Of a stretch of DNA of 64,000 nt, positions 1 through 64,000 are shown piece after piece. Numbering within the stretch: position 1 is the stretch's first letter; every line of letters begins with the position of its first letter. Location: contig JAIBAF010000002.1 of assembly GCA_019695335.1 (NCBI GenBank), forward strand, positions 64,474 to 128,473, read 5' to 3'. Source of the DNA: a bacterium. Lineage in GTDB: Bacteria; CLD3; SB21. The notes beneath the pieces are model-generated. The model was not told the origin of the DNA, ran no database searches, and was given only the letters and a program-made list of their open reading frames with translations. Made by a program: the position numbers and the translations under genes.

Positions 1-336
1 CGTTTTCCCGGAGTCGGTTCGCAAGTCAAAACATCCAAAGGCCCCGGCGAAATTAAACACCTTGACATTATTGCCAATAAAGTTCACATCAAACATATGA
101 ACGATGATGAATGGGAAACATTAAAACTGGAAGAACTCGCACATTTTTTGGGCATCAATTTGGATGAGCTTCATGGAGGAGGTTGTGGATGTTCCAGCGG
201 TGGCAATGGTTGTAATTCAGGCAAATGCAGTACTCATGATAAAGTAGAAGCCGGTGAGATTGTCAACCCGCTGAAAGATTTCATAGAAAAAGATTCCTTT
301 TTCGAAGATCATAATTTTCCAAAGCCGACCTTGTAA
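1..336 (+). CDS. Small Gly/Cys-rich peptide (79 aa from the ATG at 97), or the C-terminus of a gene starting upstream of the window. The frame has no stop from position 1. Residues LEELAHFLGINLDELHGG followed by GCGCSSGGNGCNSGKC resemble a double-glycine leader plus core.
   Basis: ORF track 97..336. I translated nt 1-96 in the same frame and found no stop codon. The leader-like acidic helix ending in GG is followed by a Cys/Gly/Ser-rich stretch. A hairpin terminator lies about 115 nt downstream. Confidence 0.3.
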   Translation, partial: RFPGVGSQVKTSKGPGEIKHLDIIANKVHIKHMNDDEWETLKLEELAHFLGINLDELHGGGCGCSSGGNGCNSGKCSTHDKVEAGEIVNPLKDFIEKDSFFEDHNFPKPTL

Positions 337-449
337 TTCATCTGCAATTATATTCTACTTTAACATAAATATTAGACCTCGTTTCAATCTTACGAATAAG
401 CAAAAAAATCTTTCCTTGATGCAATAATTTTATGATATTACTTACGCTG

Positions 450-488
450 AAGAGCACCTCCGCGCGAGCAAGCGGAGGCTCTTTTGTA
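450..488 (+). terminator. Rho-independent terminator-like hairpin (AGAGCACCTCCGC-GCGAGCAA-GCGGAGGCTCT followed by TTTTGT)
   Basis: GC-rich imperfect inverted repeat with one bulge, followed by a T-tract; read directly from the sequence. Confidence 0.5.
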
Positions 489-526
489 TTACGCTATCGG
501 AATAAAAAAAATAAGGATAGCCGCTC

Positions 527-1429
527 ATGAAATTTACATTGCTCGGCACGCGCGGTTCCAGACCCATTCTGACGCCTCAACGTACTAAGTACGGGGGAAA
601 CACGACGGCTTTTAAAGTAACGATCGATGGAATGGCGCCTATTTATATAGACGGCGGAACCGGCATTTTCCGTGAGGGCGTTGCCGTCATGAATAACGGT
701 TCGCAACCGTTTCATGCGCATTTCCTGATCACCCATACGCATTGGGACCATATCCTGGCCTTTCCGTTTTTTACACCGCTCTTTGAGAAAGGCACTAAAA
801 TTACAATCATGGGTCCGCGTTCGGAAAAATACGACGTCAAATCGCTTTTTGAGCATCAACACGATAAAGGATTGATTCCAATTCCATTTGATATGTTCAA
901 AGATCGTATCGATTTTGTTGAACTGCATCCCAATCAGCGATTCAAAATCGGCGAAGCCGATATACAAACGGTTCAACTCAATCATCAAGGTCTCACATTG
1001 GGATACCGGATCGAACATGGTGGTAAATCGATTTGTATTGTGACCGATCATGCACCGATTGAAAAGAATCATCTCGGTATTTTAATGAAAAAATGGGATA
1101 AAGAAGATTTTACCGAAAAAGAAAAAGAATTTTACGAGACATTGGTGGATTTTTGTGATCACGCCGATTTGATGTTACACGATACGCATTTTACCAAAGA
1201 GGGCATCAAAGGCAAGGAAAATTGGGGGCATAGTTCGCCGGAAATGGCAGTTGATCTTGCGGTTCGTGCGAACGTAAAGAAAATAATTTTAGGTCATCAT
1301 GCGCCGGAAGACATGGATGAACAAGTCGATATGAAAATTGCTTCGGCTAAAGCCTATATTCAATCGCTTGGCAAAGGTGGATCGATCGAAGTCGTTGCGT
1401 TGAGCGAAGGGGAGGAAGTATGGCTTTAG
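527..1429 (+). CDS. MBL-fold metallo-hydrolase (metallo-beta-lactamase superfamily)
   Basis: THTHWDH (HxHxDH) zinc-binding motif near the N-terminus, about 300 aa, later conserved His/Asp positions. Confidence 0.8.
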   Translation: MKFTLLGTRGSRPILTPQRTKYGGNTTAFKVTIDGMAPIYIDGGTGIFREGVAVMNNGSQPFHAHFLITHTHWDHILAFPFFTPLFEKGTKITIMGPRSEKYDVKSLFEHQHDKGLIPIPFDMFKDRIDFVELHPNQRFKIGEADIQTVQLNHQGLTLGYRIEHGGKSICIVTDHAPIEKNHLGILMKKWDKEDFTEKEKEFYETLVDFCDHADLMLHDTHFTKEGIKGKENWGHSSPEMAVDLAVRANVKKIILGHHAPEDMDEQVDMKIASAKAYIQSLGKGGSIEVVALSEGEEVWL

Positions 1430-2232
1430 AAGTTATTTTTTATGGAACACGCGGATCGATCAGTGCGCCGCATCCGGACATTTTAAAATACGGCGCTCAT
1501 ACGCCCTGTATCATCATCACCAGCGGGGATCGTTCAATTATCATTGATGCCGGATTTGGTATCGGCTTTTATTCCGATCACTTAGCCAATAAAATGGGTG
1601 AATTCCATATCTTAATTTCTCATTTTCATTGGGATCATATTCAAGGCTTGAATTATTTTGGTCCGGTTCATCATCCGAAAAGTACCAACCATTTTTATTC
1701 GCCTTTTAAAACCGAACAGATGCAGGACGTGATGGATATCTATTTCGACGGCTCTTACGGCCCGTTCAATGGTTGGGAAGCGCTGAACTCACAGTTTGTA
1801 TTTCACCGTCTTTCCAATCAAGCCGTTATCAACGGTTTTAACGTCTCCTTTAAAGCTTTGAATCACACAGATCCATGTTATGCCTATAAAATCTCTGATG
1901 GCAAACACACGATTGTCTATGCCAGCGATCATGAAGCTATCGATAATCAAGTTAACCGGGATTTTATAGAATGGGCCGAAGGCTGCGATATGCTCATTCA
2001 TGATGCGATGTATTATGATAAAGAATATGAAACGCGTATAGGTTGGGGCCACAGTACTTTCGACATGGCGTGCAACAATGCCCGTAAGATCAAAACCCGA
2101 ACGACTCTTTTGACGCATCATGAACCGTTACGCAGCGATGCAGAACTGGATGCCATCGAAAAAGAACTAAGACAAAAGTATCCGGCACTAAACGTGTTAT
2201 GTGCACAACAGGAAATTGTTTATAAACCTTGA
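1420..2232 (+). CDS. MBL-fold metallo-hydrolase, a tandem paralog of the upstream gene; overlaps it by 10 nt
   Basis: SHFHWDH motif, 270 aa. The ATG lies inside the ...ATGGCTTTAG overlap, suggesting translational coupling. Confidence 0.8.
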   Translation: MALEVIFYGTRGSISAPHPDILKYGAHTPCIIITSGDRSIIIDAGFGIGFYSDHLANKMGEFHILISHFHWDHIQGLNYFGPVHHPKSTNHFYSPFKTEQMQDVMDIYFDGSYGPFNGWEALNSQFVFHRLSNQAVINGFNVSFKALNHTDPCYAYKISDGKHTIVYASDHEAIDNQVNRDFIEWAEGCDMLIHDAMYYDKEYETRIGWGHSTFDMACNNARKIKTRTTLLTHHEPLRSDAELDAIEKELRQKYPALNVLCAQQEIVYKP

Positions 2233-2277
2233 TATCCCCATAAATCCTCACTCTATTTCTACGACGGAGTTCCTCAA

Positions 2278-4389
2278 TTGTCAGAATCGAAAGAACACAA
2301 ACGTATTCTGGTTACCAGTGCATTGCCGTATGCCAATGGTCCCAGTCACATCGGCCGCCTGACAGGTGCATACATCCCCGCTGATATTTATGTACGATAC
2401 CAGCGTCTGATGAAACGCGACATTGTATATATCTGCGGGAGCGATGAACACGGAGTTCCGATTACTATTCAAGCCGAAAAAGAAAGCGTCAAACCCCAAC
2501 AATTGGTTGATCGCTATCATGCGATGATTTTGGATGAATTTACGCGTATGGGTATTAGCTTTGATCACTACTCCAGAACATCGGCGCCGATTCATTACGA
2601 AACAGCCCAGGAATTTTTTCTGGAAGTGTATGAAAAAGGCATTCTCAAAAAGAAAACGCAGCAGCAATGGTATGATGAAAAAGCCGCCATGTTCCTTTCC
2701 GATCGTTATGTCGAAGGCACATGCCCGATTTGCCAAAACCCGGAAGCCCGCGGCGATCAATGCGAAAGATGTGGCACGTACCTCGATCAAATGCAATTGA
2801 TCAATCCGAAAAGTAAAGTTACCGGAACCGTACCTGTTGCCAAAGAGACTACGCACTGGTATTTGCCACTCGGTGATTTTCAGCCTGCTCTTGAAAAATG
2901 GATCGGTGAGAAAACACATTGGAAGGATAACGTACTCAATTATTGTAAAGGCTGGTTCCAGCAAAAGCTTGAAGATCGCGCCTATACGCGAGATTTAGAA
3001 TGGGGCGTTCCTGTTCCAAAAACTGATCGTAAAGGCAACACTATCGAAGGAGCTGAGCGTAAAGTTATTTACGTTTGGTTCGAAGCTGTGTTAGGTTACA
3101 TTTCGGCTACGAAAGAATGGGCAAGAAAAATCGGACAAAACGAACGGTGGCGCGATTATTGGCAAAAAGAGGATACAAAGTTAGTTCACTTCATCGGTAA
3201 AGATAACATCGTTTTCCATGCGATCATTTTTCCCGCGATTACAATCGCCTATAATCAAAATCATAGGAAGGATGATACGTTCGTATTGGTTTCTGAAATT
3301 CCGGCCTGTGAGTTTTTAAATCTGGAAGGTGCGAAATTATCGACGAGCCGAAATTATGCTGTCTGGGTAAAAGATTATCTGGAAAAATTTCCGCCGGATC
3401 CGTTACGGTATACACTGACGTCGATCTTACCTGAATCAAAAGATTCAGATTTTTCATGGAAAGATTTTCAGGCTAGGAACAACAGTGAATTAGCCGACAT
3501 TCTTGGTAATTTTATTAACCGTTCGCTAACCTTCACCGTTAAAAATTTTGATCATAAAGTTCCAACGCCCGGGAAATTGACGCAATCGGATCTCGCCATG
3601 TTGGTAGAGATCAAACAAGCTCAAAAAGAAGTCGGTGAATTCATAGAGCGTTTCCGATTCCGTGATGCCTGCAAACGTTTTATGGACTTAGCTCGCGCCG
3701 CCAATAAATATTTCAATGACAGTGAACCTTGGAAAAAAATCAAAACCGATCGTGAACAATGCGCCACGACTTTGTACGTCAGTGTGCAAGTTGTGCGGGC
3801 GCTTGCAATCGTGATGCTGCCATTTATTCCGTTCACAGCCGAACGTGTTTGGCGTATGCTGAATTTATCCGGCAAAGCCGAAGAACAAAATTGGTCTGAG
3901 ATCGGCGAAACAACCGTTGATAGCGGACATACGCTTGGAAATGTTGAAATCGTTTTTGCGAAAATTGACGATGATATCATTCAGAAAGAAGTTGATTTAT
4001 TAAATGCAACCATCGAAAAAAAGGCTGCCGAAACCGCAGCAACGGCAAAGGTCGAACCGGCGAAACCAACAATTCCGTTCGATGATTTTATGAAAGTCGA
4101 CCTGCGCAGTGCGACCGTTCTTCATGCTGAAAAAATCAAAGGCAGCAGCAAGCTGCTTCGCCTTGAATTGGATTTAGGCTATGAAAAGCGCCAAGTCGTC
4201 AGCGGATTGGCAAAATTCTACAAACCGGAAGAATTGATAGGAAAACAAATCATCCTGGTAGCTAACCTGAAACCGGCTACCATTTATGGCGTCGAATCCA
4301 ACGGCATGGTATTGACCGCTGGTAATGACGAAACATTGAAATTGCTTGCTCCTGAACAGGTCATTCCAAATGGTTTACGTGTATCATAA
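2278..4389 (+). CDS. metG: Methionyl-tRNA synthetase with C-terminal tRNA-binding (EMAP-like) domain; TTG start as given by the ORF track
   Basis: N-terminal ALPYANGPSHIGRL (HIGH-type) motif, zinc-knuckle CPICQN...CERCG, KMSKS-region equivalents, C-terminal OB-fold tRNA-binding domain (KVDLRSATVLHAEKI...). Confidence 0.93.
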   Translation: MSESKEHKRILVTSALPYANGPSHIGRLTGAYIPADIYVRYQRLMKRDIVYICGSDEHGVPITIQAEKESVKPQQLVDRYHAMILDEFTRMGISFDHYSRTSAPIHYETAQEFFLEVYEKGILKKKTQQQWYDEKAAMFLSDRYVEGTCPICQNPEARGDQCERCGTYLDQMQLINPKSKVTGTVPVAKETTHWYLPLGDFQPALEKWIGEKTHWKDNVLNYCKGWFQQKLEDRAYTRDLEWGVPVPKTDRKGNTIEGAERKVIYVWFEAVLGYISATKEWARKIGQNERWRDYWQKEDTKLVHFIGKDNIVFHAIIFPAITIAYNQNHRKDDTFVLVSEIPACEFLNLEGAKLSTSRNYAVWVKDYLEKFPPDPLRYTLTSILPESKDSDFSWKDFQARNNSELADILGNFINRSLTFTVKNFDHKVPTPGKLTQSDLAMLVEIKQAQKEVGEFIERFRFRDACKRFMDLARAANKYFNDSEPWKKIKTDREQCATTLYVSVQVVRALAIVMLPFIPFTAERVWRMLNLSGKAEEQNWSEIGETTVDSGHTLGNVEIVFAKIDDDIIQKEVDLLNATIEKKAAETAATAKVEPAKPTIPFDDFMKVDLRSATVLHAEKIKGSSKLLRLELDLGYEKRQVVSGLAKFYKPEELIGKQIILVANLKPATIYGVESNGMVLTAGNDETLKLLAPEQVIPNGLRVS

Positions 4390-4419
4390 ATATATCTTAT
4401 TCAAAACTAATTTTAATGC

Positions 4420-5538
4420 GTGTTGATGGTTGAAAACCCGAAAATTTTAGTAGTTGAAGACGATTTTCAGAATCGTCAATTGATCAATATCTATCTGAGT
4501 CGATCCGGATACGACACGGTTTTGGCCATCAATGGTCGCGATGCATTGGATAAGCTCAAAACATTTACTCCGGACATCATCGTCAGTGATATCTCTATGC
4601 CGCACATGAACGGTTTTGAACTCTACGACGAGGTCAAAAACATCCCACAATTGCGATCGATACCGTTTATTTTTTTGACGGCACATTCGGACACTGAAAA
4701 ACGCCGATATGGAAAAGAAATCGGATCGGATGATTATTTGACAAAACCAATTGAGCGTGAGGATTTAATTGCTTCAATAAAAGGCAAACTTAAGCGGGTT
4801 CATGAAATACGTTCGACAACCGAAGCGCAGATGCTTCGGCACGTCGATGATCTCAAACGTAATATTTTGTCGGTCATTACGCACGAAGTAAATACACCTC
4901 TTTTTATCATCAAAATGACGGCCAATTTATTGCTCGATGACACGTTGCAGTTTAATCCTAACGAACTACAAGAGCTTTTGCTGAGGATCAAACGAAGCGG
5001 TGAACGGCTTGATTCCTTGCTCAAAGATTTTCTTATCAGCGCCCGAATTGCTATGGGAGAAGCTAAAAAGGAATATGAAGACGCCAAACAGGAAACCGAT
5101 ATTAATTTTATCGTCACGCATCTCCAGCACAAGTTCCAGAAAATTGCCGATGCAAAAAATCTGACGCTGGAAACTGATTTTCAATCGAACTTACCGATTT
5201 TACTGCTGCACGTCGACCAGATCGCTGACGTTGTCGAACGGCTTTTCCATAATGCGGTTAAATTTAATCGCGACAACGGAAAGATCGTGATGCAGACTAA
5301 ATTGGATGACGGCAAGGTAGTTTTTGAAATTGAAGATACGGGTATCGGTATTTCCGCGAAAGAGATTGATAAAATATTCGATAAATTCTATCAGGTCAAT
5401 CGTGCTGAAATGGAACAGCAAGGAGCGGGGCTTGGGCTCACGATTGCGCGCGATATTGCAAGGATCAATGGCGGTAATATCGTTGTAGAAAGTAAAGAAG
5501 GCGTGGGGAGTGTTTTCAGATTGATTTTTCCAGTATAG
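4420..5538 (+). CDS. Hybrid response-regulator/histidine kinase (REC-HisKA-HATPase). The true start is probably the ATG at 4426.
   Basis: REC domain (KILVVEDD...DIIVSDISMPHMNG...YLTKP), H-box ITHEVNTPLF, N/G boxes HNAVKFN / DTGIGIS / GAGLGLTIAR. Confidence 0.85.
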   Translation: MLMVENPKILVVEDDFQNRQLINIYLSRSGYDTVLAINGRDALDKLKTFTPDIIVSDISMPHMNGFELYDEVKNIPQLRSIPFIFLTAHSDTEKRRYGKEIGSDDYLTKPIEREDLIASIKGKLKRVHEIRSTTEAQMLRHVDDLKRNILSVITHEVNTPLFIIKMTANLLLDDTLQFNPNELQELLLRIKRSGERLDSLLKDFLISARIAMGEAKKEYEDAKQETDINFIVTHLQHKFQKIADAKNLTLETDFQSNLPILLLHVDQIADVVERLFHNAVKFNRDNGKIVMQTKLDDGKVVFEIEDTGIGISAKEIDKIFDKFYQVNRAEMEQQGAGLGLTIARDIARINGGNIVVESKEGVGSVFRLIFPV

Positions 5539-5541
5539 CTG

Positions 5542-6141
5542 CTATTTCTTCTCCAAACTCACTTTTCCTCCGGTCAAATCAGCCAAACCTTTTGTAAGCG
5601 CATCAACTTGGATTCTGCGGATTTTTACAACTACGGTCGAAATCGTTCCTTCTATCGTTTGCAAAATTTTCCCGCGATTGTCCGTAATGTACCGTGAAAC
5701 GGAATTTAAATCTGAATGATTCACTTTGTAACGCACCGTATCGTATAGAATACGTTTGACGATGCGTGCCCGTCGAATGGCATTGGATGCCGTGTCACGA
5801 TAAGCCAGCACCGATGGAGTTTTAGCATGAGTTACAATTTTTTCACGCATGACGGCCAGAAAAACGTTGGTGATTTCTTCGTTTTCAAAAACATCCGTCA
5901 GCGCCTTTTCGACTTCCGCATCGCCTCCCGCCGATTTAACAACGATGTTGGGTTCTAAACCGATTTTGTAACAAGAGATTTTTTCAGCCGCATCCGGAAA
6001 TTTTTTGAAAATCCGTTCCTGAGCGGCTTGGACTTTCTCTCCCGAATCAACGAATAAAACAACAGCGGTCAATCGGCATCCGCTGTCTTCAATAACCATT
6101 TCGCCTTCGGCTTCAACAGTTTTATATTCATCAGTAAACAT
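5542..6141 (-). CDS. Hypothetical protein (199 aa), family not recognised
   Basis: Clean ORF tightly packed between the kinase and carA; no motif I can name. Confidence 0.45.
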   Translation of the reverse strand: MFTDEYKTVEAEGEMVIEDSGCRLTAVVLFVDSGEKVQAAQERIFKKFPDAAEKISCYKIGLEPNIVVKSAGGDAEVEKALTDVFENEEITNVFLAVMREKIVTHAKTPSVLAYRDTASNAIRRARIVKRILYDTVRYKVNHSDLNSVSRYITDNRGKILQTIEGTISTVVVKIRRIQVDALTKGLADLTGGKVSLEKK

Positions 6142-6172
6142 AATCCAGAGCGAGGCTATGAATTGCGTTCGA

Positions 6173-7303
6173 TTATTTTGTTTTTTCGATAGCTGTCATG
6201 AACTTATTGAACAGATAATCGCTGTCATGCGGGCCGGGAGACGCTTCGGGGTGATATTGCACGGTAAAAATCGGGAGCTCACGATGTTGAAATCCTTCCA
6301 ATGTTCCGTCGTACAAATTAAAGTGAGTCAATTCAACTTCTTTTTCGTTGAGCGATTTAGGATCAACCGTGAAGCCATGATTTTGTGAGGTAATTTCGAT
6401 AACGCCGGTTTCAAGATTTTTAACCGGATGATTGGCGCCGCGATGGCCGAATTTAAGTTTATACGTTTTTCCGCCTAAGGCAATGCCGGCTAACTGCTGA
6501 CCAAGACAAATTCCGAAAATCGGTTTTTTTCCAATCAGTTTTTGAATCTCAGGAATGACGTACTCAACGGCCTCAGGATCGCCTGGGCCATTGGACAAAA
6601 AAACCCCGTCCGGATTCATTTTTAAAATATCATCGGCTTTTGTTTGCGCCGGCACAACGTGCAATCGGCATCCTCGCTCAACAAATTTTCTTAAAATATT
6701 TTGTTTTACTCCGAAATCGTAAACAACCACGTTGAATTTTGATTCATGATCGATGTTTTCGCGATACTGCCAATCCGGAAGGTTAGGTGTGCCCCAATCG
6801 TAAGCCGACTGACACGTTACGCCATCGACTAAATTAGCGCCCACCATGCTCGGGCTGTTTTTTACTTTTTCGAGCAACGACGTTGTATTTAAATCGGTAG
6901 TAGAAATAATTGCGCGCATAGCGCCGAAATTACGAATGTGTCGTGTGATCGCACGCGTGTCCAGACCTTCAATTCCCATAATATTGAATTTCTTGAACAA
7001 ATCGGCCAGCGACATTTCGGAACGCCAATTCGAAGGATAATCACAATGTTCTTTGACAATAAAAGCTTTTACATGAGGACGCAGCGATTCGAAATCGGCG
7101 CTATTGATGCCGTAATTGCCGATATGCGGATACGTCATGACGATCATTTGTCCGGAATACGAAGGATCGGAAAGAATTTCCTGGTACCCCATCATGCTGG
7201 TATTGAAAACAATTTCGCCGGTCACTTCGCCTTCGGCCCCGAAGGCATAGCCGTCGTAACTCAGGCCATCTTCGAGAACAAGTTTTGCTTTGATTTTATG
7301 CAT
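6173..7303 (-). CDS. carA: Carbamoyl-phosphate synthase small (glutamine amidotransferase) subunit
   Basis: CPSase small-chain N-domain plus class-I GATase with the GICLGQQ catalytic Cys motif and an HRGANHP-type His region. Confidence 0.9.
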   Translation of the reverse strand: MHKIKAKLVLEDGLSYDGYAFGAEGEVTGEIVFNTSMMGYQEILSDPSYSGQMIVMTYPHIGNYGINSADFESLRPHVKAFIVKEHCDYPSNWRSEMSLADLFKKFNIMGIEGLDTRAITRHIRNFGAMRAIISTTDLNTTSLLEKVKNSPSMVGANLVDGVTCQSAYDWGTPNLPDWQYRENIDHESKFNVVVYDFGVKQNILRKFVERGCRLHVVPAQTKADDILKMNPDGVFLSNGPGDPEAVEYVIPEIQKLIGKKPIFGICLGQQLAGIALGGKTYKLKFGHRGANHPVKNLETGVIEITSQNHGFTVDPKSLNEKEVELTHFNLYDGTLEGFQHRELPIFTVQYHPEASPGPHDSDYLFNKFMTAIEKTK

Positions 7304-8057
7304 GCAACGAATGGTTGGATTTGGAAAATATTTTTTTTGCTAAATTGGGGAAATCAGTGATCACACCATCGACTTCAATTTCCATCATCTGATAAAGATC
7401 TTTTTCATCATTAACGGTCCATGGATATAGTTTACATCCGGCAGCAATGGCTTTTTCCAAAAGACGGGCATTGACCGCTTTGAAATTCGGATGCCAGGAA
7501 GTAACAATAAGACCTTTGGCTAATTTCTGATTGAAATTGGGCAGCCTTTTTTCATAGATAAATCCCGTACGCATAGTCGAATCGATCTTTTGAACTTTTT
7601 TTACCACTAACGGATTAAACGACGAAATGACCGTTTGCCGCTGTAGCCCGTGCTGATAAATGCAATCGATCACTTTCTGTTCGATTTTGCCGCGCATCGG
7701 CATTTCACTTTTGATTTCAATATTAATCAACAGGTGCGTATGCTTGAAAATATCTAAAACCTCCGCTAACGAAGGAATGGTCGTTTCAACGACGTCGCTT
7801 TTTAATTTTAATTTCTGCAAATCGGATAACGTTTTCGTTCTCACCATTCCGCGTCCGTTTTCGGTCAGCCGTTCGAGGCGAATATCGTGGAAGACAACCA
7901 GATCTTTATCTTTAGTAATGCGTACATCTAATTCGACGCCATCATATCCTTCATCCACGGCGGCTTGAAACCCCGGAAGAGAATTTTCAGGAAAACCGGA
8001 ATACGTCACACCGCGGTGTGCCATAATAAGGATTTTTTTGTGATGCGTTGTTTTCAC
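7296..8057 (-). CDS. Glycerophosphodiester phosphodiesterase family protein
   Basis: N-terminal MAHRG...ENSL..F motif, E/D metal ligands, about 250 aa GDPD fold. Confidence 0.85.
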   Translation of the reverse strand: MKTTHHKKILIMAHRGVTYSGFPENSLPGFQAAVDEGYDGVELDVRITKDKDLVVFHDIRLERLTENGRGMVRTKTLSDLQKLKLKSDVVETTIPSLAEVLDIFKHTHLLINIEIKSEMPMRGKIEQKVIDCIYQHGLQRQTVISSFNPLVVKKVQKIDSTMRTGFIYEKRLPNFNQKLAKGLIVTSWHPNFKAVNARLLEKAIAAGCKLYPWTVNDEKDLYQMMEIEVDGVITDFPNLAKKIFSKSNHSLHA

Positions 8058-9208
8058 TCTTTACCCTCTAAGACACGCTGATAATAATCGATGTAAGCAT
8101 TGACAATTTTATCGGTACCGAAATTGTCCAAAGCCCGGCGCCTGGCATTGATGCCTAACTGTTCGGCCAATTTAGAATCAGATAGAATTTTAGTCGCATC
8201 ACTGGCCATCGCGTCAACGTCGCCAAGTTTTTCGAGAAAGCCGGTTTCGCCATGAATATTTAATTCCGGTAGCCCGCCGATGGCCGTTGAAATAACCGGC
8301 ACACCTGAACTCATAGCCTCAAGCGCGGCTAATCCGAAACTTTCCGATTCGCTTGGAAGTAGAAATACATCGGCAAGGCGGATCAAATCGGAGACCGCTT
8401 CTTGTTTCCCTAGAAACAGCACATCGTTTTCAACCTTTAATTCCCGCGCCAATTGTTCAACATTAAATCGTTCGGGGCCGTCGCCGACCAGCACTAACTT
8501 TGTCGGAATCTCTGCGCGGACTTTCGCAAAAATTTTCACCACGTCCGGCACGCGTTTAAGCTGGCGGAAATTGCTCGTATGCATGATGATTTTCTCTTGG
8601 TGCGGTGCGAGGCGTGTGCGAAATTTATTGCACGGCGATGTTTTATCGTCCGCCGGCTGATATTTTTCCGTGTCGATAAAATTATGAATGACCTCAATCT
8701 TGCGGTTGGGTCTGAATTCTGAATACGTACGGTTGCGTAAATATTTTGACACGGAGGTCGTACCGTCGCTTTCGTCGATACTGAATTTGATCAAATTGAG
8801 AAACGAGCGATCCATCCCGAGCAACGTAATATCCGTACCGTGCAACGTGGTTACGATTTTCAATTCTTTGAGCCGGTTATTCTTCTTGATCATTTGTTTG
8901 GCAAGATACGCACTTGGCGCATGCGGAATGGCGTAATGCACGTGCAGAAGATCGAGATCTTCGAATTCAGCAACTTCCGCCATTCGTGCTGCGAGCGAAA
9001 GCGAATACGGCGAATGCTCGAACACGGGATACGTCATGACTTCGACGGCGTGAAAATAAATGTGTTCGGTAAACGATGCTAACCGGAAAGGAATATCCGA
9101 CGTGATAAAATGAACATCGTGACCCCGTTTAGCGAGTTCAATGCCCAGTTCTGTCGCGACGACGCCGCTCCCGCCATAGGTTGGATAACACGTGATACCA
9201 ATTTTCAT
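8054..9208 (-). CDS. bshA: GT4 glycosyltransferase of the BshA type (N-acetyl-alpha-D-glucosaminyl L-malate synthase). Start trimmed to MKIGITCYP; the listed ORF extends to 9274.
   Basis: MKIGITCYPTYGGSGVVATELG..., TTLHGTDITLLG, YNFIDTEKY and the EX7E-type C-terminal GT-B region closely match my memory of B. subtilis BshA. Confidence 0.75.
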   Translation of the reverse strand: MKIGITCYPTYGGSGVVATELGIELAKRGHDVHFITSDIPFRLASFTEHIYFHAVEVMTYPVFEHSPYSLSLAARMAEVAEFEDLDLLHVHYAIPHAPSAYLAKQMIKKNNRLKELKIVTTLHGTDITLLGMDRSFLNLIKFSIDESDGTTSVSKYLRNRTYSEFRPNRKIEVIHNFIDTEKYQPADDKTSPCNKFRTRLAPHQEKIIMHTSNFRQLKRVPDVVKIFAKVRAEIPTKLVLVGDGPERFNVEQLARELKVENDVLFLGKQEAVSDLIRLADVFLLPSESESFGLAALEAMSSGVPVISTAIGGLPELNIHGETGFLEKLGDVDAMASDATKILSDSKLAEQLGINARRRALDNFGTDKIVNAYIDYYQRVLEGKE

Positions 9209-9378
9209 GATCAACTTTCTCGATGTCCGGCCGTTGAGTAAGTCAAAACCGCCGGCATGGTTGCTACACTGCACAAGATTATAGAAGCTTATACAACATC
9301 TAAATCTATAGTCTTGGCTTGAAATTTTTTAACTTTGTCACCGGCCGTTTTGACTGCGCTCACGGCCGGATCTAAATT

Positions 9379-9609
9379 CTACACACGTCTTCTGAAAATC
9401 ACATACACGGCGTACGCCGCCACCATCAATGGAATGGCCACCCGGTTAACTTCCGGGTCGACCAGATCCAGCAAATTAACACCGATCAGAATGACCATCA
9501 AAGCGATGACAATCCATCCGTAAATTTTCCATCGGGTAGCGCGCTTTTGCCGTTCGATCGATGGACCGCTTTCTTCTTCACTGTCGGAAAAATTATTTTG
9601 TTCGTCCAT
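9379..9609 (-). CDS. Small membrane protein (about 76 aa, two TM helices). The listed ORF continues to 9744 and would overlap greA, so the start is trimmed to MDEQNNF.
   Basis: Acidic N-terminus then a hydrophobic stretch WIVIALMVILIGV...IPLMVAAYAVYVIF; the start codon abuts the greA stop. Confidence 0.4.
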   Translation of the reverse strand: MDEQNNFSDSEEESGPSIERQKRATRWKIYGWIVIALMVILIGVNLLDLVDPEVNRVAIPLMVAAYAVYVIFRRRV

Positions 9610-9611
9610 AA

Positions 9612-10082
9612 TTAACGTTTGATTTTTAAAACTTTCAATTGCATTTCGCCGGCCGGAATCTGGATTTTGGCGATTTCGCCAACGCCTTTTCCCAATAAGC
9701 CTTTTCCAATAGGGGAATTGACAGAAATTTTTCCATTTTCCCAATCGGCATCGTTATCCGGAACAAGCGTGTACGAAAATTTATCTTTCGTCTTAACGTT
9801 TTGCAATTCAACCGTAGCCAAAATGTAAACTTTGTCTGTGGGAATGGATTCTTCATCGACGACGACCGCATTGACGATCTTCATCTTCATTTCATTGATG
9901 CGGTTTTGAAGGAGCTGAAGTTCCTCTTTGGCCGAATGATACTCCGCATTTTCCTTCAAGTCGCCGTGTTCACGCGCTACCTGTACGCGATGCGCGATTT
10001 CGGGACGTTTTACATTTTCCAGATACGTTACCTCCTCCTTCAGTTTTTTCAAACCTTCAGGGGTGAAGTATACTTTACTCAT
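9612..10082 (-). CDS. greA: Transcription elongation factor GreA
   Basis: N-terminal coiled-coil MSKVYFTPEGLKKLKEEVTYLE...DLKENAEYHSAKEE and a C-terminal FKBP-like domain. Confidence 0.9.
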   Translation of the reverse strand: MSKVYFTPEGLKKLKEEVTYLENVKRPEIAHRVQVAREHGDLKENAEYHSAKEELQLLQNRINEMKMKIVNAVVVDEESIPTDKVYILATVELQNVKTKDKFSYTLVPDNDADWENGKISVNSPIGKGLLGKGVGEIAKIQIPAGEMQLKVLKIKR

Positions 10083-10114
10083 AATTCTTCTTTTCTTTCC
10101 TTGGATAGATTGAT

Positions 10115-11308
10115 TTATTTTAAAATCGGAATAACACTTTCCTGCATCGGTGCGCCGGTCACGACGACGTCGTTATTTTCAGTGATATAGGCATCGATCT
10201 CACTCCGGATGCCAAAATCATTGTAAAAATATATTCCGGGCTCGATTGAAAAACACGTCCGCGGCAAAATTCGCCGGATATCTTTCGTTTCCATATTATC
10301 CATATTCGCGCCATTGCCGTGAACTTCTTCGCCAATGGAATGGCCGGTGCGGTGTATGAAATATTCGCCGTAACCTTTTGATACAATGTATTGGCGGCTG
10401 GCATCGTCAACTTGCCAACCGTAAACGGGCTGGCCTGATTTCAAATTTTTCTTCAGGAAATCGACAGCCGCATCACGCGCACCTTTGACGACTTGGAATA
10501 TTTTCTCATATTTTTCAGGAACGGTTTCACCGACATAACCGACCCAGGCATAATCCGCATAAACAGATCGCGGTGCTTTTTTCTTGGCCCACAAATCGAT
10601 CAGAACAAAATCGTCTTTTTTAATTTCTTTAAAAATCGTTTCCGTAGGCTCATAATGCGGATCGCCCGAATTTTCATTGACCGAGCAATTCGGCGCAGAG
10701 CTCGAATAAATATTTCGTTTTTCAAAACATTGCAGCATAAAATTTTGCACATCGAACTCAGTCAATTTTTTTCCGGCACGAATGTTTTCTTTAATGAATG
10801 CAAAAGCTTCGTGAACCGTTTCGATCAAGCCTTTACCGGCTTCCTGGTGCATTTGCCACTGCTCATTATCCCACGTGGCGTCAAAGATTTGTACTAAATC
10901 GGCCGAAGAAACGATCTCTGCTCCGGTTGCTTTACGAACCATCTCGACAGTTCCCGCATCGACGATAGAGACATACGGAATGGCACACTCATGCGAATAT
11001 TCCATCGCGACCTTTTTGGCGCCGCCTGTAATTTTTTTCAAGCCTGTTTCGAGTTCTTGCCAGCTGGAAAAAACCGTTTTATCGCCCGGTACGGAATCTA
11101 ATGATCCGCGTTCAATACTGTGAACGAGTTTTTGCGGCGTTCCGTTGGCCGGAATATAGTAATAATAACGGCGCATCAGTACGAGATGCGATGGAAGATC
11201 CAAAATACGGTCGACGATCGGATTGTTTTTACGAAAACTGTACATCAGCCAACCATCGAATCCCAATTGGCGGATAGCATTTTGAATATCGGTCAGTTTA
11301 ATTTTCAT
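10115..11308 (-). CDS. M24-family Xaa-Pro aminopeptidase / creatinase-fold metallopeptidase
   Basis: HRTGHSIGEEVHG and downstream metal-ligand pattern of the pita-bread fold; N-terminal creatinase-like domain. Confidence 0.85.
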   Translation of the reverse strand: MKIKLTDIQNAIRQLGFDGWLMYSFRKNNPIVDRILDLPSHLVLMRRYYYYIPANGTPQKLVHSIERGSLDSVPGDKTVFSSWQELETGLKKITGGAKKVAMEYSHECAIPYVSIVDAGTVEMVRKATGAEIVSSADLVQIFDATWDNEQWQMHQEAGKGLIETVHEAFAFIKENIRAGKKLTEFDVQNFMLQCFEKRNIYSSSAPNCSVNENSGDPHYEPTETIFKEIKKDDFVLIDLWAKKKAPRSVYADYAWVGYVGETVPEKYEKIFQVVKGARDAAVDFLKKNLKSGQPVYGWQVDDASRQYIVSKGYGEYFIHRTGHSIGEEVHGNGANMDNMETKDIRRILPRTCFSIEPGIYFYNDFGIRSEIDAYITENNDVVVTGAPMQESVIPILK

Positions 11309-11322
11309 GGCGGTTCCTTTTC

Positions 11323-12321
11323 CTAAAAGTGTGTGTATCCACCGGCAGTAAGCGGAAGCTCTTTATTGCCCGAGCGAAGAATAATTTTTTTACCGGATGT
11401 GATTTCGCCGATCATTGTAAGTTGTTTTTTGAAAAAATATTTCGCTTTTTCAAAATTTTTCATAGACATCGTTACCAAAAGCTCGTAATCCTCTCCCCCG
11501 TCCAGCGCATAGTCATACACATTTTTTGTGTATTGGTCAGATACTTTGCGGGTTTCCCGATGAATCGGCAAACGATCGCAATTAATAACCGCGCCAACAC
11601 GGCTTGCTTCGCACAAATGCCGCAAATCGGATGACAAACCGTCGCTCAAGTCAATGCAAGCGTTTAAAGGAATACATCGTTTCAGGCACAGTTCAATAAA
11701 ATCAAATCGAGGTACAGGACGAAGATGCCGGTTAATCACATGTGAAAAAAACCGGTTATTTTTATTATTCTTCAAAACCTGTAAGCCTGCATGCGACGAT
11801 CCCAGATAACCGGTCACAGCAATAACATCGCCCGGTTTGGCTGAAGAACGTTTGAGCCATCGATTTTTTCTGGCTTCGCCTAAAACTGTAATAGTCACGG
11901 ACAATTCAGAAGCGCTTTTGGCAATATTGCCGCCGATGATCGTTGTATTAAAACGGCGGCCAGCTTTTTTTAATCCGCGATATAAATCCTGGATATTCTC
12001 AACACTCAATTTATCGGGCAAAATCAGATTAACCAAAGCCCATTTAGGCCGGCCGGCCATCGCCGCAATATCGCTTAAATTGATCGCCAGAGCTTTCCAA
12101 CCGAGCGACTGAAAATCCGTATATCGGAGATCAAAATGCACGCCTTCGATCATAGTGTCCACCGTCGCGATCGAAAAGTAGCCTTTGGGAGTTTCAAAAA
12201 TTGCCGCGTCGTCCCCGATACCCAAATGCAATCGATTGCTCCGGCCGCTTAAGCCTAAAATTGCCTGAATTTTGTCAATGAGCCCGAATTCCCCAATGTC
12301 GCTGATTCGCATAATAACCAA
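11323..12321 (-). CDS. thiL: Thiamine-monophosphate kinase
   Basis: AIR-synthase-related fold: GEFGLIDKI...GDDAAIF...ATVDTMIEGVHF. Confidence 0.85.
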   Translation of the reverse strand: MVIMRISDIGEFGLIDKIQAILGLSGRSNRLHLGIGDDAAIFETPKGYFSIATVDTMIEGVHFDLRYTDFQSLGWKALAINLSDIAAMAGRPKWALVNLILPDKLSVENIQDLYRGLKKAGRRFNTTIIGGNIAKSASELSVTITVLGEARKNRWLKRSSAKPGDVIAVTGYLGSSHAGLQVLKNNKNNRFFSHVINRHLRPVPRFDFIELCLKRCIPLNACIDLSDGLSSDLRHLCEASRVGAVINCDRLPIHRETRKVSDQYTKNVYDYALDGGEDYELLVTMSMKNFEKAKYFFKKQLTMIGEITSGKKIILRSGNKELPLTAGGYTHF

Positions 12322-12463
12322 CGCTTCTCAAAATCGGTTGAATATAACCGAATGGAGGCATTTAATCAAAGGATTTTATGGTTGCCCGCTTGACTTTGCG
12401 GGCATCTTCGCTTAAAATAATACGGTTCACTATACGTCATTATTTTCCGAAAGCACCTTCCTC

Positions 12464-14770
12464 ATGCGATTCTACCTTGCTATGAGAATCCATTGGTTTT
12501 TGCTATACCTGCCGGTTTTGATACAAGCGCAGGAGTTGCTTGTTCCCGACGGGCATATCGCCCCACTCACACGCATCGTACTGACACCCGATGAAAAATA
12601 TTTTGTAACCTTAAGTACGGATGAAACCGCCCGACTTTGGGACCTTGCAACAGGGGCGTTTATCCGAATCTATGACGATGCCAGTGGCTCCATATGTATC
12701 ACGCCCAATGGAAAATTTCTGGTCACAGGAAGTCCATATATTTTCAAACCTGACAGCACAATTCGGGTTCGCCGCATTGACAATGGCCAGATCGTACGTC
12801 AAATCAAAGGGCAAAACGTCATTGGCTTAAGCGAGGATGGCCTTAAAATGTTGTTTTATGATTGTATTGGCCGGAAAATGGCCATCAAACTTTCCGGGCT
12901 ACTCGTCGGACAACCAATCGTCTTGTTTACAATTGATTCAGCAACCGCATTGGCGGTTTCGAAAGATTTGTCATTACTCGCGGCCGGGTTTGAAAACGGG
13001 GAAATAGCAATTTATGAAACTAAAACCGGTAATTTAAAAGCAGTCTTCCATGAGCATGCAGAGGAAATTACAAAACTCAATTTCACCGATGATCAGAAAT
13101 ATCTTATTTCCGGCGGCGGCGATCGATTTATTAAAATTTTCGATTTGAATAATGGAAGTGTTCGTTCAGTATGGGCTAATTTTAACAAAGCGCTGGCGAT
13201 TGATCCGCAACAGCAATATGTTTTATCGTCCAGCTTCGATAATACTTTGGAGATGTTTGATTTTAAAGACGGCAACTGGATTCGCCTGATCGATCACAAT
13301 GCGTATTCGATCGCCGACATTGCGCTCACGCAAAACGGTGAACTGCTGATCGAAGCCTGTACCGATAAAAAAGTAAAGATCATTAATCTCAAAACACAAG
13401 AAGTTGTACAGGAAATCGGCGCACAAAGTCTGTTTGTTTCCCATCTTGCTGTCAGCGGAGACGACCGCTATCTCATTGCTTCGAGTTATGACAACCTGAT
13501 TCGCGTGTGGGATCTGAAAACCGGCGAATTGTCTAAGACTATTCCGTCGCAAGGCGTGATGCAAACTTATCTGAATGATTCGCTTGATCTGATCACATCC
13601 ATCAGCGCGGGGCCATCGGCGGAAATAAAAAAATTTTCGACAGGCGAAGAAATAAAAATGTTTGCCAATCATGAATTTTTATGTTTTGCGATCGCGTTCG
13701 ATGCGCGGCAAACGCGCGTGGCCACGGGCGGATACGACCGGAAAATTCATGTGTGGTCATTCCCGGAAAGTCGTTTCGAACAAACTTTTTTGGGTCATTC
13801 GGGTAATATCATGGCTTTGTGTTTTTCAAAGGACGGACGTTATCTTGCGTCATCGGCTTTCGACAAAACATTACGTGTTTGGGATTTAGAAACCGGTAAA
13901 GCAAAGTATGTTTTTAATAACGGTCTGATCAACCAAATGATTTTAAAAAATGATAGTTTGCTTTTCGGAGCCGGACAAGATGGAGCTATTTCTGTCTGGA
14001 ATTTTTCAGACGGCACGTTGTTACGAAAAATCAAAGCGCATGATCGCCCGATCGCCAGCATTGCACTATATGGTAATGTACTTGCATCGGCGAGTGAAGA
14101 TCATACCATACGGTTGTGGAATTGTGAAAATGGAAAATTGCTTCAGACGCTCGAAGGCCATACGGCGATGTTAAATTATGTTGTATTTACCCATGACGGT
14201 AAGCGTCTGATTTCTGCCGCTCATGACGGTGCGATCAAAATCTGGGACGTTGCGACGGGTAAACTGATAGCAACGATGATTGGGTTCCGTAACGGTGAAT
14301 GGATTACGTGTGCCGAAAACGGTAATTACGTCGCGTCAAAAAACGGCGATGCTTACGTTCACTGGCGCGTGGATAATGAAGTTTTTAGTCTGAAACAATT
14401 TTCTGAAATTCATAAAAACCGCGAAAGTGTTGCGAATATACTTCAATCGACGGTTTACAACGAGTCGAAATTTCAATTCAGCCTCCCGCCGCACGTTGAA
14501 ATTATAAGGCCTTACAGCCAACCGTCCATTAATCAGGGCGAATTGAAACTGGAGATCGCCGCAAAGGGTCGCAATGAAGATCTGATTTTTGAAGTGTACC
14601 TCAACGATGCACTTGTACTCACCAAAAAAGAATTAAAGGTTAGCGAGTTGATAACGCACATGAACGTTAAGTTGATAGCAGGAAATAACCGGATTACGGT
14701 GATTGCGCAGAATGGAAGGGGAATTAAAAGCAGTGAATCGAAGATGTATGTTTATTACAACGGATGGTGA
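12464..14770 (+). CDS. Secreted WD40 beta-propeller repeat protein (768 aa) with N-terminal signal peptide
   Basis: Signal peptide MRIHWFLLYLPVLIQAQE; many WD repeats (LRVWDLETG, IRLWNCENG, IKIWDVATG...); about 100-aa C-terminal non-WD domain. Confidence 0.8.
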   Translation: MRFYLAMRIHWFLLYLPVLIQAQELLVPDGHIAPLTRIVLTPDEKYFVTLSTDETARLWDLATGAFIRIYDDASGSICITPNGKFLVTGSPYIFKPDSTIRVRRIDNGQIVRQIKGQNVIGLSEDGLKMLFYDCIGRKMAIKLSGLLVGQPIVLFTIDSATALAVSKDLSLLAAGFENGEIAIYETKTGNLKAVFHEHAEEITKLNFTDDQKYLISGGGDRFIKIFDLNNGSVRSVWANFNKALAIDPQQQYVLSSSFDNTLEMFDFKDGNWIRLIDHNAYSIADIALTQNGELLIEACTDKKVKIINLKTQEVVQEIGAQSLFVSHLAVSGDDRYLIASSYDNLIRVWDLKTGELSKTIPSQGVMQTYLNDSLDLITSISAGPSAEIKKFSTGEEIKMFANHEFLCFAIAFDARQTRVATGGYDRKIHVWSFPESRFEQTFLGHSGNIMALCFSKDGRYLASSAFDKTLRVWDLETGKAKYVFNNGLINQMILKNDSLLFGAGQDGAISVWNFSDGTLLRKIKAHDRPIASIALYGNVLASASEDHTIRLWNCENGKLLQTLEGHTAMLNYVVFTHDGKRLISAAHDGAIKIWDVATGKLIATMIGFRNGEWITCAENGNYVASKNGDAYVHWRVDNEVFSLKQFSEIHKNRESVANILQSTVYNESKFQFSLPPHVEIIRPYSQPSINQGELKLEIAAKGRNEDLIFEVYLNDALVLTKKELKVSELITHMNVKLIAGNNRITVIAQNGRGIKSSESKMYVYYNGW

Positions 14771-15160
14771 TCAATTCCCGGATTTCGACGATTCCATATC
14801 GTATTCGAATTTTTTACAATAAAAACTGAGCGCTATCTCATCTTTCGTCAGCCCGCATTGATACGTAAAAGCAATTTTATCGTTTTCGACTTTAATGAAT
14901 GATTGCCGGAATTTACAAATCTGGCAATTTTTTTTCTGATTGGTCCGGATCGTATTTAAAGCTGAAGCATTCAACGCCTGCTGGTTTTCCTTGATCGTCG
15001 CTACAGTCGATTCATGCGTTTTGACCATTTCCTTAAAAATTTTATTAACTAATTTCAGATAATGGGCCACATGAATCATCGTTTTTCTAATTCGCATTAA
15101 AACATACAATTGTATGACCAGCAGTAAAGCAAATCCTGCGATAATGAGTATTTCGAGCAT
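14771..15160 (-). CDS. Hypothetical small membrane-anchored protein (N-terminal TM, coiled-coil, C-terminal Cys pairs)
   Basis: ORF track; hydrophobic N-terminus; CQIC...YQCG...YCKK. Confidence 0.35.
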   Translation of the reverse strand: MLEILIIAGFALLLVIQLYVLMRIRKTMIHVAHYLKLVNKIFKEMVKTHESTVATIKENQQALNASALNTIRTNQKKNCQICKFRQSFIKVENDKIAFTYQCGLTKDEIALSFYCKKFEYDMESSKSGN

Positions 15161-15481
15161 ATATTATAAAAGAAATTTATTTAATAATTACGTAAAAGTA
15201 GCGCAAAAAGAGATTAAAAGCAATTCCATTAATTTTATGGAAAAAATATCATTTTGAGTCTTATAGGTGAAAAGAAGTGAAAAATAAAATAACAATTTTT
15301 TACGCGCGTTAATTCAATAAAGACAGTTTGTTATGTTTTCTAGGGGTGAAATTTAATAATGTCCGATTTTTCTTATTGCATGAGATATTTCAGAATTTGT
15401 AATATACAAAGCTTTTCTTTGAGGGATTTCCCAATTTTCTCCCTTCTTTTCATTTCATAACAAATAATTTTAGGGGGCGTT

Positions 15482-15838
15482 ATGTTTGATTTCAAAGAAT
15501 GTGACGTAAATGAATTGGCAGACAAGCTCAATCTATCGACAAGGCAAATTCAAAGAATTGCATTATCCAGATTCAAAAAGCGACCTCATGCCTTTTTGGA
15601 ATCGTTGCGCCTCCATACGGCAATAAATGCTATTGTACATAGTAAACCTGTGTCGCTTGAAGCTGTAGCAAAATTTGCCGGTTTCAGAACGTACGATGCA
15701 TTTCGAAAATCTTTTCACCGGTGTTTTGGAATCGCCCCGTCAAAATGTAAAATCATTGCAGTTACTGCTCATGATAAATTCCAATTACTCAAGACATGGC
15801 AAAACAAAATCGAAAAGCGTTTTACTTTAAAGGAATAA
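15482..15838 (+). CDS. Small AraC/XylS-type HTH transcriptional regulator (DNA-binding domain only); candidate cluster regulator
   Basis: LADKLNLSTRQIQRI...FLE..RL..A...L......SL..VA...GF.....F.R.F....G..P AraC-type double-HTH pattern; AAGGAG-like RBS (tagggggcgttATG). Confidence 0.6.
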   Translation: MFDFKECDVNELADKLNLSTRQIQRIALSRFKKRPHAFLESLRLHTAINAIVHSKPVSLEAVAKFAGFRTYDAFRKSFHRCFGIAPSKCKIIAVTAHDKFQLLKTWQNKIEKRFTLKE

Positions 15839-15845
15839 GCGTACA

Positions 15846-18737
15846 ATGCAAATTTTTCCAAAAATACTAATGCGAATAGCTGCCGGACCTATCGCCGAAT
15901 TGCAGCAACTCGAAGCGCCGGAAACATTCAAACGAATTAAGCGCAAAATTGAACTCGAGCGACAGTTAGCTTCACAGAAACAATTGGTCTGCGACATGCT
16001 GTTTGAACACATCAAACTGGCATCCAATCAACAACTTTACCAGAAAAATCTGCTTAATTTAAAAAGGGACATTTTTAATCTTCGCAAATTCGATCATCCT
16101 AAAAATCTCGAAATCATAGCTGCGCTCCCGGCGGAACTCCGTAATGCGCTTGCGACTCTGGAGAGTTTGGTCAAAACACGCGATGATTGGTCACAAGCTG
16201 TTGACCGATTGTTTAATTCTGAATTGAATCAGGCGCACTCTGTTCTAAAAAATTTGGCTCGAAACCCATCTTTGCAAAAAGGCCTCGTTTTATCTTCGCA
16301 ATCACTTTTACAAAATGTTAACGAATTTATTGCCCGCACTGAAATGCCATCCCGCCGCGCTTTTCAAACTATCGAATCGCTGATGAAATATCTTTCACGC
16401 ACGTACGCCAAAACTTCTCCTTTCAGTACATTTACCCATCTTTCATTGGGTAATCTTTCTGACAATCAAAATTCATTCATTGAATTTGCAAGTGACATTA
16501 TCAGTGCATCTCAAAGCCACGTCCGGTTAAATAATTTTTTGTTCCAATATTTACACGGGCTTCTGATCAAGCATCCGGAAATCAGGAAAAAAATATGGCT
16601 TCGCCTGAATCCTACTTTGATGAAGGATGGTACCGATTACCGTTTTCTTACCAACCATAACAACGTCGAGGCATTTCAAAAAATTGAAGCGATTCCGGTA
16701 ATAGAAGTTTTTGTGTATCTATGCATGCAACGACCGGAAGGAATTTCTTACGAGGACCTCGTTCAAACCATTCTTTTGGAAGAATATATTGATGCACCGG
16801 TTGAAGAAATAGAAGGATTTCTTGACGAATTGATCAATTTCGGTCTGCTGGAATTCGATTTGCGCGTTTCAGGAATCGATCCGGATTGGGACGAGCGTTT
16901 GACCGGGCAATTGCATTTTTTACAAAATCCTTTAGCGATAGAATTAATTTCTTCTTTAAAAAACATCAGAAAAAAAGCTGAAGAATTTGCTCAAACAAAC
17001 GATGTCAAACATCGATATGAATTACTTAAAAGGACGCACGAGGAATTCAAAAATATCTGCAAGAAAATTTATATCTCCGCCGGTTTGGATGAAAAAGCTT
17101 TTGAACCGGTAACGCCTGCTCCATCTTCAAAACAAGAAAAAGAAAAAACAGAGAACGGCGACAATGAACTTCAGGAAAAAAATGAAAACGGCGAAGAGGT
17201 TTTTCAACGGGTAATTTCTACGGTTTTCCGATTCAAACCCGAACAAATGTATTACGAGGACTCCAGCTTAATACCGAAATTTTCGGTTCGAATGGATGTT
17301 ATTGCCGATAAAATTCAATCTTTAAATGTTTTGCTTGAAACTTTGTCACTTTTTGAAGGCCGTATGGATGAGTTTGATATCATGACCAACTACTTTGCAA
17401 AAAAATACGGCGATGAAGCATCGGTCAATCTGATTACTTTCTATGAGGATTTTTATCGCGATTACAAAAAACCCGAGGCCGAGCGTCAAGATCGGTTAAA
17501 GAACCAACATTACCGGCAATTTTTAAAGGATCAAACTATAACTCCCAAAGAAGAAAAGACAAAGGAAGAAATAAAAGAGGAAAAAATTGATGATGTTTCT
17601 CCGGCGATGATTATTTCGGAAATCGATGAACGAAACAAACTTCGCAAATTATGGCAGGAAGCTTTAGGACAACGGCTGCTCAAAACGCAAGGATTGTCGG
17701 ATGAACATAAAATTACGGTTGAAGACGTCCGTGAAATCAATCGTCAATTCAATTTAATCAGTCAAGATAATCAGGTGTCTTTGGGCGCTTTTCTGCAATG
17801 GTTCGAAGATCGGGGACAATTTAAAGCGGTTGTCAATGGCACTTTTCCGGGTTATGGGAAAATGTTCAGCCGTTTTTTACACGTTTTCGAACCGGAAAAC
17901 ACGCAAATGTTGCGGGAATGGAATCAGCATGTGATTCCGGAAAATGCAATATTTCTCGAAGACTGTGACGGATCTTACTTCAACGCCAATCTCCATCCGC
18001 CTTTGATGCCATTCGAAGTTCGAATTCCGGGCGGCCACAATAGCTTGAAAACCGATTTACAAATTCCTGTCACGGATTTGGCTGTAAGAATCGAAAGCCG
18101 GCAATTGATTCTTTATCACCAACCGAGCGGGAAACGTGTTTTTATATTTGATCTCGGCTTTCAAGGTCACGGCGGACGCTCACCCCTTTTTCAGCTTTTG
18201 GAAAAATTTACGGCGGCAAAATATTGGTCGGTTTATCCGGTTAACCAATCGATCAATCTTGCCGTTCAAAGCGCGCCTGAAAATAAAGAACAAAAAAACG
18301 TACAAATATCGCCTAGAATTATTTTTGAAGACTGGCTCGTTTTGCAAAGAAAGTCATGGTCCATTGACTGTAGCCAATTGCCGGTCAAAAAAAACGATGA
18401 AACGGAGGCCGCTTATTTTGTGAGAGCCAATGAATGGCGGATCGCTCTGGATATTCCTGACGAGGTTTTTGTGTTTGTCGCTTCCCGTGGAGGCCAGGAA
18501 ATGCTGAAACCGGAACAGGCACGTAAACTCCGCCGTGATGATTACAAACCGCAATACATTGCGTTCAAAAACCCGTTTTTGGTCCGGTTATTTAATAAAT
18601 GCGCGGAGAAAGCTCCTAATCGTTTGAAAATCGAAGAAATGCTTCCCGCATCCGATCAGTTATTGTCCATCGGCGATAAAAAACATGTTTCGGAATCTGT
18701 CATTCAATGGTATAAATTTAATGGCACAAATTTTTAA
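15846..18737 (+). CDS. Large protein (963 aa), proposed lanthipeptide dehydratase N-terminal (glutamylation) half of a split LanB
   Basis: Size and position immediately upstream of a separately encoded LanB C-terminal (SpaB_C) domain, in a cluster with LanC, LanT and precursors. I do not recognise specific motifs myself, so this is assigned mainly by context. Confidence 0.55.
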   Translation: MQIFPKILMRIAAGPIAELQQLEAPETFKRIKRKIELERQLASQKQLVCDMLFEHIKLASNQQLYQKNLLNLKRDIFNLRKFDHPKNLEIIAALPAELRNALATLESLVKTRDDWSQAVDRLFNSELNQAHSVLKNLARNPSLQKGLVLSSQSLLQNVNEFIARTEMPSRRAFQTIESLMKYLSRTYAKTSPFSTFTHLSLGNLSDNQNSFIEFASDIISASQSHVRLNNFLFQYLHGLLIKHPEIRKKIWLRLNPTLMKDGTDYRFLTNHNNVEAFQKIEAIPVIEVFVYLCMQRPEGISYEDLVQTILLEEYIDAPVEEIEGFLDELINFGLLEFDLRVSGIDPDWDERLTGQLHFLQNPLAIELISSLKNIRKKAEEFAQTNDVKHRYELLKRTHEEFKNICKKIYISAGLDEKAFEPVTPAPSSKQEKEKTENGDNELQEKNENGEEVFQRVISTVFRFKPEQMYYEDSSLIPKFSVRMDVIADKIQSLNVLLETLSLFEGRMDEFDIMTNYFAKKYGDEASVNLITFYEDFYRDYKKPEAERQDRLKNQHYRQFLKDQTITPKEEKTKEEIKEEKIDDVSPAMIISEIDERNKLRKLWQEALGQRLLKTQGLSDEHKITVEDVREINRQFNLISQDNQVSLGAFLQWFEDRGQFKAVVNGTFPGYGKMFSRFLHVFEPENTQMLREWNQHVIPENAIFLEDCDGSYFNANLHPPLMPFEVRIPGGHNSLKTDLQIPVTDLAVRIESRQLILYHQPSGKRVFIFDLGFQGHGGRSPLFQLLEKFTAAKYWSVYPVNQSINLAVQSAPENKEQKNVQISPRIIFEDWLVLQRKSWSIDCSQLPVKKNDETEAAYFVRANEWRIALDIPDEVFVFVASRGGQEMLKPEQARKLRRDDYKPQYIAFKNPFLVRLFNKCAEKAPNRLKIEEMLPASDQLLSIGDKKHVSESVIQWYKFNGTNF

Positions 18738-18750
18738 ACTAAAAAAACCG

Positions 18751-18773
18751 ACTCTGAACTTGTTTCAGAGTCT
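18751..18773 (+). terminator. Perfect hairpin (GACTCTGAA-cttgt-TTCAGAGTC) between the two LanB halves; possible attenuator or partial terminator
   Basis: 9-bp perfect inverted repeat 14 nt after the stop codon; weak T-run after it. Confidence 0.4.
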
Positions 18774-18884
18774 CTAATTCTTCAGAATGGTATTGCACAG
18801 ACTCCTTCCGCCTCAGTGAATCGGAGTGATGAAAGTGTCTGCTATTCTGCAACCAAATAATTTTCAATTCTTAATTTTTAATTT

Positions 18885-19889
18885 ATGAAAAATGTCTGGA
18901 CGTCTGCTTATTTCTTTTACGCCGAGCCTTGGGAAAATTTTCTGTCGAAAACAGTCCACCCTTTTATCCAAAATGTAATGAAAGAAAAATTGGCCGATCA
19001 GTTTTTCTTTATCCGTTATTGGGAAAAAGGCCCGCATATTCGGTTGCGCTTCAAAGGCGAAGATAATATTATCGAGAAGAAGCTTAAACCTTATTTAACG
19101 GATTATTTTACCGATTTTTTTAAAGCACGGCCATCTCAACGCTATGAGCCGGAATGGATAAAACAATTGCCGCCCGAAAAAGCATGGTTTCCCAATAACA
19201 GCATTCAATGGGTGGATTACGAACCGGAAATCGAGCGCTATAGCGGGCAAGCAGGAATACTCATTGCCGAAAAGCAATTCGAAATATCGTCAAAAGTGGT
19301 ATTGTCCATTATCGAAGAAAACCGATCATGGAGTTATGACAGCGCTTTGGGCGCCGCAGTGCAATTGCATTTGGGTTTTGCTTATGCGATGGGTATGAGT
19401 CTTTATGAGGCGAAATATTTTTTTTCAGTGATTGCAGAGGGATGGATGTCCAGTGCGGTTGGACACAGTCTTTCGGCAGAAAATTTTCAGGAAAAAAAGA
19501 ATGAAATTTTGAAGGTTTTTGAGGAACATTTTAATAAGCAGCAATCGGAGCTTATACCGTTTCAGCAAACTTTGTGGGAAGCGCTCATCGATCATGCCGA
19601 TTTCGAGCAGGCATGGCTGAATGACTGGCTGCACGGTATGAAGGGTATTCTGACTGAATTGAACGGACTTTATTCAAAAAATAAATTGATCTTTCCAAAA
19701 AGTTTTAGAATCAATGACCAAATTGATGTTCCATCGAAACGCCAGTTATTGTGGTCGATCTGGACGAGTTATATTCACATGACCAATAACCGCTTGGGAA
19801 TCCAAAATCAGGATGAAGCTTTTTTGGGATATTTACTCAAAAGGAGTTTGGAAATTTGGCTGAGCGGTGACACGCACTGCCTGTGGTAA
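18885..19889 (+). CDS. Lanthipeptide dehydratase C-terminal elimination domain (SpaB_C / thiopeptide-type bacteriocin biosynthesis domain), stand-alone
   Basis: FFFIRYWEKGPHIRLRFKG and YEPEIERYSGQAG match the FFIRY..PHIRLRI and Y..EVERYGG motifs I recall from the NisB elimination domain. Confidence 0.8.
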   Translation: MKNVWTSAYFFYAEPWENFLSKTVHPFIQNVMKEKLADQFFFIRYWEKGPHIRLRFKGEDNIIEKKLKPYLTDYFTDFFKARPSQRYEPEWIKQLPPEKAWFPNNSIQWVDYEPEIERYSGQAGILIAEKQFEISSKVVLSIIEENRSWSYDSALGAAVQLHLGFAYAMGMSLYEAKYFFSVIAEGWMSSAVGHSLSAENFQEKKNEILKVFEEHFNKQQSELIPFQQTLWEALIDHADFEQAWLNDWLHGMKGILTELNGLYSKNKLIFPKSFRINDQIDVPSKRQLLWSIWTSYIHMTNNRLGIQNQDEAFLGYLLKRSLEIWLSGDTHCLW

Positions 19890-19899
19890 GAAAAAACAC

Positions 19900-20125
19900 A
19901 ACAAAACTAAAAGGAGAGTGATGTCCCTTGAAGGTGTGACGTGATTTTAGCAGTTTAACAAATAACTAATTGTTTAACAATGGGGAAAATTATAATGGGA
20001 AGTTTCGTATTACAGTGATCGAGCCAGCAAGCATTGATCATTTATTAGTAATATGAACTTCCCGATATTAAGCTAATGAAAGCCAATAACATTAGCAATT
20101 CCCTGAATCTAAGGAGATTTCAGTC
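19900..20125 (+). promoter_or_regulatory. Conserved precursor-upstream element, copy 1: SD plus 7-codon mini-ORF (19921..19944, MSLEGVT), TATAAT box (19991..19996), 17/16-bp inverted repeat (19997..20063) 62 nt before the precursor ATG
   Basis: About 225 nt repeated with high identity upstream of all three precursor genes; the inverted repeat is GGGAAGTTTCGTATTAC ... GTAATATGAACTTCCC. Confidence 0.6.
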
Positions 20126-20428
20126 ATGGGAAAGAAATTAAAACTCAAACTCGAAGACTTGAAAGTCCAGAGCTTCGTAACGGCAGCCAAATTCATTGTC
20201 GGTGGTTTATTGCCGACCCATCCGGATGCATGCGGTACGAATACTTGCCAGCAATATACTGAGGTTGGTTGTGGTCCTACAATTGGATGTGAGTCAGCCC
20301 AATGCGGCGATACTGTGGGGTGTACCTATGGCGGTGAATATACTCTGTGTGGTTCTATTTGCCAAAATACAGGGAATTGTACAACCGAAGCAACTGCACA
20401 CACAGAATGTTCATGGCAGCAATGTTAA
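20126..20428 (+). CDS. RiPP precursor peptide 1 (100 aa): leader MGKKLKLKLEDLKVQSFVTAAKFIVGG, then a 73-aa core with 11 Cys and 16 Ser/Thr
   Basis: AAGGAG RBS 9 nt upstream; leader shared with two paralogs; GG cleavage motif; next to LanB, LanC and LanT. Confidence 0.8.
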   Translation: MGKKLKLKLEDLKVQSFVTAAKFIVGGLLPTHPDACGTNTCQQYTEVGCGPTIGCESAQCGDTVGCTYGGEYTLCGSICQNTGNCTTEATAHTECSWQQC

Positions 20429-20435
20429 CCAATCT

Positions 20436-20470
20436 GCGAGGTGTGGTAGTACTGCACCTCGCTATTTTTT
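20436..20470 (+). terminator. Rho-independent terminator (GCGAGGTG-loop-CACCTCGC followed by TATTTTTT)
   Basis: 8-bp GC-rich stem plus T-tract 8 nt after the precursor stop. Confidence 0.6.
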
Positions 20471-20509
20471 AACCCATTGGTGTTTCTGTAATACACAGGC
20501 AATAAAGAA

Positions 20510-22459
20510 ATGAAGTTATTAAATTTTCTATTTCTAGCGACTTTACTAATTGGAAGCGATATTGTTGCGCAAAAAAGCAATAATGAGAATTCTAACTACA
20601 AAAAAGTAATCGAACAATTAGATAGTTGTTTTCAAAAAAAATGCCTATCAGTAGACGAGCTAAAAAATTATGCTGCCGCGCATATTCATGAATATAAAAT
20701 CAAACTCATCACTTGGCGCCTTTTCGATAGACTGAGCGATGGGCATTTAAAAAAAGCCGAAAAAGCACTGGATATGGCCTTTCAGATGGATTTAAAAGAT
20801 AATGAGGCTTTGTTTCTTAAGGCCATTCTTGAAAAAGAAAAAGGAAATAATAATGCAGCAGAAATATTTAACAAGTTGATTGACAATGTCAAGAACACTT
20901 ACGGGTTCAAAAAGCCGATAAATGAACTTGCAGAAATATTTTTTGAAGAAGATCGCTATAAGGAGCTAATCGAGCTATTATCAAAATACAAACATGACTC
21001 TGAAAGCTTTGAAATTTTTTTCAATTCTTTGATAGCTGATGGAGATGAAATAAAAACAACAAAAGTTTTTTACGAGATTTTAGAAAACGCCCGAGATTCA
21101 TTATTCATAAATAGTTTTTACATGCAAGCAGAACCCATTGCTGAAAAAGATGAAACTGTAGCTTGGGCAGCTTTGAAATTGCCAAATGCAAAAATTTCTT
21201 TTTTAAAAAAATTCTGGCAAAAGCGAAATCCGACGTTAACTCGCGACAGTAATCCGCGGCTTGTCGAACACTATAAAAGGCTGCAGTACGCTCGACAATT
21301 TTATTATAAATTAGGAAATCCAGGTTATGACGACAGAGGATTGATCTATATTAGACGTGGGAAACCCGACCGATGGTATGTTAATGACGAATTAACAAAT
21401 CTCTCTTGGGTATATGAGGATGATAAAAACCCTGCACATTTCGATTTTGTAAGTTCGGAATTTGGAGAGTATAAATTGGGTAATATCGGTGGTAGTGTTG
21501 TAGATCGAGCGCATCTGCATCCTTTTTATCAAAAAATGGCACAAAAATATTTAATGTGGAATTTGGCAGCATCAAGAGACAAAAAGCGGCTAATGGAAGA
21601 AATCAATCAGCAAATGTCTGCCGAACTTATTCGGATGGAATTTTATGAATCAAAGAAGATATCTTATATTTTTAGTCCCAATACGCCGCATCTTCCTGTC
21701 AATATACGTTTTGCTTCATTTAAGAAAACCATCGATACAACGACACTTGATATTTCTATCGCAATTCCTGTTTCAGAGTTAATATTTCATCAGAATCAAT
21801 CGGAAATAACAGTGCGAATCAAAGCGTTTGACAGCGATTTTGTTGAACAAGAAACTCAAGGTAAAAATTTGACTTTAAGTTCACAATTTAAAAATGAGAT
21901 GCATCTTGTTAGTGCATTTTCGCTGAAATTAAAGCCCAATCGTTATCGTATCGCTTTAGAGGTTGCTAATAATAATGAGGAGAAGCAAGGGATTTATTAT
22001 TTCGATTTAGACGTACGTGATTTTCAAAGCAGAGAATTGATGGTGAGTGACATCGATTGGGCTACGCGAATAGAAAATTTAGACTATTACAGTGGCATAG
22101 TTAAAGAGCATGCAAATGTGAAGATAATTCCATATCCGTTTACCAAGTTCCAACATCATCAGACTCTGTCTTTGTATTACGAAATTTACAACCTGACTTT
22201 AGACAATAATGGCCATTCGCAATACGAAGTAAGCTACAGCATCAACCCCAAGAAGAATTTTTTTGGAAAATTATTCGGTGCTATCAAAAAATCAGTAAAC
22301 ATTACAACTCCCAAGCAAGGGTCCTCGATATTCGAATTTGAATATATCACTTTGGATTTAAGCAACCTAGAAAAAGGCGAGGCTGATTTCATATTGCGAG
22401 TTTACGACAAAATCTCAAAACAGCAGATAGATCATAGGGAAACTGTATTTATTGAGTAA
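20510..22459 (+). CDS. Secreted TPR-like / GWxTD-like domain protein (649 aa), paralog of 29069..31219
   Basis: Signal peptide MKLLNFLFLATLLIGSDIVAQ; central FWQKRNP...YKRLQYARQFYY...PGYDDRGLIYIRRGKPD resembles the GWxTD-domain signature as I remember it, which is uncertain. Confidence 0.5.
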   Translation: MKLLNFLFLATLLIGSDIVAQKSNNENSNYKKVIEQLDSCFQKKCLSVDELKNYAAAHIHEYKIKLITWRLFDRLSDGHLKKAEKALDMAFQMDLKDNEALFLKAILEKEKGNNNAAEIFNKLIDNVKNTYGFKKPINELAEIFFEEDRYKELIELLSKYKHDSESFEIFFNSLIADGDEIKTTKVFYEILENARDSLFINSFYMQAEPIAEKDETVAWAALKLPNAKISFLKKFWQKRNPTLTRDSNPRLVEHYKRLQYARQFYYKLGNPGYDDRGLIYIRRGKPDRWYVNDELTNLSWVYEDDKNPAHFDFVSSEFGEYKLGNIGGSVVDRAHLHPFYQKMAQKYLMWNLAASRDKKRLMEEINQQMSAELIRMEFYESKKISYIFSPNTPHLPVNIRFASFKKTIDTTTLDISIAIPVSELIFHQNQSEITVRIKAFDSDFVEQETQGKNLTLSSQFKNEMHLVSAFSLKLKPNRYRIALEVANNNEEKQGIYYFDLDVRDFQSRELMVSDIDWATRIENLDYYSGIVKEHANVKIIPYPFTKFQHHQTLSLYYEIYNLTLDNNGHSQYEVSYSINPKKNFFGKLFGAIKKSVNITTPKQGSSIFEFEYITLDLSNLEKGEADFILRVYDKISKQQIDHRETVFIE

Positions 22460-22573
22460 ATAATTATCCTATACCGGAAGGCAAGACGACATTAGAAGTC
22501 ACAGTCAAAGACTTGACTTCGAATCAGGAGACGGTATCAAGGCTTGGATTGAATATTAGCAATGACGAAAAAT

Positions 22574-22596
22574 AATGGTTCTGATAAAGAACCATT
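22574..22596 (+). terminator. Hairpin AATGGTTCT-gataa-AGAACCATT downstream of the GWxTD-like gene (no T-tract)
   Basis: 9-bp perfect inverted repeat. Confidence 0.3.
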
Positions 22597-22624
22597 ACAA
22601 CGACAAATGCAAAACTAGTTATAG

Positions 22625-22845
22625 AAAGGAGGATGATGCGTTTTGAAGGTGTAAAGTGATTCACGCAGTTTTAGCTAAAGTAACAATTTTTTTTAACAGC
22701 AGGAAAAATATAAATGGGAAGTTACGTATTACGGTGATCGAGCCAGCAAGCATTGATCATTTATTAGTAATACGAACTCCCCATTGTGAAGCTAATGAAA
22801 ACCAATAACATTAGCAATTCCTGAAAATTCAAGGAGATTTCAGTC
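22625..22845 (+). promoter_or_regulatory. Conserved precursor-upstream element, copy 2: mini-ORF 22633..22659 (MMRFEGVK) and inverted repeat 22716..22782
   Basis: Same architecture and spacing as copy 1 (63 nt from inverted repeat to ATG); TATAAAT box immediately before the repeat. Confidence 0.6.
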
Positions 22846-23130
22846 ATGGGTAAGAAATTAAAACTCAAACTCGAAGACTTGAAAGTACAGAGCTTTGTGA
22901 CGGTAGCCAAGAAACGGATCATGGGAGGCGCTGAGCAGACATTGACCGGTTGTCCTGACCCAACCAATCCTAATCTTGGATGCACTGAGGTTGGGTGCGA
23001 AACGGCGCAAGTCAATTGTACAGGTCCAACTTATACAATTGATTTATGGTGCCAGACAGGTTTGTGTACATACCAGCCATGTCCAAGTCAAGGTTCAGAC
23101 TGCACGATTGATTTAGCCTGTACCTGGTAA
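22846..23130 (+). CDS. RiPP precursor peptide 2 (94 aa): leader MGKKLKLKLEDLKVQSFVTVAKKRIMGG, then a 66-aa core with 9 Cys
   Basis: Shared leader and GG site; the core N-terminus TLTGCPDPTNPNLGCTEVGC is shared with precursor 3. Confidence 0.8.
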   Translation: MGKKLKLKLEDLKVQSFVTVAKKRIMGGAEQTLTGCPDPTNPNLGCTEVGCETAQVNCTGPTYTIDLWCQTGLCTYQPCPSQGSDCTIDLACTW

Positions 23131-23146
23131 ACGGTAATTACAAAAA

Positions 23147-23193
23147 GGAAAGCCTGTGTTCTGAACAGTTGAATTTAAGAGCCGGGCTTTCCC
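23147..23193 (+). terminator. Terminator-like structure (GGAAAGCC...GGCTTTCC with a nested TGTTC-t-GAACA), then an A/T-rich run
   Basis: Inverted repeats read from the sequence 16 nt after the precursor stop; long loop, so low confidence. Confidence 0.35.
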
Positions 23194-23294
23194 ATTATTT
23201 AAAATAAATGAAAAATAATACAATTTGGAACCCGTCGTATTCATATTTTTAGAGTAAACTCAAAGATTGATAAACGGAAGGTCTGTAAAAAAAA

Positions 23295-24269
23295 ATGATT
23301 CAATGGAATGAAAACAGACATTTACTTTTTTTATGTATTCTGTTTTTTTCATGTAGTGAAAAAAACATTTTACAATTAAAAATTGAAAAAATTGGTTATT
23401 GGAAGTTAAGCCCAAAGACTGTTGTCAAATTAAGTTATGATGCAAAACAAATTGCCGTCATTGACAGTGGCCAACTAGTATTGGTTGATATTCATGAGTT
23501 CAAAAATCAAACTCGGTTTATAGATGAATTAGCCATCATAGATGTCTGTTTTTCAAAAGATAACAAATATTTAATAACCCGGGATTCGGTTAGATTTAAT
23601 GTATTCGATAGAGAGCATTTAACGCTGATACATCGAATTGATGTAGATTCTAATAAGCCAGCGTCGAATTTTAGTAATGTAGAAGCTTTTTCAGATACAA
23701 CCATTTATACCTTAGTCGAAAAATTTGAATCGCCTGTTTATCGTAAACGAAGCGACAGGTTTTCATTATCTAAAATTGAGGTTTATGATGTGTTTCATAA
23801 AAAGACTATCGCTGTAATTTCCGACTCAACCGATCGAATTGTTTCGGTTAAAGCAAATTTTAAAACCGGAAAAGCGGTTACACTTTCAAACAACAATCAA
23901 ATCAAAATATGGAACTTTAAAACCAATCAATTGGAAGCAGTGATATCAGAAAACATGTTTTCAATGTATAGACCCATAATCAGCCGCTTGGGGAAGTATA
24001 TCGCCTATTTCGATATTAATAATAATATCACAATTTGGGATATTTCATTGAAAACAAAATTATCCTCATTCCATTTTCAAGAACCCTTCGTGTATAAAAT
24101 TAGTGATAACATTTTTCTTACGGTGACAAGAGGGAGTATTGGCGTGCATGAGATTGCTAAGTCTGAGTTTGATGTGATTGAACTGACCAGCGTTTCTGAA
24201 GGAGGAAATATTTTTTTACAATTTTCGAATAGCACTGTGGAGGCTATGAAAATTTCAAACCAATTTTAA
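23295..24269 (+). CDS. Hypothetical lipoprotein (324 aa), possibly a beta-propeller-like repeat protein
   Basis: Lipobox-like LCILFFSCSEKN; repetitive beta-rich sequence; occupies the slot after precursor 2. Confidence 0.45.
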   Translation: MIQWNENRHLLFLCILFFSCSEKNILQLKIEKIGYWKLSPKTVVKLSYDAKQIAVIDSGQLVLVDIHEFKNQTRFIDELAIIDVCFSKDNKYLITRDSVRFNVFDREHLTLIHRIDVDSNKPASNFSNVEAFSDTTIYTLVEKFESPVYRKRSDRFSLSKIEVYDVFHKKTIAVISDSTDRIVSVKANFKTGKAVTLSNNNQIKIWNFKTNQLEAVISENMFSMYRPIISRLGKYIAYFDINNNITIWDISLKTKLSSFHFQEPFVYKISDNIFLTVTRGSIGVHEIAKSEFDVIELTSVSEGGNIFLQFSNSTVEAMKISNQF

Positions 24270-24287
24270 AATATTAGAGATTTTTTA

Positions 24288-26171
24288 ATGAATCAAACCA
24301 GTAATAACAGTTCTTTAGAACTGGCGAGATTAAGTCGTTCTATTCTAGAAGCAGCGCAAGATGATATTTTCGGTATTAGCTGGAAGACGATGGCTTTACA
24401 AAACAGGATTATCAGTTGGAACACATCTGAAAGTTTATATTCAGGCACCGCGGGCATTGCACTTTTTTTATTAAACTATTATCGGCACTCCGGAAATCAG
24501 GAAAGCATTGAAGCTGTACGTAATGCGGCGAAATGGATCGAGCATCATTGCAAAGAATTGGACAGTGATTATTACGCCTTTTTTACCGGAAGAATGGGCA
24601 TCCCATATTTTTTATTAGAATTGCATAAAGAAATACGCGATGAGAGCTTATTACATTCTGCAATTTCAATTGCCAAAAAAAGCAAAGTAATGTTGGCTTC
24701 AAACCAACATGTATGCGATTTGATCAATGGATTTTCGGGAACCCTGTTAGGGTTATTGCACGTGTATCATGCCACACGTTCAGATGATATCGAAGATTTA
24801 GCCGACAGATTTGCTGAGAAATTGATCGAAGAGTGTTGGGTTGCCGAACATGGAGTCTATTGGGACCGTTCAGAACAAACGATCCGAGGGCTTTGTGGAT
24901 TTTCGCATGGCGCGGCCGGAATCGGTTTCGTTTTTCTTGAACTCGGGCGTTATTTTCAAAACGAAGCTTTTTATTGGTTAGCGAGAGAGGCGTTTAGATA
25001 TGAGAATTGTTATTTCAATGCGCAATGGAACAACTGGCCGGATTTTCGCAAAGGGATTTGGTTTGAAAAAGACGCCGAAGAATTTGAAAAGGCGTACAAA
25101 AGTAATAATATCGATTTTTTTACAACGCCTAGGGATTTCAGCGCCTGGTGCCATGGAGCAGCCGGTATCGGTTTATCGCGTTTGCATGCATGGAAAGTTT
25201 TGGGAGACAAAGAATATTTTCATGATTATGAGAATGCTGTAAAGAAAGTTCGTTCAGTAGATTTAGTATCGCGGCCTCAACGTTCTTTTACTTTGTGTCA
25301 TGGATCGGGCGGCAATGCCGATCTTCTGATTGAAGCCTATCGTTTAACCGGAAATGAGTCATACCTGCAGGATGCTTATCGAATTTCAGAACTGGCGCTT
25401 CAATCAAGGCAGGAAATAGGTAAGTACATCTCAGGGTTTGCTGATGCAGGCAAAGAAGAGGATTTAAGCCTTTTTATGGGGAATGCCGGTATCGGTTATT
25501 TTTATTTAAGATTATTAAATCCGGAGATCAAGTCAATTTTAATGCCCGTTGTTGAAAGTAATGGAGTCAAGCCCAATCCAAAATATAAAACGCTCAACAT
25601 TTCTTTATCGCAATTACAAAAGCGAATGTGCGCGAAAATTTATCGGCGAACGACTTTTTTTATTGAACAATCGTTACCGGAATTTTTCAAAGAAAACAGT
25701 TCTTTGAATTCATGCTTACAGGATATAGAAAAGTTTTCTGTCCAAAATACAGACTCACGGTTAGATGAAGTCTTCAAAATTGAGAAAACAGCCAGAGAAT
25801 TGAATTTAGCTGTCGAAAGTTTTGCTTTACTTGAAGCTGAGAATCAATACCGACCAAAAAATTATGACGGAGATACCAAGTTAAAACTATCGCCAAGAGT
25901 GAGGTTGCTTACTACCAATTCAAATGAATCATCAGAAAAATTCATTGTACTTTATGTTACAATAGAAGGCGTTAAAGAAACGCTTGTTGAACAATTCACT
26001 GGATTAGTTTTATCGGCTTTCAGCGAGCCTTGTTCATCGAAAGCCGCTTTAACTAAAATTTTCGATATGATTGAATCGGAAAACCATCACGAACTCAAAC
26101 AGATCGTGATTCAGCAGATCAATGACGCTTTTTTAGCGGGGATATTAATTATTGCTGACACACATTTTTAA
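24288..26171 (+). CDS. LanC-like lanthipeptide cyclase with a ~210-aa C-terminal extension of unknown function
   Basis: Repeated GxAGI motifs (SGTAGIALFLL, HGAAGIGFVFL, GNAGIGYFYL); zinc-ligand motifs AWCHGAAGIG and LCHGSGGNADLL; 627 aa versus about 410 for canonical LanC. Confidence 0.8.
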   Translation: MNQTSNNSSLELARLSRSILEAAQDDIFGISWKTMALQNRIISWNTSESLYSGTAGIALFLLNYYRHSGNQESIEAVRNAAKWIEHHCKELDSDYYAFFTGRMGIPYFLLELHKEIRDESLLHSAISIAKKSKVMLASNQHVCDLINGFSGTLLGLLHVYHATRSDDIEDLADRFAEKLIEECWVAEHGVYWDRSEQTIRGLCGFSHGAAGIGFVFLELGRYFQNEAFYWLAREAFRYENCYFNAQWNNWPDFRKGIWFEKDAEEFEKAYKSNNIDFFTTPRDFSAWCHGAAGIGLSRLHAWKVLGDKEYFHDYENAVKKVRSVDLVSRPQRSFTLCHGSGGNADLLIEAYRLTGNESYLQDAYRISELALQSRQEIGKYISGFADAGKEEDLSLFMGNAGIGYFYLRLLNPEIKSILMPVVESNGVKPNPKYKTLNISLSQLQKRMCAKIYRRTTFFIEQSLPEFFKENSSLNSCLQDIEKFSVQNTDSRLDEVFKIEKTARELNLAVESFALLEAENQYRPKNYDGDTKLKLSPRVRLLTTNSNESSEKFIVLYVTIEGVKETLVEQFTGLVLSAFSEPCSSKAALTKIFDMIESENHHELKQIVIQQINDAFLAGILIIADTHF

Positions 26172-26177
26172 ATTTAC

Positions 26178-28388
26178 ATGAGCAAACATACAATGATCTT
26201 TAACTTCCCATTTTCAAAACAGCTAGACCGTATGGATTGCGGGCCTACGTGTCTTCGCATGATCGCACGGCACTACGGCAAATCTTACCCCATTCAATAT
26301 CTTCGTGAAAAATGCTTTATTACCAGAGAAGGCTCTTCGCTCCTTGGCATCAGCGATGCAGCCGAATCGATCGGTTTTCGGACGCTATCGATCAAAGTGA
26401 ATTATGAAAAATTAGACGATGACGTACCGCTTCCATGTATCGTCCACTGGAACCAAAACCATTTTGTGGTAGTGTACAAGATAAACCGTAACAAAGTTTA
26501 TGTAGCTGATCCGGCTCACGGGCTTTTGAAGTATAAGAAAGAAGAATTTCTTAAAAGCTGGCTCAGTGTAGAATCGAACGGCCGGCAGGAAGGCGTTGCA
26601 CTTGTGTTGGAGCCTTCTCCCGATTTCTATCATGCCGATGAAGGTGTTACTCAAGACCGGACGAAAATGTCTTTTTTATTGACGTATCTCAAACCGTATA
26701 AAAAATTCTTTGTTCAGATATTTCTCAGCATGCTGATCGGCAGCCTTTTAGGCTTGATCTTTCCTTTTTTGACGCAAGCCATCGTCGATTTTGGAATCAA
26801 TAATCAAAACATCGGATTTGTCTATACGATCTTAATCGCACAACTCATGCTTTTCACCGGCCGTACGGCCGTCGAATTTATCCGAAGCTGGATTTTCCTG
26901 CACATTGGAACACGAATCAACGTGACGATCATTTCGGATTTTTTGATCAAACTGATGAAATTGCCGATGCCATTTTTTGACACCAAAATGATCGGCGATT
27001 TATTGCAGCGCATCGGCGATCACACGCGCATCCAGCAGTTTCTTACTTCCACAACCATCAATTCGTTATTTGCCATCATCAATTTGTTGATCTTCGGCTT
27101 GGTGCTGGCCCTCTATAGCTCATACATTTTTGGCGTGTTTTTTATCGCATCGGTTTTATCCACGTCCTGGATACTTGTTTTCATGAAGAAAAGGAAAGAA
27201 ATCGATTATAAACGATTCAATCAATTATCTCAAAATCAAAGCCAGTTGATCCAATTGATCACCGGTATGCAGGAAATCAAGCTCAATGGAGCGGAAAAAC
27301 AAAAGCGATGGAATTGGGAAAATGTCCAGGCAAAGTTATTCAAAATCAGTGTCAGCTCTCTCACTTTAGATCAAACCCAGCAAGCGGGTATGCTCTTTAT
27401 CAATGAAACGAAAAATATTTTCATATCTTTTCTTGCTGCAAAGGAAGTGATCGACGGCAACATGACTTTGGGCATGATGATGGCCGTGCAATATATCATC
27501 GGCCAATTGAACGCTCCTATCGGGCAATTAATCGGATTTGTTCAGACCGCTCAAGACGCCAAAATCAGTCTTGAACGTATGGGCGAGATTCACAACAAAA
27601 AAAACGAAGAAGACCCTGAGACGGCTGGTTTAAATGCGTTACCAACCGCTCGTACCATCAGTGTGAATAACTTGTCTTTTCAATATGAGGGACCGCATTC
27701 GGAATTTGTTCTCAAAGATATTTCATTAGCCGTACCGGAAGGAAAAGTGACGGCGATCGTTGGAACCAGTGGAAGCGGCAAAACGACGCTGATGAAATTA
27801 TTTTTGAAGTTTTACGAGCCCGTTCAGGGGAATATTTTTTTGGGAGGAATTGATTTACAGAAAATAAGCGCCCGGCTTTGGCGCCAGAAATGCGGTGTGG
27901 TCATTCAAGACGGATTTATTTTCTCGGATACGATTGCCAATAATATCGCTCTCGGGCATGAACGCATCGATCGTCAACGCGTGGAGGAAGCGGCTCATAT
28001 TGCCAATATTGACGATTTTATCGAAACGCTGCCTCTGGGTTACAACACAAAAATCGGTTCGGAAGGACACGGTCTAAGCCAGGGACAAAGGCAGCGGATT
28101 CTGATTGCAAGGGCTGTGTACAAAAATCCGGAATTTATCTTTTTTGATGAAGCGACCAGCGCGTTGGATGCTAATAATGAACGAACAATCATCGATAATC
28201 TGCAAAAATTCTTTCAAGGAAAAACCGTTGTGGTGATTGCCCACCGGCTCAGCACGGTCAAGAACGCCGATCAAATTATCGTTTTGGAAAAAGGCCGGTT
28301 GATCGAGTCGGGAAGCCACTCCGAATTGGCCGACATTCGCGGCGCCTATTTTCATCTCGTGAAAAATCAATTGGAATTGGGAAGTTAA
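26178..28388 (+). CDS. Bacteriocin/lanthipeptide ABC exporter with N-terminal C39 peptidase domain (LanT/SunT type)
   Basis: C39 catalytic region MDCGPTCLRMIARHYGK and the HWNQNHFVVVY His; 6-TM domain; Walker A GTSGSGKTT, signature LSQGQRQRILIARA, Walker B IFFDEATSALD. Confidence 0.9.
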   Translation: MSKHTMIFNFPFSKQLDRMDCGPTCLRMIARHYGKSYPIQYLREKCFITREGSSLLGISDAAESIGFRTLSIKVNYEKLDDDVPLPCIVHWNQNHFVVVYKINRNKVYVADPAHGLLKYKKEEFLKSWLSVESNGRQEGVALVLEPSPDFYHADEGVTQDRTKMSFLLTYLKPYKKFFVQIFLSMLIGSLLGLIFPFLTQAIVDFGINNQNIGFVYTILIAQLMLFTGRTAVEFIRSWIFLHIGTRINVTIISDFLIKLMKLPMPFFDTKMIGDLLQRIGDHTRIQQFLTSTTINSLFAIINLLIFGLVLALYSSYIFGVFFIASVLSTSWILVFMKKRKEIDYKRFNQLSQNQSQLIQLITGMQEIKLNGAEKQKRWNWENVQAKLFKISVSSLTLDQTQQAGMLFINETKNIFISFLAAKEVIDGNMTLGMMMAVQYIIGQLNAPIGQLIGFVQTAQDAKISLERMGEIHNKKNEEDPETAGLNALPTARTISVNNLSFQYEGPHSEFVLKDISLAVPEGKVTAIVGTSGSGKTTLMKLFLKFYEPVQGNIFLGGIDLQKISARLWRQKCGVVIQDGFIFSDTIANNIALGHERIDRQRVEEAAHIANIDDFIETLPLGYNTKIGSEGHGLSQGQRQRILIARAVYKNPEFIFFDEATSALDANNERTIIDNLQKFFQGKTVVVIAHRLSTVKNADQIIVLEKGRLIESGSHSELADIRGAYFHLVKNQLELGS

Positions 28389-28467
28389 ACTCGGGTGTTG
28401 AAAATTGAATTTAGTGAGTAAGTGGTATAGTCTTCGTCAGAGCTATTGACGAAGAAAATAAAAAAAC

Positions 28468-28690
28468 TAAATCTTCGAAAGGAGCGTGATGTCCCTTGAA
28501 GGTGTGAAGTGATTTCAGCAGTTATCATAAACTAATTCATTAACAACGGGGAAAATTATAAAGGGAAGTTACGTATTACCGTGATCGAGCCTCGCTGGGT
28601 TTTGATCATTTAAGTAATACGAACTTCCCGATATTAAGCTAATGAAAACATCTAACATTAGCAATTCCCCGAGAATATTGGAGATTAAAA
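28468..28690 (+). promoter_or_regulatory. Conserved precursor-upstream element, copy 3: mini-ORF 28489..28512 (MSLEGVK) and inverted repeat 28563..28629
   Basis: Same architecture; 61 nt from inverted repeat to ATG; TATAAA box before the repeat. Confidence 0.6.
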
Positions 28691-28999
28691 ATGGGAAAGA
28701 AATTAAAACTCAAACTCGAAGACTTGAAAGTCCAAAGCTTCGTGACATCGTCCAAGAAACAGTTATTAGGGGGCGCAGAACCGACGTTGACAGGCTGTCC
28801 CGATCCAACCAATCCTAATCTTGGCTGTACGGAAGCTGGCTGTCCCACCATGCAAGTTGCGTGTGGTGGTGGAACTGAATTCACATGTACCGGAATCTAT
28901 GATTGCCGGACTGAAGCATGCTCTTATCAACAGTCTGGCTGTGGAACCTGTTATACGGATTGCGCTTGTCAAACAGGCGGCGGAACTGCGTGTTATTAG
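28691..28999 (+). CDS. RiPP precursor peptide 3 (102 aa): leader MGKKLKLKLEDLKVQSFVTSSKKQLLGG, then a 74-aa core with 12 Cys
   Basis: Shared leader and GG site; the core is Cys/Gly/Thr-rich. Confidence 0.8.
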   Translation: MGKKLKLKLEDLKVQSFVTSSKKQLLGGAEPTLTGCPDPTNPNLGCTEAGCPTMQVACGGGTEFTCTGIYDCRTEACSYQQSGCGTCYTDCACQTGGGTACY

Positions 29000-29017
29000 G
29001 TTGCAAATAACTGATAA

Positions 29018-29052
29018 TGGGATTCCATTGCAAAATGGAATCCCACTTTTTA
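29018..29052 (+). terminator. Rho-independent terminator (GGGATTCCATT-gcaaa-AATGGAATCCC followed by ACTTTTTT)
   Basis: 11-bp perfect stem plus T-tract 18 nt after the precursor stop; the next gene starts 17 nt later. Confidence 0.65.
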
Positions 29053-29068
29053 AGGGGTAAATAATTTT

Positions 29069-31219
29069 ATGAAGTATTATTTTTTTGTAATCGTCTATTT
29101 GTTTTTATCAATTAACAGATCAATTTATTCTCAACAGGACTCAAATTTGACTGTTCAAGAACTTGAAACACAAGCAGCTTCGGGCAATCGAGAAATCAGG
29201 TTACAACTGGCTCATCACTACCTGAAAAGCGAACAATTTGACAAAATCGTTCAGCTTTATAAAACTGATTACAAAAAAAAGCAGTGCACTTCCGATGAAT
29301 ATAAGATTTACGCCATTGCGCGTTTGCAAAGTTACAGAAATCTCGTTATTACGCGTAAATTAATTGATCGCTTGATTGGCGATGATTTACGCCATGCCAA
29401 ATTAGCGTTGGCTGAAGCCTTAAAACTTGACGGCCATGACATAGAAGCAAAATTTTTTACGGGTGTATTGAATCGGATTATTGGAAAAGATGAAGAGGCA
29501 TTAAAAATCCTTTACGACGTTTTTGAGGAAGACTGCAATTATCAAACGTATGCGTTCACCGAGGTCGCATCTGAACTCAGTCTCATTTTTATAAAAAAGG
29601 GCGATTATGATGCGGTAAAAAAATTGCATGAAAAACAGCTTACTACTTATCCGAAAGACGCATGGTCTAAAATACAATTGGCCGTAGCCTATGGCGAATT
29701 AGATAGCGCCGATATTATGATGAAACTATTTTTCGAAGGACTTGATCAATTGATCGATCAGAAACAACTGTTTCAATTGTTTGAAGATTGTTCTATCATA
29801 GCAACAACAGATGAGAAAAAAAATTGGAAAGAATTGAATACAAACAATGATAAAAAAGATTTTTTAAGAAGTTTTTGGAAAAAACGCGATCCTAATCCAT
29901 TTGACGATATCAACGAAGCATTAATTCAATATTTTAAACGTGTCCATTACGCTAAAGCTATGTATCCAAAACCTCAATCCCCTGGATTTGACGATCGGGG
30001 ACTGATTTATGTGAGGTTTGGAAAACCGGATTATATTTTTTATGGGAGCAGCGATGTCAATATTCGCGAAAACGAATCATGGATTTATTATAACCTCGAA
30101 GGAGGCCTGCATTTTGATTTTGTCCTAATCGGGACTTCCTATGAATTGCGCCCTCTTGGCGATGCCTCGATCATGACTCAAGCGATCATGGGTGAAAAGA
30201 AATTATCCGATTTGTATAGAGAACGAAGTCATCTGGATCCTTATTACACAAACATTCAATTTAAATTCGAAACGGGCCGCTACAATTCGTCAACGATTGA
30301 AAGCAGTTTTGAGTACCGGCGGGATTATGAAAAAATGTTGGAGTATTCTCAAAAACAATATTTTGCGTTTAATTCGTCCACAGCGCCCCTTTTTGTTAAT
30401 ACACGATATGCAACATTTAAAGACTCCGATCAGAAATCACGGTTGGATTTTTATTATATATTGCCTTATTCACAAATGAATTTTTTAGACACGCTTGGAG
30501 CTTTTAAATGGTCAAAGAATTTTGCTGCTATAAAAATCTTTGATTATAAAAATTATCGTGACGTTGTAACACTGGAGCGGGAGAATCTGATTTTTGCAGA
30601 TAGTATGCAGCAAAAAACTTACGGTTTGGTTGACGAATTCCGGTATTCTTTAAATCCAGGAAAATATATCCTTGCCTTTCAAATCAGTAACAATGACAAA
30701 CAAAAATTCAATGTGTTCCAATATGAAGTGTTTGTCAGAGATTACTCTGCGGATACATTGACTATCAGTGACATTCAATTGGCGGCATTTATAAGCGAAA
30801 ACGATTCGACACAAATTCAGTTTATCAAACCCCATTCGGCCGTAAAAGTAATACCCAATGCAGCGGCTCATATTACGCGTTCATTGCCGTTGTCGATTTA
30901 TTTTGAGATTTACAATCTGACGCTCGATAATGACGGACGCAATTCATATGAAATATCCTATCGGTTCAAACAGCCAGAAAATTCAAGGAGCGGTTTATTC
31001 GCCAGAATTAAAAAATTATTTATTAACGAAAAAAAATCTTCTATTGCTTCAACGACGATGTTGAGCGGTAATTCTACTACAGAAAGGTCATACATTAGTT
31101 TGGATGTCAGCGAATTGAATGGAGGGCTCATCGATTTGGAAATTCGCGTCAAAGACCTGATTACCAATATAGAAACTTATTCTAACGTTGAGTTAAATTT
31201 AGTGGATAAGAAGAAATGA
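29069..31219 (+). CDS. Secreted TPR-like / GWxTD-like domain protein (716 aa), paralog of 20510..22459
   Basis: Signal peptide; FWKKRDPNPFDD...YFKRVHYAKAMY...SPGFDDRGLIYVRFGKPD; same C-terminal architecture (…LSLYYEIYNLTLDN…) as the paralog. Confidence 0.5.
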   Translation: MKYYFFVIVYLFLSINRSIYSQQDSNLTVQELETQAASGNREIRLQLAHHYLKSEQFDKIVQLYKTDYKKKQCTSDEYKIYAIARLQSYRNLVITRKLIDRLIGDDLRHAKLALAEALKLDGHDIEAKFFTGVLNRIIGKDEEALKILYDVFEEDCNYQTYAFTEVASELSLIFIKKGDYDAVKKLHEKQLTTYPKDAWSKIQLAVAYGELDSADIMMKLFFEGLDQLIDQKQLFQLFEDCSIIATTDEKKNWKELNTNNDKKDFLRSFWKKRDPNPFDDINEALIQYFKRVHYAKAMYPKPQSPGFDDRGLIYVRFGKPDYIFYGSSDVNIRENESWIYYNLEGGLHFDFVLIGTSYELRPLGDASIMTQAIMGEKKLSDLYRERSHLDPYYTNIQFKFETGRYNSSTIESSFEYRRDYEKMLEYSQKQYFAFNSSTAPLFVNTRYATFKDSDQKSRLDFYYILPYSQMNFLDTLGAFKWSKNFAAIKIFDYKNYRDVVTLERENLIFADSMQQKTYGLVDEFRYSLNPGKYILAFQISNNDKQKFNVFQYEVFVRDYSADTLTISDIQLAAFISENDSTQIQFIKPHSAVKVIPNAAAHITRSLPLSIYFEIYNLTLDNDGRNSYEISYRFKQPENSRSGLFARIKKLFINEKKSSIASTTMLSGNSTTERSYISLDVSELNGGLIDLEIRVKDLITNIETYSNVELNLVDKKK

Positions 31220-32517
31220 AAAACCATATTTCTACGTTGCAATCCGAACAAACAAAAAGTGATGAAATTCAAGAAGTGTTGCACTTCGTTCCATCCTGGA
31301 CGATCCGTTGGGGCATTACGGCTATTTTTTTTACCGTTTTGATGATTATATGTGTAGCTTGGTACATTCGCTATCCGGATATGGTTACATCACGCATTAC
31401 TTTGACCAGCGTCTCTCCCCCCGTCACACTCATCGCCCGCACCAACGGTAAACTAACCGAATTAAATGTCCATGACGGCGATTCCGTTTATACCGGATCC
31501 GTCCTCGCTGTGATTGAAAATTCTTCCAATTCTTCGGAAGTATCAGCGCTAAAAGAACAACTAATCCGATTTAAACCTTATTTGGATAATCCTCTCGATG
31601 TCCGTTTTGAATTTAACCGCTTCTATCAGTTAGGCGAACTTCAAACGCCGTATTCGGAACTTCTTCGCAAGTGGGAAGATTACAAATCTTTTCATTCTTT
31701 TAACTACCATCCCCGTAAAATCCAAACGATCAGGACACAGATCACCGTGTTGAATGAACTCAACAGCCGGTTAGAAAAACAAAAAAACTTATTGGAGGAA
31801 GAGGTCAAGCTCGCTGAGAAAAATCTTAACACCGGAAAAAGCCTTCGTGAAAAAGGAGTCGCCTCGGAAATCGAGCTATCCAATTACGAAAGCATTTATC
31901 TTCAGAAAAAATACGGTTATGAAAACGCCGAAGCTTCGCTAATCAACAATGCGCTCCAAATCTCGGAATATGAAAAAAATATATTGGATCTGACACGCCA
32001 ATTTGAAGAGGAGAAACTATCCAAAACGGTGGGCATGCAGGAAGCGTATAAATTCCTTCTTGCGTCAATCGATAATTGGGAACAGCGCTACGTATTGAAA
32101 GCGCCTATTGGCGGCAAAGTTTCATTTTTCAAAGTGTGGAGCGTCAATCAATATGTACAAGCCAATGATCTCGTTTTTACCATTGTCGGAGATCACGCAA
32201 CGCCGATAGGTAAAATTTATCTTCAGACGGCAGGATTGGGCAAAATTAAAGAAGGCCAAAAAGTTCAGATTAAGCTGGATAATTACCCCTATCATGAATT
32301 TGGGGTCTTAAACGGTACGGTCGAATCTATTGCACCGGTGGCGACGAATAATGAGTATGCAATCAATATCGCTCTTGCACCGGAGAATAGGACAACTTAT
32401 CACAAAGCCATTACTTTTTCGGAAGGTATGCAAGGCACGGCTGAAATTATCACCGATGACTTGAGATTGCTCGAAAGAATTTTTTATCAAATGCGAGCGT
32501 TGACTTCATCGAACTAA
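31216..32517 (+). CDS. HlyD-family membrane-fusion / bacteriocin secretion accessory protein; 4-nt ATGA overlap with the upstream gene
   Basis: N-terminal TM anchor, long coiled-coil region, C-terminal beta-barrel-like domain; adjacent to a LanT-type exporter. Confidence 0.75.
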   Translation: MKNHISTLQSEQTKSDEIQEVLHFVPSWTIRWGITAIFFTVLMIICVAWYIRYPDMVTSRITLTSVSPPVTLIARTNGKLTELNVHDGDSVYTGSVLAVIENSSNSSEVSALKEQLIRFKPYLDNPLDVRFEFNRFYQLGELQTPYSELLRKWEDYKSFHSFNYHPRKIQTIRTQITVLNELNSRLEKQKNLLEEEVKLAEKNLNTGKSLREKGVASEIELSNYESIYLQKKYGYENAEASLINNALQISEYEKNILDLTRQFEEEKLSKTVGMQEAYKFLLASIDNWEQRYVLKAPIGGKVSFFKVWSVNQYVQANDLVFTIVGDHATPIGKIYLQTAGLGKIKEGQKVQIKLDNYPYHEFGVLNGTVESIAPVATNNEYAINIALAPENRTTYHKAITFSEGMQGTAEIITDDLRLLERIFYQMRALTSSN

Positions 32518-32719
32518 CCTCATTTTTAAATTCCGCAATTTTAAATTCTGCAATCTACTTTGTGATTTTATGCACGAAGTATATGTTTTCTCAAAACATA
32601 CTTGCTATTCAGTTCTTACAATTGTACTTTAGGCCACGATTGTCTGTTGACAGATTTTCGTTATAATTTTGAGATTATTGACCTCACGTTTAGATCACTA
32701 AACGTGTTATTTTAAAAGG

Positions 32720-34363
32720 ATGATTTACATGGATCTGTTTTCAACCATTGTCACGGTCGGTGGCGGCGTGGTGATGTTTATTACCGGTTGGCTTTTAGCA
32801 AAATATGTCGGAAAAAATAAAGTTTCTGAAATCAGAAAAATCGCTGAAAATACCGTGCGAGACGCTCATCGTGAAGCCGAAAATATTAAAAAAGACGCGC
32901 AGGTAAAATCCAAAGAGCGCTGGCATCAATTCAAAATGAAAATCACCAGCGAGACCGAAGAACGCGAGAAAAAACTCCGTCAATATGAGAACCGGCTGGC
33001 CAATCGCGAGCGCGATGTCAAACAGCGGATGAATGTGTATTTAGAAAAAGAACAAAAGCTTTTGCAGGATCAAAAAGCTCTACAAACGCAGGAAGAAAAG
33101 ATTAAAACTAAAGAATCGCAAGCCGAAGAATTGATCCGGCAGCAAATGGAAAAATTGGAAAAAATCACAAGCCTGTCGCAGGAAGAAGCCAAGCGTCTTT
33201 TCCTCGAAAACATAGCCAAACGTGCTCAGAAAGAAGCGGCTGAACTGATGCTTCAAATCAAATCGGAAGCGCAGCAGAAAGCAAATTTTGAGGCTAAATG
33301 GATTTTATCCGATACCATTCAGCGTTTAGCATCGGATCACACTTCCGAGACGACGCTGACGACGGTCGATTTGCCCAACGAAAAAATCAAAGGTGCGATC
33401 ATCGGTCGCGAAGGCCGCAATATTAAAACGTTTGAACAAGTTACCGGCGTCAAAGTCATCATCGATGACACACCGGAAGTGGTTGTATTGTCAGGCTTCG
33501 ATCCGGTTAAACGCGAAATTGCGCGCGTGGCGATGTCGAAACTTGTTGAAAATCCCAACATTCAGCCCGAATATATCGAAGACGTCGTCGAACGCGCACG
33601 CAAGCAGATCGAGAATTTGATGAATAAAGCAGCGGACGAAGTTTTGAACAGCCTGAATCTGAAAAACGTTGCTCCGGAAATGAGGCAATTGCTCGGTCGG
33701 TTGAAATACCGTACCAGCTACGGCCAAAATGTTTTACAGCACTCTAAAGAAGTAGCGCTTCTTGCCGGTGCAATGGCCGCCGAATTAGGTTATGACGTTC
33801 AACTGGCTCGCCGTGCAGGTTTATTTCATGATATCGGAAAAGCGGTCAGCAGCGATACGGAAGGTAGCCACGTCACGATCGGGGTTGACGTCACGACGCG
33901 TTGTAAAGAACACGAAATCGTTGTCAATTCTGTTTTGGCGCATCATGATGAGGCCGAGCCGATTCACCCGATTTCTCAATTAGTGACGGCCGCGGATATC
34001 ATCAGCGGATCCCGTCCCGGTGCGCGTCGCGAACCGCTCGAAGCGTATGGCGCTCGTATCGAAAAACTGGAACAAATCGCCACGCAATTCGAGGGTGTAT
34101 CGAAAGTCTACGCCATTTATGCAGGACGAGAAATCCGGATTGTGGTTGAAGCGGACAAAATCGATGATGCACAGTCTGCTATGTTAAGTTCGAATGTAGC
34201 AAATAAAATTCAAAGCGAAATGCAGTATCCGGGACAAATCAAAGTGGTCGTTATTCGTGAGCGGCGCGTGGTTCGTTATACCAATAGCTCATCACCGACC
34301 GTTGATGAAACGCGTGTAGACGAAAATATTGCCAACGATACAGAAACGATTCCAAACGCCTGA
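32720..34363 (+). CDS. rny: Ribonuclease Y
   Basis: N-terminal TM, long coiled-coil, KH domain (GAIIGREGRNIKTFEQVTGV), HD domain (HSKEVALLAG...LFHDIGK). Confidence 0.9.
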   Translation: MIYMDLFSTIVTVGGGVVMFITGWLLAKYVGKNKVSEIRKIAENTVRDAHREAENIKKDAQVKSKERWHQFKMKITSETEEREKKLRQYENRLANRERDVKQRMNVYLEKEQKLLQDQKALQTQEEKIKTKESQAEELIRQQMEKLEKITSLSQEEAKRLFLENIAKRAQKEAAELMLQIKSEAQQKANFEAKWILSDTIQRLASDHTSETTLTTVDLPNEKIKGAIIGREGRNIKTFEQVTGVKVIIDDTPEVVVLSGFDPVKREIARVAMSKLVENPNIQPEYIEDVVERARKQIENLMNKAADEVLNSLNLKNVAPEMRQLLGRLKYRTSYGQNVLQHSKEVALLAGAMAAELGYDVQLARRAGLFHDIGKAVSSDTEGSHVTIGVDVTTRCKEHEIVVNSVLAHHDEAEPIHPISQLVTAADIISGSRPGARREPLEAYGARIEKLEQIATQFEGVSKVYAIYAGREIRIVVEADKIDDAQSAMLSSNVANKIQSEMQYPGQIKVVVIRERRVVRYTNSSSPTVDETRVDENIANDTETIPNA

Positions 34364-34508
34364 TACTGGAATTTAGAGATAAAAAGGGTTGCAAATTCCG
34401 TCTGTTTTGACTTAAATTGATGTGGTTTCTCCTACATTTCTGCATCTATAAAATTCTGCACCTAGAACGACTTTTGAACTAACAGTTAGAAACTATCGGA
34501 GACTTGTC

Positions 34509-35072
34509 ATGAAAAAGACTTTTACTGCTTATTTGACACTTGAAGACAATGCCAGTCTGCTCAAACAATTTACCTTCATCGTTTGTTTTTCATTACTTAC
34601 TGCTGCCGGTGCATGGGTGACTTTACCGTTATCACTTTCTCCAATACCTATTACTTTGCAAACATTGGTTGTATCGTTGGCCGGCGCTGTCTTAGGCGCA
34701 AAGCGCGGAGCGTTGAGTCAATTGATGTATATCGGTTATGGTATCTGCGGTTTACCCGTATTTGCAGGCGGACTGACATCGATTGCCATTGTATTAGGAC
34801 CGAGCGGCGGTTACCTGATCGGTTTTCCTGTAGCAGCATTCTTAACAGGTATGCTGGTTTCGGACAAGAAAAATATTTTATGGAATTTGGGCGCAATATT
34901 GATCGGCAGTTTGCCGGTCCTTTTGTTCGGCACTCTCCAGTTAAGCCTTTTTACCGCGGGCAATTTAAGTGAAGCTTTTGCCATAGGATTCGTTCCGTTC
35001 ATCGCCGGAGATTTTATTAAATGCGCAGTCGTGGCATTGATCCTTTCCGGCAAACAAAAATTGATTCAATAA
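34509..35072 (+). CDS. bioY: Biotin transporter BioY (ECF S-component)
   Basis: TLQTLVVSLAG..LG...GPSGGYLIGFP signature, about 5 TM helices. Confidence 0.85.
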   Translation: MKKTFTAYLTLEDNASLLKQFTFIVCFSLLTAAGAWVTLPLSLSPIPITLQTLVVSLAGAVLGAKRGALSQLMYIGYGICGLPVFAGGLTSIAIVLGPSGGYLIGFPVAAFLTGMLVSDKKNILWNLGAILIGSLPVLLFGTLQLSLFTAGNLSEAFAIGFVPFIAGDFIKCAVVALILSGKQKLIQ

Positions 35073-35110
35073 ATTTATCTTCTCGAAGTGTTATAAGAGA
35101 GGTTTTGACC

Positions 35111-36904
35111 ATGATCAATGGCGACATTTCCGAAACGATCAAATATTCCGATAGCGAGCACATCAATTCTCTGCTCAATGAAATCGGTGAAAAGCTGCGT
35201 TCCAGCGGCTTTTATAATGAAGCTCTGGAAGCTACTTTATCCGAAATATTGCAATCGGTGAAGACGTTTACCGAACAGCAGTTCTTGCTGAAAAGTAAAC
35301 TTACTCGTATCGGATCAGCGCTTTCAGCCGAAAGAAATCTGGATGCGCTTTTGGAAATGATCGTCGTCGAAGCGATGAATTTTACTAATGCGGATGGCGG
35401 AACGTTATATATCAAGACTCCTGACGAACGCCATATTGAATTTAAAATCATGCGTACGCGTTCAAAGAATTTTTTCATGGGTGGTACCAGCGGAAAGAAA
35501 ATACCTTTTCCACCTGTTAAATTATATCTGGACGACGGCAAACCCAATGAGCAGCAAGTTTCAGCTCATGTAGCATTGACGGGTAAAACAGTCAATATTC
35601 CTGACGTGTACGAAGTGGAAGGATTCAACTTCCAGGGCACCAAAGCTTTTGATGCGAATAATAACTATCGTTCGAAATCGATGATTGTGGTTGCTATGCG
35701 TAACCATGAAAACGAAATCATTGGCGTTCTGCAATTACTCAACGCGATGGACAATAACAACGTTACAATTTCGTTTTCAAGTGAATTTCAGGAACTGATC
35801 GAATCACTGGCATCACAGGCTGCGGTCGCTATTACCAATACGGCGCTGATTCATGAATTGCGAGCTTTATTGGACGCTTTTATTCAGGTTATCGCGGCTG
35901 CCATCGACGAAAAATCACCGTATACGGGCGGTCACATCCGTCGCGTTGCCGAACTGACGTCGCAAATTGCACGCAATATGAGTGATATAGACGACGGCAA
36001 GTATAAAGATTTTCATATGAATGAAGATGAGCATAATGAACTCCGGATCGCAGGCTGGATGCACGATATAGGTAAAATCACTACGCCAGAATATGTTGTC
36101 GATAAGGCCACTAAACTTGAAACGATTTATGATCGTGTCAATACGGTGATCACTAAGTTCGAATTGCTCCGCCGCCAGGAAGAAGAGGACTATCTTAAAA
36201 CCAAACAAAAACTTGAGAAGTCCAAAGCTAAAGACAGCCGGAAGAAATTATTGGATTTGAAAAAAGCTTACAATGCAAGACTGGCGCAAGTTAACGAGGA
36301 TTGTGAATTTATCAAAACCTGCAACATCGGCGGCGAATTTATGGAAGACGCAAAAATTGATCGCGTCAAGAAAATTGCCGCTCAAAAATTACGAATTGGC
36401 TCTGAGGAAATTCCTTTTCTTACCGACAATGAAGTCTACAATCTTTCCATTCGCCGTGGAACGCTTACCGAAGAAGAACGTAAAAAAATTCAAGATCACG
36501 TTGTGGTTACGATCAAAATGTTGCAGCAATTGCCATGGCCTAAAAAGCTTCGCCGTGTCACCGAATGGGCCGGCGGTCACCATGAAAAACTGGATGGCAC
36601 CGGATATCCTAATGGTTTAACGGCCAAAGATCTTTCGACACAAGCCCGCATCATGGCCGTTGCCGATATTTTTGAAGCCTTGACAGCCGCCGACCGTCCG
36701 TATAAACCGGGTAAAAAAATCTCCGAATGTATCAAAATTCTTACGTTTATGGTCAAGGACAATCATATTGATAAAGACATCGTCGACTTTTTTATCAAAT
36801 CCGGATTAGCACAGGATTATGCTCGGCGTGAACTAAAAGACTACCAACTTGACACGTTTGTATACGATGGCGTCGAGTATGATTGTCGTCGCCCTGTGCA
36901 GTAG
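35111..36904 (+). CDS. GAF plus HD-GYP domain protein (putative c-di-GMP phosphodiesterase). Start trimmed to the ATG at 35111 to avoid overlap with bioY.
   Basis: GAF-like N-terminal region; HD motif (GGHIRRVAEL...WMHDIGK); HHEKLDGTGYP HD-GYP signature. Confidence 0.8.
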   Translation: MINGDISETIKYSDSEHINSLLNEIGEKLRSSGFYNEALEATLSEILQSVKTFTEQQFLLKSKLTRIGSALSAERNLDALLEMIVVEAMNFTNADGGTLYIKTPDERHIEFKIMRTRSKNFFMGGTSGKKIPFPPVKLYLDDGKPNEQQVSAHVALTGKTVNIPDVYEVEGFNFQGTKAFDANNNYRSKSMIVVAMRNHENEIIGVLQLLNAMDNNNVTISFSSEFQELIESLASQAAVAITNTALIHELRALLDAFIQVIAAAIDEKSPYTGGHIRRVAELTSQIARNMSDIDDGKYKDFHMNEDEHNELRIAGWMHDIGKITTPEYVVDKATKLETIYDRVNTVITKFELLRRQEEEDYLKTKQKLEKSKAKDSRKKLLDLKKAYNARLAQVNEDCEFIKTCNIGGEFMEDAKIDRVKKIAAQKLRIGSEEIPFLTDNEVYNLSIRRGTLTEEERKKIQDHVVVTIKMLQQLPWPKKLRRVTEWAGGHHEKLDGTGYPNGLTAKDLSTQARIMAVADIFEALTAADRPYKPGKKISECIKILTFMVKDNHIDKDIVDFFIKSGLAQDYARRELKDYQLDTFVYDGVEYDCRRPVQ

Positions 36905-36955
36905 GTTATGTTACAAAGCCCTACTAACCTTCCATACTTCTAAATTCCCGGAAAC

Positions 36956-37762
36956 TTGAAACGCAGATTGTATAAAACGCTCACCATCGCCGGATCAGAT
37001 TCAGGCGGTGGTGCAGGCATTCAGGCCGATTTGAAAACTTTCTCAGCTCTGGGTACATTCGGCATGTCGGTAATTACCAGTATCACGGCTCAAAATACCG
37101 TCGGTGTGACTGGAATTCAAAATGTAGATCCGTCAATCATTGAAAAACAAATTGATGCCGTAATGGACGATATCGGAACGCATGCTGCCAAAACGGGGAT
37201 GCTTTCAGATACAGGCATCATCGAAACAGTAGCCCGTGGATTGATCCGACATGGAATTAAAAAATATGTTCTTGACCCGGTGATGATCGCCAAAAGTGGA
37301 GATAAACTCCTTCAGGATTCAGCGATTACGACCTTGATCAATCAACTGATTCCGCTGGCATGGATTATCACACCCAATATCCCGGAAGCGGAGGAATTGA
37401 CCGGCGATCAAATTTCGACGCTGGACGCGATGGAAATTGCCTGCAAAAAAATTTATTCGATGGGGGCGCGCTCCGTGATCGTCAAAGGAGGCCATCTAAA
37501 AGGCCGTGCCGTGGATGTTTTTTTTGACGGCAAAAAATTTCATCATTTTTCAAGTCACCGCATCCGTTCAAAGAATACGCATGGGACAGGCTGTACTTTT
37601 AGTGCGGCCATCACGGCTTTTCTTGCGAAAGGCTTTTCCGCTTATGAATCCGTGAAGCGGGCGAAAGATTATATTACGAAGGCGATTGAACACTCATTTC
37701 CGATCGGGAAAGGACACGGTCCGGTCGATCATTTTTATCGTTTTAATAAATTTTTTATTTGA
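36956..37762 (+). CDS. thiD: Hydroxymethylpyrimidine/phosphomethylpyrimidine kinase (TTG start)
   Basis: LTIAGSDSGGGAGIQADLKT and the C-terminal GTGCTFSAAI anion-hole motif. Confidence 0.85.
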   Translation: MKRRLYKTLTIAGSDSGGGAGIQADLKTFSALGTFGMSVITSITAQNTVGVTGIQNVDPSIIEKQIDAVMDDIGTHAAKTGMLSDTGIIETVARGLIRHGIKKYVLDPVMIAKSGDKLLQDSAITTLINQLIPLAWIITPNIPEAEELTGDQISTLDAMEIACKKIYSMGARSVIVKGGHLKGRAVDVFFDGKKFHHFSSHRIRSKNTHGTGCTFSAAITAFLAKGFSAYESVKRAKDYITKAIEHSFPIGKGHGPVDHFYRFNKFFI

Positions 37763-38667
37763 TGGTTCAAAAAGAAAAAAAAAATTGGACAGTGATGGAT
37801 TTGCTTGAATGGACAACCGGCTATTTATCGCAAAAAGATTTCTTAAATCCCCGTTTGAACGTGGAATGGCTTCTTGGCGATACTTTAGGATATAAACGGG
37901 TTGAGTTGTATATGAATGCCGACCGTCCTTTAAGCACAAACGAGTTGTCGATCTTTAAAGAAAAACTCAACCGCCGCTTACAACATGAGCCGTTGCAATA
38001 CATTGTCGGTGCGACTGAATTTATGGGACTGGTTTTCAATGTTACACCGGGCGTTTTAATTCCACGGCCCGATACCGAAATTCTTATTGAAAAAACACTG
38101 GAGATTTGTAAAAGTTATTCAGAATCGCTTCGCATTCTCGATATAGGAACCGGAAGCGGCGCGATTGCTGTTTCCTTAGCGCATTTTTTAAAACGAAAGC
38201 GGAATGATTTTTTAATTACGGCCATTGATCAGAGTGAAGAGGCTTTAGCTGTAGCGAAAATGAACGCCGAAAAAAACGGGACTCTTTCCATAATCGATTT
38301 TCGTTCATGCGATATTTTTGATACTATGGACAGATATCATCACTCATTCGATGTCATTGTATCAAATCCGCCCTATATTTCAGCAAAAGAATTTGAGATG
38401 TTGCCGGAAGAAATCCGAAACTTTGAACCGGAAAAAGCGTTACGGGGCGGAGACGACGGGTTAGATTTTTACAGGAGAATTGCCGCTGTTGCAACAGAGC
38501 TTTTTAAGTCATCCGACCAACCACATTTTCTAGTTCTGGAAATTGGTTACGATCAGGCCGAAGCTGTTCAAAAAATTTTAATTGAAAATCATTTTCACGA
38601 AGTCGACATTATTAATGATTTCGAGGATCACCCGCGCGTCGCTATAGCAACGATGTTAACATTGTAG
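37759..38667 (+). CDS. prmC: Release-factor glutamine N5-methyltransferase
   Basis: SAM-binding DIGTGSGAIA and the substrate motif VSNPPYIS. Confidence 0.85.
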   Translation: MMVQKEKKNWTVMDLLEWTTGYLSQKDFLNPRLNVEWLLGDTLGYKRVELYMNADRPLSTNELSIFKEKLNRRLQHEPLQYIVGATEFMGLVFNVTPGVLIPRPDTEILIEKTLEICKSYSESLRILDIGTGSGAIAVSLAHFLKRKRNDFLITAIDQSEEALAVAKMNAEKNGTLSIIDFRSCDIFDTMDRYHHSFDVIVSNPPYISAKEFEMLPEEIRNFEPEKALRGGDDGLDFYRRIAAVATELFKSSDQPHFLVLEIGYDQAEAVQKILIENHFHEVDIINDFEDHPRVAIATMLTL

Positions 38668-38676
38668 AAGGGTATT

Positions 38677-39882
38677 ATGAAAGTTAAAATCGACCTGCAA
38701 CGCAGGTATGAAGAATTATTCAACAGTCTCCCTGACGGTGCGTTTGTCATCGACACTGGCGGGAACCTGATTATGGTCAATGACGTTGCTACGGCGTTGT
38801 TGGGGTATAAAAGCCAAACGGAGTTGGTCGGATCGACTATCGACAAAGTCTACGCTAACCCCAGCGACCATGATGCGCTCTTATCGATTCTCGGACATAA
38901 AAAAATAGCGAAGAAAAATATTTTTGACTGGAAAAAGAAAAACGGCGATCCTCTTTTAATTGAATTGACCGCCACGCCTATCCATGACGAACAAGGCCAT
39001 ATTTGCGGAATTCAGGGTATTTTCCGTGACATTTCACGACGCTTAGAAAGCCAGATCGCACAGCAGGAAACCTTAGCCGAAGCTGCTGCCCGTAGTATTG
39101 ATGAAAGTAAATTTCTTGAAGCAGTCGATTTCTACCGTTCCGTCCCTATGTCGCTCATTCTGCAAGGCATTGCGCACAATTTGAATACTCCGCTTGGCGG
39201 CATTCGCGGACGAGCGGAATTGATCCAGCATAATTTTCTGAAAAACTCAAAAATTTTTGAATCGATTACTGACGAGAAGCTTCGCAATGAGATCAATGCG
39301 GTCACTTCAAAAATGATCAAAGGTATTACGGAAATTATCGTCCAGGTAGATAAAGCCACCGAATTGATCCGGGGTTTTTCAACAAAGATCTCATTTGAAA
39401 TGAACTATGTCGAATCGCTTCAGGACATAAATTATATTATAAAAAACGAATTGTCTTTCTTGGAATCGAGTTTGTATTTCAAACACAAAATTTCAAAACA
39501 AATTGATCTTCAGGATAATCTTCCGAAATTTAAAGCGTATTACAGAGATGTCAGTCTTGCTATTAATCATCTGCTGATCAATTCGATGAAAGCAATTTCC
39601 GAGTTGCCGGAACGTAACCTGCGGATTAAAACCTACCAAAACGATGCTAACATTTGTATTGAATTGACTGATAATCGTAAACCAATGTCGACGGATGAAA
39701 TCCGTTATCATCATTTGATCAACCTGAGCACGCGTTATACGGCGATTGCCGATGAAGCCAGGTTCAGTCCTTATGATATTGAAATTGCAGATGCGATGCG
39801 ATTGTTGCAATTGTATGGCGGCTCATTGACCATTGTATCTGAAAAAGAAACAAAATTTATTATTCAAATTCCGAAAGCGTAG
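38677..39882 (+). CDS. PAS-domain sensor histidine kinase-like protein
   Basis: PAS (FVIDTGGNLIMVNDVATALLGY); H-box IAHNLNTPLGGIRGRAEL; divergent HATPase region. Confidence 0.65.
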   Translation: MKVKIDLQRRYEELFNSLPDGAFVIDTGGNLIMVNDVATALLGYKSQTELVGSTIDKVYANPSDHDALLSILGHKKIAKKNIFDWKKKNGDPLLIELTATPIHDEQGHICGIQGIFRDISRRLESQIAQQETLAEAAARSIDESKFLEAVDFYRSVPMSLILQGIAHNLNTPLGGIRGRAELIQHNFLKNSKIFESITDEKLRNEINAVTSKMIKGITEIIVQVDKATELIRGFSTKISFEMNYVESLQDINYIIKNELSFLESSLYFKHKISKQIDLQDNLPKFKAYYRDVSLAINHLLINSMKAISELPERNLRIKTYQNDANICIELTDNRKPMSTDEIRYHHLINLSTRYTAIADEARFSPYDIEIADAMRLLQLYGGSLTIVSEKETKFIIQIPKA

Positions 39883-39889
39883 AGGCGGC

Positions 39890-41335
39890 ATGGGCATTAA
39901 GATTTACAACACTCTGACCCGGCAAAAAGAAGAATTTGTTCCAATCGATGATGACGAAATCAAATTTTATGCTTGCGGACCGACCGTTTATAATTTTATA
40001 CACATCGGCAATGGCCGTACTTTTATGATGGCTGACGTTATGCGCCGTTATCTCGAGTATTCCGGATATAAAGTAAAGTTTGTTATGAACGTAACGGATA
40101 TTGACGACAAAATCATCAATCAGGCAATCAAAGATAACATGGAGTTTTCCGACGTTGCGCAGATGTATACGGAGGCTTATTTCGAAGATATTGCGAAACT
40201 TGGCCTTCGGATGCCCGATGCGGCACCGCGAGTAACAGAACATCTGGATGCAATTATTAATTTGATTCAAACATTGATCCTGAAAGGCTACGCTTACGAA
40301 TCGAAGGGAAGTGTTTATTACAATGTGGAAAAATTTAACGGGTACGGAAAGTTGTCCGGGAAAAATACAGATGATTTGGTATCAGGCGCTCGGGTGGAAG
40401 TTGATGAAACCAAGCGCAATCCGTTAGATTTTGTTTTGTGGAAAGCGGCTAAACCCGGAGAACCGGCTTGGGACAGTCTTTGGGGAAAAGGACGCCCGGG
40501 CTGGCACATCGAATGTTCAGCCATGTGTATGACGCATCTGGGCGATCAAATTGACGTACACGTCGGCGGTGCTGATTTGGTTTTTCCACATCATGAAAAT
40601 GAAATTGCACAAAGTGAAGGCGCGACCGGTCATCAATTTGTTAAATACTGGATGCATTGCGGTTTTCTTAACGTCAACGACGAAAAAATGTCGAAGTCGA
40701 CCGGCAATTTTTGGCTATTAAGAGATGTTTTAAGACGTTTTCGGCCTGAAGTCGTGCGGTTATTCTTTCTCCAAAAGCACTATGCCAGCCCACTTAATTT
40801 CAGCGAGGATTTGCTACGGGATGCCGAAAATGCTCACAAACGGATCGAAGGAATTTTCAACAAAGTTCAGCAAGCGCTTGAACTGAAAGATAATCTTGGA
40901 TCAGTCGGCCGCGATGCGTATCACGCCGACGTAGAGGAATTCAATAAAAGCCTCGACCGGTGGGAAAAAGAAGTCGTTGAAGCCATGAATGACGATTTTA
41001 ATACGGCAGCGGCTATGGGAAAAATTTTTGAAATCTTCAGCGGCCTCAATAAAATCGCTTCGACTAAAAAACTCAACGATTTTACGCTCTATGTTTTGAA
41101 ACGTGCCCGCGATCTTATCTTGGAATGGAATGAATTTCTCGGAATATTGCATTTATCGCGTCCGGAGGGTCTGTCGAAAAAATATGAGCAATTAATCGAT
41201 CTTTTGATCGAGATTCGAATGGAAGTTCGAAAGAAAAAAGATTTTGCAACATCTGACAAGATACGTGACCGATTGACGGAAATCGGTATTCTGCTCGAAG
41301 ATGGGCCTGAAGGCACAACATGGAAATTGAAATAA
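39890..41335 (+). CDS. cysS: Cysteinyl-tRNA synthetase (start trimmed to ATG 39890, MGIKIYNT)
   Basis: CGPTVYNFIHIGNGRTF (HIGH), zinc-ligand C..., KMSKSTGN. Confidence 0.9.
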   Translation: MGIKIYNTLTRQKEEFVPIDDDEIKFYACGPTVYNFIHIGNGRTFMMADVMRRYLEYSGYKVKFVMNVTDIDDKIINQAIKDNMEFSDVAQMYTEAYFEDIAKLGLRMPDAAPRVTEHLDAIINLIQTLILKGYAYESKGSVYYNVEKFNGYGKLSGKNTDDLVSGARVEVDETKRNPLDFVLWKAAKPGEPAWDSLWGKGRPGWHIECSAMCMTHLGDQIDVHVGGADLVFPHHENEIAQSEGATGHQFVKYWMHCGFLNVNDEKMSKSTGNFWLLRDVLRRFRPEVVRLFFLQKHYASPLNFSEDLLRDAENAHKRIEGIFNKVQQALELKDNLGSVGRDAYHADVEEFNKSLDRWEKEVVEAMNDDFNTAAAMGKIFEIFSGLNKIASTKKLNDFTLYVLKRARDLILEWNEFLGILHLSRPEGLSKKYEQLIDLLIEIRMEVRKKKDFATSDKIRDRLTEIGILLEDGPEGTTWKLK

Positions 41336-41347
41336 CCGGAGGTTCGC

Positions 41348-41986
41348 ATGAAAAAAATTTATGATATCTCAGTAACGATATCGAACGACATCGTTACTTG
41401 GCCGGGCGATCCGAAAGTAGATTTACAATTGCCCATTCAAATCAAAAAAGGCGATGCCTGCAATGTATCCCGCTGGCAAATCGGCGCCCACACCGGGACG
41501 CATACCGACGCACCTTTTCATTTTTTGGATGAAGGACAAGGTATCGATGAAATCCCGCTTGATGTTTATCTCGGCCCGTGTCTGGTTGTTTTAGTTGATC
41601 CTAAAATCAACATCGAACGCGAGCATCTTGAAAAGATCGATTTTAGAGGGCATACACGCATTTTATTTAAAACACGTAATTCACGGCATTGGAAAAATAA
41701 TGACTCTGAATTCGATAAAGATTTTGTTGCAGTAGGTATTACAGGCGCCGATTACTTAGTTGAAAAAGGAATCAAGTTGGTCGGTGTCGATTATTTATCC
41801 GTTGAAAGTTTTCATGCTGAATTTGAACATCCGGTTCATAAGAAATTACTGGGCAATCATGTCGTTGTAGTAGAGGGACTGAATCTTTACGATATTCTCC
41901 CCGGAGAATATGAGTTAATTTGTATGCCATTGAAAATCAAACACGGCGATGGAACTCCTGTGAGAGCAGCTTTGCGGGAATTATAA
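41348..41986 (+). CDS. Cyclase-family protein (kynurenine formamidase-like fold)
   Basis: HTGTHTDAPFHF metal-binding motif; 212 aa. Confidence 0.75.
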   Translation: MKKIYDISVTISNDIVTWPGDPKVDLQLPIQIKKGDACNVSRWQIGAHTGTHTDAPFHFLDEGQGIDEIPLDVYLGPCLVVLVDPKINIEREHLEKIDFRGHTRILFKTRNSRHWKNNDSEFDKDFVAVGITGADYLVEKGIKLVGVDYLSVESFHAEFEHPVHKKLLGNHVVVVEGLNLYDILPGEYELICMPLKIKHGDGTPVRAALREL

Positions 41987-42943
41987 TCATTCTTCTTTCA
42001 ATGCGGCCGATTCTTTGATCAAATCCAATTCTCTATCGTTTCTCAATTCTTCCCGTATTTTCATGCTCACCAAAAATACGCCTGCAAAAATGAGTATGGC
42101 GGCTATGACAGTTGATCCTTTTAAAGTTTCACCCAGCCATGTAACGGAGATGATCGTCGCAATAAGCGGTTGAATATATATGTAAGCCGCGACAGTGGAC
42201 GGTGTCGTATATTGTAAAGCCCAACCATTGATATAATAGACCAGTACCGATGCAAACAAAATTAAAAAAACAACACACCACCAAATCATTGCGCTGATTT
42301 GACCGATATTTAAAGACAGAGTCTCGCTCAATCCAAACGGCAAAACACCCACCGTTCCGAAAATAAAATTCCACGTTACTACAGTAGCAGGCTTATAACG
42401 CTTCAAAATATCTTTTGATATGACAAGATAAATGGCGAAAGATACGCCATTCAGAAAGACCAAAAGATTTCCAAGAAAGTAATGATTAGCAAAATCGATC
42501 CTTTCACTTCCTAATAAAACCAGAATTCCAATAAATGACAAAATCGAGCCGCTGATCTTGCGAAAACTTGCTTTCTCTTTACGCATGATGATGGCAATTA
42601 AAATCGTAACCACGGGGATGGCTGTAACTAAAACCGTTGCATTGATGGCCGTCGTCATCGACAATCCTTTTAAAAAAAGCGTTTGATTGATGACAATGCC
42701 GAAAATGCTGTACCAAGCTAATAAAAAATAATCTCGGGCTGTTTGAATTTTTTCTTTTATCAATAAACGATGCAACACGGCTAACAATAGCGCTGCCGAG
42801 CTGATTCGGATAACAACAAGTGCATGCGGATTGATTTCACGTAAAACAAATTTGGATGATACAGAATTAATTCCAAAAATCAGTGATACTGTGAATAAGG
42901 CAAGATGAATTTTGAAAGGAGCAACCGGTGTCGAATTTTTCAT
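41987..42943 (-). CDS. DMT-superfamily (EamA-like) transporter
   Basis: 10-TM profile with two EamA-like halves. Confidence 0.7.
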   Translation of the reverse strand: MKNSTPVAPFKIHLALFTVSLIFGINSVSSKFVLREINPHALVVIRISSAALLLAVLHRLLIKEKIQTARDYFLLAWYSIFGIVINQTLFLKGLSMTTAINATVLVTAIPVVTILIAIIMRKEKASFRKISGSILSFIGILVLLGSERIDFANHYFLGNLLVFLNGVSFAIYLVISKDILKRYKPATVVTWNFIFGTVGVLPFGLSETLSLNIGQISAMIWWCVVFLILFASVLVYYINGWALQYTTPSTVAAYIYIQPLIATIISVTWLGETLKGSTVIAAILIFAGVFLVSMKIREELRNDRELDLIKESAALKEE

Positions 42944-42999
42944 GTTAGGTATTTATGGTTTTTTCGTGGATTACAAATTAGATCGTTTAAGCAGTTCAT

Positions 43000-44988
43000 T
43001 CAATTCTGACGTGAATGAGTCAAAACATTTTGGTAACGTGCATAAATATTGTTCCTGATTAATTCGGATTCAACCAGTTCGAGCGACCGCTCGTATAAAG
43101 TCAAAGCATGGACCGGATTGTCGGCTTCAAATATCATTGCTCTTTCTGCCAATAAAATTGAATAATAATTTCTGATCATGTCAGCCATTCGATCAGGCGA
43201 TGTTTTGGAATGAATAAAAAAATTTACATCCACTGATTCTGGAATTTCTGTTACTAAATGGTTCAATTCTTTGCGAAGCCGGTATCCGACAAAATATGGC
43301 TCACGCTTATAGTTCGTGGCAATCCCGGATTCCAGCGGACGAATCGGCGAATAAATGGTCAGGTAAACAGGTCGTTCGTCAAAATTCCGGTCAATGAATG
43401 AATTGATCATTGCGATATATTTTTGTTGGATAAACATTGGGTTAAACTTTTCTCCTTTTTCAAATGGGGCAACGGCGTCGAGAAATTCACTTACAGGCGC
43501 TTGCGAACGTTGCATGAATGCCGGATACCAGCGCTGAAGCATACGGATGTACCAACTTCTGCGCAAAAGCTCAACATCGATGAAGACTATATCTTTTGCT
43601 TCGTTTTCAACGTGTTGATAGTACATCATCGGAAATACAAACGGGTCCCAGTTGCCGATCACAATTGAATTGGATTCAATAGTATGCAGAAGATTGTCTT
43701 TATACTTTTCAGTGAAATAATATTCATGCATGGATTCTTTTTTAAAAGTCGAATACCCAAAAAATATCAGAATTGCCACCAGGATTCCAAACCAGGCATG
43801 GCGTAGATTTCTATTAAAATTTTTTTGAATAGCCCATTGAACGATCGATCCTAATCCAGTCGCCATTAAAAGACCCCACCACATGTGAAAAGGAAGATAC
43901 ATCACTGATACGAGAGCTTTTTGTTCGGCTACGGCAAAAGTATCGCGAATGGTCACGTCAACATTGGTCAAATAAGCTACCAACGGACCTGTCAGTACAT
44001 TAAAGACTAAGGACAGATAAAATAATTTTCGTTTCCTGAAAAACAGAGTGATCAGACCAACACCGCCCAATGCCATCCAAACAATGCCGAACTGTTCAAA
44101 CAAAATCCGGTAATGTAGGCCAATTTGGGAAAGTAAAACCGGAAGAGTACGGGGTTTGGTAATGTCTAACCCATATTGATGACGTGATACCACCCTCCAA
44201 AAATTAGTCCAATTGTCAGGATCGCCCCAATCCATTAACGGATTAAACGATGAAGCGATGGGAAGATACAAATATGGTAGCAATCCGGCCATCACCAGTA
44301 TCGTGCCGATCAAAACTCTACGAGTATTCAGTAGAAACTTTGGGTCGACTGACCAAATGACAAATATGCCGAATGGAATAAAAATCATAGCAGTATGGTG
44401 ATTTGTCACCGTTAGTCCTGAAAGAAAACAAAAACCATAATAATATTTGTTAGTACTAGTCAGGTTATTGATCCGCGCCAACCGCCACTGAAATAAAATC
44501 CACAATAAAAAACCTGTAAAAAAATTGTTGAGCCCATAAACTTCCGTAATTACGGATTGACTGAAATACGCCGGCGACATCCCAACACAGAGGACCGTGA
44601 TGAGTGCGGTTATTGAAATAAGCGATGCCTTCAATTCTCTCAGCCAGAGTACGCAGGAGCAATATAAAAATATGATTCCGGCGGACGAAAAAACGGCTGA
44701 CATCAAATTGATTCTCCACGCCACACTCTCTATCGGAAGAAATGAAAATAATTTTCCTAAGATTGTGAAAAGCGGGTATCCTGGTTCATGAGCGATTCCC
44801 CATAAATAAGCCGCTGTAATCAATTCGCCGCTGTCCTCAAACGTCACTGTAGGAGCCAGCCCAGCAATGTAAACCGCAAGTGGAATCATTCCACTCAGAA
44901 TCAACCCGGCTTTAAAAAAATTATCATTAAAAGCAGCTAAATCAGATTGGTTCAATTGCTGTGTTTTGTTTGCTTTCATGTTTTTCAA
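43000..44988 (-). CDS. Large polytopic membrane protein, DUF2723-like (glycosyltransferase-39/PMT-like fold)
   Basis: N-terminal TFEDSGELITAAYLWGIAHEPGYPLFTILGKLF motif typical of DUF2723 proteins as I recall them; about 11 TM helices plus a C-terminal soluble domain. Confidence 0.55.
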   Translation of the reverse strand: MKNMKANKTQQLNQSDLAAFNDNFFKAGLILSGMIPLAVYIAGLAPTVTFEDSGELITAAYLWGIAHEPGYPLFTILGKLFSFLPIESVAWRINLMSAVFSSAGIIFLYCSCVLWLRELKASLISITALITVLCVGMSPAYFSQSVITEVYGLNNFFTGFLLWILFQWRLARINNLTSTNKYYYGFCFLSGLTVTNHHTAMIFIPFGIFVIWSVDPKFLLNTRRVLIGTILVMAGLLPYLYLPIASSFNPLMDWGDPDNWTNFWRVVSRHQYGLDITKPRTLPVLLSQIGLHYRILFEQFGIVWMALGGVGLITLFFRKRKLFYLSLVFNVLTGPLVAYLTNVDVTIRDTFAVAEQKALVSVMYLPFHMWWGLLMATGLGSIVQWAIQKNFNRNLRHAWFGILVAILIFFGYSTFKKESMHEYYFTEKYKDNLLHTIESNSIVIGNWDPFVFPMMYYQHVENEAKDIVFIDVELLRRSWYIRMLQRWYPAFMQRSQAPVSEFLDAVAPFEKGEKFNPMFIQQKYIAMINSFIDRNFDERPVYLTIYSPIRPLESGIATNYKREPYFVGYRLRKELNHLVTEIPESVDVNFFIHSKTSPDRMADMIRNYYSILLAERAMIFEADNPVHALTLYERSLELVESELIRNNIYARYQNVLTHSRQN

Positions 44989-45205
44989 AATTAACAGAAA
45001 ATGACGAAAAAAACGCTATGACGATATTACCGTCACACAACATTGAGGGTTTAATTAGTTTATTTAAATATAAACAGGTGTTTAATGATAATGATTTTTG
45101 TCACAAATTCTGGCATCAAAATTGAATTATGATGGTTCAAAGTGTTAAAGGCCAAACACGTAGATAAAGAGAAAAATCTAAATTTAAGAACTAAGGAGTA
45201 AATGT

Positions 45206-46174
45206 ATGATCACCTTACTTAAAAAAACAAATTTGCTGATGCTCTTACTGGGGCTCAGTTTGTATGGAATCAGTTGTTCGGATAACAATGATTCGTTAAC
45301 AGTTGACGAAGCATCCATCCAGGAAGAAATTGAGACCGATGCCGATGAAATTTACGGCGTTGACATTATGAACGAAGAAGATCCTTCAAATTTCGCGACT
45401 ATAGCATCAGGCTCGGAAACTCTGGCAAAATCCTTGAGTGCAATCGAACCCGTGGCTTACGGGCGTCGCCTTAGACATGCCCGAATTGTACGCGACCGCC
45501 TTGACGTCCAGGTTTCCGATGATGGAATGACCGCAACGGCTACTATCCGTTACTTATTGCGCGGACAATTTGTAATTCGCACTCGCGATACCAATAACAA
45601 TGTCCGTGGATTTTATTTCAAGCCTTTGGTACACAAAATGGAACGGAAAATCCGGTTTGTCCGCAATCCCGATACGACAGCTGTCCAGCGCTGGATCCGT
45701 GACGGTATTACTCCGGCATACGGGATTTCTGATGGCGGTACTTTGAGCTTAACCGGTAATATTAATATTTATGTCACCCATGACGGCAATACCGAAACCT
45801 ATACTATCGGCGATCCGCTGAATTACTTCTTTACGGATCAAACATCGTTGCCGACCGTTCAACCCGGCGATCAAGTCCGCATTGAAATTGCTATTGCGAA
45901 TAGCAATACGGATGATGCGCCTTACGGAATCGTTCATCGCGGACGCAACAAAGCACATCTTGGACGTGCGAAAAATATTTTCAATGATGAAGGCGTTGAC
46001 GGCGACGCCGTATCCGGAGACGGAGTTTACACAGTCGAATGGACCGTTGAAAACAACGGCGTAACGGGTAATCACATTGGCGTAATTGATTTCTTTACCC
46101 ATAGCACCGTGTTTGATAGCGAAGCGCCTTACAATTCATTGGTTGTCGCGCTTCCGTACAATAAAGTTCAATAA
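45206..46174 (+). CDS. Hypothetical lipoprotein (322 aa)
   Basis: AAGGAG RBS; lipobox LSLYGISCSDNN. Confidence 0.5.
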   Translation: MITLLKKTNLLMLLLGLSLYGISCSDNNDSLTVDEASIQEEIETDADEIYGVDIMNEEDPSNFATIASGSETLAKSLSAIEPVAYGRRLRHARIVRDRLDVQVSDDGMTATATIRYLLRGQFVIRTRDTNNNVRGFYFKPLVHKMERKIRFVRNPDTTAVQRWIRDGITPAYGISDGGTLSLTGNINIYVTHDGNTETYTIGDPLNYFFTDQTSLPTVQPGDQVRIEIAIANSNTDDAPYGIVHRGRNKAHLGRAKNIFNDEGVDGDAVSGDGVYTVEWTVENNGVTGNHIGVIDFFTHSTVFDSEAPYNSLVVALPYNKVQ

Positions 46175-46530
46175 ATGCAATTATAATCTTGCGTGATACA
46201 GGAATTTTTCTTCTCTCATCCTCCACAACCTGTATCACGCAATTTTTTTAATCATTATGAAAAAATTTATAAAAGAAATCAGATGGTACATCGTTTTTGC
46301 TATCTTGGCATTAATAATTGTTCCAACCAAAAAAACTTCAGAGATCGAACACCCGCCTTCATTTTATCCGACGAAAATTGTCGTTGCATGTTTGGAAAGG
46401 CTTGAATTCGGCTTGCAACTGCAAACAGGGTTGAACGAAAAGGAAAAATTGGAAGTATCAATTATTACAGAAAAATTATATCGAACCCGATCAACATCCC
46501 CAATTCTGGTGTCTTCGTACCGTTCTGACA

Positions 46531-47532
46531 TTAAACGATCTCTCCCATGACAAACGGTTTTTCTTTCTTTTGCCGCAATAGTTTCATCACTAAATCTACT
46601 TGCTTTTTGTCGACTATGATAATCATTCCTACCCCGAGATTAAATGTACGGATCATATCGTCATAAGGAACATTGCCAAAATGTTGAATCAACTCAAAAA
46701 CAGGCGGCACTTCCCACGAAGACCAATCGATTTTAATTTTTAATTTTTTCGGAATGATCCGATAAGTATTTTCAAAAATTCCTCCACCCGTGATGTGTGA
46801 AATTCCTTTGACGTCAGCTTTTTCCATCACCGATTTAATGGGTTTCAGATATGACTTATGGACTTTGAGTAGTTCTTCTCCCAAACTACAACCTAACTCA
46901 GGCACATTTTCTTCAAGCCGGTATTTTTCCATAAGCACTTTTCTGGCAAGTGAATATCCGTTAGTATGAAGCCCAGACGAAGGTAATCCGATAAGAACAT
47001 TGCTTTTTTGGATCGACGAGCCGTTGATAGCTTTTTTCTTTTCTACTACACCAACTATTGTTCCGGACATATCGTATTCACCGTCAGCATAAAAACCGGG
47101 CATTTGAGCTGTTTCTCCGCCAATTAGTGAGCATCCGTTGCTTTTGCAGCCTCTTGTCAAGCCTTCAACAATTTCACCAATGACCCTTTGCTCGACTTTA
47201 CCTAATCCTAAGTAATCAAGGAAAAAGAGAGGCGTCGCGCCGCAAGCAAGAATATCATTCACACAATGATTCACCAAGTCTTCTCCGACTGTGTCGTGTT
47301 TGCCCATCATTACGGCAATTTTAAGTTTTGTTCCGACTCCGTCAGTGCTGGAAACTAATACCGGATCTTTAAACTTGTTTTTTGGGAAACGATAAAAACC
47401 TCCGAACAATCCTATCTCGGAGATCACATTCTTGTCAAATGTTTTCCTGACCATTTTTTTGATCCGGTCTTTAGTTTCGTTACCCTTACTAATGTCTACG
47501 CCACTGTCTTTGTATGTCGTTGTTTGAGACAC
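46531..47532 (-). CDS. purM: Phosphoribosylformylglycinamidine cyclo-ligase (AIR synthetase)
   Basis: N-terminal YKDSGVDI...; PurM N- and C-domains (GLTRGCKSNGCSLIGGETAQMPG). Confidence 0.9.
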   Translation of the reverse strand: MSQTTTYKDSGVDISKGNETKDRIKKMVRKTFDKNVISEIGLFGGFYRFPKNKFKDPVLVSSTDGVGTKLKIAVMMGKHDTVGEDLVNHCVNDILACGATPLFFLDYLGLGKVEQRVIGEIVEGLTRGCKSNGCSLIGGETAQMPGFYADGEYDMSGTIVGVVEKKKAINGSSIQKSNVLIGLPSSGLHTNGYSLARKVLMEKYRLEENVPELGCSLGEELLKVHKSYLKPIKSVMEKADVKGISHITGGGIFENTYRIIPKKLKIKIDWSSWEVPPVFELIQHFGNVPYDDMIRTFNLGVGMIIIVDKKQVDLVMKLLRQKKEKPFVMGEIV

Positions 47533-47587
47533 TTAAATCTCCTGATTTATTTTGGGAATCGATGTCACACTTTGATTACGAGGGTAT

Positions 47588-48721
47588 TCATAGGCGTTGA
47601 ACTCCGGCCAAATCTTCGAGCACTTCGACAAAGGTTTCCCATGTATACTTTTTCTTTTCAGTTTCGATGTTTTTTGTAAACTCAGTTTCACGGTGTTCAG
47701 CGTAAAATTTCAAAATGGATTCGGCAATTCTTTCAGGATCATTGGGAGGCGTTATGAAACCAGTGATATGATCCAGAACAACTTCAGCTAAACCGCCAAC
47801 ATCCGTTACAATAACCGGTTTATTGAAATGATAAGCTATTTGAACAATTCCGCTTTGAGTTGCTGACCGGTAAGGCAAAACAACAGCATCGCTCGCACAA
47901 AAAAATTGACCGACTTTTTCATTCGGACAATAATCGGCATAAACCGTTACGTGATTTTCTAATTTTAATTCTTTGATTAAATCACGGTATTCTTGCTCCG
48001 AGTCATAAAATTCTCCGGCAACAAGTAACTGGACATCAATTTGTTTCAACACTATCGGCATAGCCCTAAGCAGAATGTCGAGTCCTTTGTATTTGCGTAT
48101 AAACCCAAAAAAAAGAATCACGCGATCGGATGAAATTTTCAATTCCGCTTTTGCGGCTTTTTTTTGTATTTGAGGACCAAAAATATTATAAATCGGATGC
48201 GGAGTGTTCCTATATTGAGCGGCTGGCTTGAGAGATAAAAGGTCTTTTTTGACTGTATCGGATTGCGTGATGAACAAATCCGTACTATTCAAAATAAAAT
48301 GTGTCAAGGTTATATCGCCGATGCGTTTCTCATGCGGCAAAATATTATCACAAATCATCATAATTTTACTATGAGCAAATCGTCGGCTCAAGCGTGCGAT
48401 GACACCCAAACACGGCCCAAAAAACGGCATCCAATATTTAAAAATGACCAGTTCGGTTCGGAACTTTTTAATTTCGCGATATGCTTGAAACCAAGTAAAG
48501 GGATTGATCGAATCGATAATAATTTTACTTTCGATTATAATTGGCTCATCACTGGTTTCAGTCTGAGTTTTGCCTGGAAAAAGCAATTTTGGATATTGCC
48601 GCTTAAAATTAACAATCTGGATATCGTGGCCTTTTTTCCGGAGTTCCTGATACAAAATCCCGGCATATTGGGCGATACCTCCGCGAAGCGGATAAACAGG
48701 CGCAACAAGGGTGATTCTCAA
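47588..48721 (-). CDS. GT4-family glycosyltransferase
   Basis: GT-B fold; C-terminal E..7E-type region (FFCASDAVVLPYRSATQSGIVQIA...GGLAEVV). Confidence 0.75.
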   Translation of the reverse strand: MRITLVAPVYPLRGGIAQYAGILYQELRKKGHDIQIVNFKRQYPKLLFPGKTQTETSDEPIIIESKIIIDSINPFTWFQAYREIKKFRTELVIFKYWMPFFGPCLGVIARLSRRFAHSKIMMICDNILPHEKRIGDITLTHFILNSTDLFITQSDTVKKDLLSLKPAAQYRNTPHPIYNIFGPQIQKKAAKAELKISSDRVILFFGFIRKYKGLDILLRAMPIVLKQIDVQLLVAGEFYDSEQEYRDLIKELKLENHVTVYADYCPNEKVGQFFCASDAVVLPYRSATQSGIVQIAYHFNKPVIVTDVGGLAEVVLDHITGFITPPNDPERIAESILKFYAEHRETEFTKNIETEKKKYTWETFVEVLEDLAGVQRL

Positions 48722-48753
48722 AACGATTGAGTGTTGGTTCTTAGTGGATGAAA

Positions 48754-50238
48754 TTATTTTTCAGAAGAATCGGAAGATACAGTACTATAATTTTTTAAAA
48801 TTGACTCAACAATGTTAGTTGTAGAAAATCCATTGACCAGATCAACAAGCGCAACCTGTCCGCCATAGGCTTCTACGACATCATGGCCAATAACTTTTTC
48901 GACAGTATAATCGGAACCTTTAACGAGAATATCCGGTTTAACCGCTTTGATTAACTCGAGCGGCGTATCTTCATCGAAAATCACGACGTAGTCAACCGAT
49001 TCTATGGCTGACAAAATATGAGCACGCTCAGCTTCGGATACGATCGGCCTTTTTTCGCCCTTGATACGGCGAATTGAGGCATCGCTATTCAAACCCACGA
49101 TGAGCTTGTCGCCAAGTTTGCGTGCTTTGTTTAATAAAGTAATATGACCGACGTGAAGAATATCAAAACAGCCGTTAGTGAAAACAATTTTCTTGTTGTG
49201 CCGTAAACTTGGCAAGAGTGATGAAATTTCCTGAAGCGTTAGAATTTTTTTTGATCCGCTGGTCATTTCTTCAAGTTGGTGATAGACTTCTTCTTTCGAA
49301 ACGGTGGTCGTACCTACACGGCTTACGGCAATGCCGGCTGCGACGTTGGCGATTTTCGCCGCTTCGACATAAGAATAGCCCGACGCAATCAGTAATCCTA
49401 AATAAGCAATCACGGTATCCCCTGCGCCCGTTACATCAAAGACTTCCCGTGCTGTCACCGGAATGATCGCAATAGAATCGTTTTCAATAACCATCATTCC
49501 TTCTTTACCGCGAGTCAGAATAACCGATTCTGCATTATATTTTTGCTGAATTTCCTTGATTGCTTTGTATGAGTCATCTTGGGTTTTCAATTTACGCCGA
49601 ACGGCAGCTTCTGCTTCTTTCAAATTAGGTTTGATAACAGTCGCACCGGAATAAATGGAAAAATCTTGACGTTTAGGATCAACAAGGGTTTTGACATGAT
49701 GTTGTTTTGCAACACTTAAAACGTCAGTGATAATTTTATCAGTCAAAACGCCTTTTCTATAATCTGATAAAATCACCAGATCAAAATTTTGAATGTATTT
49801 TTTAAGGAATGCAGATATTTGATTTTCAATTTCCTGCGAAATATTATCTGCAACCTCGTGATCAATACGTACCACTTGCTGGTTACCTGCAACAACCCGG
49901 GTTTTTGTAGTGGTAGGGCGTTGTGTATCGACAAAGACGCCGTCGGTACGAATTGTTTTTGCTGCGAGTTCTGATTTTAATGTTGAACCATCATCGTCAT
50001 TTCCGATAACACCAAGCATCGTTACATCGCAGCCAATAACAGCTAAATTGTGGGCAACATTGGTGGCGCCACCAAGAGCAATGTTTTCACGCTGAACATG
50101 GACAACTTGAACGGGCGCTTCAGGAGAAATCCGTTCGACTACACCCCAAATATATTTGTCTAAAATGATATCACCGACAACCAGTATCTTCGGTTGGCGA
50201 TCAGAGTAAAGAATATTTCGGAAATTATCTTTATGCAT
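48754..50238 (-). CDS. hldE: Bifunctional D-beta-D-heptose 7-phosphate kinase / D-beta-D-heptose 1-phosphate adenylyltransferase
   Basis: PfkB-type kinase N-domain (ILVVGDIILDKY...GGATNVAHN) plus cytidylyltransferase C-domain (FTNGCFDILHVGHITLL). Confidence 0.85.
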   Translation of the reverse strand: MHKDNFRNILYSDRQPKILVVGDIILDKYIWGVVERISPEAPVQVVHVQRENIALGGATNVAHNLAVIGCDVTMLGVIGNDDDGSTLKSELAAKTIRTDGVFVDTQRPTTTKTRVVAGNQQVVRIDHEVADNISQEIENQISAFLKKYIQNFDLVILSDYRKGVLTDKIITDVLSVAKQHHVKTLVDPKRQDFSIYSGATVIKPNLKEAEAAVRRKLKTQDDSYKAIKEIQQKYNAESVILTRGKEGMMVIENDSIAIIPVTAREVFDVTGAGDTVIAYLGLLIASGYSYVEAAKIANVAAGIAVSRVGTTTVSKEEVYHQLEEMTSGSKKILTLQEISSLLPSLRHNKKIVFTNGCFDILHVGHITLLNKARKLGDKLIVGLNSDASIRRIKGEKRPIVSEAERAHILSAIESVDYVVIFDEDTPLELIKAVKPDILVKGSDYTVEKVIGHDVVEAYGGQVALVDLVNGFSTTNIVESILKNYSTVSSDSSEK

Positions 50239-50246
50239 TGAGCAAT

Positions 50247-51209
50247 TTAATTAGCCTGAGTTTTTAAAAAATCAAAAAAAACATCCACATCTACATTGCC
50301 ACCGCTTAATAAAACGGCTATTTTTTTATTATGCAGATTCAATTCGTTTTTCAGTACAGCAGCGAGAGGAACGGCGGCGGTTGGTTCAACAATGATTTTT
50401 AGTCGTGAATAAATAAGTTCCATGGCCGCTATAACTTCTTTATCACTCACGAGTACAATATCATCAACTTTATTTTTTATAATTTCAAAAGTTTTCGGCC
50501 CCAAAGATAATGTTCGCATTCCGTCGGCGATGGTTTTTGGCGGTGCGATTGCTACAATTTTATCAGTGCGAAATGACTGATAGGCGTCGTTAGCAGCTTC
50601 TGTTTCAACTCCGATTACGCGAATATGAGGCATCAAATGTTTAAGCGAAACGGCATTTCCGGAAATCAAACCGCCGCCGCCCACCGGAAAAAACGCATAA
50701 TCCAAATCTTTGAAACGATCGTATATTTCTATTCCAATTGTTCCTTGGCCAGCAATGATGTAATCGTCATTAAAAGGAACAACAAGCGCACGGTTTTCTT
50801 CTTCAGCAATTTTTTTTCCAATAACTTCGCGGTCTTCTTTCATTCGATCATAGAAAACAATTTGAGCGCCGTAGTTTTGTGTTCCTTCCACTTTGGATTT
50901 AGGCGAGTCGGTCGGCATCACAATTTTTGCGGAAGTGTTCAGCAGCTTTGCCGCCAGCGCGACACCCTGAGCATGATTACCCGATGAAAAAGCAGCGACA
51001 CCGCGTTGGAGTTGATCAAACGTTAATGAACTGATTTTATTATAAGCTCCTCGAATTTTAAATGAACCACCGCGCTGGAAATTTTCACATTTAAAAAAAA
51101 GCGAATTTCCGGAACGATCATTTAAAATATTGGACATCAGGATAGGAGTATGGTGAACTACAGGCGCCACTTTCCTATAAGCAGCTAAAACATCATCGTA
51201 CGTAATCAT
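50247..51209 (-). CDS. PLP-dependent threonine/serine dehydratase (short, no ACT domain)
   Basis: Lys motif ENFQRGGSFKIRGA; glycine-rich PLP loop FPVGGGGLISG. Confidence 0.8.
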   Translation of the reverse strand: MITYDDVLAAYRKVAPVVHHTPILMSNILNDRSGNSLFFKCENFQRGGSFKIRGAYNKISSLTFDQLQRGVAAFSSGNHAQGVALAAKLLNTSAKIVMPTDSPKSKVEGTQNYGAQIVFYDRMKEDREVIGKKIAEEENRALVVPFNDDYIIAGQGTIGIEIYDRFKDLDYAFFPVGGGGLISGNAVSLKHLMPHIRVIGVETEAANDAYQSFRTDKIVAIAPPKTIADGMRTLSLGPKTFEIIKNKVDDIVLVSDKEVIAAMELIYSRLKIIVEPTAAVPLAAVLKNELNLHNKKIAVLLSGGNVDVDVFFDFLKTQAN

Positions 51210-51211
51210 AA

Positions 51212-52273
51212 TTAATTACCGTTTTTAATTACTTCACAAATAAAATCACCGCATTCTTTTGTTCCAAGGCTTCCACCGAGTTCCTGCGTTAACTTGTTTT
51301 TTTGGATAGCAATACGCGCTGCCCGGTCAATCATGTCGGCATTGGTCGTAAAACCAAGATGGCGCAACATCATTTCAGCCGTGAGAACGGCTGCCATCGG
51401 ATTGGCTAAATTTTTTCCAGCTATATCCGGTGCACTTCCGTGAACCGGCTCAAACATCGATACACCGTTAGGATTAATATTTCCGGATGCAGCCAAACCC
51501 ATTCCACCCTGCAGTTGTGCACCGATATCCGTGATAATATCGCCAAAAAGATTGTTCGTCACGATAACTTCAAAATTTTCCGGTTCACGGATCATCATCA
51601 TCGCCAAAGCATCAATATAAAAATGTTTTGAAGTAATTTCAGGATATTCTTTGGCAGTTTCAAAAAAACAACGATACCACAAGTTGTGCCCGTATTGCAT
51701 CGCATTGCTTTTATCGGCCATCGCAAGTTTTTTCAGATTGTTTTTGCGGGCAAATTCAAATGCGTAACGGATAATACGCTCAACGCCCTTACGCGTATTG
51801 ATCTCTTCCTGTATAGCAATTTCGTCAGGAGTATTTTTCTTAAAAATTCCTCCCACACCCACATAAACACCTTCCGTATTTTCACGAAAAACGGTAAAAT
51901 TCACATCCATGGGAGTTTTATTTTTCAGAGGACAAAAACGTTCATCAAGCAATTTAACCGGCCGAAAATTGACGTATAAATCCAACTTAAACCGGGTACC
52001 AAGCAAAATGTCTTTGGCATGTTCGTTACCTGGAACGCGTGGATCGCCGAACGCGCCCATGAGAATCGCTGAATAATTTTTTTTAAAATCATCGTATTGC
52101 TCTTCAGGCATCGTTATTTTTGTTTTGAGATATTTTTCAGCACCATAATCCATTCTAACCAGATCAATATCCATTGGCTTCTTGGCCTGAGTAGCTTCGA
52201 TGACTTTTAAAGCTTCGTGAATTACTTCCGTGCCGATACCGTCACCGGGTATGACTGCAATTTTTTTCATCAA
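51212..52273 (-). CDS. Isocitrate/isopropylmalate dehydrogenase-family enzyme (LeuB or tartrate-dehydrogenase-like)
   Basis: KIAVIPGDGIGTEV N-terminus; NLFGDIITDIGAQLQGGMGLAASGNINP. Confidence 0.7.
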   Translation of the reverse strand: MMKKIAVIPGDGIGTEVIHEALKVIEATQAKKPMDIDLVRMDYGAEKYLKTKITMPEEQYDDFKKNYSAILMGAFGDPRVPGNEHAKDILLGTRFKLDLYVNFRPVKLLDERFCPLKNKTPMDVNFTVFRENTEGVYVGVGGIFKKNTPDEIAIQEEINTRKGVERIIRYAFEFARKNNLKKLAMADKSNAMQYGHNLWYRCFFETAKEYPEITSKHFYIDALAMMMIREPENFEVIVTNNLFGDIITDIGAQLQGGMGLAASGNINPNGVSMFEPVHGSAPDIAGKNLANPMAAVLTAEMMLRHLGFTTNADMIDRAARIAIQKNKLTQELGGSLGTKECGDFICEVIKNGN

Positions 52274-52386
52274 TAACCTTGAAAAGTAAACCGTTCAAAT
52301 AACTGTTTGAAGTTGACGCCAAGTTATCAAAATAAGGAGGGAAATTCAATGAGGATTTACAAATCGATGCAATGTATTTCTATGTC

Positions 52387-53556
52387 TTATACAAACATCT
52401 CCTGACGAGTACCCCATGTATCTTTACGGATCGTCAAAAGAGCAAAGGCTCTAATCGGTGTAGCGATCATAGATTGTACGACTTTTAAAATAGGAGCTAC
52501 GAGGAGCCAAAACCAACTCATCCTTTCGTTTAGAACACTAGTGCGGCCGCGAATGGAAAGCATTAGAAATATAAGATAAAAGGCTGCAAATGATTTGAGA
52601 GCAATTTCAGGATTTATGATAACACCGACTACAAACAAAGGCCCAAACAGCAGGCGAGAAAATAAATCAAGCACATTAAATAGCCAAAAAGGCCTTACAA
52701 TTTTTAATTCCATTATAAATCGTAAATTGGTTTGAAGCGTATTGCGCTCCCACCTGAGAAATTGTTGCAAAAAAACTTTGAGACTTTCGGCGACTGGTGT
52801 TTGAACGTGAGCTGTTTCTTGATACACTACCCTCCCGCGACGCATTGCCAAACGCGTCATACAAGAATCATCACCTGTTCGCATAGAGGCGCCTAGAAAT
52901 CGCTCGTAAATATAATCGTTCATATATTCTTTATATATCAATGTTCTGAATAAACACAATCTTCCGGTTGCATAGGCTGAATCAAAAACGGAAAGCGCAG
53001 CACGATCAAAATCTTGCGAAATCAGAACTGTTCCAAGATACCGAGTCAGCCAATTAACCCGATAATTGATCGCTGTAGTATGTGTAGCAACGCCCTGTAT
53101 GGCACTATTGGCAAAAGGCTTGAGCGCCTCTTCCAAAGCATGGGGCTGAACGATAACATCGCTATCGATATTGGCTAAAATATCAGCTTGCGACCGTTCA
53201 ACGACCCATTTATGGATCATTCTCTTGCCTATATTTTTAGCGAAACGGTGTACAGTTATTCGAGGATTACCTAACGAAAAATTATAAGCGATTTGATAAC
53301 ACTCATCATTTGATGATGCATCATCAATAATGAAAATTTCATCAGGTTGGTGCGATTGATTCAGAATAGATTCCAGGCAAGACCTAAAAAGGTGTGCATC
53401 CTCATTATAAACCGGAACAACTACTGCAGTCTTTAAGCCATTTGTATTGTCCCGGTATGGACGGTATAATAGGTACCCACCTATTTTAGCAACAAAATAG
53501 CCATAACCCATTATATGAGATGCGAACAAAGGAGCATAGTCTATCAAAAAAGACAT
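52387..53556 (-). CDS. Membrane GT2-family glycosyltransferase. Start trimmed to MSFLIDY; the listed ORF overlaps the EF-G gene by 77 nt.
   Basis: VVPVYNEDAHLFRSCLESILNQS...IFIIDDASSND (GT-A DXD region); C-terminal TM helices. Confidence 0.7.
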   Translation of the reverse strand: MSFLIDYAPLFASHIMGYGYFVAKIGGYLLYRPYRDNTNGLKTAVVVPVYNEDAHLFRSCLESILNQSHQPDEIFIIDDASSNDECYQIAYNFSLGNPRITVHRFAKNIGKRMIHKWVVERSQADILANIDSDVIVQPHALEEALKPFANSAIQGVATHTTAINYRVNWLTRYLGTVLISQDFDRAALSVFDSAYATGRLCLFRTLIYKEYMNDYIYERFLGASMRTGDDSCMTRLAMRRGRVVYQETAHVQTPVAESLKVFLQQFLRWERNTLQTNLRFIMELKIVRPFWLFNVLDLFSRLLFGPLFVVGVIINPEIALKSFAAFYLIFLMLSIRGRTSVLNERMSWFWLLVAPILKVVQSMIATPIRAFALLTIRKDTWGTRQEMFV

Positions 53557-53575
53557 GAACAATTTCCTAAGAAAT

Positions 53576-55684
53576 TTACTTCTCGCCTTGAGCGCGTCTT
53601 TCTTCGTATTCCTGGATGATCTTATGCGCAAGTTCGTGAGGCAGTTCAGCATAATGCGTGAATTTTTTTCTGAAAACGCCTCGACCGCTGGTCATCGACC
53701 GCAGAATAGTTGCATATTTTTGTAATTCAGCCAATGGCACGTGAGCACGGACAATCTGGAAATGGCCATCAGCCTCCATACCTTGGATTTGACCGCGGCG
53801 GCCTGAAATATCGCCCATAATGGCACCCATGTATTCTTCAGGAATCTTAACCTCAATTTCATAAATCGGCTCGAGAATTACCGGATGCGCGTCTTTAAAT
53901 CCTTTGCGGAATGCCTGAGCGCCAGCGATTTTGAATGACAATTCATCCGAATCGACATCGTGATACGATCCATCAAATAAGCTGACTTTGACGTCAACTA
54001 CCGTATAACCGGCTATAACACCGCTCGTCATGGCCTCCGTCACGCCCTTTTCAACGGCCGGAATGAAACGTCCCGGTACGACGCCTCCAACGATGTCGTC
54101 AATAAATTCAAAACCTTCGCCGCGTTTTTTGGGCTCAATTTTCAGGTGTACATGTCCGTATTGCCCTCGGCCTCCGGATTGTTTTTTATGCTTAAATTCA
54201 GCGTCTTTGATCGATCCCCGGATAGTCTCTTTGTATGGAATTCGTGCATCGATCAAATCTACTTCCACGCCGAAACGGTCTTTCAGTCTTTTGGTAATGA
54301 TAGTCAGATGCATTTCACCTTGACCACTGACAATGCTCTGTAACGTTTCGGTATCGTAGGTATAAACAAACGAAGGATCTTCTTCATGGAGTGAATGAAG
54401 CCCGGTACTGATCTTGGTTTCGTCGGCTTTTCCTTTCGGAATAATAGCGAACGTAATAATCGGATCGGGAAACTTTATTTCTTCATATCGGACTGTTTTG
54501 TTTTTATCGCATAAACTATTATTAGTATGAGTGTCTTTGAGTTTAACCAATGCTGCAATGTCGCCGGCGCCGATCTGACCGCTATCGACGCGCTCTTTTC
54601 CATTGAGCAAAAACACCTGTCCGATACGCTCCATCAAACCTTTGTTAGCATTCAACACATCGTCGCCGGTTTTTACCGCACCAGAGTATACACGGAATAA
54701 CGACATTTCGCCGACATGCGGTTCACTGAGTGTTTTGAAAACAAAAGCTGAAAACGGAGCGTCTAATTTGCATTCACGCGTTTCAGAAGCGCCGGTTGCA
54801 GACAAACCTTTTTTGGCAGGCATTTCCGCCGGTGAAGGACCGAAATCAACTATGAAATCAAGCAGCGGACGAACACCGACTGAATTGATACCGTTGGTGC
54901 AGAAAACAGGAATGATTTTGCGTGCGAGGATACCTTCACGCAAACCGGTTGCAAATTCATCATCTGTCAGGGTACCGGTTTCAAAATAATCCTCCATGAA
55001 TTTTTCTTCACTCTCCGCCGCATCTTCGATCAAGATTTCGTGAAGTTTATTTAAGCGTTCTTTGAATTCGTTTGGAACATCCAGGGCTTCGTACGTACCG
55101 GATTTATCGGTGTTGAATTTCAATAACTGCATTTTGATGATATCGAAGATCTTATTGAAATCAGCCCGGCCTTCGCCGATAGGAAAACCAATTTCGACAA
55201 TGTGACGATCGCCTCCGAAACGTTCTACCAACACGTCAAATGTTTTATCGAAATTTGAATTTTCTTTGTCTAATTCGTTGATTACAAACATAACAGGCAG
55301 GTTATGTTCAGCGGCGTAGTCCCACGCAATTTCGGTTCCTACATCCATAAGCGCAGTTGCTTTGACCGGAATGATCACCATGTCAGTTACGCTCATAGCT
55401 CCGCGAACTTCACCGCGAAAGTCGGCATATCCCGGCGTGTCGAGGATATTGATCTTCACTCCTTTCCATTCGCAATGCATCAGCGATGTATTGATCGAAA
55501 ATTTACGTTCAATTTCGTCTGAATTATAATCGCTCGCGGTAGACCCTTCTTCAATCGTGCCAAATCGTTTTTTTTCGCCGGCTACATACAGAATGGCTTC
55601 GGATAACGTTGTTTTGCCGGTGCCACCGTGCGACGCAAGACAAATATTACGGATTTTGTCAGGAGCGTAAGATTTCATAATCAT
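53576..55684 (-). CDS. Elongation-factor-G-family GTPase paralog with non-canonical G motifs
   Basis: Five-domain EF-G architecture, but G1 SHGGTGKTT (canonical AHIDAGKTT), G3 DTPGY (canonical DTPGH) and G4 NELD (canonical NKxD). Confidence 0.8.
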   Translation of the reverse strand: MIMKSYAPDKIRNICLASHGGTGKTTLSEAILYVAGEKKRFGTIEEGSTASDYNSDEIERKFSINTSLMHCEWKGVKINILDTPGYADFRGEVRGAMSVTDMVIIPVKATALMDVGTEIAWDYAAEHNLPVMFVINELDKENSNFDKTFDVLVERFGGDRHIVEIGFPIGEGRADFNKIFDIIKMQLLKFNTDKSGTYEALDVPNEFKERLNKLHEILIEDAAESEEKFMEDYFETGTLTDDEFATGLREGILARKIIPVFCTNGINSVGVRPLLDFIVDFGPSPAEMPAKKGLSATGASETRECKLDAPFSAFVFKTLSEPHVGEMSLFRVYSGAVKTGDDVLNANKGLMERIGQVFLLNGKERVDSGQIGAGDIAALVKLKDTHTNNSLCDKNKTVRYEEIKFPDPIITFAIIPKGKADETKISTGLHSLHEEDPSFVYTYDTETLQSIVSGQGEMHLTIITKRLKDRFGVEVDLIDARIPYKETIRGSIKDAEFKHKKQSGGRGQYGHVHLKIEPKKRGEGFEFIDDIVGGVVPGRFIPAVEKGVTEAMTSGVIAGYTVVDVKVSLFDGSYHDVDSDELSFKIAGAQAFRKGFKDAHPVILEPIYEIEVKIPEEYMGAIMGDISGRRGQIQGMEADGHFQIVRAHVPLAELQKYATILRSMTSGRGVFRKKFTHYAELPHELAHKIIQEYEERRAQGEK

Positions 55685-55765
55685 TCTCCCGTTTTAAGGT
55701 GTGGTGCTGGGGGTGCGCTGTCAGGAAAGTAACGCACCAAAAAGTAAATAATCGGTTAATTAAAA

Positions 55766-56323
55766 TCAAAAATTTTTCAAAGGCTGTGGCTTGGTTAAAT
55801 TGAATAAGAAACTTAAAACACCATAAACACCGAAAGCATACATGAAAACCCCGATACTCAAAAAAACATAAGAGGAAAATTTCCCACTCGTATGTAAAAC
55901 GGCTTCGGCTGGGTTATCGGGATTATAATGAACAGTCAGCATTTTACCCGGGAAATTTTCTATTACTGTTTCTCTGGCCACATTTAGCCGGTTGTTTTTA
56001 GTACCAAAGCCGGGAACGTCCATATCGGTTTTGAGCGTATAGTGCTGGTTGTTCACAGAGTATTCTAAAACGACTTCAGGATGAAAGGCTCGTTTGCCGG
56101 CTACTTCCGATGAAATGATTTTGGCTTCGGCCGTAGGCCATTGTTTAAGTTTGAGAGAAATATCGAACACAGAAAAAAATGTAACAGCCAGGAATGATCC
56201 GGTAATCAACAAGAATGAAAAAATTGCCATCCAAAGTCGTTTTCTTTGGATATTAATTTTAATGATAAAATTAAATCCAAAGGCAATTACAGTGGCTACC
56301 AATAATATAATTACTACAGTCAT
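55766..56323 (-). CDS. DUF3592-like small membrane protein
   Basis: Two TM helices flanking a ~100-aa domain containing HYNPDNPAEAVL. Confidence 0.45.
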   Translation of the reverse strand: MTVVIILLVATVIAFGFNFIIKINIQRKRLWMAIFSFLLITGSFLAVTFFSVFDISLKLKQWPTAEAKIISSEVAGKRAFHPEVVLEYSVNNQHYTLKTDMDVPGFGTKNNRLNVARETVIENFPGKMLTVHYNPDNPAEAVLHTSGKFSSYVFLSIGVFMYAFGVYGVLSFLFNLTKPQPLKNF

Positions 56324-56380
56324 TCAAAAAAATTTAGTAGATAAAAAAACCGGCTAAATTTATTAACCGGCTTTTAAAAT

Positions 56381-57163
56381 TTATTTTCCCTGAAAGTTCG
56401 GTTTGCGTTTCTCCATGAAGGCTTTGGTTCCTTCTTTCATATCATCGCTGGAGAATACCAGGCCGAATAAATTGGCCTCAAAATTAAGTCCTTCGGCCAG
56501 CGTCATTTCCATCCCGCTCTGAACAGCTTCCAATGTAAGTTTGACGGCAACCGGAGCCTTAGAACCGATGGTATTCAACATCTTTTCACAGGTTGAAATT
56601 AATTCCTCTTTTTTTACGACGCGGTTAGCCAAGCCGATCCGAAAAGCTTCTTCAGCGGAAATCATATCGCCGGTGCAAAGCAACTCGATCGCGCGTCCTT
56701 TTCCGACAAGCCGAGGAAGACGCTGAGTTCCGCCATTGCCGGCAATCAAACCCAGGTTCACTTCCGGCTGGCCGAATTTGGCATTTTCAGATGCAATGCG
56801 CATGTGACAGGCCATCGACAATTCACAACCGCCTCCAAGAGCGAAACCGTTGACGGCGGCAATAACAGGTTTATTCATGCGTTCGATAAAACATAAAACC
56901 ACTTCGCTGCGTAGCGCAAATTCTTTGGCGGTCACAGGAGTTTGTACGGCCAGTTCAGTAATATCGGCGCCGGCTACAAAAGCTTTTTCACCGCTGCCTG
57001 TTAGAATTACGCCGATTACTTGAGAATCATCGTTTAACTTTTTAAACGCATCGTACAATTCAGTGAATGTTTCCGAATTCAGGGCATTCAGCTTATCCGG
57101 TCGGTTGATCGTCAGGTAAGCGATCTTGTTTTTCGTTTCCAGTAAAATATTTTTATAAGCCAT
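56381..57163 (-). CDS. Enoyl-CoA hydratase/isomerase (crotonase) family protein
   Basis: ILTGSGEKAFVAGADI oxyanion-hole motif; catalytic Glu region GGGCELSMACH. Confidence 0.85.
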   Translation of the reverse strand: MAYKNILLETKNKIAYLTINRPDKLNALNSETFTELYDAFKKLNDDSQVIGVILTGSGEKAFVAGADITELAVQTPVTAKEFALRSEVVLCFIERMNKPVIAAVNGFALGGGCELSMACHMRIASENAKFGQPEVNLGLIAGNGGTQRLPRLVGKGRAIELLCTGDMISAEEAFRIGLANRVVKKEELISTCEKMLNTIGSKAPVAVKLTLEAVQSGMEMTLAEGLNFEANLFGLVFSSDDMKEGTKAFMEKRKPNFQGK

Positions 57164-57222
57164 CGGGAAATTCTCCTTATTTTAAATATGTGAATTTTTC
57201 AATAATCAGAAAATGAGTTTCG

Positions 57223-58236
57223 TCATGTCTTAGCGATGGCCAACTGAATGATTTTTTCGATCAATTTATCAAATTCCATACCTACCGCTTTGGCCGCTTT
57301 TGGGACCAGGCTTGTTGCCGTCATTCCCGGCAGTGTATTGACTTCCAGGCAATACAGCTTTTCTTCCGGACTTAACCGGAAATCAATTCGTGCATATCCC
57401 TGGCAGTTGATTCCATCAAATGCCATTTTTGCAAAACGCCGGGCATCATCAGCAACATTAGGCGAAATATCTGCGGGACAAACATATTGTGTTTTGCCTT
57501 TAGTATATTTGTGTTCGTAGTCGTAAAAACCGCTTTGAGGAATGATCTCGATTACCGGCAAAGCCTCACCTCCTACTACAGCGACGGTCAATTCTCGCCC
57601 TGCAATATACTCTTCGACGAGGATATCGCTATATTGCGCCGCTTTATGAATTGCATTGGTCAATTCTGATTTTTCTTTTACGAGCGACAGTCCTACTGTT
57701 GAGCCTTCTTCATTAGGTTTAACAATTAACGGAAATCTAAAATCCGTTTCAATTCTTGTAATAATTTTTGAATGCGATTCGTCCTTTTTAAAAAACAAAT
57801 ATTGCGGGGTCGGAACGCCGATGCTTTCAAAAACCCGTTTCGACATGACTTTGTTCATTGCCAATGCGCTTGCAAGAACACCGGAACCTGTGTAACGAAT
57901 TTTCGCCAAATCGAGAAGACTTTGAAGTTTCCCATTTTCGCCGATACCGCCGTGTAAGCCTAAAAAAACCGCATCAGCTTTTTTTACGATATCCGAATCA
58001 ATCAACTGCGAATAGACCGCCAATTGTTTTTCAGCCGCTTTTTCCATTGCAATTCTGTCCGGCGGTGCGGAACCAATTTGAGCAAGCATTTCCGGCGTAA
58101 TGAGATTACCGGAAGCCGTGTCGATCATTGTCACACTGTGGCCGGTGTCGTGCATGGCTTTAAAAACAGCCGATGAAGAAGACAATGAGACATCCCGTTC
58201 ACTTGACGTTCCACCTGCAAAAATAACCAGGTTCAT
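57223..58236 (-). CDS. ddl: D-alanine--D-alanine ligase
   Basis: N-terminal GGTSSERDVSLSS; ATP-grasp motifs; C-terminal EVNTLPGMT. Confidence 0.85.
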   Translation of the reverse strand: MNLVIFAGGTSSERDVSLSSSSAVFKAMHDTGHSVTMIDTASGNLITPEMLAQIGSAPPDRIAMEKAAEKQLAVYSQLIDSDIVKKADAVFLGLHGGIGENGKLQSLLDLAKIRYTGSGVLASALAMNKVMSKRVFESIGVPTPQYLFFKKDESHSKIITRIETDFRFPLIVKPNEEGSTVGLSLVKEKSELTNAIHKAAQYSDILVEEYIAGRELTVAVVGGEALPVIEIIPQSGFYDYEHKYTKGKTQYVCPADISPNVADDARRFAKMAFDGINCQGYARIDFRLSPEEKLYCLEVNTLPGMTATSLVPKAAKAVGMEFDKLIEKIIQLAIAKT

Positions 58237-58324
58237 TTAAAACTCCGATTGGCTCAAATTTAAAAGCCTTCGATCCCATCGTGTCTGGAACCAAAGGCTT
58301 TCAAAGGCACGGTGTAACTATAGT

Positions 58325-59797
58325 TTACATTAATTTCATCATCAAAGACGGAAGGACACCGAGCACGATGATTCCGGCGCTGCTGAGCATCAATGCCAGC
58401 GAAGTGGCTTTAGAAACTTCTACGTCTTCCAACGGTTCTTCGGGTTCGCTGAAATACATTTTAACCAACACGTTGAGATAATAATAAACCGAAATCAGCG
58501 CCGTGATAACAGCGACGATGGTTAATCCGACATATCCCGCATCGATGGCCGTGGAGAAAATTTGTAGTTTGGCAATAAAACCGCCGGTGAGAGGAATGCC
58601 CGCCAGCGATAACATGGCAATCGTCATTCCTACGCTGAGCATGGGATATTTAGCGCCGAATCCGGCGAAATTTTCGATTTTAAGATTACGCCCTTCGCGG
58701 CTTTCAAAAATGTAAATGATCGAAAACGCCGTAAGATTCATGAGCGCATAAACCATCACATAAAAAGCTATCGAATTGGACACAAAGCCGGGATTACTGT
58801 CAGCCAACTTAGGTCCAGAGAGAATAGCCATGATAATGTAACCGGCATGCGCGATACTTGAAAAAGCAAGCATGCGTTTGATGTCTGTTTGGATCAATGC
58901 CAATAAATTACCGGTAACCATTGTGATAATGCAGATCCAATATAGAATGGTCGACCAGTCAATGTGAAGCGGTGCGAAAGCTTCGACGAATACGCGTGCA
59001 AAAGCTGCAAATGCGGCCGCTTTTGGGGCGGTGGCAATAAAACCGGTGATCGGTGCAGGAGCGCCCTGATAAACATCGGGTGACCACATGTGAAAAGGCA
59101 CCAACGCCACTTTAAATCCGAAACCGATCAAAAGCATAGCTAATGCACTCAGCATCAACGGATCGCCCAGCATGTTATTGGTCTGCAAGTAGCGGCTGAT
59201 TTTAACCAGATCAAAACTGCCGGTTGTGCCATACGTCAGCGAAATGCCATAAAGGAAAAATCCGGAAGCAAAAGCGCCCAATAGAAAATATTTGAGCGCG
59301 GCTTCAAGCGAATGAACGCGGGCGCGATTCATACCTATCAGAACGTAAAGTCCGATCGATAAAATTTCCAAGCCCAGGAAGATAACCAATAAATTCTGAC
59401 TCGAAGCCATGATCATCATGCCAAGAGTTGAAATCAAAACGATGGAAAAAAACTCACCAATTTTATGATCATCGACAGCATCATGCGTAACTAAAGCAAT
59501 CAGGGTTGCACTGATCAAAATGATCATGTTGAAAGCGTTGGAATAGCTATTGATCGTGATCATACCTGCGAAAACCGTCTGATTGATGTCCCAAATCATA
59601 AACGTATTGACCAATGCGGCAACGCACGTCAAGGCGGATAGGTAACCCAGGTATTTTCGCGTGCTGTGCACAAAAACGCTTAATAAAAGAACGAGGCAGG
59701 CGCCAATGGTTAAAATAATTTGCGGCATAATAGCCGACATGTTCGTATCAGGAATAAAGACTTCCACAAATCCTCCGTTATAAAAACTATCGGTCAA
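58325..59797 (-). CDS. nuoN: NADH-quinone oxidoreductase subunit N (antiporter-like)
   Basis: About 14-TM profile; conserved NuoN/ND2 motifs (LLAFSSIAHAGY, MWSPDVYQGAP). Confidence 0.85.
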   Translation of the reverse strand: MTDSFYNGGFVEVFIPDTNMSAIMPQIILTIGACLVLLLSVFVHSTRKYLGYLSALTCVAALVNTFMIWDINQTVFAGMITINSYSNAFNMIILISATLIALVTHDAVDDHKIGEFFSIVLISTLGMMIMASSQNLLVIFLGLEILSIGLYVLIGMNRARVHSLEAALKYFLLGAFASGFFLYGISLTYGTTGSFDLVKISRYLQTNNMLGDPLMLSALAMLLIGFGFKVALVPFHMWSPDVYQGAPAPITGFIATAPKAAAFAAFARVFVEAFAPLHIDWSTILYWICIITMVTGNLLALIQTDIKRMLAFSSIAHAGYIIMAILSGPKLADSNPGFVSNSIAFYVMVYALMNLTAFSIIYIFESREGRNLKIENFAGFGAKYPMLSVGMTIAMLSLAGIPLTGGFIAKLQIFSTAIDAGYVGLTIVAVITALISVYYYLNVLVKMYFSEPEEPLEDVEVSKATSLALMLSSAGIIVLGVLPSLMMKLM

Positions 59798-59809
59798 GCT
59801 TGACGTGAA

Positions 59810-62800
59810 CTACATTCCTCTCATAACTACAACTTTATCTTCGTGCCGGGTAATATTATAAACACGGCAGCCGGGGTTTTCGATCATTACGCGAGACAGT
59901 GGGCGTGAAATCAATTCTTCTAAAGAGCGATTAAGTCCCCTGGCACCTTCCCGTCTCAAATCCAAGCCTCGTATACATAAATCGAGAATCTGATCTTCAA
60001 CATTAATGCGGATTTCTTTTTCTTCAAAACGCCGCACAATGACGTCGATTTTTTGGCGGGCAATTTTCTTGATAGTCTGCTCGTCCAGCGGGCGGAATAC
60101 AACAATTTCGTCGATGCGATTGAGAAACTCCGGCGTAAAATGTTTACGCAAAGACGACATAATGCCTTCAGAAATTTCCTTAACTTCATCCGTATTGGCA
60201 CCGCCGAAACCCATTTTGACTTTCCCGTAAATATGTTCGGCGCCTAGATTGGACGTCATGATAATAGTCGTATGCGTAAAAGCAATCGTTTGTCCCTTCC
60301 CATCGGTCATACGCCCATCGTCAAACACTTGCAGAAAAGCTTCGTAAATTTTTGGATGCGCTTTTTCGATTTCATCCAACAGGATCACGGCGGATGGATC
60401 TTCACGAACGGCTTTCGTCAAACGCCCATCGTCCTCATAGCCAACATAACCCGGTGCGGTACCGATCAATTTAGACAAAGCATATTGGTCGTTGAATTCA
60501 GACATATCCAGACGCACAAGACGTTTTTCGCTGCCTTCCAACGTTTCCGCCAGCGCTTTGGCTAATTCAGTCTTACCGACGCCTGTCGGGCCAACAAATA
60601 AAAATACGCCGTCAGGACGTTCAGGATTGACATCAAGATCGCTTTTGGTCATGCGCACGACTTCGGCAACTTTTTGAATGGCTTCTTCTTGTCCAACGAC
60701 GCGTGCACGGAGGCGTTCTTCGAGCGATAACATTCCGCTCATCGCATCGATCTGAATGTTACTTTCAGGAATACGCGTCACTTGTGATACCGCTTGCACG
60801 ATATGATTTTCATTGACCGTGGCCGCATCTTTCTGGTCGGCAGGACGGGAAAGACTTGCTTTGATGGCCGCACGTTCGAGAAGGTCGCAAGCTTTATCGG
60901 GAAGATAACGGTTTTTGATATATTTATCGGACATATCAAAAATTGTCCGCATAACACGGTCGGATAATTTCACGCGATAAAAATCTTCGAGTTTCGGACG
61001 CTGCGATTCGAGTATTTTCATCGTCTCGTCTTTAGTGGGTTCAAATACGGTGATTCGTGTAAATCGCCGGTCAAAAGCGCCGCTCTTGGCAATATTTTTC
61101 TGGTATTCTTCGTCAGTTGTAGCGCCGATCAATTTAAAATCCGGCTGCGTCATAAGCGGTTTAAACATTTCATCAAGACCGCCGGTTTCATGCGAACTGT
61201 AAGAGCCTGCTCCCATCAGCGTATGTAATTCATCGATAAAAATGATGACTTTGTTGTTGCGGCAGAATTGGGTCAGCTGCATGAACTTTTGTTCCAGCGT
61301 TCCGACATACCGTGTTCCGGCGACGACGGCAAAAACTTCCAATTCAAGTAATCGGTATGGCCGCAAAATATCCGGAACGTCGCCGCGCGCAAGTAAATGG
61401 GCAAGGCCGTTGACCAAAACGGTTTTACCGACGCCAGGTTGTCCGACAATCAAAGGGTTCGCTTTGCTGCGGCGGCACAATACTTCAATCAATTCGCGTA
61501 ACTCACTTTGCCGCCCAAAAATGTCCTCGATTTTATTCTCTTTAGCCAGTTGCGTGAGATCACGTAGAAAATTGGGGAGTCCGGGTATAACACCTTCACC
61601 TAAAACGGTGGAAGTTGCCTGAGAAGACGTATCTTGCTGAGAGGTTTCTGACGTTGTAGGAGTTGTGACCTGATGATTGGGGTCAATTTCCGTCAATAAA
61701 TCATCAAACCATTTATAATTGGGATCGAATTGTTTGCCTTCGGCCAATGTCTTTTTCGATAAATCGTCTTTGCCCAATTTATGATAGGCGAGAGCGAGGT
61801 AATAAAAGCCGTACGAATTTTTGTTTTCGATGGCAAACGATTTTTTCAAAATATCGATCGCGTCCTGATATTTTTGCAAATCACAGAATACACGCCCCAA
61901 TTCGCGCATAACGCGTGCGTTTTTAGGCTCCAGTTCGATAAAACGTTCAAACGATTTTACCGCTTCATCTAAGCGGCCTAAGTTCATCAAACTGTAACCA
62001 TAGTAGTCATAAACAAACGAATCGTTGATCTTGTTGGGATAAGTCGTTTCGACAAGTTCAGCCAATTGTTTGTCATCTTTCAGATCATAATAAAGGATTT
62101 CAAAAATATGGTGCATAGCCCAATTGAAATAATTCGCATCGGCTTTTTGATAATCTTTCATGATTTCAATGGCTTTTTGCGGATTACCCAATTTGCGATA
62201 CATCTCCTTGGTTTCATAAGCGGCATTGCTGTCTTTGGAATTCAGCTTGAGAATTTTTTCAAAATACGGGAGCGCTTCGGCCCAACGGCTTTTTTCTTTG
62301 AAAAGTTTTCCGAGGCTGCGCAGCGTTTCGATGTTCTTTTCATCGATCGACAAAACTTGTTTGTATTGTTCGACCGCCGCATCGAATTTATTTTGTTTTT
62401 GATAAACATCAGCCAGCTTATTTAAAAGCGTTGCCTGATTGGGCTTAATACCTAAAGCTTTTTTCAGGTGTTCTTCGGCTTTCGGAAAATTCATTTTGGC
62501 TAAATGAAGATGCCCCATAGCCTGAAAAAGAGCATCGGATTGCGGATGGGTTTTTGCTAATTCCTGTGCGTATGCATCTATTTGTGTAAGATCAATATGT
62601 TCGTCAACAACGTGATCGAAACCTTTTTCGTACTGATTACTCATCGCGATAGATTGAAGATAAGCTTTGGCCGAAAGCGTGTGCTGATTCTGGCGGTCAT
62701 ACACTTGCCCGAGCAAAGTCTGGTGTTGCGCTTGTAGTGGCTCGAGCCGAACGGCTTCCTGAACATATTTCAAGGCTTTATCGAGGACGCCGATCGCTTC

Positions 62801-63196
62801 ATAACATTGGGCTACACAATGATGATTCCACGCATCCTGAGGATTGATTTGCAGAGCCCGTTCGCAACAGACCAGTGCAATTGCATCTTTGTCGGCATCG
62901 TGAAAAAGCATGCCGATTTTACGTAAATTCTGATCGTTCGAGTAAGCCAAATTAAGAAGCGTGTTAACCAAATAACCCGCTTCTTCATAGTTTTCTTTGG
63001 TAATCAGTTGAATGGATTGCTCAACCAGATTATCAAAAGCTTTTCCGTTTATTTCAGCGAGATGAGCGGTGTGAATAGTATGAAGATCCCGGGTGAAAGC
63101 GTATTTACAGTGCGGGCACTTCGACGCATCCGTTTCAAAAGAAAAACTTTTTGCGCAACTCGGACATAATGTGTTTTTGGAATCCGCCACGATCAA
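59810..63196 (-). CDS. Fusion protein: N-terminal zinc ribbon plus about 10 TPR repeats joined to a Clp/Hsp100-type double-AAA+ ATPase (ClpA/ClpC-like, no Clp_N domain)
   Basis: CPSCAKSF...CPHCKY; TPR-like repeats to about aa 500; D1 Walker A GQPGVGKT and D2 Walker A GPTGVGKTELAKALA; sensor and Arg-finger regions. Confidence 0.8.
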   Translation of the reverse strand: MIVADSKNTLCPSCAKSFSFETDASKCPHCKYAFTRDLHTIHTAHLAEINGKAFDNLVEQSIQLITKENYEEAGYLVNTLLNLAYSNDQNLRKIGMLFHDADKDAIALVCCERALQINPQDAWNHHCVAQCYEAIGVLDKALKYVQEAVRLEPLQAQHQTLLGQVYDRQNQHTLSAKAYLQSIAMSNQYEKGFDHVVDEHIDLTQIDAYAQELAKTHPQSDALFQAMGHLHLAKMNFPKAEEHLKKALGIKPNQATLLNKLADVYQKQNKFDAAVEQYKQVLSIDEKNIETLRSLGKLFKEKSRWAEALPYFEKILKLNSKDSNAAYETKEMYRKLGNPQKAIEIMKDYQKADANYFNWAMHHIFEILYYDLKDDKQLAELVETTYPNKINDSFVYDYYGYSLMNLGRLDEAVKSFERFIELEPKNARVMRELGRVFCDLQKYQDAIDILKKSFAIENKNSYGFYYLALAYHKLGKDDLSKKTLAEGKQFDPNYKWFDDLLTEIDPNHQVTTPTTSETSQQDTSSQATSTVLGEGVIPGLPNFLRDLTQLAKENKIEDIFGRQSELRELIEVLCRRSKANPLIVGQPGVGKTVLVNGLAHLLARGDVPDILRPYRLLELEVFAVVAGTRYVGTLEQKFMQLTQFCRNNKVIIFIDELHTLMGAGSYSSHETGGLDEMFKPLMTQPDFKLIGATTDEEYQKNIAKSGAFDRRFTRITVFEPTKDETMKILESQRPKLEDFYRVKLSDRVMRTIFDMSDKYIKNRYLPDKACDLLERAAIKASLSRPADQKDAATVNENHIVQAVSQVTRIPESNIQIDAMSGMLSLEERLRARVVGQEEAIQKVAEVVRMTKSDLDVNPERPDGVFLFVGPTGVGKTELAKALAETLEGSEKRLVRLDMSEFNDQYALSKLIGTAPGYVGYEDDGRLTKAVREDPSAVILLDEIEKAHPKIYEAFLQVFDDGRMTDGKGQTIAFTHTTIIMTSNLGAEHIYGKVKMGFGGANTDEVKEISEGIMSSLRKHFTPEFLNRIDEIVVFRPLDEQTIKKIARQKIDVIVRRFEEKEIRINVEDQILDLCIRGLDLRREGARGLNRSLEELISRPLSRVMIENPGCRVYNITRHEDKVVVMRGM

Positions 63197-63202
63197 TCCC
63201 GG

Positions 63203-64000
63203 TTAAAGATTACCGTTAAGAAAGTCACGTACGACTTTTGTGAATGATTTATTTTCTTCAGCAAAAGGCAAATGCCCGCTTTTTTCAAATATATGTATCT
63301 TGGCGTTTGGAATCAATTCCTTGATTTCAAAAGCCTGTTTGGTCGTTGCAACTTTATCGGCCCTTCCGGTCAAAACCAATACGGGCATGGTTAAATGGCG
63401 AAGTGTCGGTCGCAGGTCAAGATTTTTCATCGTACCGCTGACTTCAAAATCAGGATCATCACCGATGATCGCATAATAAACCGCCTCCGAAAAAACATCT
63501 TGCTGCGTCTGAATGGCCGAATACTTTGAAAGATGTTTTTTATGTTTTTCTGAACTGTACCAGTACATCGTTGCATAACACTGATCATATACGGTTCTCC
63601 ATTCTGACGCGCTGGATTTCATGGTTTTTCGCATTTCCATCAGACGCGTCCAGACGTCCGGATAACTTTCTTGTATATGTCGGTTGCAGTTATCGATATT
63701 GTTTTGCCATCCTTCCGCACTGTGAAAGGTATTACACAGAATCACCTTTCGGACATGGTCGGGATGTGTAAACGCATAACTTTGAGCGATAATGCCGCCG
63801 TACGAATGACCGAAAAGATGAACTTTATCGAAGCCCAGAGCTTGCCGTAAATTATCGATATCTTCAACGTCTTTATCGACGCTATAAAGCGCCGGATCGG
63901 TCAATGAAGTTGATCGGCCGCGGCCGCGTGCGTCGAAAAAAATTACAGTAAACGATTTTTGAAACTGTTTAAAATACGGTTTAAAATACGCATGCGAATC
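63203..64000 (-). CDS. Alpha/beta-hydrolase (proline-iminopeptidase-like), 5'-truncated by the window end
   Basis: Nucleophile elbow GHSYGG sits only about 30 aa after the listed TTG start. The reading frame stays open to nt 64000 and encodes ...IFFDARGRGRS, so the real N-terminus lies outside the window. Confidence 0.75.
   Translation of the reverse strand, partial: DSHAYFKPYFKQFQKSFTVIFFDARGRGRSTSLTDPALYSVDKDVEDIDNLRQALGFDKVHLFGHSYGGIIAQSYAFTHPDHVRKVILCNTFHSAEGWQNNIDNCNRHIQESYPDVWTRLMEMRKTMKSSASEWRTVYDQCYATMYWYSSEKHKKHLSKYSAIQTQQDVFSEAVYYAIIGDDPDFEVSGTMKNLDLRPTLRHLTMPVLVLTGRADKVATTKQAFEIKELIPNAKIHIFEKSGHLPFAEENKSFTKVVRDFLNGNL

What the first reader, a model, noticed from the sequence alone, without database searches (positions are those of the whole stretch)
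20436..31219. Modular cassettes: precursor, then intrinsic terminator, then a secreted-protein gene (two GWxTD-like paralogs and a lipoprotein)
Each precursor gene is followed within 8-18 nt by a hairpin (20436..20470, 23147..23193 and 29018..29052; the first and third have T-tracts). A gene for an exported protein follows immediately each time. For precursors 1 and 3 these are paralogous 649- and 716-aa proteins with signal peptides, an N-terminal TPR-like helical region and a central block ending P-G-(Y/F)-D-D-R-G-L-I-Y-(I/V)-R-x-G-K-P-D. That block resembles the GWxTD domain signature. For precursor 2 it is a 324-aa lipoprotein. Terminators after structural genes (as after nisA) typically attenuate read-through into downstream genes. 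The dedicated secreted partners could be immunity or self-protection proteins, extracellular maturation or leader-trimming factors, or receptor-like components. None of these roles is standard for class-I clusters.
Basis: partly seen in the sequence, partly recalled or inferred. Interest (0 to 1): 0.6.

Follow-up and report, generated by a model that had tools for sequence, protein, structure and literature searches.

The report
Lanthipeptide precursors paired with GWxTD proteins
In a lanthipeptide (modified antimicrobial-type peptide) gene cluster of an uncultured Bacteroidota-like bacterium, precursor genes are each followed by a hairpin and a large secreted protein of the uncharacterised GWxTD family. 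The pair recurs and is swapped as a unit in related bacteria, which gives the first functional clue for that family.

Summary
Window 15846-32517 is a pinensin-type class I lanthipeptide cluster: split LanB, LanC, C39-ABC exporter, HlyD and three precursors. Each precursor has a conserved ~220-nt upstream element and is followed by a stable hairpin. Hairpins 1 and 3 are canonical terminators.

Two downstream genes are full-length paralogs (31% identity) that pass the curated GWxTD HMM cut-offs. An AlphaFold2 model shows signal peptide, TPR, GWxTD domain and two beta-sandwiches, with no catalytic fold.

The GWxTD family is large (more than 12,000 50%-identity clusters) and mostly sits at unrelated housekeeping loci. 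None of 79 genome loci had lanthipeptide genes. However, precursor-then-GWxTD recurs in five further contigs (L005, L099, L103, L105, L107).

In L107, a strain with 96%-identical flanks, the precursor's C-terminal tail, its hairpin and an extra GWxTD-family gene are exchanged as one block, and the old partner is kept. This resembles toxin-tail/immunity cassettes.

The third partner, a beta-propeller lipoprotein, is a conserved cluster accessory. Elsewhere it follows an S41 peptidase rather than a precursor.

Best reading, inferred and not shown: GWxTD proteins are cognate extracytoplasmic binding partners, probably for self-protection. Their expression would be set by read-through of the precursor terminator.

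The parts
12464..14770 (+). Secreted WD40 beta-propeller protein (768 aa). Possibly the upstream edge of the cluster.
   Evidence: WD40 and beta-propeller Pfam hits. N-terminal signal-like sequence. Membership in the cluster is not shown.
15482..15838 (+). AraC-type HTH protein (118 aa) directly upstream of lanB. Candidate regulator.
   Evidence: PF12833 HTH_18, E 1.7e-14.
15846..18737 (+). LanB N-terminal (glutamylation) half of a split dehydratase.
   Evidence: PF04738, E 1.2e-37.
18885..19889 (+). LanB C-terminal (elimination) half.
   Evidence: PF14028, E 2.7e-43; TIGR03891.
19910..20125 (+). Conserved upstream element, copy 1. Contains an SD-like box with a mini-ORF (19921-19944), a long hairpin, a second hairpin and the AAGGAG Shine-Dalgarno.
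   Evidence: 84-85% DNA identity to copies 2 and 3. Also conserved in L103. Consensus fold. No Rfam hit.
20126..20428 (+). Precursor 1 (100 aa): GG leader plus a 73-aa Cys/Thr-rich core.
   Evidence: NF038180, 33.3 bits against a cut-off of 24.
20436..20470 (+). Intrinsic terminator 1.
   Evidence: 12-bp stem plus T6. dG -20.4 kcal/mol, z -4.2.
20510..22459 (+). GWxTD-family secreted protein 1 (649 aa).
   Evidence: TIGR04514, 51.2 bits against 28. Sister to the L103 cluster-linked copy, 34% identity, 100/100 bootstraps.
22572..22598 (.). Hairpin after the first GWxTD gene, just before upstream element copy 2.
   Evidence: 11-bp stem. The scan lists it on the - strand, where the T-run lies.
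22625..22845 (+). Conserved upstream element, copy 2.
22846..23130 (+). Precursor 2 (94 aa).
   Evidence: NF038180, 28.9 bits.
23147..23193 (+). Hairpin 2. Stable, but without a U-tract.
   Evidence: dG -23.4 kcal/mol, z -4.7. Not picked up by the terminator scan.
23295..24269 (+). Beta-propeller lipoprotein (324 aa). Conserved cluster accessory.
   Evidence: Beta-propeller Pfam hits. Homologs in L106 (54% identity) and L103 (22% identity, E 7e-19), both after an S41 peptidase.
24288..26171 (+). LanC cyclase (LanM-cyclase-like type).
   Evidence: PF05147, E 4.6e-63. Best NCBIfam hit is the LanM C-terminal region.
26178..28388 (+). C39-peptidase ABC exporter (LanT type; cleaves at the GG site).
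   Evidence: PF03412, PF00664 and PF00005.
28478..28690 (+). Conserved upstream element, copy 3.
28691..28999 (+). Precursor 3 (102 aa). Its last 15 codons (from 28952) lie inside the block that is exchanged in strain L107.
   Evidence: NF038180, 30.3 bits. Breakpoint mapped.
29018..29052 (+). Intrinsic terminator 3.
   Evidence: 12-bp stem plus T5. dG -19.6 kcal/mol, z -2.8.
29069..31219 (+). GWxTD-family secreted protein 2 (716 aa).
   Evidence: TIGR04514, 74.1 bits. AF2 pLDDT 88. dN/dS 0.20 against the MAG_43 ortholog.
31216..32517 (+). HlyD-type membrane-fusion protein. Overlaps the second GWxTD gene by 4 nt.
   Evidence: PF13437 and PF16576.
32556..32706 (+). Two terminator-like hairpins closing the cluster.
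   Evidence: 32556-32581 and 32685-32706. RNase Y follows at 32720.

Best explanation
The locus is a pinensin-type class I lanthipeptide cluster built from three precursor-led transcription units. Each unit starts with a conserved ~220-nt promoter/5' leader element and a conserved GG leader. A hypervariable Cys/Thr-rich core of about 70 aa follows, and then a stable hairpin.

Inferred step: the hairpin ends most transcripts, giving abundant short precursor mRNA. A minority reads through into the downstream genes.

In two units the first downstream gene encodes a secreted, non-enzymatic protein of the GWxTD family (signal peptide, TPR superhelix, GWxTD alpha/beta domain, two beta-sandwiches). 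Shown by comparison: precursor followed by a GWxTD-family gene is a conserved unit. The C-terminal tail of the core and the adjacent GWxTD gene are inherited and exchanged together.

Inferred step: each GWxTD protein is the cognate extracytoplasmic binding partner of the peptide encoded just upstream. Most likely it is a periplasmic or cell-surface self-protection (immunity-like) protein that sequesters the mature peptide through its variable tail. This would be analogous to a bacteriocin/immunity gene pair.

The beta-propeller lipoprotein after precursor 2 is a separate conserved accessory. Elsewhere it is paired with an S41 peptidase. It is not a partner specific to one precursor.
For: Cluster identity and hairpins.

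Seven precursor-then-GWxTD-family pairs occur in six contigs:
- Window, two pairs.
- L005: hairpin plus T8, and the next upstream element follows the gene.
- L099: the gene overlaps the precursor stop by 10 nt and LanC follows.
- L103: 10-bp GC-rich stem read from the sequence, extended to 12 pairs in the RNAfold output; LanB-C, LanC and S41 peptidases are nearby.
- L105: LanC follows.
- L107.

The proteins have diverged to 28-43% identity (global-alignment matrix; BLASTP and tblastn local values reach 44%) and the downstream neighbours differ (LanC, HlyD, or the next precursor element), yet the adjacency is kept.

L107 against the window: the flanks are 90% and 96% identical. Between them a 2.05-kb block replaces window 28952-29155. 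The block carries the last ~20 precursor codons, its own hairpin (z -6.4) and an extra GW-family gene. The old partner is kept 2 nt downstream.

GW identity correlates with identity of the core's C-terminal 40 aa (Mantel r 0.49, exact p 0.012). The correlation with the N-terminal 24 aa is weaker (r 0.24, p 0.12).

The AF2 model is confident (pLDDT 88) and shows only binding-type modules. No His or Cys is invariant.

dN/dS is 0.20.

No LanI, LanFEG or LanP homolog was found among the ORFs of 15482-32517 that were scanned. The GW proteins and the lipoprotein are therefore the only unassigned products.

Only 39 and 16 nt separate terminators 1 and 3 from the next start codon. That leaves no room for a separate promoter.
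Against: - There is no experimental or binding evidence.
- The family is mostly encoded at housekeeping loci without any lanthipeptide genes.
- Cluster-linked members are not monophyletic. GW2's closest relative, L008b (49% identity), is not in a cluster.
- Known lantibiotic immunity proteins are small lipoproteins or ABC pumps, not 650-720-aa soluble TPR proteins.
- Co-inheritance of the core tail and the GW gene could be simple physical linkage.
- Precursor 2 has no GW partner.
- L099 has no hairpin and L105 has only a weak one.
- Terminators 1 and 3 look strong, so read-through may be very low.
- Related Bacteroidota-type clusters (L087, L089, L092) lack GW genes.
Confidence: 0.45

Rival explanations
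1. Maturation or handling factor. The GWxTD protein is a peptide-specific extracytoplasmic chaperone or adaptor. It would present the exported ~70-aa modified peptide to a protease for trimming (for example an S41 tail-specific peptidase), or help it fold or be released. This would resemble the TPR adaptors NlpI and LbcA, which work with the S41 proteases Prc and CtpA.
For: S41 peptidases sit inside the related clusters L103 and L106. One lies directly after a precursor. The cores are about three times longer than the 22-aa pinensins (pinensin length from my own knowledge), which suggests further proteolysis. The TPR and beta-sandwich architecture fits an adaptor. A tail-specific adaptor would also co-vary with the tail.
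Against: No S41 or other peptidase was found in the window's cluster among the ORFs scanned. In L103 and L106 the S41 gene is adjacent to the beta-propeller lipoprotein rather than to the GW gene. Keeping the displaced GW2 ortholog in L107 is more typical of orphan immunity genes than of adaptors.
Confidence: 0.2
2. No peptide-specific role. GWxTD proteins are ordinary envelope proteins of these bacteria, with several paralogs per genome. Precursor modules, which are mobile through their conserved upstream element and leader, simply landed in front of them. The adjacency persists by descent, and block exchange reflects where the homologous flanks lie.
For: Most family members are at core-genome loci with conserved synteny. 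Context A lies next to a CDPS operon. Context B is upstream of ribH and a PorZ-like gene. Tandem arrays occur without peptides. Cluster-linked copies are polyphyletic. The lipoprotein case shows that a precursor can sit in front of an unrelated accessory gene.
Against: All seven cluster-embedded GW genes that were examined lie immediately after a precursor, despite rearranged neighbours and 28-44% protein identity. In L099 the two genes overlap, which suggests translational coupling. In L107 a new tail arrives together with a new GW gene. Polyphyly argues for repeated recruitment.
Confidence: 0.2
3. Receptor or uptake component. The peptides act as signals or metallophores, and the GWxTD protein captures the cognate peptide outside the cytoplasm for sensing or re-import.
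For: Pinensins bind Zn(II) with nanomolar affinity (PMC13532221). The cores are very Cys-rich. An AraC-type regulator and a conserved upstream element suggest regulated expression, possibly autoinduced.
Against: The cluster has no sensor kinase, TonB-dependent receptor or importer. In mature lanthipeptides the cysteines are expected to be consumed in thioether rings. There is no precedent.
Confidence: 0.08

Closest known systems
Pinensin-type / Bacteroidota class I lanthipeptide clusters (precursor family I_17 of Walker et al. 2020, PMC7268733)
   Same: Split LanB, and a LanC related to LanM cyclase domains. The leader has the LxLxKx5L-type motif and ends in GG. A C39-ABC exporter is present, and there are several precursors per cluster.
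   Different: The cores after the GG site are about 70 aa. A ~220-nt conserved element precedes each precursor. Each of two precursors is followed by a hairpin and a GWxTD-family gene. No paper in the searchable library mentions GWxTD.
Terminator after the structural gene in lantibiotic operons such as nisA and spaS (own knowledge)
   Same: A stable GC-rich hairpin with a U-tract lies directly after the precursor gene, and the downstream genes have no promoter space of their own.
   Different: The arrangement is repeated three times in one cluster. Termination efficiency is unmeasured. Hairpin 2 lacks a U-tract. In relative L099 the genes overlap instead.
Bacteriocin/immunity pairs and polymorphic-toxin C-terminal/immunity cassettes (CDI, Rhs, colicins), including orphan immunity genes (own knowledge)
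   Same: The variable C-terminal part of the peptide gene and the next gene are exchanged as one block between near-identical strains. The displaced partner is kept downstream. The partner family occurs as many fast-diverging paralogs and tandem arrays.
   Different: The 'toxin' is a RiPP core rather than a protein domain. The partner is a 600-720-aa secreted TPR protein. Neither toxicity nor protection has been shown.
LanI lipoproteins (NisI, SpaI) and the S41 nisin-resistance protease NSR (own knowledge)
   Same: All are extracytoplasmic proteins encoded in or near lantibiotic clusters that act on the peptide outside the cell. S41 peptidases occur in the related clusters L103 and L106.
   Different: There is no sequence or fold match to LanI families. 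The GW proteins have type I signal peptides rather than lipoboxes. The window's cluster has no S41 gene.
GWxTD domain family (TIGR04514 / PF20094), function unknown
   Same: Both window proteins pass the curated cut-offs and share the full-length architecture with more than 1,000 relatives at E <= 1e-30.
   Different: The literal motif reads G(Y/F)DDRG. These copies are embedded in a RiPP cluster. One linked member (P0026) has lost the motif region altogether.

Membership tests
Class I lanthipeptide cluster, pinensin type | LanB dehydratase, here split into a glutamylation part and an elimination part | tested here: met
   PF04738, E 1.2e-37 (15846-18737). PF14028, E 2.7e-43 (18885-19889)..
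Class I lanthipeptide cluster, pinensin type | Stand-alone LanC cyclase | tested here: met
   PF05147, E 4.6e-63 (24288-26171)..
Class I lanthipeptide cluster, pinensin type | Precursor with a pinensin-family leader ending in GG and a Cys plus Ser/Thr-rich core | tested here: met
   NF038180 is above its cut-off for all three precursors. GG sits at residues 26-28. Precursor 1's core has 11 Cys and many Ser/Thr, counted by hand from the sequence; the other two cores are also Cys-rich but were not counted.
Class I lanthipeptide cluster, pinensin type | C39-peptidase ABC exporter for GG cleavage | tested here: met
   PF03412, E 4.8e-38, plus ABC domains (26178-28388)..
Class I lanthipeptide cluster, pinensin type | The product actually carries (methyl)lanthionine rings | not testable with these tools
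   Needs mass spectrometry or NMR of the peptide.
GWxTD domain family (TIGR04514 / PF20094) | HMM score above the curated cut-off | tested here: met
   TIGR04514: 51.2 and 74.1 bits against 28. PF20094: 29.9 and 41.4 bits against 26.9..
GWxTD domain family (TIGR04514 / PF20094) | Literal GWxTD motif | tested here: inconclusive
   The motif position reads GYDDRG (GW1) and GFDDRG (GW2). D, R and G are invariant in the clade. The W is replaced by Y or F, as in all close relatives.
Rho-independent terminator | GC-rich stem, short loop and a U-tract directly 3' of the stem | tested here: met
   Hairpins 1 and 3. Hairpin 2 has the stem but no U-tract, so it does not meet the definition.
Rho-independent terminator | Partial termination in vivo (attenuation) | not testable with these tools
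   Needs RNA-seq, Term-seq or a reporter assay.
LanI-type lantibiotic immunity protein | Sequence or fold similarity to NisI/SpaI-type lipoproteins | tested here: not met
   No Pfam or NCBIfam LanI-type hit for the 649-, 324- or 716-aa proteins. Foldseek against PDB returns only TPR and generic tandem beta-sandwich matches.
LanI-type lantibiotic immunity protein | Confers protection against the cognate peptide | not testable with these tools
   Needs expression and challenge assays.
Toxin C-terminus / immunity cassette logic | The variable end of the effector gene and the adjacent gene are exchanged together between close strains, and displaced partners are retained | tested here: met
   L107 against the window: 90% and 96% identical flanks, a 2.05-kb replaced block, and the GW2 ortholog kept. 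Mantel r 0.49, p 0.012. This is one strain pair and seven gene pairs only.
S41 protease with TPR adaptor (Prc-NlpI, CtpA-LbcA) | An S41 peptidase encoded with, or acting with, the TPR protein | tested here: inconclusive
   No S41 gene was found in the window's cluster. S41 genes are present in L103 and L106, but there they lie next to the lipoprotein.

The most novel reading that the evidence does not exclude
The precursors behave like polymorphic toxins, with a conserved N-terminal core and a swappable C-terminal tail. GWxTD proteins would then be a previously unrecognised class of large extracytoplasmic, peptide-specific immunity (or capture) proteins. On this reading, the thousands of 'orphan' GWxTD paralogs and tandem arrays across Bacteroidota, KSB1, Latescibacterota, Gemmatimonadota, Calditrichota and related phyla would form a standing defensive repertoire against lanthipeptide-like peptides made by neighbours.
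Probability: 0.18. Interest if true: 0.8.

Novelty: new variant of a known kind. Interest (0 to 1): 0.6.

Why it matters
GWxTD is a large domain family (more than 12,000 50%-identity clusters in the library searched). It has no known function and no detectable solved structural relative, and no paper in the searchable library mentions it. A conserved precursor/GWxTD gene pair that is exchanged as a block gives a concrete, testable hypothesis: cognate binding of a lanthipeptide tail.

It also bears on an open question for Gram-negative lanthipeptide producers, namely how they protect themselves or handle their peptides outside the cytoplasm. None of the usual LanI, LanFEG or LanP genes were found here.

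The cassette design could be useful for engineering or mining. It consists of a conserved upstream element and leader, a swappable core tail, a hairpin and a partner gene. The partner gene could serve as a genomic marker for new long-core lanthipeptides.

Tried and rejected
- Rfam scan of 19800-29100 at E <= 1: no family for the upstream element or the hairpins.
- Literature search for 'GWxTD': 0 papers. Papers on pinensin and Bacteroidota lanthipeptides mention no such partner.
- Word-indexed homolog search found only 4-9 relatives. The exhaustive profile search was needed.
- Genome scan for relatives: 79 loci, none with LanB, LanC or precursors except a fragment of the same species. No neighbour gene is conserved across the family.
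- Metagenome scan with the leader pattern: 13 loci, none with a GWxTD gene.
- PDB sequence search: TPR hits only.
- Foldseek against PDB with the full model: TPR and generic tandem beta-sandwich hits only (RbmA, factor XIII barrels, VPS26/arrestin), at low TM-scores.
- Foldseek against PDB with the GWxTD domain alone: nothing below E 0.3. The YbjP/TolC-lipoprotein hits at E ~1 were rejected as noise.
- Considered and rejected that the GW proteins are enzymes. No invariant His or Cys, no peptidase or transglutaminase signature, and no catalytic fold.
- Considered and rejected that the cassettes arose by recent duplication of whole modules. The upstream element and leader are 78-85% identical at the DNA level, whereas the two GW proteins are only 31% identical.
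- Considered that the lipoprotein is precursor 2's partner. Rejected because its homologs follow S41 peptidases.
- Covariation support for the upstream hairpins is weak. Most pairs are invariant, so an RNA structure cannot be separated from a DNA operator.
- No sigma-70-type or Bacteroidota-type promoter could be assigned with confidence (and inspection).

Full report
**1. Observation**

The region lies inside a class I lanthipeptide cluster on the + strand.

| Coordinates | Product | Evidence |
|---|---|---|
| 15846-18737 | LanB N-terminal half | PF04738 |
| 18885-19889 | LanB C-terminal half | PF14028 |
| 20126-20428 | Precursor 1 | NF038180 |
| 20510-22459 | 649-aa protein (GW1) | TIGR04514, PF20094 |
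| 22846-23130 | Precursor 2 | NF038180 |
| 23295-24269 | 324-aa protein | beta-propeller Pfam hits |
| 24288-26171 | LanC | PF05147 |
| 26178-28388 | C39-peptidase ABC exporter | PF03412, ABC domains |
| 28691-28999 | Precursor 3 | NF038180 |
| 29069-31219 | 716-aa protein (GW2) | TIGR04514, PF20094 |
| 31216-32517 | HlyD-type protein | PF13437, PF16576 |

All three precursors pass NCBIfam NF038180 'pinensin family lanthipeptide' leader and carry a GG site at residues 26-28.

Hairpins 1 and 3 are the two longest-stemmed terminator-like sites in 18 kb, each with a 12-bp stem followed by T6 or T5. Hairpin 2 is as stable but has no U-tract. Fold z-scores are -4.2, -4.7 and -2.8.

The 649-aa and 716-aa proteins are 31% identical over their whole length (E 2e-81). 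Both pass the curated cut-offs of TIGR04514 and PF20094.

**2. The module is larger than described**

About 220 nt upstream of each precursor ATG, plus the leader-coding part, is 78-85% identical among the three copies. DNA similarity collapses inside the core-coding part.

The same element precedes two precursors in a different genome, L103. It contains:
- an SD-like box with a mini-ORF;
- a long hairpin, GGGAAGT..CGTATTAC...GTAATACG.ACTTCCC;
- a second hairpin, GCTAATG...CATTAGC;
- a strong AAGGAG ribosome-binding site.

Rfam has no match. The pairs hardly vary, so an RNA structure cannot be told apart from a protein-binding palindrome. An AraC-type HTH gene sits just upstream of lanB.

Each precursor therefore heads a sub-operon:
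- precursor 1, then GW1;
- precursor 2, then lipoprotein, LanC and LanT;
- precursor 3, then GW2 and HlyD.

Only 39 and 16 nt separate terminators 1 and 3 from the next start codon. Downstream expression must therefore come from read-through. This is an inference, not a measurement.

**3. What the partner proteins are**

An AlphaFold2 model of the 716-aa protein is confident (pLDDT 88, pTM 0.79).

| Residues | Module |
|---|---|
| N-terminus | signal peptide |
| 29-255 | TPR superhelix |
| ~259-430 | alpha/beta GWxTD domain |
| 440-716 | two beta-sandwich domains |

- Foldseek against PDB finds only TPR proteins and generic tandem beta-sandwiches.
- The GWxTD domain modelled alone (pLDDT 85) has no PDB neighbour below E 0.3.
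- A PDB sequence search finds only TPR proteins.
- Family-invariant residues (D, R, G, P, W, Y and similar) include no His or Cys.

Nothing suggests an enzyme.

The 324-aa protein is a WD40-like beta-propeller with a lipobox-like N-terminus.

**4. Is the coupling real?**

*Family-wide, no.* An exhaustive profile search finds 12,196 representative proteins at E <= 1e-3 and 1,079 at E <= 1e-30.
- Seventy-nine genome loci were retrieved, from uncultured Bacteroidota, KSB1, Zhuqueibacterota, Gemmatimonadota, Latescibacterota, Calditrichota, Zixibacteria and Rhodothermales.
- None has LanB, LanC or a precursor within 10 kb, apart from a fragment of the same species.
- Among 97 family genes examined, including the two in the window, only the two window genes have a leader-like Cys-rich ORF upstream.
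- Close relatives sit in two conserved housekeeping contexts: next to a CDPS operon, or upstream of ribH and a PorZ-like gene.
- Tandem arrays are common, with up to six copies.
- Thirteen metagenomic loci with LKVQSFVT-type leaders carry no GWxTD gene.

*Within one lineage, yes.* The pair recurs in five further contigs.

| Contig | Arrangement |
|---|---|
| L005 | precursor, hairpin plus T8, GW (43% to GW2), then the start of another upstream element |
| L099 | precursor overlapping the GW start by 10 nt, then LanC |
| L103 | LanB-C, precursor, LanC, S41 peptidase, lipoprotein homolog, precursor, hairpin, GW (34% to GW1), then another precursor followed by an S41 peptidase |
| L105 | precursor, GW, LanC |
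| L107 | see section 5 |

That makes seven pairs in six contigs. The proteins have diverged to 28-44% identity and the downstream neighbours differ.

Cluster-linked copies are not one clade. GW1 groups with the L103 copy in 100/100 bootstraps. GW2 groups with the non-cluster copy L008b and with L099 in 100/100 bootstraps. This suggests repeated movement into or out of clusters.

GW2 is under purifying selection (dN/dS 0.20 against the MAG_43 ortholog).

**5. The most telling comparison**

L107 comes from a strain whose GW2 ortholog and HlyD region are 96% identical in DNA to window 29156-32501. Its leader and N-terminal core are 90% identical to window 28723-28951.

Between these flanks, window 28952-29155 is replaced by 2.05 kb with no DNA similarity. 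The replaced block holds:
- a different precursor tail, VGPCGSLDCVSFGRPDNCTY instead of YTDCACQTGGGTACY, with the breakpoint after Cys87;
- its own 16-bp hairpin (z -6.4);
- an additional family member, P0026. It keeps the TPR and beta-sandwich parts, but its GWxTD motif region is lost.

The old GW2 ortholog follows 2 nt later.

Across the seven pairs, GW identity tracks identity of the last 40 core residues (Mantel r 0.49, exact p 0.012). It tracks the first 24 residues less well (r 0.24, p 0.12).

The cores are mosaics. Two N-terminal types combine with several C-terminal types, and the C-terminal type travels with the GW clade. Precursor 3 and the L099 precursor share a tail type, and their GW proteins are sisters. 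The same holds for precursor 1 and the L103 precursor. L005 is an exception.

**6. The third 'cassette'**

The lipoprotein has homologs in L106 (54% identity) and L103 (22% identity, E 7e-19). Both directly follow an S41 peptidase rather than a precursor. It is a conserved accessory of this cluster family. Its position after precursor 2 looks incidental.

**7. Mechanism**

*Shown:*
- cluster type;
- hairpins;
- paralogy and family membership;
- predicted architecture;
- recurrence of the pair;
- block exchange between close strains.

*Inferred:*
- The hairpins act as leaky terminators. They would yield abundant precursor mRNA and low read-through.
- Each GWxTD protein is exported and binds the mature peptide made from the gene just upstream, through the variable tail.

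I favour a self-protection (immunity-like) role, at 0.45, for three reasons:
- a variable effector end with its adjacent gene, plus a retained orphan, is the signature of bacteriocin and polymorphic-toxin immunity modules;
- the cluster has no other immunity candidate;
- the family's many fast-diverging paralogs and arrays fit a specificity-diversified binder.

Rivals:
- a tail-specific maturation adaptor or chaperone, possibly working with S41 peptidases (0.2);
- a hitch-hiking envelope protein with no peptide-specific role (0.2);
- a receptor or uptake component for a signalling or metal-binding peptide (0.08). Pinensins bind Zn(II) with nanomolar affinity (PMC13532221).

**8. Comparison with what is known**

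The cluster matches the Bacteroidota class I type described by Walker et al. 2020 (PMC7268733): split LanB, LanM-like LanC, an LxLxKx5L leader with GG, and C39-ABC export.

The following appear to be new:
- the conserved upstream element;
- the ~70-aa mosaic cores;
- the precursor/GWxTD pair with its cassette exchange.

No paper in the searchable library mentions GWxTD.

The GW proteins are members of the GWxTD family by HMM. They are not members of any LanI family. The analogy with immunity proteins is functional only, and it is untested.

**9. Verdict**

This is a new variant of a known kind of system, and it gives a useful, testable lead on a large uncharacterised protein family. Interest 0.6.

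Noticed in passing
window 19910-20125, 22625-22845, 28478-28690; L103 3745-3970 and 13120-13348: A ~220-nt non-coding element precedes every precursor and is 78-85% identical among the three window copies. It is also conserved in a genome whose GW protein is only 34% identical. It folds into a long hairpin plus a second hairpin. It has no Rfam match and almost no covariation, so an RNA structure cannot be separated from a DNA operator.
   Followed up: partly
window 19921-19944 (and the equivalent positions in copies 2 and 3): A mini-ORF (MSLEGVT*) sits behind an AAAGGAG box at the 5' end of the upstream element. In L103 the equivalent ORF runs 42 codons through the hairpin. The conserved CCCTTGAAGG box is predicted to pair with the precursor start-codon region, which may mean translational control.
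   Followed up: no
L107 230-2280 versus window 28952-29155: Between strains with 96%-identical flanks, the last ~20 precursor codons, the hairpin and an extra GW-family gene are exchanged as one block. The old GW gene is retained downstream.
   Followed up: yes
L107 353-2179 (P0026): This cluster-linked family member keeps the TPR and double beta-sandwich parts but has lost the DDRG/GWxTD motif region. The eponymous motif may therefore be dispensable for the cluster-linked role.
   Followed up: partly
L103 6241-8511 and 13615-15843; L106 61-2337: S41 (tail-specific) peptidases are encoded inside related lanthipeptide clusters. One lies directly after a short precursor, and two lie directly before the beta-propeller lipoprotein. 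The window's cluster has none.
   Followed up: partly
window 12464-14770 and 15482-15838: A secreted 768-aa WD40 protein and an AraC-type HTH protein lie just upstream of lanB. They may belong to the cluster, and the HTH protein is a candidate regulator of the three conserved upstream elements.
   Followed up: no
window 20000-26000 versus the flanks: The cluster has lower G+C (0.35-0.39) than the flanking housekeeping genes (0.42-0.46). This is compatible with horizontal acquisition.
   Followed up: no
window 29069-29146: The public annotation of this protein (P0001, 690 aa) starts 26 codons later and drops the signal peptide. All homologs have one, so the 716-aa reading is more likely correct.
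   Followed up: partly
L001, L008, L009, L011, L013, L020, L029 (context A); L010, L012, L014-L019, L053 (context B): Non-cluster GWxTD genes of the same clade sit in two conserved contexts. In context A the gene is divergent from an operon with a cyclodipeptide synthase, an SSF transporter and a CxxCxxCC protein. In context B it overlaps an unknown ~317-aa gene upstream of ribH and a PorZ-like T9SS gene.
   Followed up: partly
L071 3-13900; L083 8520-15019; L084 6127-12580: Tandem arrays of three to six divergent GWxTD paralogs, all with signal peptides, occur in Latescibacterota, Rhodothermales and Bacteroidetes MAGs. In L071 the array lies next to two ABC exporters.
   Followed up: no
window 20109-20125, 22829-22845, 28679-28690: The precursor genes carry a strong AAGGAG Shine-Dalgarno sequence, although the nearest relatives are labelled Bacteroidota, a phylum that mostly lacks SD-led initiation (own knowledge).
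   Followed up: no
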